From Eledone cirrhosa (Eukaryota), in the NCBI GenBank assembly GCA_964016885.1, contig OZ024753.1, positions 19,158,001 through 19,222,000 on the forward strand: a stretch of 64,000 bases of DNA. The letters run 5' to 3'. The notes under the pieces are model-generated. The model was not told the DNA's origin. It did not search any database and worked only from the letters and a program-made list of their open reading frames with translations. Shown piece by piece: positions 1 through 64,000 of this stretch. A program made the position numbers and the translations under genes. Numbering within the stretch: position 1 is the first letter of the stretch; every line of letters begins with the position of its first letter.

Positions 1-93
<93 letters not shown>

Positions 94-364
94 TAAATAC
101 ATATACACATATATGTGTACATAGACACATACATACACACTAATATACACTCGTACAAAAATATACATACATGCAAAGAGAAAAGCGTGCTAATTGTAAT
201 ATGGCAAAAAGAAGGTAAAGTAACATTGTAGTAGTGAAATGAGAAAAACTAGGATCTAGGATCAAATGATTGCAGCAGCTGAGAAGGAGTAAGATTGTTG
301 GTAGATGAGGTATTTACAGACTATTGTGTGGTATAGACTTGTGAAGGAAATAGTATACTTAATG

Positions 365-417
<53 letters not shown>

Positions 418-463
418 TGGGTAGTAGGTATCCTAATTTAAAGCTATGTTATGTTGGTTCGAT

Positions 464-2184
464 TCACGGAGGTTTGAATCTTATGAATTTAGTGGCTATT
501 CTATGCCTGCAGAAGATAGATCTTTCTAACTTATTATTAAGTAGTCTTTTAACATTTCTAAGGATATACAATAGCTCAAGATCACACAGCCCGCAATAGG
601 ACATACCTGTACTATAGGTTTTAGCAGCCGACAACTTCGACCAGTTGATAGTGTAGCTAGCGTTGCTGTCCTTCAATTCCCATATTTTTCTGGCGAGGGT
701 GGTGGAACCCATAAGAGCTCGGTTTTTCATCGAGTGCCTGTGCACATACCATCTTTTCTTAAAAGAACCCGCGGTGGATCCTATGTAATTCCAAGTGGAG
801 TTACCCGAGATGACAGTGCACATGTACACCAGACTCGAATCGAGACATCTATTCGCCAATGGGCACCTATCTGGGAGGTGACAGTTGCAGTTTGAGGCGC
901 TATTATGTGCAGCTTTTACATTCCTATTTAGTACCCTGTTATAAGTGGGTTGTGATATATGCCCAATGGGGTTTTGCTGCTGCGCGTTTGTATGCGCTTG
1001 TGGTTGTGATGTTGTGATGAGTTTGTGCTTATGTATAGGTGCAATTGATTTACTTGAGATATTTCTGCGGTTGATCTTGCGTATGTGTGATTCTATGTTA
1101 GCTGCTGTTGAAAAAGAGAGTTTTATAGTAGATCTATTGAGTAGTTTGTGATATCTATGCGAGATAGGGAAGTGTTTATCTATTAGTTTAAAGAATATAG
1201 AGGGCAGTCTAGTTTTTATAGAGGAGTTGAATATTGGGTTGAACCATAGGTATTTCCTTTGTCTGTTTCTTCTATTGTTTCTAGGGTTTACATTATTAGT
1301 GTTTTGGCCGTTTACTCTAGGTGTTACATGTCTAACCCTATGTCTAGTCAAGCTATTCTTATTATTATGTGAGCGGTTGGAGTAGAAATTACTAGGATTG
1401 TTTATGTTGTCCTTATTCACTATATACTGTAGTTTATCTTTATGACCGGCCCTACTTAATGCTGCATTATAATAGTCAGCATGCTCGTTAAAGATTTCTA
1501 GGTTTGAGGATAGGCGGGATATTCGGAGGGATATACTACGTGCTATGGATTTAATTATGGATTTGGGGTGATTTGAGTTGTAACTAATGTAGGCAAGATT
1601 TTCATTATTTTTGTGGAAAGGTTCTATTAATCCAGTATTTAGATTTAGAGTTACATCTAGAAAATTTACCTTCTTATGGTTTAGTTCGTAGGTAATACTT
1701 AGGCCTAGTTTTTTGAAGAATATTCTAATATTTTTCCTTAGTCTTTCCATGCTCTGGTTGTTTAGGTTCCTAGCTATAAGTAACGTGTCGTCCCTATAAA
1801 TTCCTCCTTGGAGGTTACTGAATTCCTTATGTAGGTTGTGTGCTATGAATAGCCCCACGATATCTGTAATTTGCGCAGAATCATTTGAACCCATTGTAAT
1901 ATCGAAGCTATTTATTCTATCCTTTCTTACCCAGTAGTTATTTTCAAATTTTACGATAGTCCTTCTAGCCGCTATTATTATTTCAATTTCATCATGGGTA
2001 AGATCAGAGTTATTTTGGGCAAATATAAGCGCCTTATCTAGGGTAGCTGGGGATATGGATGCATAATAGTCGTCTATATCAAATTGTATGAAGTTACACG
2101 TATCCCTATTTTGTATTTTATTGAACCATTTAATTGCCTCGTTAGTGTTGCCCCATAGATTGATTTCTAGTTTACCCTTTATTT
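464..2184 (-). CDS. PLE reverse transcriptase + GIY-YIG endonuclease (uninterrupted but 5'-truncated)
   Basis: RT motifs FDIDDYYASI, ITMGS, GGIYRDD, VNFLDVTL, SNHP; linker CNCHLPDRC (CxCx5C); GIY-YIG-like LVYMC...YIGST...RWYVH; C-terminal CGLC...CRH. Confidence 0.9.
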
Positions 2185-3003
<819 letters not shown>

Positions 3004-3355
3004 GCGTATATTAATTCGTTAACCTCTGTATTAACTCTACAACTATTGAGCTTTGACAGTGGTCCCACTCATGTATACGGTTGAAGATGAAGAGAAAGAC
3101 TGTAAAAACTAGCTTATCTTTATAATTTAAAATTGATACACACTACGATACTTTTTGCCTTATGACAGCTGGTTTTCACGCCGTAACATTAGATACATTA
3201 TATACACCCCACCTAAGTAATGTCAGGGTCTCCTTAAATAGTTTATTGATAGCATTGTTGTAATAATTGTTGTTGTTTATTGTTCTAATTGAATGCCATA
3301 ACTACTCCATATTTTCTTTTATTTTCTTGCCTGTGTATTTTCTTCATTCTCGCAT

Positions 3356-3461
3356 GCTCCGAAGATCTGACTGGTTATAATTCTGTATTGGCGATCGAGT
3401 GACGCAAAATTAGGCGGATAGCGATCTCTAGACATACCAGTTCAGTGAAACAAATGTAAGC
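3356..3461 (+). ncRNA. Type I hammerhead-like motif, long stem II, core variant CCGAAGA
   Basis: gct-CCGAAGA-t-ctgactggt...accagttcag-t-GAAA-caaatg-TA-agc in the PLE 3' region. Confidence 0.55.
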
Positions 3462-3530
3462 TATGTGATTAAAAACTTTTTTGTATAGCAAACCATGTAA
3501 ACCTTCTTTCCTGATTTATATATATATATA

Positions 3531-3597
<67 letters not shown>

Positions 3598-4091
3598 ATG
3601 TGTGTGTGTGCGGGTGTGGGTGCGCGCGAGTGTGTGAGTGTGTGTGTTTGTGAAAATGTCTGTTGACTTTTGGAATATAGTTTAAGAGGAATTTGGTATG
3701 ATATGCATGATATGCACTCAATATTTTGAACTGGTCTATAGAATTCTCTAGGCCTTTGTCACTAAGTAGAACCTTAAAGAATTAGCTTTTAAAGAATTTC
3801 CCTTTTCTTTAAATCCATCAACCATGACTGACTCCCAACGATCTTATAGACAACTGAAATCTAGGAATTGTTAGCTTAAGAGAAACTTAAAAATAAGGAT
3901 TGGCACCCCGTTCTGAACTTGTTTATAGAATTATTTCTGCCTTTGTTACTCTAAATATAAACTATAGCTTTAAAGAATTAGCTTTTAATGAATTCCCTTT
4001 CTATCAACCAATGACCGTTACCCACCCTACTCCCTACCCTCTCTTACCACCTGAAGAGACCTATAAATACCATATTTATTTTTTGATACCC

Positions 4092-4142
4092 AGATTCCTG
4101 ATGATTTCTAAGGGTTGAAACAGTTCTAGTCCTGTAGAATCT
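4092..4142 (+). ncRNA. Type I hammerhead ribozyme motif
   Basis: agattc-CTGATGA-tttctaagggtt-GAAA-cag...ctg-TA-gaatct; 6-bp stem I, weak stem II. Confidence 0.7.
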
Positions 4143-4519
4143 CATCTATATTAAAACTTTTATACTCTGAAATGTATTGAGTACCTTACTTACTGTGGTT
4201 ACCTCCGATTCAACCCATAATAACGTAGATAGATATATATATATATATATATTTCTTTTATTTGCCACTAGGGCATCAAAAGTGGGACAAGTACAAAGGG
4301 GGGAGTTTACACAAAAAGGCGTCCTCAATAAGGAGGAGGCAATAACAAAATATAAAAATAAAATAAGATATAACAAAAAATAAAATTTTTTTTTTTAACA
4401 AAATCCTCAATAGAAACGAGGCGCCTTGGGGGGTCGCACACACCCCCGAAAAAAGTGTGCAACCCTTCTCCTCAGGAGCACAGAGAAGGGGTGCTCCCTT
4501 GGTCTTTCATCTTCCTCAC

Positions 4520-7500
4520 CTATAGTCTGATGTAGAGTGAAGGCCCATTCACACGGGCCATTCTCGCCACTTTCACCCATCTTTCATAGAAACGGCTGGG
4601 GTGCAGCACCTCTCTCTCCATCCTGATCCTTCTTCCGAAATGATATCGGAAGAAACGGACCAGTTGTTGGCCAGAGAGAAAGGTGCCCGACCTCAGTCCT
4701 TTCAGACGCGTCCACCATACAACCTCTTTCGCCATGGCTATTACGCACAGAAACACCGCCTCTGCTTCATCTTTGAAGGGGGGAGGCGGCTTGATCATTA
4801 CAATAGACTCGGTGGTCAACCGGATCGGTCCCACCCTTGACAGCAGTTGTTCGACATAGCCCCACAGATCGGCTACGCCCGAGCAGTGTACTAATGCGTG
4901 TGCAACGGTTTCCTCGTCGCACACGCATCTGGGACAGATCTTTTTGGCGGGGTCCCTACCCGGGCGCCCGTGTCTGTAGAGCCTTTCTCGAACGGGTAAA
5001 GCCCCTCGGTAGCACTGCCAGGCCAGGGACTTCTGGAAGTTGTCCATAGGTCCCGGGCTGAATGTCCTACCGAACAGGCTGGCCAGTTCGTTCTCCTCCA
5101 TGTCTAGGGCTTCTCCGAGGGCGTCGTCGCACCTGCTGCGTACCAGCCCTCTATAGAATGTTGCGGTGGAGTCTCCACTGACAACCGGATCCGCCTGCCA
5201 GAGGGCGGTGAGCGCCTGGGCACACTCAGTGTGCCAGGCGCCCAGTTTTCTCGGTCTTTGCTTGACCCAGGATTGCAGCTCGGTGAGTGAGACGAGTCTG
5301 GGAAAGGTTCGTCTCACAAACGAGGCTCACACCGGTTGTCCGGTGAGGAATACGTAGAGGTGCCGTAGCCTTAATGCGTGTTTACGCATCATTAGCCACG
5401 GCATCCCCAGCCCTCCTTTCGAAGGGTGTTGACAGCAGATGGATCTCCTCACCATAGGAGCCCGCCTCTTCCAAAGGAATTGGAAGAGCGCGCGCTCCAT
5501 CTTGGTGAGGGTTTCCCTTGGGCAGGGCACTACGGTCAGGCGGTAGTAGATGACGGACGCTATGTAGGTGTTCGCCACCTCCGCCCGACCTTTCAGGGAT
5601 AGTTTGCAACTGGCCCACTTCTGGGTCAGTGCAAACACCCTGTTCGTAACCTCCGCCCAGTTTTTCTCCACCTGGAGGTCCGGTCCGAACCAGACCCCGA
5701 GCAACTTCACCGGGCCCTCCGTCCAGCGTCCGACGACGCTATCGGAGGGCATCGGTCTGCCCCTCCACGTGCCGAGTTGCAAACCGATCGACTTGTCCCG
5801 GTTCAGCTTAGCCCCTTTGAACTTTTCGTACTCCTCCAGTAAGGTGCCGACCGCCTCGATTTCGGAGGCCGTCGACACCATTACTGTCACGTCATCGGCG
5901 TAGGCCGACACCGCTTTCCGCAATCCCGGTTCCAAAGGGATGCCCTGCAACAACTCCAACTTCCGCAGTAGTGGCTCGAGAGTCAACACATACAGAAGGG
6001 AGGAGAGAGGGCACCCTTGTCGGATGGACCGCGCGATTTTGAACGGCTCCGAGAGGTAGCCGTTCACCTTGACCCTAGAGCAGATGCGGCTGCTGTGCAT
6101 AGCAGTGATCCAGCCCCTGAAAACGGGTCCGAAGCCTGCCGCCGCTAGCACCGCATCAGAGGTAACCATGGTCGACCCTATCGAACGCCTTAGATTGATC
6201 CAAGTTGATCAGAGCCCCACCAAAGCCGGGTTCGTTCCCAACCCTCTCTATGATGTATCGCATGAGGTGGAGGTTGTCATGGATGGACCTGGACGGGATA
6301 GCGCATGTCTGCGCATCTCCCACCAGGTTGCCCACGACAAGCGCCAACCTCTTTGCTAGCACCTTGGCCAAAATCTGTAACTCTGTATTTAGCAGTGTTA
6401 TGGGCCTGAAGTTACTTATTTCGTCCCCCTTGTTCTCGTCCTTCCTCACTAGCGTGACTACGCCCTTGGTCACAGTACAGGGAATTCTCCCGTTCTGTTG
6501 CCAGTTGCAGTAGACCGCCTCGAGGAGATCGGGGAACAAGTCCGGCATAGCTAGATATAATTCGTAAGGAAGACCATCGAGACCCGGGGATTTGCGTTTG
6601 CCGCATTGGCTCAGCACGTCCTCTATCTCAGCGGCCGAAATCGGCTCCTCGCAGGACTTCGCCTCCCTGTCCGAGAGGCGCGGCAGGCCGTCGAGGTATG
6701 GACCGAAGTCCACGTTCCCAACCGGCTCCCCGCCCCTCCCGAACAGTCGGGCAAAGTGCCTTTGAAAGGCCTCACACATCTGCTTAGGCTCAAGAATCAC
6801 CCGTCCATCCAGGTCTCGCAAAGACCGGATGGTGGATTTAGTTCCACTGTTGGCCTCTGTCACGCGGGCCCAGCTAACAGCTTTGGTCCCCTCGTTCCCT
6901 AGAGCACGTATTTTACTTCGGACAACGCAGCCTTCGTGCTTCGCGTCGAAAAACTGGCTCAAAGCCGTTCTCGACGCGAGCACTCTGGCCACGTCGCCGC
7001 TTCTAATTGCCTCTTCTACTCTATCTATTAGCTCCCTTTCCTTCCTATTCCTATCCGCAGCTAGAACCTTACTAAATTCTATCGAGACTACTCTAATCTC
7101 TCTCTTTAGAGATACCCACCACCTGCTGTTGACGATCGCTCCAGTCAACCGTTCCTTAACTAACGTACTAATCCGATTCCTGTAGGCTCTACTTGCCGGC
7201 AAGGACAAGTTGAGCTTCCAGTAACCGGGGCCCTGTCTATGAGTTCTGTCAAGGTTGACCACGCAGGTCACTAATTTGTGGTCTGAATAGCCAACCATGC
7301 GCATTTTTGGACAACTTAAAAAGTCCTTATCCTTAATTCTAACTAAGAACCTATCTAGGTACGACCTAGATGATCCGCTACGATTTGCCCAGGTCCAGGT
7401 TGGCGCAGTCGGAAAATGTAGTCGATATCTATCGGCCAGGTCAAATCGACCGATTAACCCTTTGAGGCTATTACACCCCTCTCCATCGGGGCAGGCCCCT

Positions 7501-7959
7501 ACGTAGTCCCAGCGTGCATCTAGGATACCATTCCAGTCCCCCACTAATAGCAAGGAGCGGGACGTCCCTAGAAAAGTCTCCAGACGATGGAAGAAGTCCG
7601 GCCGCATTGACCCGAAAGGGCCGTAGGCGGCTACCAACCTAAACGCTCCGCCTTTACCACTGCCAAGGTCCAGAACCACTAATCGACCCTCCGGGTCCAA
7701 ATGTACCATCTGTGTTGCGAGACCCAGATGTTTTTTTCAGCAGAACGACAACTCCACCCCCACCTCCGGGCTGACAGAGAGATGCGTGCATCTCAAAGTC
7801 ATCAAAGGTGGGGGACAGCTGTCGCACGTTGCTGATCCGGGCCTCGCAAATAACCATCACATCTATACGTTGTGACCTGAGGTCATTTAGAAGCATTGCT
7901 TGCTTCCAAGTTGAGCCCAGGCCACGCGCATTTAAACAGCCTACTCTTAGCATAGCCAT
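4520..7959 (-). pseudogene. LINE ORF2 (APE endonuclease, RT, zf-RVT); two frameshifts (~7733, ~6157) and one TGA (~5327)
   Basis: LNARGL, GDWN, SYLDR, SDH, KSPGLDG, LDQSKAFDRVDH, IRQGCPLS, YADD, CPRC...HALVHC. Confidence 0.92.
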
Positions 7960-7983
7960 GTTGGTGGTGAAGAGAAAAGGCAC

Positions 7984-9618
7984 TTACCTCTCTGCGTCCC
8001 GGGTATCGGGCTGCACAATTTCCATTAGGGTGGGGGATGGGTTGTTGGGTGGGGTGGTGGTTTGTGGAAGTGTGGGGGCATCAGTGTGTTGTGTGGTTGG
8101 GGAGCTTGGAGTTGTGAGGGTGTTTGGGGAGGGGGTGGGATAGTTTTTTAGGAGGACGCGGTTAATGGGCCCGACGCAGGGGGGACCCACGTCCTCTTTA
8201 AAATTGTTTTTTAAAGTTTTATAGGTGTCCTGTGGGGCCTTAATCATTTTGAGGTGGGGGAAATCCCCTGCCTGGGTGAAGTTAGGCCCTTGTGTTTTTA
8301 TTAGATTGTTGTTGTACACAATGTTTAACAGTTTTTTGTTTCTTGTATTTATGTATGTGTATGCATGTTTTTGTTTTTGTGTGGTGTTTTTTGTTTGCTG
8401 TTGTGAGCTCTTTTGTGTTGGTGTCAGTGTTATGTTTTGGGGAGGTTTTTTTTTCATTTCTGTGTCTGAGGTGTGTTTTCTTTTTTTTCTTTTGATTGTG
8501 TGGAAGTGCTCCTCCTCGTCTGACGACGAACTAGGGTCATCTTCCGCGTTGGAGGGGAGGGGTATATTTTCGGGTTGTGTTTGCGGTACGGGTGTTTTGG
8601 AAATTGTTTTTGTTTTTTGAGTGGAGGGGATGGGTTGGACATTGTTTTGTTTTGGTTTGAGCTGTGGTGGTTGTTTTTGTAGTGGTAGTTGTGGTGATTG
8701 TGTTGGTTGTGCAGTTGTTGGTGGTGTAGGCAGGATTGGGGTTTTCTTATTAAGTTGGGGACAGACAGCCCTCAGGTGACCTCTGGTTCCGCAGAGGTAA
8801 CACGAGGGCCGTCTACCCTCAACGGTAATGTTGATGAAGGTTAGATCATCCAGTATGACGCGTTCAGGGATCTGGGCGATCCTTTCGGGCCTCATTTGAA
8901 CTACAAGTTCGAGGCTCGTTCCACTGAACGCGTCACCCGATGCCTTTCCCATGGACACCAGCATGTCATCCTCCAGGTCCAGAAAACCTGTCAAAACCCA
9001 CCATATGTCCATAATCGGCAGGATGGTGTGGATTTTTATTTTTTGTGTTCTTCTACCCATGTACGTAGGGTAGAAGATGTATGCGGTGGATGTGATTGGT
9101 TTGATGGACAGTTCCACTGCTGTGTCCCTGCCCTTCATGAGAATGGATAGACTCCCGTAGAGTCTATCCTTCTGAATGAAGGTGATGTCCTTCATGACGT
9201 CTTTTAAAACCAGCTCTATCTCGCTCTGTGATGGTTGAGCTGGTTTTTTACTTTTGTTCGAGATTGTCCTAAACATGACCGTGTTTAGGAGTCTCTGGCT
9301 TTTTAGTTCCGGGGGGGAATGGATTGTGAATGAACCATTTTCCCCGTACACTATATATTTTTTCGCATCCGCCAGTAGCTCCTTCGCTTTTGTTATATCT
9401 ACTGGCAGATAGTCGAGGGTTTTCCTTGTCGTCTCGGCGAAGGAGAAATTTTGTTTGTTTGTGTTGTTGTTGTCGTTGGTGGTGTTGTTGTTATCATTGT
9501 TGTTGTTGTCACCGTTATTGGTCTTGTTGTTGTTATTGTTATTGTTATTGGTGTTGTTTTCGTCCGTCGCATTGTTGTTGTTGTTGCTGTTGCTGCTGGT
9601 TCTTTGGGTTGTTTCCAT
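7984..9618 (-). CDS. LINE ORF1 nucleic-acid-binding protein (zinc knuckle, Asn-rich N-terminus)
   Basis: 544-aa open frame with CYLCGTRGHLRAVC immediately upstream of ORF2. Confidence 0.85.
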   Translation of the reverse strand: METTQRTSSNSNNNNNATDENNTNNNNNNNNKTNNGDNNNNDNNNTTNDNNNTNKQNFSFAETTRKTLDYLPVDITKAKELLADAKKYIVYGENGSFTIHSPPELKSQRLLNTVMFRTISNKSKKPAQPSQSEIELVLKDVMKDITFIQKDRLYGSLSILMKGRDTAVELSIKPITSTAYIFYPTYMGRRTQKIKIHTILPIMDIWWVLTGFLDLEDDMLVSMGKASGDAFSGTSLELVVQMRPERIAQIPERVILDDLTFINITVEGRRPSCYLCGTRGHLRAVCPQLNKKTPILPTPPTTAQPTQSPQLPLQKQPPQLKPKQNNVQPIPSTQKTKTISKTPVPQTQPENIPLPSNAEDDPSSSSDEEEHFHTIKRKKRKHTSDTEMKKKPPQNITLTPTQKSSQQQTKNTTQKQKHAYTYINTRNKKLLNIVYNNNLIKTQGPNFTQAGDFPHLKMIKAPQDTYKTLKNNFKEDVGPPCVGPINRVLLKNYPTPSPNTLTTPSSPTTQHTDAPTLPQTTTPPNNPSPTLMEIVQPDTRDAER

Positions 9619-9746
9619 GGCAACGTCAAGTTATCGGTTAACAGGTGGAGAGAATTCTTCCGCTGGCTGACCTATCTTCTTGACCTCTGCTACTGTGACA
9701 GTGGCAGGGGGAAGCTGTAAGTTCATCTTCCCCTTTCCTCCTTCGA

Positions 9747-9966
9747 AGGAAGACGATCGACTTTCGTCAAATCGGACCGAGGGAACAATGTTTCCGTTGG
9801 TCTTTCCAATTGCTAATACTATCTATCAGTCGCAACTCCAGGTAGAAGGAGCAACGTGAAATAAAGTGTCTTGCTCAAGGACATAACGCATCGCCTGGTC
9901 CAGGAATCGAATTCACAACCTTTCGATTGCGAATCCAATTCTCTAACCACTCAGCCACACGCCTTC
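9747..9966 (-). mobile_element. tRNA-derived SINE with CORE-like domain
   Basis: Minus strand: A-box TGGCTGAGTGG, B-box-like AATTCGATTCC, then TGTCCTTGAGCAAGACACTT; partial copy at ~50998-51147. Confidence 0.75.
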
Positions 9967-10009
9967 ATATATATATATATATGTATATATATAAGTATAT
10001 ATATATATT

Positions 10010-10151
<142 letters not shown>

Positions 10152-10185
10152 CTTATATATATACATATATATATATATATGTATA

Positions 10186-10226
<41 letters not shown>

Positions 10227-10299
10227 GTAGGTCCGGGGGTTGAGTCGGGGATAACCACAGTAAGTAAGGTACTCAATACATGGCAGAGTAATTTTTTTA

Positions 10300-10422
10300 A
10301 TTTTATAGAAGGAGCTTCTACAGGACTAGTACTGTTTCATTCAGATGAAATTTTCAGGAAGCTCCTGAAGATTTCATCTGAATGAAACAGTACTAGTCCT
10401 GTAGAAGCTCCTTCTATAAAAT
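10300..10422. ncRNA. Palindrome of two back-to-back hammerhead motifs (minus 10313-10363, plus 10360-10409)
   Basis: Plus: CTGAAGA-tttcatctgaat-GAAA-cag...ctg-TA-gaagct; minus copy has intact stem I but core CTGAAAA. Confidence 0.75.
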
Positions 10423-10470
<48 letters not shown>

Positions 10471-10613
10471 CTTATATATATACATATACATATATATATG
10501 TATATATATATATATATAGGAACGAGTAGGACACCGACGGCTGAGCTCAAGCCGTTTCCACGGCTAATTCTGGACTAAAACGGTCCACCTGGTTCCTTAC
10601 CACGTTACCTTCG

Positions 10614-10676
<63 letters not shown>

Positions 10677-10736
10677 TATATATATATATTATAAAAAATA
10701 AAGCAAAGAAGCCGTCAATACATCAAAAGTCTTTAT

Positions 10737-10778
10737 TAACCAACAATGTTTCGTCCTATTAAGGACTCATCAGGACAA
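10737..10778 (-). ncRNA. Minimal hammerhead motif followed by AATAAA
   Basis: CTGATGA-gtcc-ttaata-ggac-GAAA-cattg-TT; perfect stem II, weak stem I. Confidence 0.7.
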
Positions 10779-11157
10779 GTAAAGCTACAAGAAGCACTAT
10801 CGGCCAATACAAGTAAAAAACTCAGAAGAATATGTAGTATACATCTATTAAATCCTAGGAAGGATATCAAGGAAAAGTAGGCTAAGATTAAGAGCGAGCA
10901 GTTACAAACATAGATATAGACCAAATAGCAAGGAAGTGATTAACATGTTGAACCCACATTGTAAATATTATATAATGCAAAAACTTGAAACACAAATGGT
11001 AATATAATGCGAGAATTACAGTACGATATAGAATATAATATAATATATAAAATAATATAATAGATGGTTATAATAAAAAGCTTAATATATGTATATATAT
11101 ATATATATTTATACATATATAACTAGTACAAACATAAACTAACACTTATTAAGTATT

Positions 11158-11218
<61 letters not shown>

Positions 11219-12493
11219 TACAGTATAATATAATAAAGATAAAAATAAGAATAAAGATAAAAATAAAAATAAAATATAATATATAATTCCCTGTCAGTGT
11301 GCATAAACAATATAAAAACATTATAATAACATTATAATAACAATATTATAATATATTGGCATCAAAAGATATACAAAATTACATCATATATATAATTCAA
11401 GGTTAACAAATAGTACAAAGTTTTACACCACGCAAGAAAAAAATCATATAGAACTAAATAGTGTTGAAAAAATTGTGTTGAAAATAATATCTATGCCATT
11501 GCAACAAATACACGGAGGTCAAGTCGTTTTACATTGGCATAAATATTACCAAAATATCCCAAAATATTACAAAATATAACAGAACAGTACTTCAAGTACC
11601 ATATATTAAAATCTATAATACGATTACATAAAAATGATATGATATAACAACATTAATATCAAATATCAAACAGAGTCTAAGGAAATGCTTAATAAATATT
11701 TACGTGGTTGAGATACACAGACATATATTACCACAGCGTGTGGTAGTAAAAAAATAAATAAAATAAACCGAAGATCGAAAAACAAAAACAAGTATATTTA
11801 CTTAGGTGTCACAAGCGGTTAAGTAAAATAAGAGATAGAAATGTAAGCGGCGAATTCACTAGAAAACCTTTTCAAATTAATTAATATTAAAAGTATTTAA
11901 AATACATATTTAGTCACTTCAAAATTGGCTATAGTTTAAGTCATCAAAAACGTATAAGTTTGAGATATTTCAATAAAATTATCAAGAATAGAGTAAAAAT
12001 GCTCCGTTCAGTCGAATAACGTTATCAAATAAAATGACTCTAAATAGAACTATGGTAGACCATGGTTTATTTTTTATAATTCTCTAAATAGAACTATGGT
12101 AGACTATGGTTTATTTTTTATAATTCTTCGGCTCTGTTTAATTACATTGAGCTATATCTTATACTGTCATTTCTATAATATGAAGAGGGTGTTTAACTCC
12201 AACACACTCTAGTATTTTAATTCTTATATATATATATATATAAATGAAAGGTATAGAAATATTGTAGCAAGAAGCCAACAGTATTCCATAATATATATGT
12301 GACTATAGCGTCAAAATGGGAAAATCGTTAACGTGAGATGTGGGAAAAATAATTCAAACTCAATTGAAAAAGAATCAGGATATAGATTTATCCAACAGAA
12401 TTTAGTGAAATCCAGGGAAAAATCAATGGAGCATTAACTCATGATAAAATAAAGTTTAAAATACTGATCCTTCAATTTGGGACAACTAGAAAT

Positions 12494-12576
12494 GCTCAGT
12501 ATAGTCTTGAAAAAGACTATTTCACGTAAACTTTCAGTGGAGATGGTCACGGTTGGAATACGATCCTCAGCAGAGG
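12494..12576 (-). ncRNA. Type I hammerhead (5-bp stem III, long loop II)
   Basis: ctctg-CTGAGGA-t-cgta...tacg-t-GAAA-tagtc...gacta-TA-ctgag; one stem I mismatch. Confidence 0.75.
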
Positions 12577-13126
12577 GCAACACGATATACAGATTCTTAC
12601 TGTTAATTTGCCAAAAAGGGCATTTAAAAGCAGGCTAGTTTACCATCATGCGTGATTATGAAAATAAATTGCACATGTGGAAAAACAGGGCTGGTGACGT
12701 CAGAATGAGTCGAATGTTTGTTTATATGAAACAACAGTCAAAAACATTCCGAAAAAAACTCTACAATAATGAGTTCAGGAAAACGCAATATTATCGTGTT
12801 TTTTTTTTTAAATACCGGGATTAGTCACAAATAATTTAATCACTCTAGGAAAGAAATCCGAGTATAAATATATAAATGAAAGGTATAGAAAATATTGTAG
12901 CAAGAAGCCAACAGTATTCCATAATATATAAGTGACTATAGCGTCAGAATGGGAAAATACTTAACGTAAGATGTGGGAAAAATTATTCAAACTCAATTCA
13001 AAAAGAATCAGGATATAGATTTATCCAACAGAATTTAGGGAAATCCAGAGAAAAATCAATAGAGCCTTAACTCATGATAAAATAATGTTTAAAATACTCA
13101 TCCTTCAATTTGGGACAACTACAAAT

Positions 13127-13209
13127 GCTCTGTATAGTCTTGGAAAAGACTATTTCACGTAAAATTTCAGTGGAGATGGTCACGGTTGGAATACGATCCT
13201 CAGTAGAGC
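13127..13209 (-). ncRNA. Type I hammerhead, second unit
   Basis: gctcta-CTGAGGA-t-cgta...tacg-t-GAAA-tagtc...gacta-TA-cagagc. Confidence 0.75.
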
Positions 13210-13529
13210 TCAACACGATAGCCAGATTCTCACTGATTAATATGCCAAAAAGGGAATGTAAAAGCAGGCTAGTTTACCATCATGCGTGATTATCAAAATA
13301 AAACGCACATGTGGAAAAACAGGGCTGGTGACGTCAGAATGAGACGAATGTTTGTTTACATGAAACAACAGTCAAAAACATTCCGAAAAAACTCTACAAT
13401 AATGAGTTCAGCAAAAAACAATATTATCGCGGTTTTTTTTTTTTAAATACCGGGATTAGTCACAAATAATTTAAGCAATCTAGGAAAGAAATCCGAGTAT
13501 AAATATATAAATGAAAGGTATAGAAAGTA

Positions 13530-13665
13530 TTGGTGGTGGTGGTTGTGGCTGTGGTGGTGGTGGGGTACTGTGGTTGTGGTGGTTGTAGTGGTGGTAATGG
13601 TGCTGGCGGCGTTGGCGGCAGCTGTGGTGGTGGCTGTGGTGGTGGTGGTGCGCTGTTGTGATGGT
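13530..13665. repeat. (GGT)n-like low-complexity repeat
   Basis: Degenerate GGT/GGC/TGT triplets. Confidence 0.85.
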
Positions 13666-14329
13666 TAATATCATTAGTTACCAAAGTAATGCTCTCCATG
13701 GAGATTAGCCTGCACTACATCCAGCTTCCCATAAATTGTATTGTCATAAAGACCCTTCTATAGACAGGATCACGAGCATAGTTATCTTCTCCTGACGAGT
13801 CAATCATTTTTGAAACATATAAAGATAATCATTTTCATGTTCAGAGATGACAGTGGAATGTGGGCCTCCACTCCCATCTTTTCAAAGCAAGGCCTCCAAT
13901 ACACAAGCTATAATGATATGTATGTTAATCTATTCTCCTGATATATGTTGGTATATTATACATGTTGCAATGTTATTCAATGGCAGTGATGAAATAAGAG
14001 ACGGTTTACATCATATATACTTATAAAAGTCAATTCGCTATTATATAGTTGACCTTCAAGTTGATGTATTTGATATTGATTAAGCTGTAATGTAATAATA
14101 GAATGTTAACATATCCAATCTTAAATAATTATGTCGTAGTTGTTATTGTAATGTTTAATATTATGCTTAAAAAATATCCTACATCCTTCCTCAATAAATC
14201 TTTTTTTTTAATTCAATATCTTTCATACGATTTCCACGTTTTATATGTATTGATATTCCAAAAATCTCCTCACCACCAGAGTAAAAGATTTATAGGATAT
14301 TCCCGCTCTATCGATATACACAGTCAAAA

Positions 14330-14749
14330 ATAATTGTTTCTACTTTTGGCACAAGGTCAGCAATTATCCCAGTACATTACTGGTACTTTATTTTATCGAC
14401 CCCGTAAGGATGAAAGGCAAAGTTAACCTCGGCGGGATTTGAACTCAGTTCGTAAGGGGACGTAACTATGCTGGAAAGCATGGCGTCCGACCCTCTACCG
14501 ATACTGCCAATTCGCCGCCTTGTAATGTAATAATGGTTTCTTTCATAGGCACAAGGCCAGCAAGTTTGGGGGAGGGATAAGTCAATTAAATCGACTCCAG
14601 TACGTGACAGGTACTTTATTTTATCGACCCTGTAAGGATGAAAGATAAAGTTAACCTCGGCGGGATTTGAACACAGATCATGAAGGAGCGCAAAACTTTG
14701 CTGCAAAGCTTGAAGTCCGACCCTCTACCAATACTGCCAATCCACCGCT
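14330..14749 (-). mobile_element. Two tandem copies of a tRNA-related SINE with Meta-like body
   Basis: Minus strand: TGGCAGTATCGG (A-box-like), GAGTTCAAATCC (B-box), GCCTTTCATCCTTACGGGGTCGATAAAATAAAGTACC body. Confidence 0.75.
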
Positions 14750-15440
14750 CCATATACGGTCAATAATAATAAAGGTAACATGGCCTCCGTATGTTTCGAG
14801 GAGGATAGCTATACGTTAATTGATTAAGATGAATGAAATCTGTTGCTAGTCAAATTAAAGTGCCATGCGAGTGACTGAGCATTCTATAGAATTCTGGCAC
14901 TTTTAAAACAGTTCTAACGAATATGGAGATTGAAAGCGATAAGTTTGTCTCTTTGAATTACAGGTAAAACTGGTGTTTAGCAACTGAAATTACATGAACA
15001 GAACTCTTTAAACATTAAACCACAACCCTTTACACACATTCAGTATATTGATGAATAATGATGCAATTTTCCAAAGTTTTTACAGGGAATATTTCAGCCT
15101 AATTGAGGGCTAGATATGCGACATAAGATAAGAAATCGTCCCCTACTCTCGTCTATATGGTACGAGGCTATATGATCTGGAATGCTAATGTCTTCATTGT
15201 TGAATATTAAGGTTTACATCTAACACAAGATATTTACGTATATATTCAGCGATATCTAGAGTAATGATATCTATCAATGCCGCATCCCTTTTAACACAAA
15301 TTCTACCAAACATAAAGACTGTCAAAACTTTTGAGTAATAATTAATGGACCTGTTAATTTATACAGAGATATTCTGAAGGGATCATATTGAAATGGTGAA
15401 ACATTGTAAGTACTTGGAATGGTCCTAGCCTGAATGACTA

Positions 15441-15627
15441 TAATTGTTTCTACCTTTGGCCCAAGGTCAGCAATTACCCAGTACATACTGGTACTTTATT
15501 TTATCGACCCCCGTATGAATGAAAGGCAAAGTTAACCTCGGCGGGATTTGAACTAAGTCCGTAATGGGACGTAATTTTGTGCTGTAAAGCATGGCTTCCG
15601 ACCCTCTACTGATACTGCCAATCCACC
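15441..15627 (-). mobile_element. SINE, same family as 14330-14749
   Basis: Colinear sequence match. Confidence 0.75.
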
Positions 15628-15861
15628 TGAATGACTATAATGGAGTGATGCCACAGGTGTGAAATCTTGCATGCATGAATTTCATCTCCTTTTGTTAATA
15701 ACTGCATTGTTGCTTACTAGAAACTTATTTCATAGATTCTACAAACTTATTGAGTCCTTTTTTAATTGCAGTAACCTCCTTATTGATATAGAGAGACCAC
15801 CTAATATATATATATATATATATAATATAAGATATATATAATATATAGATATAAAGAAATG

Positions 15862-16332
15862 TTTCGCTCTACATGGCTGAATACAATAAATGTAATCTGA
15901 GTTTTCGATTATTAATAATAATAACATTCGATTCGTTTGCAATTATGCAAACGAGCGTCAATTGTGTACCCATGTCAGTAAAATGATCCCTTCATTCTTG
16001 CTCTTGTGTTGGCATGCGAACAGAACTGCAGACACTAATGTTTTGGGGTATTGCCCTTCATCAGTACAGCTCACTGTTCAACTGCGAACTGTCAGAGCTA
16101 GTGAAAATATAAGATATTTTCAAAAATACACAGTGACTGATCGGCCTGATTTGCATATTAGCTGACGGGCAGATCAGTCAGATCTGAATATTAGCAGATC
16201 CACTGATCAGCCAGATTTGCATATCAGCAGACTGGCCAGTCAGTTTCCTGTATACGAGTGATAAATGGCCGGCTTTGTCCAATTCAAATAAAACGAAACA
16301 AATTTCGCTCTACATGGCTGAATACAATAAAT
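15862..16332 (-). repeat. 441-bp unit bounded by a 30-bp direct repeat, containing a mutated hammerhead (16026-16069)
   Basis: TTTCGCTCTACATGGCTGAATACAATAAAT at 15862 and 16303; minus strand ctgta-CTGATGA-aggg-caata-cccc-AAAA-cattagtg-TC-tgcag. Confidence 0.7.
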
Positions 16333-16432
16333 AATAAATAAATATATATATATATATATATGAATTTCGTCCAGAAATATCCGTCGAAACGGCTTCTGCA
16401 CTGCCGTCGGGGTCAAACATTTTCGTCATTTT

Positions 16433-16499
<67 letters not shown>

Positions 16500-17411
16500 A
16501 AGGTACATATTGAGTTAGATGGAAACTCAAAATAGTTTCTTACAATAAAATACCTCTTGGAAAGAGATTGTTCCGAGCCGTAAGAGACTATTTTGAGTTT
16601 TTAACCTTTGATATATTCGGCTCCGTTAATTTGTTGAGCTAATTCAAATGTCGAGTAAACCTGGCGGGTATTTTTAGTTGTGCGAGTTTGTGAGACACAC
16701 TAAGTTCAGATACCATGTGCGTTGTTTTATATACGCAAACTATCCAGTTTTTAATATATTTAGAAGTGATGGGGATACTAATTCTTCAACCACCGATGAG
16801 CAATAATTGGTATTCCTCTTCACAATTAATATTGCGAAACAGCATAGACAAAGCTGCCTGGGTGATTGGTAGTTACCACAATTCCGGTTTGTATTTACTT
16901 TCTTGATCTATTCTTAAATCAAGTCTGGCAAACCCTATTGTCTATAGTTAGTATTCTTTTCACATTAGCGAATCTGGTCCCTTACGATTTGAACACATAT
17001 ATGTATATGTCTGTGTTCGTTTTTCTTTTATATTCAGTTATATATATATATGTATGAATGAAGTAATTCCGTCGGAAAAGTCCAAGGAAAAAGAGTGCTC
17101 TATGTAGGTAACAGAGCTTAATAGTTATGTAATAAACAACATAAGGCAATTATTTCATTTACCAGTGGTTTCTTAAAAGCAAAAAAAATGTTGCTTTCAA
17201 TCATCAAAGTGAAAAAAATCCTGGTGACATTGGATTTTAAAAACAAAAATGCAATCTATATGAAAGTGAGGCTGGAAAAAGAAGAAGGAAAGGAAAAATA
17301 AAATAAAAACAGACATGCAAACACACACACACACAATTATATACATATATATATATATATAGATATAGATAGGTAAATATACACGGGTGTGTATGATTGT
17401 GTATAGAAGAT

Positions 17412-18777
17412 TATATTAATAAGAGGAATTCCAACTTTGTCTGATTTACTCGGTTTATTTACAATCCTTTAATATATATAATGGTAATATAATGAAATAG
17501 TATGATAGAATATTAAATTCTAAGTGTTAATTGAACAAGTACTTTCATGCTTTCGCAATCTTCAGGTTCATAATATGTGGTGACAGTCGAGTTTGCAATT
17601 TTCAACTGTAATGAGATGGGTAAATTTCCTACCTTTTATACATTTTAACAGGGAAAAGTGGCTCCAGAATGCTAAGCCCTATAAACTGTATTTCGTCCAA
17701 TCAGTGTGTAGTTTCACTGAATTACTAAAGCTGATTGGTTTAAGCGTCACGGCTGGTTGAGCATGCTAATGACCAATAATCATATCCAAAGCATCAATTG
17801 TTTTGCTATTTTTAGAAATGATGAAAATAGCATTTTCTATTAATCATCACCATCAACATCACTTTTATTATTATTATTATTATTGTTGTTGTTGTTGTTG
17901 TTAGTGGTCGTGGTCATAGTGGTAGTAGAAGTAATACCCCTAAGCGTTATTATTCTTCATTTAGCTTGGGTTTGAATTTATCAATAAAATTCTTTTCTTT
18001 GATTTTTCTCTTGATTTCACTTGGGCTGTGTAATTTGTAGAATGGGAATATTATAAATATTCTCTGACCACATGTTGCTAGGTGGTTGCTTAGGGGTATC
18101 TGACGGACATTTGGGTCTCTGATTTGTTGACGGTGTACCCGTGCACGTTCCGATAGTGCATTTCCAGTTTGACCGACATATAGTTCTTCACAATTCGGGC
18201 ATTTAATGCAGTAAATTAGATTTCTGCTTTTGCAGTTCATATTTGCATTTGGGAATATTTTCCCAGTTTTTGTTTTCATATATTGACCGGCGTGTATGGA
18301 TTGACATGTGCCGCATCGACTATCATTGCATTTAGAGACAGTGAATGATTGGTCTTTGTTGTTAAGGTCAAACTTTGCTTTTGTTAGTAATTGCTTCAAA
18401 TTATTTGGCTGTCTTTTACTGAGTCAAAGATCGATCTGTGATTAAGCCTTTTAATTCATTACTTTGAGCAATGAGCGGTAGGTTTGCTTTGGAAGTGTTG
18501 AAGATATTCTGGTGACATGGGTTGTATGTCATTATAAATGGTATGACCAGTTCTTGGTTTCTTCTTCCTTGGGTTGTTCTAAGTTGTTGTATAGGTATTT
18601 TTATAGCCCGCTGTATGCCATTTTCTATAAGTAGAGATGGGTATTTTTGTTTGAGCAAAGATTCTCTTAGTTCTGTTATGCGTTTGTACCTGGTATTCGT
18701 ATCTTCTACAATGGTACAAATTCTTCTGGCTAGGCAGTATGGGATGTTGCGTTTTGTATGAGGTGGATGGCACGACT
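17412..18777 (-). repeat. Inverted pseudo-LTR of the Neptune-like PLE (copy of 21646-23020) including the GIY-YIG coding part and an HHR at 17532-17570
   Basis: Reverse-complement match; ORF 17950..18399(-) nearly identical to 21996..22475(+). Confidence 0.93.
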
Positions 18778-19163
18778 GTATATTTACCTATATATATCTA
18801 TATATATATTCCTATTGTGTATATGCCAACATGTCTGGAAAGCACCAAATGAAACCAACAGAATCAGAAAGAATTCTAAAGGAGATATCATCGAAATTAT
18901 CAACACTTATCACGATGATGGACACACAATCCTCTATTTTAAAGGAAATAGAAAAACAATCTACAGACGGAAAACATATAACTTAACATATAATCTCTGA
19001 AATTAAGAATTTAGCTGAAATTATACCAACAGTTATCAAAGATACAAGAGAAAGCCTACCACAACCCCCTTGGATGTCAGAAATAAACGAAAGAAATTTG
19101 GAAAACAAAACACATCGAATATTAAAAGAAATGTGGAAGTCATGGAAAAAATTCCTTAACATT

Positions 19164-19222
19164 GGCGGTGCCCCAGCATGGCCTCAGCCGGATGGCTGAA
19201 ACAGGTAAAAGAGTAAAAGAGT
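19164..19222 (+). mobile_element. Short SINE/LINE 3'-tail fragment inside the PLE
   Basis: GGCGGTGCCCCAGCATGGCCTCAG...GAAACAGGTAAAAGAGTAAAAGA; same motif at ~30143. Confidence 0.5.
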
Positions 19223-19279
19223 ATAAGAAAACAAAATTTCTGGAAAGCATACAGATGCGAAAAATATGTCGAAACACAT

Positions 19280-22200
19280 TTGAAATGGCTCTCTCTAACG
19301 GCACCCATACTCCCTCGTAAATACCTAATTACAGAAATTTCAGGAGAACCAGAAGAAGAAACAAAACTCCGATGGGAACTTACATTGACAAAATTCAGGA
19401 CCGACATCTCCATTTCTGAATGTAAACAATCCCGCTACAAAGCCAAATATGAAGCTATTGATGACCAAATTGAAGTTGAAATTCCAAAGCTAAGGACTGG
19501 TATTATAGCTGAAAAACTACGAGAACTATGGATCGGAGATATCTCAAAAGAAGAAAACAAATCAAGAAAGGTATGGCAGCAGAAACAATTATTTCTCGAT
19601 GAATATGCTGCAAATTACGGTAAAGACTCTGGAACCCTGAGAAAAAGCATTGAAAGTGGACAATCTCATCAACACAACATACGCCAGAACACGTGCCAAC
19701 ACAAACACTCACCTTACCTTGAATCAAAGAAGAACTACGGTAATAACTCTTTGCTTTTTCTACAAAAACACCCTATCGCACACAAAATGAACAAAAAGCA
19801 CAAACACGATAGATATTCCTTTGACCAGACCATGAGAAGTAGTAAAACCAGGAGATCATGCTCATGATCTCAACAGAGACTACCAACAAGGAATGTGGAA
19901 ACAAAACGTAGAATAACCAGAACACTCTCAAGATCTCAACAGAGATTGCCCACAAGAAACTGGACGAAAAAACGATCTAAACCTGAAAGCAAACCTAGGT
20001 CATTTTCCCAGATTATTAAAAATAATGCTAACAGGAAGAAAACTAATATACAGAATACCAAAAATACGACAAAATACATAACGAAACCAAATATAATATC
20101 ACGACCAAAAGTTCATCAAGCGAACACCAACAGGAATATAAATCCTGAACAGAGAAAAATCCATTTTTTAACGTCAGGACAACAAAAACCGAAAAAAAAA
20201 AAACTCCGGAGGAAACATACCCAAAACAACTGAAACGTAGATCCTAAAATAATTAATTTATCTAAAAGAGATCTTGACAATGATGAAATGCAAATTCTGT
20301 CAAAAGGACTGAAATTCACACCGAATCCAACAGTCAACCACCAAGAACTGAAGGAGGATACCCAAGAATTCTGTCGAAAATTACGTCTTGTAGAATTCTT
20401 CGCTGATAAAAATAATGAGAGTGATGAATTACTAGTAAAGAATAAATCAATTTTCACTCCGCCAAAAGGAAGAAATATCTATCTCGACCAATACATTGAC
20501 ATCCTGTCTAAATTTCCTCTTAGACATAATACTAATGTTAGGCCAAACATGAACAAATCAGAAATGTCTGCACTTAAACGTATACAAAATGATAAAACAA
20601 TAATAATTAAACAAGCAGATAAAGGGGGTGCAGTTGTTATAATGTATACTGAATACTACAAGGATTTGGTTGAGGAACAACTGAAAGACACAACATTCTA
20701 TCATGAAATACCGTCAAATATAGACCACAACATCATGAAGAAGATCAACAACCTGGCTTCAAAATACCACAACTCATTTACTGATAAGGTAAAAGACTAC
20801 ATCACCAATATTGAGCCGAAACCCAGCAACCTGTATGGCCTACCGAAAGTTCATAAGTCAAAAGAAATACAACTGGCAGTAAGAGAACAAAACAGTGAGT
20901 ACATTAAATTATTACACCCCAAAGACTTAAAACTTAGACCTATTATGGCTGGTCCAACATACCCCACCCAACGTCTAAGCAATTTTGTTGACATTATTTT
21001 GAAACCACTATGTATTCACATACCCAGTTTCATCCGGGATGATATCGACTTCCTGTCCCATCTTCCCAAAACCACGGAAATGAATTTACTTCTACTCTGT
21101 TTTGATGTGGTAAGCCTTTACACCAACATTACACATGATTTAGGAATAAAGGCGGTTAAATACTGGGGGGGAAAAACATAGAGAAGTGATTCCCATTAGA
21201 TTCACAGCGCCATTTATATTAGACGCAGTTAAACTTATTCTGGAAAACAACACTTTCTTCTTCAATGGAAAGAATTACATCCAAATTAGAGTTACAGCGA
21301 TGGGAACGAAGTTTGCTCCCGTTTACGCGAACTCTGTAATGGGATACTTAGAACAACAACTCTACCAAGAAATAGAGGAAAAATATAGTACTGACTTTAG
21401 AAAGTACATTGAAAAATCTTGGAAGAGATACCTTGACGACTGTTTCATCATCTGGATAGAATCTCTAGATACTCTGGATGAGTTCAATATCCTCCTGAAT
21501 AACCTACACCCATCTCTCCAATTCACAAAAGAGATGAGTAGGACCAAATTACCATTCGTAGATATAATGATAATCAAAAACGACACCACCATTACCACGG
21601 ATATATATTATAAACACACAGACACCCATCAATATCTGAATTTTAAGTCGTGCCATCCACCTCATACAAAACGCAACATCCCATACTGCCTAGCCAGAAG
21701 AATTTGTACCATTGTAGAAGATACGAATACCAGGTACAAACGCCTAACAGAACTAAGAGAATTTTTGCTCAAACAAAAATACACATCTCTACTTATAGAA
21801 AATGGCATACAGCGGGCTATAAAAATACCTATACAACAACTTAGAACAACCCAAGGAAGAAGAAACCAAGAACTGGTCATACCATTTATAATGACATAAA
21901 GCCTATATCACCAGAATATCTTCAACACTGCCAAAGCAAACCTACCGATCATTGCTCAAAGTAATGAATTAAAAGGCTTAATCACAGATCGATCTTTGAC
22001 TCTTAGTAAAAGACAGCCAAAAAATTTGAAGCAATTACTAACAAAAGCAAAGTTTGACCTTAACAACAAAGACCAATCATTCACTGTATCTAAATGCAAT
22101 GATAATCGATGCGGCACATGTCAATCCATACACGCCGGTCAATATATGAAAACAAAAACTGGGAAAATATTCCCAAATGCAAATATGAACTGCAAAAGCA

Positions 22201-22475
22201 GAAATCTAATTTACTGCATTAAATGCCCGAATTGTGAAGAACTATATGTCGGTCAAACTGGAAATGCACTATCGGAACGTGCACGGGTACACCGTCAACA
22301 AATCAGAGACCCAAATGTCCGTGAGATACCCCTGAGCAACCACCTAGCAACATGTGGTCAGGGAATATTTATAATATTCCCATTCTACAAATTACACAGC
22401 CCAAGTGAAATCAAGAGACAAATCAAAGAAAAGAATTTTATTGATAAATTCAAACCCAAGCTAAATGAACAATAA
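19280..22475 (+). pseudogene. PLE RT-GIY-YIG ORF broken by several stops/frameshifts
   Basis: Fragments 19280-19867, 19895-20233, 20288-21181, 21186-21899, 21996-22475 in expected domain order. Confidence 0.88.
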
Positions 22476-22861
22476 TAACGCTTAGGGGTATTACTTCTAC
22501 TACCACTATGACCACGACCACTAACAACAACAACAACAACAACAACAACAATAATAATAATAATAAAAGTGATGTTGATGGTGATGATTAATAGAAAATG
22601 CTATTTTCATCATTTCTAAAAATAGCAAAACAATTGATGCTTTGGATATGATTATTGGTCGTTAGCATGCTCAACCAGCCGTGACGCTTAAACCAATCAG
22701 CTTTTGTAATTCAGTGAAACTACACACTGATTGGTCGAAATACAATTTACAGGGCTTAGCATTCTGGAGCCACTTTTCTCTGTATAAAATGTATAAAAGT
22801 TAGGAAATTTACCCATCTCATTACAGTTGAAAATTGCAAACTTGACTGTCACCACATATTA

Positions 22862-22900
22862 TGAACCTGAAGATTGCGAAAGCATGAAAGTACTTGTTCA
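22862..22900 (+). ncRNA. Minimal type I hammerhead in PLE pseudo-LTR
   Basis: tgaac-CTGAAGA-t-tgc-gaaa-gca-t-GAAA-gtac-TT-gttca; identical at 17532-17570(-) and 38966-39004(-). Confidence 0.85.
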
Positions 22901-23366
22901 ATTAACACTTAGAATTTAATATTCTATCATACTATTTCATTATAATACCATTATATATTTTAAAGGATTGTAAATAAAACGAGTAAATCAGACAAAGTTG
23001 GAATTCCTCTTATTAATATATATATATATATATATATATGATAATAAGGGCGCTGCGGAGTTGCAAATGGGTTACATATGAAAAAAGTGTGTCCTTCATC
23101 AGTGATCTTCCAACTATCATAGGCATTTCATCGCTTTAAAGACCATATACCTCCGGTTGCTGCGAGCAACGGCTAAAAAATGTCGTTGGGACACGTAAAT
23201 AAAGGGGACGCGAGGGTAATACATACACACATACATACACACACACACATATATACACACACACACACATATATGTGTATATATATACATACACATACAT
23301 ATACACATACATACACACATAAATATCAACATATCCATACATACACATACATATATACATCTACAG

Positions 23367-23403
<37 letters not shown>

Positions 23404-23839
23404 CACATACACATACATATACATACACATATACATACACATACATACATACATACATACACACAATCATACGTATATACACACGTACATACATACACAT
23501 ACATACACCCATATATACACGCATACATACGCATGCACAAAAATAGAAATATATACAAACACCTCTACATACTCAGACACACAAATAAATATAAGAAAAA
23601 ATATATAATAATAAAAAACATAAAACTGAATATAAAGACTATTATAATGTTGACAGCGATACAGGCAACAAATAAATGAACAAACACACGTGGTAAGCAA
23701 TACACACAAATGCACGTACACATACATACGTAACAATAAATACATACACACACTCTCACACATAAATATACATATACAAATACATGAACACATAAATACG
23801 CATACACAATCACATACACACACATAGATATACATATAT

Positions 23840-23906
<67 letters not shown>

Positions 23907-24043
23907 CATATATAACCATACAAATATACACATAGATATACATACATATCACAAACACATACATACAAATACAAACACACACATATATATATATATGTGT
24001 AAAACTCATTCTTAGATAATTCATATGAACCTTATTTAACTCT

Positions 24044-24087
<44 letters not shown>

Positions 24088-24654
24088 CACTTATATACAC
24101 ATACATACATACTCACATACACATATATACCTACACACACATATATACATACACATACGTATGCATACGTACATACACACATACACACATATACATATAT
24201 AACTATATATATATATATATATATATATTGGTAAACGAAATAGAAAATGCTGACAAATTGTTCACAGTTGAAAAATATATATGAGAAAGAACATAAATAT
24301 TATATATATATATAAAAAATAAATATATATATATAAAAAATATTGTATATATAAAATAATAAAAATAAAAATGAAAATAAAAAGTTGGGAATACGACAAA
24401 TAATAAATAAAAAAATATATATTTAGAAAAGGGTATAAATGCTTATAGCAGATTTAGAGCACTCAACAAGTTCCTGGAGCAAAAGATCAATGAAAATAAT
24501 CATTAAATCACTATATATAATGGGGCATATGCATACACCCTTATACTTATATACATATACACACATATATACATATACACACATATATACACATATATAT
24601 ATACATACACACACAAAAACACAACCACTGAAATACAGACACACATACAATTAC

Positions 24655-24697
<43 letters not shown>

Positions 24698-24825
24698 CAC
24701 ACACACATAGGAAAAAGTCTGACCCCACGACAGAGCTCAAGCTTTTTCTGAGGCTATTATATATACACACAAAACCATTATATAAAAAAAATACATAAAT
24801 AAATATATATATGTATATATATGTA

Positions 24826-26148
24826 ATACATTAACAAAGAAAGCTTTAAGCAATACTCTGACCGCCTTTCGTCTCACTCAACAAACATTAGGATATACCT
24901 TAGTATAATCCCAATTTTACGTTTGGGGTGCTAACTATATGTATTTTGCGGATAGACAGTTGTATTATTTTATATGAGACATAATTAAAATACATCTCCC
25001 TTTCCTAACAATTGTTTCATTATAAGTTTTCTACAAGTTGGGAAAATATGTCCAGGTTATGTAGAAGCCTACACGTGTATAAATAATACATGCATATATT
25101 TATTTTTTTTAAATCTAATTGAGTTCTTCACACGTAAGTTTAAAATGATTTAAAGAATTAATTGACCCGCGTGCATATTATTTTCTTGTCTTATGTTTTG
25201 CGATGACCTCCCCTTTCCGCTTGATGACAGTGTGAAATTTCTCATTCTGAGATTGATGGAATTTCAAATTTGGCGGTCATTCTGACACGGAAGGGGACTA
25301 TCGCTGAACATTGGATATCGGCAAGAACATTTTTTTATATCGATATTTGACGGGCATCCACTGATGATTTATAAGTGCCCACCTGCATATATTCCTACGG
25401 ACTATGTGTAGGCTTCTACATAACCTGGACATATTTTACCAACTTGTAGAAAACTTATAATGAAACAATTGTTTGGAAAGGGAGATGTATTTTAATTATG
25501 TCTCATATAAAATAATACAACTGGCTATACGCAAAATAGCACCCCAAACATAAAATTGGGATTATACTAAAGTATACGCTAATGTTTGTTGAGTGAGACG
25601 AAAGCCGGTCTGAGTATTGCTTAAAGCTTTCTCTGTTAATGTATTAAATATTATACTCTTGATTTGGCCAGAGATGAATATTTCCAGATACATTTTAAGT
25701 GTAACTTTCCGTATATATTATTTGTATGAAATATTGATTGTTATTTTGGTATCTTATCTCTGTGTTTAGCCTACGAAAATATCTATATGCGTGTATAAAT
25801 AATACATGCATATATTTATTTTTTTTAAATCTAATTGAGTTCTTCACACGCAAGGTTAAAATTATTTAAAGAATTAATTGACCCGCGTGCATATTATTTT
25901 ATTTTCTTATGTTTTGCGATGACCTCCCCTTTCCGCTTGATGACAGTGTGAACTTTCTCATTCTGAGACTGGTGGAATTTCATTTCAAATTTGGCGGTCA
26001 TTCTGACACGGAAGGGGACAATCGCTTAACATAGGATATCGGTCAGAAATTTTTTTTTATATCGATAATTGATGGGCATCCACTGATGATTTATAAGTGC
26101 CCACCTGCATACATTCCTACGGACTATGTGTAGGCTTCTTCATAACCT

Positions 26149-26151
<3 letters not shown>
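24826..26151 (+). mobile_element. Non-coding HHR element: inverted partial copy plus ~1.5 tandem units of ~720 bp (duplicated at ~27525-28860)
   Basis: 24826-25074 is the reverse complement of ~25404-25648; CGTGTATAAATAATACATGC recurs at ~25074 and ~25790; (TA)n flanks. Confidence 0.8.
25357..25477 (+). ncRNA. Type I hammerhead with large branched insertion in stem II
   Basis: tcca-CTGATGA-t-ttataagt-[two hairpins]-acttataa-t-GAAA-caattg-TT-tgga. Confidence 0.8.
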
Positions 26152-26219
<68 letters not shown>

Positions 26220-26478
26220 AGTGAACTGAGAGGAAGCCAAATATGTTGAATTTCCTCAATTATTTTTTTTACAGAAATACAAAATTTAAGAAATTCAACA
26301 TATTTGGTCTCCTGTCATTTCAATTCATAATACATGTTCTCCGTACCGGCACCAGCAACATGTTTCGACATTGAAGATTGATGAGTTGCATAAAGTCGAG
26401 TGCTTTTCCCCATTTTACGTCAAGGTTAACATTGCAGAATGATCAATTCTTCCCAGCGGTAAACAACCAAATTCAAAC

Positions 26479-26596
<118 letters not shown>

Positions 26597-27358
26597 AAGT
26601 ATATATATGTATAAGTATATATATATATATATGTATAAGTATATATATATATATATATATACACATAAATATATAACCATACAAATATACACATAGATAT
26701 ACATACATATCACAAACACATACATACAAATACAAACACACACATATGTATATATATGTGTAAAACTCATTCTTAGATAATTCATATGAACCTTATTTAA
26801 CTCTAAAATATATATATATATATATATATACACATACACGTATTTACACAGACATACATACTCACATACACATATATACTTACACACACATATATAAATA
26901 CACATACGTATGCATACGTACATACACACATACACACATATACATATATAACTATATATATATATATATATATATGGAGAAAGAACATAAATATTATATA
27001 TATATATAAAAAATAAATATATATATATATATAAAAAATATTGTATATATAAAATAATAAAAATAAAAATGAAAATAAAAAGTTGGGAATACGACAAATA
27101 ATAAATAAAAAAATATATATTTAGAAAAGGGTATAAATGCTTATAGCAGATTTAGAGCACTCAACAAGTTCCTGGAGCAAAAGATCAATGAAAATAATCA
27201 TTAAATCACTATATGTAATGAGGCATATACATACACCCTTATACTTATATACATATACACACATATATACATATACACACATATATACACATATATATAC
27301 ACACACACACACACACACAAAAACACCACCACAGAAATACAGACACACATACAATTAC

Positions 27359-27394
<36 letters not shown>

Positions 27395-28059
27395 ATATAC
27401 ACACACACATAGGAAAAAGTCTGACCCCACGACAGAGCTCAAGCTTTTTCTGAGGCTATTATATATACACACAAAACCATTATATAAAAAAAATACATAA
27501 ATAAATATATATATGTATATATATGTAATACATTAACAAAGAAAGCTTTAAGCAATACTCTGACCGCCTTTCGTCTCACTCAACAAACATTAGGATATAC
27601 CTTAGTATAATCCCAATTTTACGTTTGGGGTGCTAACTATATGTATTTTGCGGATAGACAGTTGTATTATTTTATATGAGACATAATTAAAATACATCTC
27701 CCTTTCCTAACAATTGTTTCATTATAAGTTTTCTACAAGTTGGGAAAATATGTCCAGGTTATGTAGAAGCCTACACGTGTATAAATAATACATGCATATA
27801 TTTATTTTTTTTAAATCTAATTGAGTTCTTCACACACAAGTTTAAAATTATTGAAAGAATTAATTGACCCGCGTGCATATTATTTTCTTTTCTTATGTTT
27901 TGCGATGACCTCCCCTTTCCGCTTGATGACAGTGTGAAATTTCTCATTCTGAGACTGCTGGAATTCCAAATTTGGCGGTCATTCTGACACGGAAGGGGAC
28001 TGTCGCTGAACATTGGATATCGGCAAGAACATTTTTTTTATATCGATATTTGACGGGCA

Positions 28060-28180
28060 TCCACTGATGATTTATAAGTTCCCACCTGCATATATTCCTA
28101 CGGACTATGTGTAGGCTTCTACATAACCTGGACATATTTTCCCGACTTGTAGAAAACTTATAATGAAACAATTGTTTGGA
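28060..28180 (+). ncRNA. Duplicate of the hammerhead at 25357-25477
   Basis: Same core and stems; stem II ttataagtt/aacttataa. Confidence 0.8.
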
Positions 28181-28857
28181 AAGGGAGATGTATTTTAATT
28201 ATGTCTCATATAAAATGATACAACTGGCTATCCGCAAAATACATATAGTTAGCACCCCAAACATAAAATTGGGATTATACTAAAGTATATCCTAATGTTT
28301 GTTGAGTGAGATGAAAGCCGGTCAGAGTATTGCTTAAAGCTTTCTCTGTTAATGTATTAAATATTATACTCTTGATTTGGCCAGAGATGAATATTTCCAG
28401 ATACATTTTAAGTGTAACTTTCCGTATATATTATTTGTATGAAATATTGATTGTTATTTTGGTATCTTAATCTCTGTTTTTAGCCTACGAAAATATCTAT
28501 AAGCGTGTATATATAATACATGCATATATTTATTTTTTTAAAATCTAATTTAGTTCTTCACACGCAAGGTTAAAATTATTGAAAGAATTAATTGACCCGC
28601 GTGCATATTATTTTCTTTTCTTATGTTTTGCGATGACCTCCCCTTTCCGCTTGATGACAGTGTGAACTTTCTCATTCTGAGACTGGTGGAATTTCAAATT
28701 TAGCGGTCATTCTGACACGGAAGGGGACAATCGCTGAACATAGGATATCGGAAAGAAATTTTTTTTTATATCGATATTTGATGGGCATCCACTGATGATT
28801 TATAAGTGCCCACCTGCATATATTCCTACGGACTATGTGTAGGCTTCTTCATAACCT

Positions 28858-28912
<55 letters not shown>

Positions 28913-29175
28913 ATAAAGTGAACTGAGAGGAAGCCAAATATGTTGAATTTCCTCAACTATTTTTTTTACAGAAGTACAAAATTTAAGAAATTCAACATAT
29001 TTGGCCTCCTATCATTTCAATTCATAATACATGTTCTCCGTACCGCCACCAGCAACATGTTTCAACATTGAAGATTGATGAGTTGCATAAAGTCGAGTGC
29101 TTTTCCCCATTTTACGTCAAGGTTAACATTGCAGAATGACCAATTCTTCCCAGCGGTAAACAACCAAATTCAAAC

Positions 29176-29210
<35 letters not shown>

Positions 29211-29285
29211 AAGTATATATATATGTATAAGTATATATATGTATAAGTATATATATATATATATGTATAAGTATATATATATATG

Positions 29286-29346
<61 letters not shown>

Positions 29347-30280
29347 GTGTGTGTGTGTGTGAAAAAGAGATTTGACTATATAATACAGCTTTGCAGACGA
29401 CCCTCTAAATTATCTGTTTGCTATTAGAAGGAAAAAACCGTATGGAATAGCAGATAATATTATCGGAAATTTTGTGAAAAGGCCGAATTGTCTGCGTTGG
29501 GGATTTAGTGCAAATACAAAGATTCTGGTTTCAATACAAGTGTCTCCTTTGTAGTGTTACATAACATTTATGTAAGTAATTGTAAACATTCAATGATTTA
29601 AACGCCGATCCGCATCCAGGAAATCATTGTAGATATACAAAACTCATAACTCTAATGTCGCCATTCATAGACCTTTCTTTGAAGGGAACAATGTATGTCG
29701 GTATCCGATTGAAATAGAAACAAAGCTTAATTCGGACATATTTGTATTAAGCTATTAAGCACTACCACAGTCATATAGATCGTTTAATGCAATATAGCTA
29801 TATAGCAATATTACAATAGTAAACTATTGTACTCCATCGCTATAGAGATAGGTAATTGCATATATCAGAAGCTAGATGCACTGGTTTGGGTGGGTTAAAT
29901 CTTACATCAATAACTTCAATACATGCATGACAACGGCATGTCTAGGCAGTGAATGACCTTGTCATGTAGATATGTTTTATACTTATTCATCACATATTCA
30001 AGTAACAGCATGTCAAAGATTGGTGAACAGAAAACGACGTCTACAAATTTAAATTGAATGAGAGGAAAACACGTTTAAAGCTATACGGGATATTGCAAAA
30101 TGGAATAATTGTATAGCTGTAATTGATCTGATTTATATATATGGCAGTGCCCCAGCATGGCCTCATGCTTTAGCATCACTCCATTAGAGTCAGTCAGACT
30201 ACAAACCTTTAGATGGAACCTCATACTTCCGAAGTGCTTACAATGTTTTAGAATTTATATATATATAAATATGAAAATAG

Positions 30281-30708
30281 GTGTAGTCGTCAGTATGTTA
30301 GTCTATAGGTACTTGGTGTGAATATAGTTGTCAGTATGTTAGTCTATAGGTACTTTAGTGTGAATGTAGTTGTCAGTATGTGTTAGTCTATAGGTACTTG
30401 CTGTGAACGTAGTTGTCAGTATGTTAGTATATAGGTACTTCAGTGTGAATGTAGTTGTTAGTAAGTTAGTCTATAGGTACTTGGTGTGAACGTAGTTGTC
30501 AGTATGTTAGTCTATAGGTACATTAGTGTGAATGTAGTTGCCAGTATGTTAGTCTATAGGTACTTTAGTGTGAATGTAGTTGTCAGTATATAAGTCTATA
30601 GGTACTTTAGTGTGAATGTAGTTGTCAGTATGTGTTAGTCTATAGGTAATTAGTGTGAATGTGGCTGTCATTATGTATGTGTTAGTCTATAGGTACTTAG
30701 TGTGAATG
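30281..30708. repeat. ~42-bp minisatellite, ~10 copies
   Basis: GTGTGAATGTAGTTGTCAGTATGTTAGTCTATAGGTACTTTA repeated without unique spacers. Confidence 0.9.
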
Positions 30709-30872
30709 CCTTTTACATTTGTCTTTGTATTACTATGTATAATTCTGTATATATAGTTTTTTCCAAAAATCCCCATTATTTATAATCCCTCAGCCAAAGT
30801 CCTCCACCCATTCCAATCTCCACATTCTCCTACCAACAGAAAACGTATAAATACCACCATAACAATAACAGT

Positions 30873-30926
30873 TGGCTTTCCTGAGGATCTACTTCGAATG
30901 AAACAGTTGTAGTTCTGTAGAAGCCA
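30873..30926 (+). ncRNA. Hammerhead motif, same family as 4092 and 10360
   Basis: tggctttc-CTGAGGA-...-GAAA-cag...ctg-TA-gaagcca; downstream CCTTACTTACTGTGGTT...CCGATTTAACCC shared with 4184 and 10240(-); stem II decayed. Confidence 0.6.
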
Positions 30927-31247
30927 TTTCTATGTTAGATATCGTATATAATTAATATATACTGAAAACCTTACTTACTGTGGTTGCACCCGATTTAACC
31001 CAGCACACACATACACACAAACTCATATATATATTGACTAGAGGAATTTTGGTAAAGTTTATATGCATTTTATCTTCAAACTTCTATTTTCTACCTAACT
31101 CCGTGTAGTTAATTATTTGTCTAGTCAATTTCTACGGGCTAAAAAAAATTGGATACATTTTATATGGCGGGATGTTTGTTTACAAACAAACCGAGCATTG
31201 AAATAAATGTTCGGTAAATCCATACGTACGCACACATACATATATAT

Positions 31248-31345
<98 letters not shown>

Positions 31346-31945
31346 CATAGTTTGGTTGAAGCATTGTACATAATATATAACGTTGAAAGAGATATAGAAG
31401 GCTGAACAATGCAACATGGACTGTAAGATGAGGTAACGAAAAGTAAAAGTTACCTAGTAATCTTTGTTTTGATGCTGCTGTTGTTGTTGTCGTTGTTGTT
31501 GTTCTTTTATCTGTCCAATATTTCGGTACCTGAAAGTCCCTCCGTCAGGCTCTAAGGAACATTCAGTGGATAACGTTTAATTTTCCTCGCGTTTTCAAGC
31601 GTTTTTCGATGTTTTCTTCATTTCCCACGTGAATGACGTCAATTGCCAATATAGTATTTCGCGAAATCAATTTACTTTTTTCTATGAGATGTTTAGTTTG
31701 TGTGCCTGTGGATTTGTCTTTTTATGTCAAGTACTGTGTACTGAGCTCCTAATATATTATTTATTTCCGGGTTGAGTTTACATATGAGCAAGGCTTCCCT
31801 AATTCTTAAGTTGCCCACATTTCTATCACTGGCTTTAATGGTAACGGTAATATGTTGGTTGATCTTTCTACAATTGCGATGTGTTTTTTGAATGAGGTAG
31901 CTCGTTCTTTAATATATATATTCATATATATATATATATATATAT

Positions 31946-32122
31946 ATAACGGAGGAAATGTGGTAAGGAACCAGGTGGACCATAACGCACCAAAGTACTC
32001 AATACTTAGGGTAGTAGAGTGGGTAATAGGAACCAGTAGTAACCCGACGGCTGAGCTCAAGCCGTTTCGACGGCTAATTCTGTCGAAACGGCTTGAGCTC
32101 AGCGGTCGGGGTCCTACTCGTT

Positions 32123-32128
<6 letters not shown>
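31946..32128. mobile_element. Fold-back 3'-terminal fragment of the HHR family seen at 39089-40588 (others at ~10517-10616, 16362-16415, 38045-38233, 50770-50908)
   Basis: Shared GTCGAAACGGCTTGAGCTCAGCCGTCGGGG and terminus GGTTCCTTACCACATTTCC..CGTTA-(TA)n. Confidence 0.8.
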
Positions 32129-32159
<31 letters not shown>

Positions 32160-32178
32160 GTGTGTGTGTGTAATATAA

Positions 32179-32252
<74 letters not shown>

Positions 32253-32558
32253 AATATATATATGCGGTGTGTGTGTGTGTATAGATGTCTATGTATATAG
32301 AAAGCGTAAGAGAAATGGAATACGAGAAAAGTGATTAGTTTAATATGTGTGATAACTAATCATATACTGTAGGATCGATGACGTTTGCTATTGCATAACC
32401 AAAAATGAGTCATTTTTTGTGCAACTTTCACTTCCAATTTCAAAATTCTAATTGCAATATAAAGCGATAGGGAGGAGGGGAAGGGGGTATTTAGCGAACA
32501 TGCAATGTGACAAATAAATAATATGACAATGTCTTAAAGCTACGATCGATATTGGGGG

Positions 32559-32590
<32 letters not shown>

Positions 32591-32597
32591 ATGTGTA

Positions 32598-33481
32598 CGA
32601 GGTGGGTCAGAAATGTTCCAGGACTGATGTCACAAAAGATTTATTTCAAACCCAAATTTCACACTAAGAGTTTTCTCCTTCAAAGTAATTCACCTGGAGT
32701 CTAATGCACTTTTTCATCCTTTTCTGCCACACTTGCATGCACTCCTGGAAGGATTGTTCCGAGATCCTCCGCAGATCGGTCACCACGGCCTTTTTGATGT
32801 CGTCCACGTCTTCAAAACAGTTCCCCTTCGGGTCGTACTCGAAGATCCATGACTCCTCACCAGTAATGACTGTCCCTATCAAGTCTGGTTCGGTTTCAAG
32901 ATGCTCGAGCATGTCCTGGCACACTTGCATGCGTCGAACCTTCTGGCCATCGTTCAGCAGTTTTGGCACCATCTTCGCGCAGACTTTCCGCATGTCCACA
33001 TTTTCAGTGAGTATCTTCCAGACGCGGTCCTGATTTATGCCCAGCTCATTTGCCATCAGTCGAACAGTCAGCCGACGATCGCTACGCACCATCTGCATGT
33101 CACGCTCAACGTTGACCTCAGTCCTGGTTGTTGAGGGCCTTCCGCTCCTGGGGTCATCTTCCACATCCTCGCGTCCTTCTTTAAACCTCTTGCACAACTC
33201 AAACACATTGTCTCATCTCCATACACTTGCTGCAGCAATCCCTGTGCTTCTGACGAAGTTTTCAAGTTTTTTCTTTGCTCTGTGCTCATTGCTTGACGAC
33301 CTGAAACAGAGGACATGTGTATAAAATTATGAAGAAAAAAGTTTGATCGCCGCAGAGAGCTAAGATTACAGTTACATAGTCCAGGGGGGATTACTTTGAA
33401 GGAGAAAACTCTTAATGTGAAGTTTGGGTTTGAAATAAATCTTTTGTAACATCAGTCCTGGAACTCTTCTGACACACCTCG
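32598..33481 (-). mobile_element. Mariner (Tc1/mariner) element, internally deleted, ~92-bp inverted termini, TA target duplication
   Basis: TA-CGAGGTG...CACCTCG-TA; peptide EDDPRSGRP, KVCAKMVPKLL, ITGEESWIFEYDP fused directly to the C-terminal region ending YFEG. Confidence 0.92.
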
Positions 33482-33765
33482 TATATATGAAAATAACAGA
33501 TTAAAGTTTAAGCAAAGAATCTCTGCTTTCACCGTTAACGGGATCTTCTAAAATTTTTTTTAAAAATCAATCTGTGGACGCAGTGGTAAATATTTCGGAA
33601 AACGTTGCAACCGAAGGAAAACAGGAAGACGATACTTTGGTTCGTGAAGACGTTCTCTGGCAATGAACGGAAAAAATAAATATCTGGTCTATGGTTTTAT
33701 GTATTTTAATATATATTTTATCCTTATCTAGCCCTCTTCGGATTTTAGTCATCACATTTATTATT

Positions 33766-33950
33766 GGTGGATTGGCAGTATCGGTAGAGGACCGGACGCC
33801 AAGCTTTGCAGCATAGAGTTACGCCCCTTTATGATCTGAGTTCATATCCCACCGCGGTTAATTTTCCCTTTCCTCCTTACAGGGTCGATAAAATAAAGCA
33901 CCAGTAATATAATGGGGTAATTGCTGGCCTTGTGGCAAAAGTAGAAACCA
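33766..33950 (+). mobile_element. SINE, Meta-like family
   Basis: Match to the 14330-14520 family. Confidence 0.7.
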
Positions 33951-34479
33951 TATATATATATATGAGAGTGTTGAAGATTGCTTGAAGCATTGTGGTATAA
34001 TAAAATTGGTCTTTTTTGAAGCCTAAACAATGCAGATGCGTAAATTTCCGGGTAACAGAAACAGGTGAGAGAGATGTAAGAGGAATTTTTTGAATGAGAC
34101 GTAGATGGTGTAGAAGAATGTAGAAAAGAGTGTAAAAATAATAACACGAGATAGTATTGCCTTGGAAGTGATTTAATTGTCCATATATTTCGGATTTCGC
34201 ATCCATCAACTTGGAGTTTCCGAGGGGAAATATTTTTTAGTCGGAGAGGGACAACACGTGGTCATGTGTTGTCCCTCTCGGACTAAAAACATATACATAT
34301 ATATATACTAGCAGAAGAACTACAGCGGGTGGTTTGTTTATTAGTATTATTGTACTATGTATACTAGTATTATTGTACTATGCATATTAGTATTATACGC
34401 AAATATATATGCATATAAGTATGATATGTAAATTGAAATGTAAATTGACAATATTTTCTTGTTCTCCCATTTATTTCTG

Positions 34480-36890
34480 ATTCGGAAAATTCCTCAAATT
34501 CGCGGCGGAATTTATCGTTACGATGGACTCTTTACTTTCTTAAATTGCAACATAGTTAACCTTTATATTATTAAGAAGAATATACGTAATCTCTTTAACC
34601 AACATAACTTAAAAATTGAATTTGATAACAACATCCAACTAGCTAATTTCTTGGATGTATCTCTTAATCTTGACACTGGCCTATATTACCCTTACCATAA
34701 AAACAATGAGAATCTAAATTATGTTAATTTTAAATCTAACCACCCCACTTATATTAAGAATGCTATAGTTAGTAATATTGGAAAAAGAATATCCAACCTA
34801 TCATCTAATAAAAACATGTTTGATGCTAACGCCAATCACTATAATAACGCGCATTCTAAAGCTGGTTATCCCGATAAAATCAAATATAGTAAAGAAACAA
34901 ATTCTAGAATATCTTACAGTAGAATAATTAATCATGATCATTCCAATAACTTTAATAAAAGACCTAGAATCAAAAACATAATCTGGTATAATGCTCCTTT
35001 CTCCATCTCTATTAATAATAATATACCTAAATTATTATTTAGTGCCTTAAATAAATGCTTCCCTCCCTCACATATCTATAGTAAAATATTTAACAAACAC
35101 ACTATAAAATGTTCCTATTCGACCTCCTCCAACATCTCCAACATTAACTCTAAACACAACAATAAAATACTAAATATTAAATCTCTTCCTTCCAACACTG
35201 AATATCATAATAATAGTAATAGTACTCCCGACGTCATTGTTAACTCTAGACTGCAAACCCAAATACAACGTCAAACGCAACTTCGTTAAATGTTCTTCAT
35301 CCCATTCTAAATCAAGAAACTATTATTCCTATCGTAAATAACTTCTCCAATCCAATTCCTTCTATATTCCTAACACTAGGTCACTTGTTAATAACTCTGT
35401 TAATTTCTCTAATCGCTATTGTAATTGCCCTGTTAAAAATAAATCTCCTCTCAACAACCATTGTCTTGAAAAAAAACTTAATCTACGAATATAAAGTTAT
35501 AACTGACACCAATTCCTTTACCTATTTTGGCTCCACTTCCACCTCCTTTAAAGCTCGTCTTCATAATCATCATTTGTCTTTTAAATACCAACCTAAAAGA
35601 ACCAACGCGGCACTCTCAGAACTCATATGGTCCTTGAAAGACAAAAATATTAACTATAACATCTCTTGGAGGAAGGTTTGTTCTGCTTCTCCATACTTGA
35701 ATGCTTCTCTATCCAAGACATGTAATCTCTGTTTATGTGAGAAATTTACCATTATATCTAATTTAGATTCTATAATAAATAGACGCACTTACTTGTTTTC
35801 TCTCTGCTTGCATAAATTCCACAGAATATTCCATAAAGTATACAGCTAATATCTAATACTTTACCAATTTAAAATCCTTTTCTCAAAGGCACATATATAT
35901 ATACATATATATTTCTTTTAAAATATACCCATCTTTCTACCTTATTTGAATGTTATTTATTATACATTATATAATACTAGTTACTCATTCTATATCACTC
36001 CTATTTATCACTTCTCTTTCTTTCTTTTTTTCCTTTTTTCTTTTAATTTCTAACCTCTAATCTGTACCTTTTCTTCCTAAATACTTCTCAATTCTCATTA
36101 TTACTCACCACAATATATCCTTACTCTTTTAAATGCATTATAACATCACCTTGAAAAATCTTTCGTAAACATAAACATTTTTTGACGTTAGATTATACAT
36201 CCTCAATTAATTTTTTTTTTCTCCCTTTCATGCTCATCTAACTTATACATATTACACATATTCATCCACTCTTCTACTTCTTTTCACAATATATCCTTAA
36301 TTACATTATATTTTTTTAAATAATACATATCAACAATTTCTTTCCATCGCACATATTATTAAACCCTTAAATATTTTTCTTAATACATATTAACAATTTC
36401 TTTTCGTCGCACATATTATTAAACCCTACAATATACAAACCTTAATTTAACATTATTCTGAAATTTTTCTCTTCGTTAATTTTCAAATTCTTTTAATTAT
36501 ATAATATCTTACAACGGTTTTTTAACCTCTATATGTAAAACAATATATTTTTCTCAGTTATAAAAGTTCTCTCTCTCTCTCTATCACCAATCTCTCCTCC
36601 TATCTCATCCGTCCTTATTATAGTCCTCCCCCTCCATTCTTTACTCTCATTTCCTCCTCTTTTTCATCATTTCAACCCCGCCCTCAATTGTTTTTCCCAA
36701 TGTCACACATCAATCTAAAACTACTTTTCATATGTTGATCTAAAACTGCACTATTCACAAGTGTTTTTTAACCTTCATATCATGTCTCCCTATTTTATCT
36801 GACGAAAACGCAAATGTCATCGCATGATGATATTTGTTTTTGAAATGCGCATAATAAAATACATGGAACTTTTTTACCATCTTTTGATCT
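34480..36890 (+). mobile_element. Hydra-like PLE, 5'-truncated and decayed, with 3' UTR HHR
   Basis: GGIYRYDG, NFLDVSL, SNHP, IIWYNAPFS, CNC..., LIYEY...YFGST, CNLCLCEK; homologous to ORF 464..2194. Confidence 0.85.
36791..36861 (+). ncRNA. Type I hammerhead ribozyme
   Basis: tattttat-CTGACGA-aaacgcaaatgtcatc-gcat-gatgatatttgttttt-GAAA-tgcgca-TA-ataaaata; 8-bp stem I, long stem II, palindromic stem III. Confidence 0.88.
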
Positions 36891-36892
36891 TA

Positions 36893-36921
<29 letters not shown>

Positions 36922-36924
<3 letters not shown>

Positions 36925-37112
36925 TTATTTCGTTTCTGAAAACGTGTGTTGAAACTGATAATGTTATACTTTGGGAGGGTCATATTACCAATAAGAAACT
37001 CCAGAACCATATGCTTTCACTCCAATTCATTATACATTTAATTTATAATAAATTGGAGTGAAAGCAACTGCTGCGTGTGTTTCTTATTGGCAACAGGACC
37101 CTCCCAAAGTAT

Positions 37113-37120
<8 letters not shown>
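36922..37120. repeat. Fold-back fragment of another repeat family (related copy ~62933-63070)
   Basis: TTATACTTTGGGAGGGTC...GCTTTCACTCCAATT / AATTGGAGTGAAAGC...GACCCTCCCAAAGTATAA. Confidence 0.75.
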
Positions 37121-37180
<60 letters not shown>

Positions 37181-37182
<2 letters not shown>

Positions 37183-37775
37183 TAGGGGGGGAAATCACAG
37201 AACAGTGTGTTTTTCTGTACAGGAATTTCACCCCACGAGCGTGAAGAGAATATAAGCTAATAGAGGCATAGGAAAAACATTAAAATTAAAAGTATAGATT
37301 AAAATGAGAAACCAACCTTATACCTAGATCACACATGTACACACTCACCAGGAGATTGTTTCGCCATTTAACTGGGTTCCCATTCGGCCCTGTGGGTCAT
37401 CAGTAGGTGGAGAGACCGACATTGTTGGCACTACTAGAGAGAGAGAGAACTAAAGTAAACTACCTCTAGCACGTGTAGATATAAGAGAAATGCGTGCGCG
37501 GGGCAGTAATCGGTGGCATGAACAGAACAAGCTGCTAGAGATGGCAGCCTATACTATTCAATTTATGGTGCTCAGCAGCAGAGAGAGCGCAAGGAGCAAA
37601 TATGAAGTAAAATAACGGAGCAAATGACTCGCGTATAATCCTGTAATTAAATGAGCTAAAAAAAAGAGTTTTCCTCGGCACTTTAAATACAATATATAGA
37701 GGGGAGTGTCACAGGGGAGTGTGATTTCTTTACAAGAATTTCAAACCACTAGTCTGAAGAGAATATAAGCCATTA
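37181..37775 (-). repeat. ~514-bp unit plus partial second unit with a degenerate hammerhead (37346-37409)
   Basis: 37181-37258 resembles 37695-37771; minus strand CTGATGA-ccca...tggc-GAAA-caatc-TC. Confidence 0.55.
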
Positions 37776-37788
37776 ATATATATATATA

Positions 37789-38047
<259 letters not shown>

Positions 38048-38229
38048 CGAAGGAAAAGTGGTAAGGAACCAGGTGGACCATAACGCACCAAAGTACTCAA
38101 TACTTGAGGTAGTATAGTGGGTAATAGGAACCAGTAAGACACCGACAGCTGAGCTCAAGCCGTCTCGACGGCTAAATCGGCGAATTAGCCGTCGAAACGG
38201 CTTGAGCTCAGCTGTCGGGGTCTTATTGG

Positions 38230-38361
<132 letters not shown>

Positions 38362-38736
38362 CTGTCTGTGAATCAATAATCTCCTGGCAGATTACATCCA
38401 GCTGACCATAATATGGTTAAATATTCCATGTTTACTGAACGAGTGTGTTGACAGGAGATAATTGCCAGATCTTGAAATCACCGGGATGTATTGGTGGTTA
38501 CATACACACTCAAGGGTTATCTAGATCCTCCACCATCTTTAGTGTCCAGGTATTTCAGGGTGGGGGAGTTGCTGATACATCAGTATGCTCAAATCTTAAC
38601 GATACCATGTAATTCAATATAATGCAGTTCTCGTAAAGATGTCATATTCCAAAATAACAAAGACAATTCACCGTTTTACAGAGGAGGATATATAATTTTG
38701 ACTGTGAAATGATTGATATATATATATATATAATAT

Positions 38737-38770
<34 letters not shown>

Positions 38771-38810
38771 GTGTATTTTATATATAGAGGGGAAAGTCAC
38801 AGGGGAGTGT

Positions 38811-38856
<46 letters not shown>

Positions 38857-38859
<3 letters not shown>

Positions 38860-39073
38860 GAATTCCAACTTAGTCTGATATACTCGTTTTATTTACAATC
38901 CTTTAAAATTTATAATGGTATTATAATGAAATAGTATGATAGAATATTAAATGTTAAATGTTAATTGAACAAGTACTTTCATGCTTTCGCAATCTTCAGG
39001 TTCATAATGTGTGGTACAGTCAAGTTTGCAATTTTCAACTGACAGTTGAAAATTGCAAACTTGACTGTCACCA
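38857..39073 (-). mobile_element. Solo fold-back fragment of the Neptune pseudo-LTR with HHR (38966-39004)
   Basis: Matches 17424-17608; palindrome centred near 39042. Confidence 0.85.
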
Positions 39074-39088
39074 TATATATATATATAT

Positions 39089-43203
<4,115 letters not shown>

Positions 43204-43225
43204 ATGTATACATACATATATATAT

Positions 43226-43279
<54 letters not shown>

Positions 43280-43453
43280 ATGAATTATTTTACAATGGAA
43301 TCAGCTCGAAGGAGGAAAAATACCCCCTGAGCAGTGTATAAATTAATATGTATGTGATGAAACACAGATACCAACACACCTGTATATATATTGCAAAAGA
43401 ATTTGCAATATATATACAGATGTGTTTCATCACATACATATTAATTTATATTA

Positions 43454-43502
<49 letters not shown>

Positions 43503-43816
43503 TATAAATATATATATATACATATATATATAGAGAGATAGATAGATAGATATGTTTCTTTTATTTGCCACTAGGGCATCAACAGTGGGACAAGTACAAA
43601 GGGGGGAGTTTACACAAAAAGGCGTCCTCAATAAGGAGGAGGCAATAACAACATATAAAAATAAAATAAGATATAACAAAAAATAAAATTTATAACAAAA
43701 TCCTCAATAGAGAGGAGGCGCCTTGGGGGGTCGCACACAACCCCGAAAAAAGTGTGCAACCCTTCTCCTCAGGAGCACAGAGAAGGGGTGCTCCCTTGGT
43801 CTTTCATCTTCCTCAC

Positions 43817-46800
43817 CTATAGTTTGATGTAGAGTGAAGGCCCATTCACACGGGCCATTCTCGCCACTTTCACCCATCTTTCATAGAAACGGCTGGGGTG
43901 CAGCACCTCTCTCTCCATCCTGATCCTTCTTCCGAAATGATATCGGAAGAAACGGACCAGTTGTTGGCCAGAGAGAAAGGTGCCTGACCTCAGTCCTTTC
44001 AGACGCGTCCACCATACAACCTCTTTCGCCATGGCTATTACGCACAGAAACACCGCCTCTGCTTCATCTTTGAAGGGGGGAGGCGGCTTGATCATTACAA
44101 TAGACTCGGTGGTCAACCGGATCGGTCCCACCCTTGACAGCAGTTGTTCGACATAGCCCCACAGATCGGGTACGCCCGAGCAGTGTACCAATGCGTGTGC
44201 AACGGTTTCCACGTCGCACACGCATCTGGGACAGATCTTTTTGGCGGGGTCCCTACTCGGGCGCCCGTGACTGTAGAGCCTTTCTCGAACGGGTAAAGCC
44301 CCTCGGTAGCACTGCCAGGCCAGGGACTTCTGGAAGTTGTCCATAGGTCCCGGGCTGAATTTCCTACCGAACAGGCTGGCCAGTTCGTCCTCCTCCATGT
44401 CTAGGGCTTCTCCGAGGGCGTCGTCGCACGTGCTGCGTACCAGCCCTCTATAGAATGTTGCGGTGGAGTCTCCACTGATAACCTGATCCGCCTGCCAGAG
44501 GGCGGTGAGCGCCTGGGCACACTCAGTGTGCCAGGCGCCCAGTTTTCTCGGTCTTTGCTTGACCCAGGATTGCAGCTCGGTGAGTGATACGAGTCTGGGA
44601 AAGGTTCGTCTCACAAACGAGGCCCACACCGGTTGTCCGGTGAGGAATACGTAGAGGTGCCGTAGCCTTAATGCGTGTTTACGCATCATTAGCCACGGCA
44701 TCCCCAGCCCTCGTTTTGAAGGGTGTTGACAGCAGATGGATCTCCTCACCATAGGAGCCCGCCTCTTCCAAAGGAATTGGAAGAGCGCGCGCTCCATCTT
44801 GGTGAGGGTTTCCCTTGGGCAGGGCACTACGGTCAGGCGGTAGTAGATGACGGACGCTATGTACGTGTTCGCCACCTCCGCCCGAGCTTTCAGGGATAGT
44901 TTGCAACTGGCTCACTTCTGGGTCAGTGCAAACACCCTGTTCGTAACCTCCGCCCAGTTTTTCTCCACCTGGAGGTCCGGTCCGAACCAGACCCCGAGCA
45001 ACTTCACCAGGCCCTCCGTCCAGCGTCCGACGACGCCATCGGAGGGCATCGGTCTGCCCCTCCACGTGCCGATTTGCAAACCGATCGACTTGTCCCGGTT
45101 CAGCTTAGCCCATGTGAACATTTCGTACTCCTCCAGTAAGGTGCCGACCGCCTCGATTTCAGAGGCCGTCGACACCATTACTGTCACGTCATCGGCGTAG
45201 GCTGACACCGCTTCCGCAATCCCGGTTCCAAAGGGATGCCCTGCAACAACTCCAACTTCCGCAGTAGTGGCTCGAGAGTCAACACATACAGAAGGGAGGA
45301 GAGAGGGCACCCTTGTCGGATGGACCGCGCGATTTTGAACGGCTCCGAGAGGTAGCCGTTCACCTTGACCCTAGAGCAGATGCGGCTGCTGTGCATAGCA
45401 GTGATCCAGCACCTGAAAACGGGTCCGAAGCCTGCCGCCGCTAGCACCGCATCCAGGTAACCATGGTCGACCCTATCGAACGCCTTAGATTGATCCAAGT
45501 TGATCAGAGCCCCACCAAAGCCGGGTTCGTTCCCAACCCTCTCTATGATGTATCGCATGAGGTGGAGGTTGTCATGGATGGACCTGGACGGGATAGCGCA
45601 TGTCTGCGCATCTCCCACCAGGTTGCCCACGACAAGCGCCAACCTCTTTGCTAGCACCTTGGCCAAAATCTGTAACTCTGTATTTAGCAGAGTTATGGGC
45701 CTGAAGTTACTTATTTCGTCCCCCTTGTTCTCGTCCTTCCTCACTAGCGTGACTACGCCCTTGGTCAAAGTACAGGGAATTCTCCCGTTCTGTTGCCAGT
45801 TGCAGTAGACCGCCTCGAGGAGATCGGGGAACAAGTCCGGCATAGCTAGATATAATTCGTAAGGAAGACCATCGAGACCCGGGGATTTGCGTTTGCCGCA
45901 TTGGCTCAGCACGACCTCTATCTCAGCGGCCGAAATCGGCTCCTCGCAGGACTTCGCCTCCCTGTCCGAGAGGCGCGGCAGGCCGTCGAGGTATGGACCG
46001 AAGTCCACGTTCCCAACCGGCTCCCCGCCCCTCCCGAACAGTCGGGCAAAGTGCCTTTGAAAGGCCTCACACATCTGCTTAGGCTCAAGAATCGCCCGTC
46101 CATCCAGGTCTCGCAAAGACCAGATGGTGGATTTAGTTCCACTGTTGGCCTCTGTCACGCGGGCCCAGCTAACAGCTTTGGTCCCCTCGTTCCCTAGAGC
46201 ACGTATTTTACTTCGGACAACGCAGCCTTCGTGCTTCGCGTCGAAAAACTGGCTCAAAGCCGTTCTCGACGCTAGCACTCTGGCCACGTCGCCGCTTCTA
46301 ATTACCTCTTCTACTCTATCTATTAGCTCCATTTCCTTCCTATTCCTATCCGCAGCTAGAACCTTACTAAATTCTATCGAGACTACTCTAATCTCTCTCT
46401 TTAGAGATACCCACCACCTGCTGTTGACGATCGCTCCAGTCAACCGTTCCTTAACTAACGTACTAATCCAATTCCTGTAGGCTCTACTTGCCGGCAAGGA
46501 CAAGTTGAGCTTCCAGTAACCGGGGCCCTGTCTATGAGTTCTGTCAAGGTTGACCATGCAGGTCACTAATTTGTGGTCTGAATAGCCAACCATGCGCATT
46601 TTTGGACAACTTAAAAATTCCTTATCCTTAATTCTAACTAAGACCCTATCTAGGTACGACCTAGATGATCCGCTACGATTTGCCCAAGTCCAGGTTGGCG
46701 CAGTCGGAAAATCTAGTCGATATCTATCGGCCAGGTCAAATCGACCGATTAACCCTTTGAGGATATTACACCCCTCTCTATCGGGGCAGGCCCCTACGTA

Positions 46801-47253
46801 GTCCCAGCGTGCATCCAGGATACCATTCCAGTCCCCCACTAATACCAAGGAGCGGGACGTCCCCAGAAAAGTCTCCAGACGATGGAAGAAGTCCGGCCGC
46901 ATTGACCCGAAAGGGCCGTAGGCGGCTACCAACCTAAACGCTCCGCCTTTACCACTGCCAAGGTCCAGAACCACTAGTCGACCCTCCGGGTCCAAATGTA
47001 CCATCTGTGTTGCGAGACCCAGATGTTTTTGCAGCAAAACGACAACTCCACCCCCACCTCCGGGCTGACAGAGAGATGCGTGCATCTCAAAGTCATCAAA
47101 GGTGGGGGCCAGCTGTCGCACGTTGCTGATCCGGGCCTCGCAAATAACCATCACATCTATACGTTGTGACCTGAGGTCATTTAGAAGCATTGCTTGCTTC
47201 CAAGTTGAGCCCAGGCCACGCGCATTTAAACAGCCTACTCTTAGCATAGCCAT
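43817..47253 (-). pseudogene. LINE ORF2; one frameshift (~45212) and one TGA (~44912)
   Basis: 697-aa APE-RT frame, then YADD fragment and 352-aa C-terminal frame. Confidence 0.92.
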
Positions 47254-47277
47254 GTTGGTGGTGAAGAGAAAAGGCAC

Positions 47278-49025
47278 TTACCTCTCTGCGTCCCGGGTAT
47301 CGGGCTGCACAATTTCCATTAGGGTGGGGGATGGGTTGTTGGGTGGGGTGGTGGTTTGTGGAAGTGTGGGGCCATCAGTGTGTTGTGTGGTTGGGGAGCT
47401 TGGAGTTGTGTGGGTGTTTGGGGAGGGAGTGGGATAGTTTTTTAGGAGGACGCGGTTAATGGGCCCGACGCAGGGGGGACCCTCGTCCTCTTTAAAATTG
47501 TTTTTTAAAGTTTTATAGGTGTCCTGTGGGGCCTTAATCATTTTGAGGTGGGGGAAATCCCCTGCCTGGGTGAAGTTAGGCCCTTGTGTTTTTATTAGAT
47601 TGTTGTTGTACACAATGTTTAACAGTTTTTTGTTTCTTGTGTTTATGTATGTGTATGCATGTTTTTGTTTTTGTGTAGTGTTTTTTGTTTGCTGTTGTTG
47701 TGAGCTCTTTTGTGTTGGTGTCAGTGTTATGTTTTGGGGAGGGTTTTTTTTCATTTGTGTGTCTGAGGTGTGTTTTCTTTTTTTCTTTTGATTGTGTGGA
47801 AGTGCTCCTCCTCGTCTGACGACGAACTAGGGTTATCTTCCGCGTTGGAGGGGAGGGGTATATTTTCGGGTTGTGTTTGCGGTACGGGTGTTTTGGAAAT
47901 TGTTTTTGTTTTTTGAGTGGAGGGGATGGGTTGGACATTGTTTTGTTTTGGTTTGAGCTGTGGTGGTTGTTTTTGTAGTGGTAGTTGTGGTGATTGTGTT
48001 GGTTGTGCAGTTGTTGGTGGTGTAGGCAGGATTGGGGTTTTCTTATTAAGTTGGGGACAGACAGCCCTCAGGTGACCTCTGGTTCCGCAGAGGTAACACG
48101 AGGGCCGTCTACCCTCAACGGCAATGTTGATGAAGGTTAGATCATCCAGTATGACGCGTTCAGGGATCTGGGCGATCCTTTCGGGCCTCATTTGAACTAC
48201 AAGTTCGAGGCTCGTTCCACTGAACGCGTCACCCGATGCCTTTCCCATGGACACCAGCATGTCATCCTCCAGGTCCAGAAAACCTGTCAAAACCCACCAT
48301 ATGTCCATAATCGGCAGGATGGTGTGGATTTTTATTTTTTGTGTTCTTCTACCCATGTACGTAGGGTAGAAGGTGTATGCGGTGGATGTGATTGGTTTGA
48401 TGGACAGTTTCACTGCTGTGTCCCTGTCCTTCATGAGAATGGATAGACTCCCGTAGAGTCTATCCTTCTGAATGAAGGTGATGTCCTTCATGACGTCTTT
48501 TAAAACCAGCTCTATCTCGCTCTGTGATGGTTGAGCTGGTTTTTTACTTCTGTTCGAGATTGTCCTAAACATGACCGTGTTTAGGAGTTTCTGGCTTTTT
48601 AGTTCCGGGGAGGAATGGATTGTGAATGAACCATTTTCTCCGTACACTATATATTTTTTGGCATCCGCCAGTAGCTCCTTCGATTTTGTTATATCTACTG
48701 GCAGATAGTCGAGGGTTTTCCTTGTCGTCTCGGCGAAGGAGAAATTTTGTTTGTTTGTGTTGTTGTTGTCGTTGGTGGTGTTGTTGTTGTCATTGTTGTT
48801 GTTGTCACCGTTATTGGTCTTGTTGTTGTTGTTATTGTTATTGTTATTGGTGTTGTTTTCGTCCGTCGCATTGTTGTTGTTGTTCCTGTTGCTGCTGGTT
48901 CTTTGGGTTGTTGCCATGGCAACGTCAAGTTGTTGGTTAACAGGTAGAGAGAATTCTTCCTCTGGCTGACCTTTCTTCTTGACCTCTGCTACTGTGACAG
49001 TGGCAGGGGGAAGCTGTAAGTTCAT
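47278..49025 (-). pseudogene. LINE ORF1 with one frameshift in an A-run (~47780)
   Basis: 424-aa and 158-aa frames together match the copy 1 ORF1. Confidence 0.85.
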
Positions 49026-50286
49026 CTTCCCCTTTCCTCCTTCGAATTTTGGTGAAGAAGCTTCGGCTATTTAAAAAATATTGACTTTTCAACAAGAAAA
49101 AACTTTTTTTTTTTTTGTTTAACTATTTCGCCTAAAGGCGTAGAATATTTTGAGAGACTGACCAGATCAAAGTTTGACCTGGCAGTCTCTCTACAAAATG
49201 GTACAAAAATTAAAGTTATCAGACAAGGATTTCTATAGAAATTTAAACAGAACTTACTCAGCAAGTTATACGCGTGTGTCCATCCCAGATATACTATTCT
49301 TTCTGATGACTGAAGACTGATAGAAATACCTGTCCTCAGGAAACCACTGGTAAATGAAATAAGTATCTTATGATGTTTATTACATAACTATATATATAGA
49401 GAGAGTGATGGATAGATAGATAGGTAGATAGATAGATAGAGAGAGAGGGATAGAGAAAGAGAGAGGGATGACTATGCACATTCAAATTAAAGCCCATGTC
49501 ATGTAATAAATGATGCAACAAAAGAAAAACTGTAGTATCGTTAAATAGTTGGATATCTACTTAATATATCATATTCTCTTTGGAAACGTTATTGTCGAGG
49601 AGCAAGTTGAAACAGGGTCGTAAATAATAAATTGGACTCATATTTATGTTTAGAAGTAGAGATCGAAGTGTAATAAAAAAAATGTGCAAAGATGACATTT
49701 ATTTTATCATTAAGAATTTCCATCTCTGCGGAGTGGACTTGGATTATTTTAAGTTAAATTGATTGAAATAGTGTAAACTTAATTACTAAAGAAACACATA
49801 AATAATAATACAATCGTATAGAAATAATTGTTGCATTTCTAATATCTAAAGAACATGGATGAATCTGGTTATCATATTAAAAATGCATTACAATATTTAT
49901 CCCATTTTACATTGCATAAGTGTTTTTACATTCAGATTCACGTAATTGCGAAGGGAAATAATTTAAGAATAATTTAAGAAAATAATTAACTAATTGTTCC
50001 TTTAATGTTAAACCTTGTTTTCTTTATACAGCTTCATATAAGCTTCTTTTGAATCGCAAAACACGTACATAAAATGTTACACAATACATTCCGTCATATT
50101 AATGTTCTAAGAATTTAATAACGATATTGTTAAACGATATACTGTCAATTAATATTTGAAAGTCTCATTTAGGTGTTAAGTATTTATGTATGTATATATA
50201 GAGAGAGAGCAGACAGAATAGGAAGGTTGTGTAGTTGCTAGTTAAGGTAGGCCTAAAATCAAGAAGAAAGTGGGAACGTTTTTCTC

Positions 50287-50616
50287 CTCAATTGGCTACT
50301 GGGGGTTTCGGATATTTCAACGCTTTAAAGACAATATACCTACCCCCAGCGCGTTCAATGACTAGATAAATTATTGGGAAAATGGAGGAGAGAGGGGAGG
50401 AAAATAGAAAGGAAAAGAGAATGCTCGCACATTCTACGGTTTGTTGCTTTTTTTCGCTGATTTCATCTTTTCTTCCCTTTTTTTCCTTTTCCCTTTCTAT
50501 TTTCCTTCCCTCCCTCCTCCGTTTTCCCAATAGCTTACACAGTTATTTAACGCTCTGGGGGTAGATATATTGTCTTTACAGCGTTGAAATATCCAAGAAG
50601 CCCAGTAGACAACTGA
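50287..50616. repeat. Diverged inverted repeat (~110-bp or longer arms)
   Basis: GGATATTTCAACGCTTTAAAGACAATATACCTACCCCCAG vs CTGGGGGTAGATATATTGTCTTTACAGCGTTGAAATATCC; related sequence at ~23125-23155. Confidence 0.75.
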
Positions 50617-50665
50617 TGAGCCTCCCCCCCCCCCCAACCGTTTTTGCTTTCTTTTTGATTTTAAG

Positions 50666-50713
<48 letters not shown>

Positions 50714-50915
50714 ATATATATATACAGAGAGAGAGAGAGAGAAATATATATATACAGAGAGAGATTCTTTCAGATCTAGCTGTCGAAACGGCTCAAGCTC
50801 AGCTATCGGGGTCCTGACTCTTTTCCTATTACCCACCCTATTACCCTAAGTATTGAGTACTCTGATGCGTTATAGTCTACTTGGTATCTTACCACACCTT
50901 CTTTGTTATATATAT

Positions 50916-50998
<83 letters not shown>

Positions 50999-51419
50999 GG
51001 AACGATCGACTTTCGTCAAATCGGACTGAGGAAACAATGTTTCCATTGGTCTTTCCAATTGCTAATACTATCTATCGATCGCAACTCCAGGTAGAAGGAG
51101 CAACGTGAAATAAAGTGTCTTGCTGAAGGACATAACGCATCACCTGCATCGTTTGCGTGTGTTTGGGCCTGTGTATATGTGTGTGAGACTGTTGCTTCGA
51201 GAAACATACTACGTCTGGTCTCTAAAACACTATATTGACATATTGTGTTATCCTGTTGTATCGGATTCTTCTCTACTATTTTATGTCCTCTTTTTGTGCC
51301 ATGAACGTGTCCGTTACCCCTTTCTAGCTTCCTTTGCATAACATAAGCTCACATTTTTTTCTATATAAATAACAATCTCAAACTTTGTGACTTTTATAAT
51401 AATATATTTTTTAAATTTG

Positions 51420-51603
51420 AATAATTGTTTGTACTTTTGGCACAATGCCAGCAAATACCCAGTACATTACTGGTACTTTATTTTATCGACCCCGTAAGGA
51501 TGAAAGGTAAAGTTAACCTCGGCGGGATTTGAACTCAGACCGTAAAGGGACGTAACTATGCTGGAAAGCATGGCATCCGACTCTCTACTGATACTGCCAA
51601 TCC
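51420..51603 (-). mobile_element. SINE, Meta-like family (decayed relative at ~54150-54335)
   Basis: Match to 14330-14520. Confidence 0.75.
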
Positions 51604-52306
51604 TTGAATAATGGTTTCCAGAATGTTTTTTTTTTACCCAACTTTAAACCGAATCTCGATCGATTTAGGTAGGCAAACCACCAGCTTAAAGTTTGACATG
51701 TTTACAAAAATATGTTTGTAACTTATTGACATGAGCATATTTATGAGATAGCAGCATTTGGAAGATTTGTGTATGGACTTACATGTCACTCTGATATGAC
51801 CTTTGCCACTTTACAAGGGGGAAGAATTATACATAATGGGGAAATTATGAAATATTTCTGCAATGACATTAATGTATAAGTAGGGTTTCTATAGATTGGT
51901 ATTAAGAAATTTTTCAGAGATGTAAACTACATTGTATTTCTGTTATATATCGTGTGGTTGGGGCTTTTTATTTAATATTAAATTTCTTTTCTTTTGATTC
52001 GGTTAGTCTTTTTATCTCCTGTTGTTTTTAAATTGTTATTCGTACCCTTGTACAATCAGCGTTATTGATTATTGTGTAATGTAGTTATTTTTATTTTCTG
52101 CAGATCTGTTGATGATCCATTGCATGTGAGAAGATTATGGCAGAGCCCCATCAATATTAACTGGGAATCAAGTAAAGAGTTTCTCACATAAAGTTATTTA
52201 TCTTTCTTTAATACATCCAATCATTGTATTCAGGGCGAGATTCAGAGAATTCACTATATCATTGGATGATCTCACATGTATACATACATGTATATATATA
52301 TATTCT

Positions 52307-52342
<36 letters not shown>

Positions 52343-54819
52343 AGGGTGTGTTTGTGTGTGTGTATAGGTGTGGGAGTGTGTTTATATGTATGTATAATAC
52401 ACACACATCCATATATATATGTGTGTGTGTATGTATGTATGTGTGTGTGTGTGCGTGTATGTGTGTGGTTGTGGGTATATGGGTGTGTGTTTATATGTGT
52501 GGGTGTGTATTTGTTGGTGTGTGTGTAGGTGTGTATATATATATATATGCATAATACACATACATACCCTAACCCAAGTTTCTGGTACATCTGAAAAATA
52601 ATCATTATATTATCTAAAACCTACACATGTCATCATAACGGGTTTTAGTCTTACTTTTCCTCTTCTTGTATGATTTATTTCCTATGTTCTACAATGATTC
52701 TAGCTTCCCTGAACCAGGTTGAGGAGAAAGGTTGCGTGTAGGGTCTATACTCCTACCACGTCAAAAGACTCGTTCGCTACAGAATCCACTATGTTGCCCG
52801 TTGCCCCGAGGCTGGAGGGACCAGAGGACCATATTGTATCACTGCAATCTTGTTTGGCCCTATTCGAATATCATAGATAATGTAGTCAAATGGCTTCCTT
52901 ACACCATTAAAAGGTATGTATTTATATTTTATATTTTCTTTCCGGATATATTTATTCAGGATATATACTTTTGTTTAGAGAACAAACATCAAATATTTTT
53001 ATGACTTTACCAATATATTGTATTATTTAGCTAAAGGTTTTTGGACTGGTGGTCGTTCATCGAACTTTCAACCTTATGTTGATAAATATTGATCTTGATA
53101 TGAAACTACCAAGCATGAAGTTTGACGGACATTCATATCAAACTGGGAAAATATAAAAATCTAACATTTTGAAAAGTTGGTTTTAGCTTGCAGGTCATTC
53201 TGCGACGACATTTAGAATTTAAAATTCGTATAATTCTTGACAATGGCATAAAGGCTAATATGAAGAAAGCTTTTCTATAACTTCCATGTGGGGAGTTATT
53301 CCTAGATCTACAAAATATATTGCATTTCTTTCAAATTTAGCTGGAGTGTGTTTCATGTATTAGCTAGTGCGCATCATGTTTATTCAGACATATTTATATG
53401 TTATTGCTCTTTTTATTCAGCAAAACTTATATTTTCATTTCTGTAGTGATTGAGTAGCGTTCTTCAAAAGGAAATTTGAACTTAGTCCCCTTTCTTACAA
53501 ATAGTCAGTTACTTCCGTATGATTTTTGTTGGAAATGCAGTATTAAAATAGGATGACATATCTATCACTCCTCTCATTGTCTCTCCACACACCTTCTCTT
53601 AGTCTCTGTCACTTTCTACTCTTTCACAACCCTTCACTATTGAAATAGGACGAGATTTCTATCACTCCTTCAATATTTCTGTCTCTTTCACACACCCTCT
53701 CTTTGGTTCTGTTATTGTCTGTTCTCTTGCAGCCCTTCACGTGTTTTTGAAGAATTGAAGCGGGCCAGTACAAGGTGACCTGGTCGTTATTATTATTTTT
53801 GTTTGTGACATGACAGTTCCATTCAAACTATATTTTCATCAAATTTATGTAATAGATAAATTCCATATCCCCGTTGTTAGGTATTATTAATGTAATTCTA
53901 AGCCTACGTTCAGTTCTAGAAAATTGAACTTTCCTTACTTCAAAAGCAGCTAATTTCGAGGTATAGATCATATTGAAAAAAGATTTCGTCAAATTTAGGT
54001 ACAAAGGTGAGCAACGTTTGGGAGAAAGGTAAATACTATTAGATCAAACTGAGAAGACGGTTTGTTTGTTTTAAAAGCCGTGCAATGCAAGTGGGTTAGA
54101 TTACAAAGGTACGAAGTCAGGCAGGAATAGAGAAAGCAAAACTGGGAGAATAAGAATACACCTTATTTATTAAATCAATCCTAGTATTTTGCTGAAGCTT
54201 TAATTTATCGAACTCGGAAGGATGGAAGGTAAAGCTGACCTCCATGGGATATGAACTCAGAATGTAATGTGTCGAAATAACACAATTAATTTTTTCTTTT
54301 TGTCGACGCTCTAACATTTCTGCTAATTCACCAATCGTTCAAAATTAAGGAATACTTCTTCAGAATTCTAAGATTACAAAGTCTAAGTCGGATTCAATGT
54401 CCCTGAAGGTGATTGCAAAGGAGATATTGAGGTCTATTAGCATTTATCTGTATTTACAGGAATACAGTGTGGATTAGGTTGTGATTTGGCTGATCTTTGA
54501 AGCATCAGATTAAGTAACTCTTGATATTCATCTGCATCTGTCACACCCTTATTTGTATTACGTCTCGTCTGTTCGAAAAAGCACCCACGAAACATCTTAT
54601 CAGATGCAAGCATAGATGACGCCGGTGAAAGATGCGCAGACAGGAACTGCAACGTACTTGTATCAAGAAATTTGATCATTCCGTGATGCCACATTCATGC
54701 TATACAAACCTAGTTACTTCGACTCGCTATATTCAGAATATTTTGTTTTATATATCACGGAAACTAACTGCAAGTGAAATTATAATGCAAGATGCCATGG
54801 TAAACAACGTTTACATTTA

Positions 54820-56100
54820 ACAGGGTTTGGCAGTCCTGCCCCTGGTCCCTTCTGTGTGAAGGAGGTGACAGGCACGTAGTTGGGGGGGGGGGGTACCTAA
54901 GGCTCGCTTGATTCGTCCGATTTGAAGGCGGGCATTGTTGTTGTTATTATCAAGACTAGTTGTGGTGTGGGTAACAGCTGTTACCAACACCAGTAAAGTA
55001 GAGTTGTAGTGGTCATTGTCGGCGTGGTTCTCGGTGCGAACTGGTAATGGTCCGTAGGAGGGCAACCATTGTCGGAGTTTCCACTGCACCTTGTTGAATC
55101 ATGGCCTGTATGTTGTCACGGCCCGGAGGTTCCGCTTGGATCTGGTCGGGCTAGATTAGCGGATGCCAAAATGCCGTCGAGGGCAGGTTGGTGGTTAGTG
55201 TCCCGAAGTTCTGTGCATCGGGTGTCGGAGTTAGCTACATTAACATTACTACGTCTATTGAACCTAATAGATTCGGTATAACTAGCCCTGGTCAGTACGT
55301 TGTTGTAGTATTCAGCATGTTGTTCGAATATCTTGGCGTTGGCCGACAAGGTGGATATTCTGTAGGATACACTATTCACGATGGTATTTAGCACTGTCTT
55401 GGGGTGGTTGGAATGGTTGGTTACATAACGGAGATATTCATTAGGCTGTTGCCGTCATAGTCCGGTTTCTATTTCTAAAGTTACGTCGAGAAAGTTGTCT
55501 GTTCAATTTCTATTTTAAGTCACATATTTTTTTAAAGAATACTCTAAGTTTTTTACGTTTTCTTTCTAATAAGTTGGCGTTAAGGTTGTGGAAGGTAAAA
55601 AGGGTGTTGTCTCTGTACAATCCGCCCCTGAACTCTGGGAACTCAATCAGAATATTATGGAGTAAGGAGATGCCGACAATGTCAGAGATTTCCGCCAAAT
55701 CACTGGAGTCCATTGTTATTTCGAAGCAGTCCGGTCAGTCGTTACGTTCCCAGAGTTTTCCTTCGAATTATCTCAATGTATTCCTAGCTACAGTAACTAT
55801 GTCCACTTTACTATGGCTGATGTTATACTCTTGGATAGCTACGTGGAGGGTTTTCTTCATGAGTACAGCGGAAATGAACTCCATGTTGCTAAACCTTTCG
55901 ATAACGTCGTTGATGCAAGTCCATAAGTTAATTCCTAAATTAGCTTTAAGTTCTGGGATAATTCTGTCTATAATGGACTTGCTGACCCTACCTAGGTCAG
56001 ACTTTGAGGGCGCGATTAGTCTTACATGGAGTTTAGTCTCAAAGTCAGGTTTATGGTCGTTAATCGTTATGTGTGGGGTCGTAAATCGATAGTTCATGAA
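54820..56100 (-). pseudogene. Decayed Hydra-like PLE RT
   Basis: ITINDHKPDF...RLIAPSKSDLGRVSK...INLW, GGLYRDN, SYRISTLS...HAEYYN in broken frames. Confidence 0.82.
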
Positions 56101-56432
56101 ATGCCTTTACCCACACGATAAACGAGCACCGGGTCTTCCAAGCGTGACACAACCCACAAACCCCTGCTTCCTGTTTACAACAAAACAAGTCTTTGACTGA
56201 CCAATACACATTCCAAAACGCGCAAACACGCATGCACACACACACACAGACACACGAATCCTTAATTGCTCGCGCGCACGCGAAAACACGCACATGAATA
56301 TATATGAATACACACCGGTATTACCACCCCACCAATTACACCAAAACACACATAAACGACGACACACATAAAATAGGGCCAATACCTATATATATAAATT
56401 CTCAGTCAAATATCTCTTTTTTCGCATCAATA

Positions 56433-56501
56433 GTCTGAAGAGTAGATCGATACTGGAGTCCTTGGTCACCTTGAGCCAATCGGCTGCGAAACGCGTGTAA
56501 C
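56433..56501 (+). ncRNA. Hammerhead motif
   Basis: gt-CTGAAGA-gtag...ctgc-GAAA-cgcgtg-TA-ac; short stem I. Confidence 0.6.
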
Positions 56502-56588
56502 AGGTAGATACGCATTTTCTATTATACACACTCTGCTTGTGTATAGAGTGATTGATTTGGTACCAACACCAGTATTTCACCGTCCTAC

Positions 56589-56638
<50 letters not shown>

Positions 56639-56683
56639 GAAATGACAGGAAGCTGGATTGTGTAAATCCTTGAAAGGTTTATT

Positions 56684-56741
56684 ATACTATGATGATTTCA
56701 ATGACCGGGTTCCGTATAAATCCGGTGATATCATCAGGTAT
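56684..56741 (-). ncRNA. Hammerhead motif followed by AATAAA
   Basis: atac-CTGATGA-t-atcaccgg...ccggtcat-t-GAAA-tcatca-TA-gtat. Confidence 0.65.
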
Positions 56742-56850
56742 TCGAAATATAACAAGTGAATGCAATATATATAATCCATGGGGCTGAAAATCAAAGACCC
56801 GATTGACCACACGGAATTGACCAGCTCTATCCAGTGGTGAACCTCAAACC

Positions 56851-56913
<63 letters not shown>

Positions 56914-57910
56914 ATGTATATGTATATAGTGTATCTCTTTATCTCTCATACCTTCTAAGTGTAAAAGGATCACAAGTTCTTAATGGTCGAGAGTTATCCA
57001 TATGAGAAAATGCGAAAACGTAATAAATTCAATAGAGAATGTGTGAGTAATAAAAACGTTGCTTAATGTAACAGTTATCGAGATTTTAAAATGTATGATA
57101 CTACAACTTATGTTTATCTAGGAAAACATCTCATGAATTATAACAGTCAATGAGATCCACTGGAATAGGATATATATAGAGAGAAATATAAGGGGTAATA
57201 TATGTAGAAGAGATGTTTTCCTAAAGTTAAACTGTTAAGTTTGAAAATATTTAATTTATGCTATTTTAGGGTGAAGAATCAAAATTAAATTTTTTTTTTA
57301 CATTGCTGGTTATTTATATTTATTAGGTTTGTAAATTCTATAAGTGTGTTAAGATTTCTAAACTTTTGAATGTTATCAGGATAACATTTAAAGGATTTAG
57401 ATGGCCAGCGGAAAGGAAAGTTTACCCTGTTGAATATTTTCCGAAATGTAAACTTTATTGAAGATAATCATTGTCAATATATTCAGTATGTAAAGCTTAT
57501 GAAGTACTTATTGTTAGAAATATTTAAATAACGATTATGTATATAGATATATAATAATGAGCCAGTATATTTTAGGTAAATGATAACGAAAATAAAAATA
57601 AAATAATAGATTGAGGCATGCTAAAGTTAAATATATACCTATATATTATAGGGTGTAAATGCATTAATTATTCATAGTTCAAAATAAATAATAATCAAGA
57701 AATTTAAATGTTAACTAAACATTACCTATAGAAAGATGCAGGGATGTATATATGGATATATATTAGGTATTAGTGATATAATATACTTTAGGTAAATGAT
57801 AACGGTTATAATTTTATATAATAAAGTTCTACGTGTTACAATTAAATACATATATATATATATATGATAAAGAACACAAGAGCGTCTACAACATCAAAAG
57901 ATTGTTATTG

Positions 57911-57955
57911 GCTTACATTGTTTCTTCCTTACGTAACCGCAGGATTCGTCAGAGC
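57911..57955 (-). ncRNA. Hammerhead motif
   Basis: gct-CTGACGA-atcctgcg-gtta-cgtaaggaa-GAAA-caatg-TA-agc. Confidence 0.65.
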
Positions 57956-60110
57956 TATAAAAGGGGTTTGATTGGTGTTATGGACTCTACCAACCAAACA
58001 TTCAAGAACAAAGAGTAAAGAGAGTAAAGAGCAAAAGTAGGGGACGATAAGTCTAATTTTGGTGCGGGAGGGTGGGGTGTGGGTCCTTGTTTAATAGCTG
58101 CGGTCATATTCATTCCCGGGAGTCGAGTGGTTAGCTGAACCATAGATGGGGTGGCGTCGATAGTATGGTACAGAGGGTGTGCAGAGGCTACCCAAACACA
58201 AAGGGCATACAATATATATATAACGGAGGAGAAAGTACATGAGGTAATTAGAAATGGAAAAAGAGTAATAATAATAATCTATAATTAATAATGTATAATA
58301 AGGAATGGGGAAGATTACACTATAATAAGGTATAAAAGTAAGAATAATGTAACATATAAAGGAGGATAAAAGTGGAAATAATAAAGATAAAAAATATATA
58401 TGTAAAAAAATATATAGAGAATATATAAAGAAATATAAGCGAGTATTTGGAGGGGAAAACATAATGTAAAAAAACCGATTTTTTCAAATAAAAATAAAAA
58501 TATTATAATTATGGGGGGAGAAAACGGGATAGAAAAATATGATCAAATGTGATTAGTTGAGAGAATATAAGATGATAATAGTTATGTCAAGTTTATACAT
58601 CTTAATAATAAATAATATGTGTATCAGAGTTACAGAACCTTAAATTCACTTACAGGTTCAAGCCACGTGGCATAGTCCATTGTTTATATGTGCGGTCATG
58701 CGCGTTTGTTTTTGACACCACAGCAGATGCACAAGTTCGTAAATTCCAATGCAGGTAGAAATCTATTTTTGCTCACCCGGACATTGACGGAGGATCCAAT
58801 ATTCCTAGTTCAATATGTGTGTGGTGTTATTTTGGTCGCACAAATCAATCACTTGGTTCAATATTATGGAGTATGGTTTTCTGGTCTTCGTAACAGTGTC
58901 AGCGGTTGTATATCTGGAAATCACAAGGATCACAGTACTCCGGTTTGGTGTGATTATCGGTCATCCAGCTATGTTGTTGGTGGTTGGATTCAATTATATT
59001 GCCCCGATCGTAGAACTTTGGTGTCGATAGAACATTAACGAGGCAGGGTGAGATCGCATCTGTGGTACAAAACGGTACACAAGGAAATTCTTCGTCTTCG
59101 TTTCATCCAGGTCCAGCAGTCACGTGCAAGAACCGCTACGTAGTAATTGTGGGGTTAATCGGTCAAGTCAGCAACTGACCGAAAATATATATATAAGAAA
59201 AACTATAATAAATGCATGGATAATTCAGAGTTCAATATAAGGTCTATAATAATTTATAGTTTGTATATTTGCTCTATATTTGAATCATGGATATAAACAT
59301 GCAGTAGGTATATTTAAAAACATAGAAAATATAATTACATACATATTATAAATAAGAGATCAAAAACGCATGAAAGATTCACAGTTAGAAATAAGTTCCG
59401 TAAAAATAATTAACTTTAGCATGCCTCAATCTATTACTTTATTTTTAATTTCGTTATCATTTACCTAAAATATACTGGCTCATTAATATATATCTATATA
59501 CATAATCGTTATTTAAATATTTCTAACTGTAAGTACTTCATAAGCTTTACATACTGAATATGTTGACAATGATTATCTTCGGTAAAGTTTACATTTAGGA
59601 AAATATTCAACAGTGTAAACTGTCCTTTCCGCTGGCCAGCTAAATCCTTTAAACGTTATCCTGATAACATTGAGAAGTTTAGAAATGTTAACACACTTAT
59701 AGAATAAAAATAAAACTAATAAATATAAATAACCAGCAATTTGTGAAAAAACCTAAAATCTTGATTCTTCACCCTAAAATAGCATAAATTAAATATTTTC
59801 AAACTTAACAGTTTAACTTTAGGAAAAAATCTCCTTCTGCATATATTACCCCCTTATCTCTGCCTCTATAAATCCTATTCCAGTGGCTCTCATTGACTGT
59901 TATAATTGATGAGATGTTCTCCTAGATAAACATAAGTTGTAGTATCATACATTTTAAAATCTCTATAACTGTTACATTAAGCAACGTTTTTCTTACTCAC
60001 ACATTCTCTATTGAATTTATTACGTTTTCGCATTTTCTCATTATTAGGGTATAAAGGTTACATTTTCTCTTGATTAAATCTTAACCATGTAACATCTCAG
60101 GGTATGTCCT

Positions 60111-60169
60111 TATATTTTGTCTGATGAGGACGTACTGTTGTATATCCGAAATATGTATAATAAAATGTA
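60111..60169 (+). ncRNA. Type I hammerhead ribozyme
   Basis: tatattttgt-CTGATGA-ggacgtac-tgtt-gtatatcc-GAAA-tatgta-TA-ataaaatgta. Confidence 0.85.
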
Positions 60170-60314
60170 ATTGATCAAAAGAACATATATTTTATTAATA
60201 TTTGTATTTTAATATTAATAAATCTGGAAAATTATTTACTGTAGAGTGCTTCCAATCTACTGTAAAACTCATTCTTTGATATACTCATTGAATCTTGTTT
60301 AACTCTTTAATATA

Positions 60315-60353
<39 letters not shown>

Positions 60354-60475
60354 AATATAGACATAGAATATTCGAAAATATTCTGTATGATTATAATAAA
60401 CATTTTGAAGACATAATCGCTATAGAATAGAATACGTCACGTATTACAATTAGATTCTCGATAAAAGCAAGGGAA

Positions 60476-60518
60476 GTAATCTACGCGTTTCATTCTTGTT
60501 AGAAATCATCAGGACTAC
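60476..60518 (-). ncRNA. Array hammerhead (also 60786-60828, 61096-61138)
   Basis: gtagtc-CTGATGA-t-ttct-aaca-agaa-t-GAAA-cgcg-TA-gattac. Confidence 0.92.
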
Positions 60519-61432
60519 ATATCCAGTGCTTTTATCGAGAATGACACAGCTAGAGACTTATAGAATACTTAGCTGTGTACAGGAACTGGTTTGAAAGAGC
60601 GGTTGCCGGTCCGGCAGAAATTAGAAATTGGAATAAATGCTCTGAAATAGCGATATATATGTGAATATAGACATAGAATATTCGAAAATATTCTGTATGT
60701 TTATAATAAACATTTTGAAGACCTAATCGCTATAGAATAGAATACGTCACGTATTACAATTAGATTCTCGATAAAAGCAAGGGAAGTAATCTACGCGTTT
60801 CATTCTTGTTAGAAATCATCAGGACTACATATCCAGTGCTTTTATCGAGAATGACACAGCTAGAGACTTATAGAATACTTAGCTGTGTACAGGAACTGGT
60901 TTGAAAGAGCGGTTGCCGGTCCGGCAGAAATTAGAAATTGGAATAAATGCTCTGAAATAGCGATATATATGTGAATATAGACATAGAATATTCGAAAATA
61001 TTCTGTATGTTTATAATAAACATTTTGAAGACCTAATCGCTATAGAATAGAATACGTCACGTATTACAATTAGATTCTCGATAAAAGCAAGGGAAGTAAT
61101 CTACGCGTTTCATTCTTGTTAGAAATCATCAGGACTACATATCCAGTGCTTTTATCGAGAATGACACAGCTAGAGACTTATAGAATACTAAGCTGTGTAC
61201 AGGAACTGGTTTGAAAGAGCGGTTGCCGGTCCGGCAGAAATTAGAAATTGGAATAAATGCTCTGAAATAGCGATATATATGTGAATATAGACATAGAATA
61301 TTCGAAAATATTCTGTATGTTTATAATAAACATCTGCCGGACCGGCAACCGCTCTTTCAAACCAGTTCCTGTACACAGCTAAGTATTCTATAAGTCTCTA
61401 GCTGTGTCATTCTCGATAAAAGCACTGGATAT

Positions 61433-61475
61433 GTAGTCCTGATGATTTCTAACAAGAATGAAACGCGTAGATTAC
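61433..61475 (+). ncRNA. Array hammerhead (also 61743-61785, 62053-62095, 62363-62405)
   Basis: gtagtc-CTGATGA-t-ttct-aaca-agaa-t-GAAA-cgcg-TA-gattac. Confidence 0.92.
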
Positions 61476-62558
61476 TTCCCTTGCTTTTATCGAGAATCTA
61501 ATTGTAATACGTGACGTATTCTATTCTATAGCGATTAGGTCTTCAAAATGTTTATTATAAACATACAGAATATTTTCGAATATTCTATGTCTATATTCAC
61601 ATATATATCGCTATTTCAGAGCATTTATTTCAATTTCTAATTTCTGCCGGACCGGCAACCGCTCTTTCAAACCAGTTCCTGTACACAGCTAAGTATTCTA
61701 TAAGTCTCTAGCTGTGTCATTCTCGATAAAAGCACTGGATATGTAGTCCTGATGATTTCTAACAAGAATGAAACGCGTAGATTACTTCCCTTGCTTTTAT
61801 CGAGAATCTAATTGTAATACGTGACGTATTCTATTCTATAGCGATTAGGTCTTCAAAATGTTTATTATAAACATACAGAATATTTTCGAATATTCTATGT
61901 CTATATTCACATATATATCGCTATTTCAGAGCATTTATTCCAATTTCTAATTTCTGCCGGACCGGCAACCGCTCTTTCAAACCAGTTCCTGTACACAGCT
62001 AAGTATTCTATAAGTCTCTAGCTGTGTCATTCTCGATAAAAGCACTGGATATGTAGTCCTGATGATTTCTAACAAGAATGAAACGCGTAGATTACTTCCC
62101 TTGCTTTTATCGAGAATCTAATTGTAATACGTGACGTATTCTATTCTATAGCGATTAGGTCTTCAAAATGTTTATTATAAACATACAGAATATTTTCGAA
62201 TATTCTATGTCTATATTCACATATATATCGCTATTTCAGAGCATTTATTCCAATTTCTAATTTCTGCCGGACCGGCAACCGCTCTTTCAAACCAGTTCCT
62301 GTACACAGCTAAGTATTCTATAAGTCTCTAGCTGTGTCATTCTCGATAAAAGCACTGGATATGTAGTCCTGATGATTTCTAACAAGAATGAAACGCGTAG
62401 ATTACTTCCCTTGCTTTTATCGAGAATCTAATTGTAATACGTGACGTATTCTATTCTATAGCGATTAGGTCTTCAAAATGTTTATTATAAACATACAGAA
62501 TATTTTCGAATATTCTATGTCTATATTCACATATATATCGCTATTTCAGAGCATTTAT

Positions 62559-62615
<57 letters not shown>

Positions 62616-62810
62616 AAAGTTCTATTTAAAATTCTTGGGATACAACAAGTAAATATTTTTATAACTAATATAAAGCACTCGACAAGTATTTGGAGTAGAT
62701 GTACGATATCAATAAATGGAAACTATATTTATAAAACAATATATTTATTTCATTATACATATTTCAGGGATACCAAATTAAATATATTGTATATACCAAA
62801 TTATATATTG

Positions 62811-62875
62811 TATTTTGTCTGATGAAGGCATACCATAATTTAATTTGGTATCCCTGAAATATGTATAATGAAATA
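62811..62875 (+). ncRNA. Type I hammerhead inside a fold-back (62702-62793 / 62839-62917)
   Basis: tattttgt-CTGATGA-aggcatacca...tggtatccct-GAAA-tatgta-TA-atgaaata. Confidence 0.85.
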
Positions 62876-63189
62876 AATATGGTTTTATAAATATAGTTTC
62901 CATTTATTAATATCGTATATATATATATATATATTTCGTTTCTGAATTTGTTTAGCAAGATTCTTTATCTGAAATCGTGTGTTGAAACCGATATTGTTCT
63001 ACTTTGGGAGGGTCATGTTGCCAATAAGAAACACACGCACCAGTTGCTTTCACTTCAATTTATTATAATAAATGTATAATAAATTAATAAATTTATTTAT
63101 AAATTTCAGGTTGGTTGGTTGGTTCCACAACCAGATAGTTGTTTATATATAGTCATAGTTCTTTCGCCACACACTCATTGCTAGTAACT

Positions 63190-64000
63190 ACAGACTGTCC
63201 TACTTCCTCTCCCTGATCATACGCCCCATCATTGAAATGTCCCCAGATGAATGTGACAGCACGGATGACCTCCTCAGCAGAATCGGCGTGAGTAACCGAT
63301 CTAGGGACCTAGCAAACTGCATAATAGGTAGTGTGGATGTTGTGTCCCTGTATCCATCTATTGACGTGGATTTTGCTGTGGAGAAATGCGTAGAAATGAT
63401 CAGTGAGAGCAATGTTGAGTTTCGTGGGATTGATACCAGTGAGCTGGGACTCCTACTTAAACTTACCTATAGTAATAATTACCTAGACACATACGACCTT
63501 AGCAACCTGTGCCCTACAAGACCAGCAAGAGGCAGACCACCTACCATTATCTCAATGGCCAAGAAAACCCACACAGATAGATGAAACGGGTGGACCAGAG
63601 CCATACGGACACCCGAAAACCACGATGAACTGAAGAAAATGATTGCACATGCGGTAGGGGCCAGCATAAAACTAACCCTTAGGAACATATGTTCAAATTT
63701 AATGGAAAAACATATGCCCAAGAAGAAGGAGCAGCCATTGGTGTTAGCATTGCAGGCGACATAGCTAACTTATTCATGGTATGTTGGGACAGTAGACTTA
63801 AACTTAAACTTAAAGAACAATTAGAAGACCCCTTAACCCTGATAATGTACTCCCGCTACGTTGATGATATAAACATCGTAGTTAAGACACCCCCACTAGA
63901 GAACAGTCAGGAACTAGAGAAAAACAAAATGGAAAGCATCCAGCAAATAGCTAACTCCATCCACCAGAGCATTAGAGTTACTATAGACTACCCAAGTAAA
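63190..64000 (+). pseudogene. PLE-type RT fragment (runs off window); one TGA (63582) and one frameshift (~63686)
   Basis: RPII, GSVDVVSLYPSID, FKFNGKTYAQEEGAAIG...ANLFM, SRYVDD. Confidence 0.8.

What the first reader, a model, noticed from the sequence alone, without database searches (positions are those of the whole stretch)
60345..62564. Young 310-bp hammerhead array in two divergent arms: candidate retrozyme / circular-RNA retroelement
Seen: seven identical HHRs (6-bp stem I, intact CUGAUGA/GAAA core, palindromic CGCG stem III, GUA site), one per 310-bp non-coding unit. I see only about 4 differences among units. Both arms point 3'-outward into (TA)n and end at different positions in the unit, neither at the cleavage site. 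Known: metazoan non-LTR retrozymes are tandem HHR repeats a few hundred nt long that self-process into linear and circular monomers and are thought to use PLE machinery; HHRs with minimal palindromic stem III cleave as dimers. Inference: multi-unit arms with permuted ends fit rolling reverse transcription of a 310-nt circle, primed from both target strands.
Basis: partly seen in the sequence, partly recalled or inferred. Interest (0 to 1): 0.92.

Follow-up and report, generated by a model that had tools for sequence, protein, structure and literature searches.

The report
Two-armed ribozyme retroelement copied from RNA
This is one of well over a thousand recent insertions of a small non-coding jumping element with a predicted self-cutting RNA motif; its two back-to-back arms end at two fixed points and carry the same private mutations, so both were likely copied from one small, probably circular RNA by a Penelope-type enzyme, which makes a long-assumed copying step testable.

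Summary
Observation confirmed: 7 type I hammerheads, 310-bp units, 4 differences, two arms pointing outward into (TA)n. It is one insertion of a young dispersed family (4,535 exact ribozyme 38-mers; about 1,400 insertions): a non-LTR retrozyme. Correction: outer ends are not permuted. They sit at two fixed sites about 30 nt apart, one per arm (84 of 84 complete insertions; 14 of 15 in a second set), which is the known Penelope 'tail'. Inner ends are random and ignore the cut site. Both arms share one haplotype (71 of 73; shuffle 8.4), private variants fill every unit, and fixed variants are A>G-rich: an RNA monomer bottleneck. Older sister families keep the ribozyme and a 15-bp end-clamping helix by compensatory change. 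Cleavage, the circle and the autonomous partner are not shown. DNA-level exchange between arrays also occurs, including from this locus. The scan already noted this family and this end rule elsewhere in the genome (e1-8802758, e1-9580480).

The parts
60317..60350 (.). left (TA)n target microsatellite
60345..61333 (-). left arm, 3.2 units; outer end at site B (unit position about 132-139), inner end at position 79
61334..62564 (+). right arm, 4.0 units; inner end at position 174-175, outer end at site A (position 165)
61333..61334 (.). head-to-head (5'-to-5') junction with 1 nt of overlap
62563..62612 (.). right (TA)n target microsatellite
61780..62089 (+). predicted 310-nt monomer, cut site to cut site; non-coding, 34% GC
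   Evidence: fold z-score -5.2 for a 310-nt frame of the unit
61433..61475 (+). type I hammerhead 1, predicted cut after 61469
61743..61785 (+). type I hammerhead 2, predicted cut after 61779
62053..62095 (+). type I hammerhead 3, predicted cut after 62089
62363..62405 (+). type I hammerhead 4, predicted cut after 62399
61096..61138 (-). type I hammerhead 5, predicted cut after 61102
60786..60828 (-). type I hammerhead 6, predicted cut after 60792
60476..60518 (-). type I hammerhead 7, predicted cut after 60482
61720..61806 (+). 15-bp clamp helix (61720-61734 with 61792-61806) that extends stem I and pairs the two ends of a cut monomer; one per unit
62530..62564 (+). 'tail': segment between sites B and A, present at the end of the right arm and absent from the end of the left arm
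60819..61450 (.). 632-bp centre of the array, found letter for letter (junction and private variant at 61190 included) inside another array on contig C1373

Best explanation
The array is one insertion of a young non-coding retrozyme that is likely mobilised by a Penelope-like element's reverse transcriptase-endonuclease, which would nick both strands of a (TA)n tract and copy one small, probably circular RNA twice, once from each nick. Shown: dispersal, fixed A and B outer ends with one of each per insertion, random inner ends joined by short overlaps or fillers, 12-38 nt target duplications, one haplotype per insertion, covarying ribozyme and clamp. Inferred: tandem transcripts cut themselves (best as paired ribozymes through the palindromic stem III); the clamp holds the two ends of the 310-nt monomer together for ligation; a dimeric Penelope-type enzyme starts one cDNA at site A and one at site B about 30 nt apart; each rolls round the circle for a median of 3-4 turns (up to 27); the two cDNA ends are joined by end-joining repair. 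Afterwards arrays are modified at DNA level by block duplication and exchange between loci. Confidence in the parts: PLE-driven retrozyme about 0.9; both arms from one RNA about 0.8; a covalent monomer circle as the usual template about 0.6.
For: Family: 4,535 exact ribozyme 38-mers, 1,412 A ends, 1,279 B ends. End rule: 59 of 59 divergent end pairs in C1:0-200 Mb are A+B; 84 of 84 complete two-armed insertions, 47 of 47 among those not picked as pairs; 14 of 15 in a second set. Target: TA repeat at both flanks in 81 of 84; informative target duplications in 10 of 84 against 1.05 with shuffled flanks. Inner ends uniform over the unit (chi-square p 0.32), 3 of 178 within 6 nt of the cut site, 829 crossings of the cut site with no scar (3 variants, 5.0 expected). 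Same haplotype in both arms in 71 of 73 (shuffle mean 8.4, max 19). 41 haplotypes in 106 insertions, 40 fixed variants, 23 private, 0 in the 11 core nucleotides. A>G makes 11 of 37 fixed substitutions but 9 of 120 single-unit ones (Fisher p 0.001), as expected if an edited RNA monomer was copied into every unit. Neither arm is a copy of the other: B longer by over a unit in 26 of 84, A in 34. Covariation over 15 sequences: 94% of cells paired, 18 of 27 pairs change on both sides, including C3-G8 to U3-A8 and 10 of 15 clamp pairs. PMC11167929: a purified PLE protein cuts and extends both strands of AT-rich DNA, starts at two internal RNA sites that define the tail, and is predicted to be a dimer.
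Against: Self-cleavage, a 310-nt RNA and a circle were not observed. No autonomous element sharing the unit was found. In L062 and L114 a variant sits in one unit only, at the same turn in both arms; L128 and L096 mix two haplotypes. The PLE studied in vitro used mainly uncut RNA and did not need ribozyme cleavage. Only 1 of 9 predicted Xenopus retrozyme dimers cleaved in vitro. The direction of shared fixed variants is not rooted, the binomial test of A>G against T>C among fixed variants alone is p 0.08, and zero core hits among 40 variants is not significant by itself. About 1 insertion in 7 has a single arm (14, 3). L147 and L132 break the end rule. Rfam score is below threshold.
Confidence: 0.6

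Rival explanations
1. Same Penelope twin priming, but the usual template is a long uncut read-through transcript of an existing array; the ribozyme cuts rarely.
For: Uncut RNA was the main substrate for a PLE in vitro. Axolotl retrozymes accumulate multimers as well as circles. In-register variants in both arms of L062 and L114, and the X-then-Y order in both arms of L128. No stops at the cut site fits uncut RNA equally.
Against: Variants are nearly all either in every unit or in one; a parent's single-unit mutations should be inherited in register, but only 2 single-site cases (plus the two chimeric loci) stand against 67 unshared ones over 71,347 overlapping bases. Copying arrays can only shorten them. 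The L128 pattern can arise by DNA exchange, as the C1373 array shows. The 173 variant recurs singly at unrelated turns in three other loci.
Confidence: 0.18
2. The template is the cut linear monomer, never ligated; the clamp helix holds its ends together and the reverse transcriptase jumps from the 5' end back to the 3' end at each turn.
For: Explains the monomer bottleneck equally well; the clamp is predicted with pair probabilities of 0.97-1.0 over 14 pairs in the linear monomer.
Against: 829 crossings without excess stops or scars at the cut site; template jumps usually leave both (general knowledge of non-LTR reverse transcriptases, recalled).
Confidence: 0.1
3. Short copies insert first and the arrays grow afterwards in the DNA by unequal crossing-over and conversion, as proposed for vertebrate retrozymes; no rolling copy is needed.
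For: Proposed in bioRxiv 10.64898/2026.07.22.740005. Repeated single-arm variant patterns in L038, L051, L144 and the 632-bp exchange with C1373 show that DNA-level change happens.
Against: Private variants fill both inverted arms while single-unit variants stay unshared; 145 of 178 arms cross two or more cut sites although the family is very young (single-unit variant rate 4.7e-4); arms stay short (median 3.4 units).
Confidence: 0.08
4. The inverted arm arises by fold-back self-priming (as proposed for rotifer Penelope elements), or the two-armed shape is an assembly artefact.
For: Self-priming proposal in PMC3846280. This locus's own junction was not bridged by any laid read or contig.
Against: The two inner ends are independent in phase (10 of 89 within 20 nt, 12.3 expected), so there is no fold-back symmetry; each outer end is primed at its own site in its own TA flank; junctions differ from locus to locus; run X1 shows 14 other arm-to-arm joints.
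Confidence: 0.04

Closest known systems
Metazoan non-LTR retrozymes (Cervera and de la Pena 2020, PMC7229834, passages and parts 2-4 of 6 read; Li, Clavereau and Pollet, bioRxiv 10.64898/2026.07.22.740005, parts 1-3 of 5 read)
   Same: Dispersed tandem non-coding units of 150-450 bp, one type I hammerhead each, low GC, long target duplications. The ribozyme joins features of the two axolotl types: weak stem III with palindromic cap (HHR_Amex1) and U-U at the base of stem II (HHR_Amex2).
   Different: The parts read describe head-to-tail arrays and propose rolling copying by PLEs without showing it; 'inverted' has 0 occurrences in PMC7229834's main text. Here most insertions have two head-to-head arms with a strict A/B end rule and one haplotype. 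RNA was shown there and not here. Their supplements (life-cycle figure S9; closed bioRxiv files) were not seen.
Insertion architecture of EN+ Penelope-like elements (PMC3846280 and PMC8557442, passages read)
   Same: Inverted 5'-truncated copy head-to-head with the main copy, 30-40 bp tail at one end only, 8-10 bp or longer target duplications, (TA)n targeting in Neptune and Naiad clades; non-autonomous multicopy derivatives noted for Chlamys.
   Different: No ORF; both arms are multi-unit; tail asymmetry is near-absolute here rather than 'often' or 'optional'; junctions are not fold-back palindromes; no autonomous element with this repeat was found.
Poseidon PLE of Anolis carolinensis in vitro (Frangieh et al. 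2024, PMC11167929, parts 1-2 of 4 read)
   Same: Cuts and extends both strands of AT-rich DNA; two internal start sites that define the tail; predicted dimer.
   Different: There both strands used either start site and the template was linear, mostly uncut RNA; here each insertion uses each site once, start sites are AT-rich and can pair with the target, and the template behaves as a monomer.

Membership tests
Metazoan non-LTR retrozyme | Tandem non-coding units of 150-450 bp, GC under 50% | tested here: met
   310 bp, 34% GC, longest stop-free frame 59 codons
Metazoan non-LTR retrozyme | Type I hammerhead in every unit | tested here: met
   7 of 7 units with intact core; full-length but sub-threshold match to Rfam HH9; covariation in sister families
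Metazoan non-LTR retrozyme | Dispersed multi-locus family with target duplications longer than 4 bp | tested here: met
   12-38 nt duplications in 10 of 84, 1.05 expected
Metazoan non-LTR retrozyme | Self-cleavage of monomer or dimer transcripts | not testable with these tools
   needs in vitro transcription
Metazoan non-LTR retrozyme | Expressed as linear and circular monomer RNA | tested here: inconclusive
   run X18 (kind not on record) holds contigs with clustered A>G and T>C changes, as edited RNA would; contigs cannot tell a circle from tandem DNA
EN+ Penelope-like element insertion signature | Head-to-head inverted 5'-truncated copy | tested here: met
   89 two-armed insertions analysed against 14 single-armed in the same set
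EN+ Penelope-like element insertion signature | 30-40 bp tail at one end only | tested here: met
   ends at about 125-139 and 165-172, one of each in 84 of 84 and 14 of 15
EN+ Penelope-like element insertion signature | Microsatellite (TA)n target | tested here: met
   81 of 84
Autonomous Penelope-like element | ORF with reverse transcriptase and GIY-YIG endonuclease | tested here: not met
   none in the unit; neighbouring ORF remnants belong to other elements
Pseudo-LTR of an autonomous Penelope-like element | Unit found as the terminal repeat of a coding element | tested here: inconclusive
   no shared coding neighbour in about 1.0 Mb of fetched loci and 19 loci of the oldest sister family; only a small part of the genome was read

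The most novel reading that the evidence does not exclude
An old lineage of small ribozyme RNAs, with no coding parent left, has spread in repeated waves as circular RNAs; each insertion is made by one dimeric Penelope-type enzyme whose two active sites start 30 nt apart on the same circle, roll round it together, and write RNA-editing changes of that single molecule into every unit of both arms. The same twin start would explain the inverted repeats and one-sided tail of all Penelope-like elements.
Probability: 0.4. Interest if true: 0.85.

Novelty: new variant of a known kind. Interest (0 to 1): 0.58.

Why it matters
Two open points meet here: whether retrozyme circles really are templates for genomic copies (proposed in PMC7229834, not shown in the parts read), and how Penelope-like elements make their inverted repeats and one-sided tail (called unresolved in PMC3846280 and PMC8557442). 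A 310-nt element with about 1,400 young insertions gives a near-absolute end rule and single-molecule haplotype tracking, and a small RNA that can be made as circle, linear monomer or multimer for an existing in vitro PLE assay. The class of element and the insertion shape are known, and the scan noted this family before, so the value is in testability rather than in a new kind of system.

Tried and rejected
DNA search of the own genome with the unit returned nothing because common words are skipped; patterns were used instead. No RNA holder listed among 24 runs: no evidence either way. Horizontal transfer considered and not supported: 20 runs of 17 coded organisms hold 69-94% of the words, but the 5 runs of other organisms laid (X2, X4, X8, X12, X17) each give one 331-340 nt contig with 0-1 differences at depth 10-15 (X12: 365), and raw Hi-C reads of X12's organism gave 0 reads in about 1 in 100 of the run; low-level foreign DNA fits best, not proven. 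Autonomous partner sought by low-stringency BLAST, a profile of 8 units, sister-family loci and widely spaced motif pairs: none; the widely spaced pairs were long sister arrays. 'One arm is copied from the other' rejected. Fold-back self-priming rejected. 173C inherited from one parent array rejected. L128 as proof of a multimer template weakened: its junction is unique in the assembly, but C1373 shows that such chimeras form at DNA level; a genome-wide count of such haplotype switches was not obtained. First arm-tracking scripts over-ran at the clamp's inverted repeat and were replaced; clamp indices were off and corrected. Host identity was not tested; 'cephalopod' comes only from earlier scan notes. 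Literature searches listed no paper on two-armed retrozyme insertions; most subscription papers are outside that library.

Full report
Observation. The sequence is as described. Two 310-bp arrays meet at 61333/61334 between two (TA)n tracts. The left arm lies on the minus strand (60345-61333, 3.2 units), the right on the plus strand (61334-62564, 4.0 units); there are seven identical hammerhead cores and four differences in all. Numbering the unit from the predicted cut site, the outer ends fall at about 132-139 and at 165, the inner ends at 79 and 174-175. Rfam finds nothing at gathering score and a full-length, sub-threshold Hammerhead_HH9 match at E 0.052.

The family. The window lies in a 3.0-Gb genome. 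An exact 38-mer of the ribozyme occurs 4,535 times, control 0, a lower bound because variant haplotypes are missed. Patterns for the unit breaking off into flank find 1,412 ends at position 165-167 (site A) and 1,279 at about 130-139 (site B); a few of these are internal variants, so about 1,400 insertions is an estimate. In the listed ends from the first 200 Mb of C1, all 59 divergent pairs are one A and one B, none AA or BB.

Anatomy of insertions. I fetched 111 regions: 11 from the ribozyme list, 40 of 54 paired-end regions, 60 of 71 unpaired-end regions. With the window they gave 89 two-armed insertions after dropping eight loci: four duplicates (L040, L060, L074, L094), one assembly gap (L034), and three complex ones (L043 and L135, which do have A and B ends, and L132, whose left arm ends at 286 and breaks the rule). 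Of the 89, five run off the fetched stretch; the other 84 are all A+B, including 47 of 47 that were not chosen as pairs. Fourteen insertions are single-armed. A second set of 20 regions gave 17 two-armed insertions, 15 complete, 14 A+B and one (L147) with a left end at 94, and 3 single arms. Both flanks carry TA repeats in 81 of 84, and interrupted target duplications of 12-38 nt are seen in 10 of 84 against 1.05 with shuffled flanks. Inner ends are uniform over the unit (p 0.32), 3 of 178 lie within 6 nt of the cut site, and arms cross the cut site 829 times without scars. Junctions show 1-8 nt overlaps (41), blunt joins (11) or 1-33 nt fillers (33) in 85 of 89, and the two inner phases are independent. 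Arms have a median of 3.4 units, up to 27; either may be the longer. This is the published Penelope-like insertion signature: inverted head-to-head copy, 30-40 bp tail at one end, microsatellite target (PMC3846280; PMC8557442; passages). A purified Penelope-like protein cuts and extends both strands and starts at two internal sites that define the tail (PMC11167929).

The template. Each insertion carries one haplotype. Both arms agree in 71 of 73 insertions with at least one unit per arm; shuffling arms gives 8.4, at most 19. Over 106 insertions there are 41 haplotypes and 40 fixed variants, 23 seen at one locus only, none in the 11 core nucleotides. Single-unit variants are rare (4.7e-4) and almost never shared between arms (67 unshared over 71,347 overlapping bases). 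A>G on the RNA strand makes 11 of 37 fixed substitutions but 9 of 120 single-unit ones (Fisher p 0.001; unrooted, and p 0.08 for A>G against T>C among fixed variants alone). Together this points to one RNA monomer, at times edited, copied many times into both arms; with seamless passage of the cut site a ligated circle is the simplest form. This step is inference.

Results against. L062 and L114 carry a variant in one unit only, at the same turn in both arms; L128 has haplotype X in the two outer units of both arms and Y inside; L096 switches within one arm. These fit a multimer template. But the window's own junction also occurs on contig C1373, where a 632-bp tract identical to 60819-61450, with the window's private variant at 61190, sits inside outer units of another haplotype with a 2-nt scar at its edge. 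So array centres can be exchanged between loci in the DNA (or mis-joined in assembly; C1373 is a 21-kb contig), which can explain L128 and L096, although no donor with L128's junction is in the assembly. The 173 variant of L114 recurs singly elsewhere. L062 and L114 stay unexplained. Repeated variants within arms of L038, L051 and L144 show later block duplication. Uncut RNA was the main substrate for the PLE in vitro, and 8 of 9 predicted Xenopus retrozyme dimers did not cleave.

The ribozyme is under selection. Sister families about 77% identical, with 316-320 bp units, share the tail segment and the same back-to-back A/B ends; their motif has 2,017 exact matches; a still older family of small units exists too. 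On 15 aligned sequences, 94% of cells pair and 18 of 27 pairs change on both sides, 0 of 500 shuffles as high, slid controls 31-45% paired (related sequences inflate such counts). The core pair C3-G8 becomes U3-A8, a natural active variant (PMC3088659, passage). Stem III caps differ in sequence but are mostly palindromic, as in ribozymes that cut as dimers. Stem I continues into a 15-bp helix, 10 of 15 pairs covarying, predicted to pair the two ends of a cut monomer, which would favour ligation.

Expression and other organisms. No run on record as RNA was listed. Run X1 holds the unit at very high depth with 14 arm-to-arm joints of other insertions. Run X18, same coded organism, kind not on record, holds contigs with 8-11 changes per 75-96 nt, A>G and T>C, as double-stranded RNA editing on both strands would give; suggestive only. 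Five runs of other organisms hold a single unit-length contig, four at depth 10-15; I read this as probable foreign DNA, not transfer.

Partner. None found. The window has remnants of several Penelope-like families, one with Pfam RVT_1 and GIY-YIG matches at 21150-22472; the array sits in a (TA)n shared with the ends of two other hammerhead-bearing elements, whose ends are not homologous to this unit.

Comparison and verdict. It works like a Penelope-like insertion and meets every sequence-testable feature of a metazoan non-LTR retrozyme (PMC7229834; bioRxiv 10.64898/2026.07.22.740005); cleavage and circular RNA are untested. The rolling copy by PLE machinery is proposed in those papers; searches listed no paper describing two-armed retrozyme insertions or haplotype evidence, but supplements were not read and subscription papers are missing. 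Earlier scan notes report this same family and end rule in this genome; they are not independent support. New variant of a known kind; interest 0.58.

Noticed in passing
window 62613-64000 and L031:612-3400: Decayed Penelope-like element starting right of the array: inverted terminal repeat (62696-62923), hammerhead at 62819-62865, RT and GIY-YIG-like ORF remnants continuing past the window, closed by an inverted end in (TA)n.
   Followed up: partly
window 59200-60316: End of another hammerhead-bearing element (core at 60121-60157) that shares the left (TA)n with the array; 59406-60041 also occurs inverted at 57002-57634.
   Followed up: partly
window 4098-4125, 10365-10392, 30881-30908: Hammerhead cores of an abundant family whose first 15 nt match the array's ribozyme at 4098; it has its own two ends about 70 nt apart.
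   Followed up: partly
window 467-2200 (-), 20234-22472 (+), 34444-35846 (+), 55116-56106 (-): ORF remnants of further Penelope-like families; 21150-22472 has RVT_1 (weak) and GIY-YIG Pfam matches.
   Followed up: partly
L135, L066, L129, L163-L201, L204-L222: At least three older waves of sister retrozymes (316-320 bp and longer units), most with a U3-A8 hammerhead core; arrays up to 18 units (L193).
   Followed up: yes
L223 (contig C1373): Array of another haplotype whose centre is identical to window 60819-61450: exchange between loci or an assembly chimera.
   Followed up: yes
L114 and L143: Both carry the 173 variant in both arms and both have the rarer A end at 172, on different background haplotypes.
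   Followed up: partly
L199:2383-3014: Sister-family array whose 163-bp unit has lost the ribozyme half yet is still tandem.
   Followed up: no
run X12: Single 340-nt contig of the unit at depth 365 plus a sister-family piece, while raw Hi-C reads of the same coded organism show none.
   Followed up: partly
window 4523-9630 (-) and 43820-49070 (-): Two related copies of a LINE-like retrotransposon with long ORFs; a mariner-like transposase remnant at 32667-33212 (-) (labels from recalled motifs, not searched).
   Followed up: no
window 30282-30708: 42-bp minisatellite, 10 copies, just upstream of the hammerhead at 30881.
   Followed up: no
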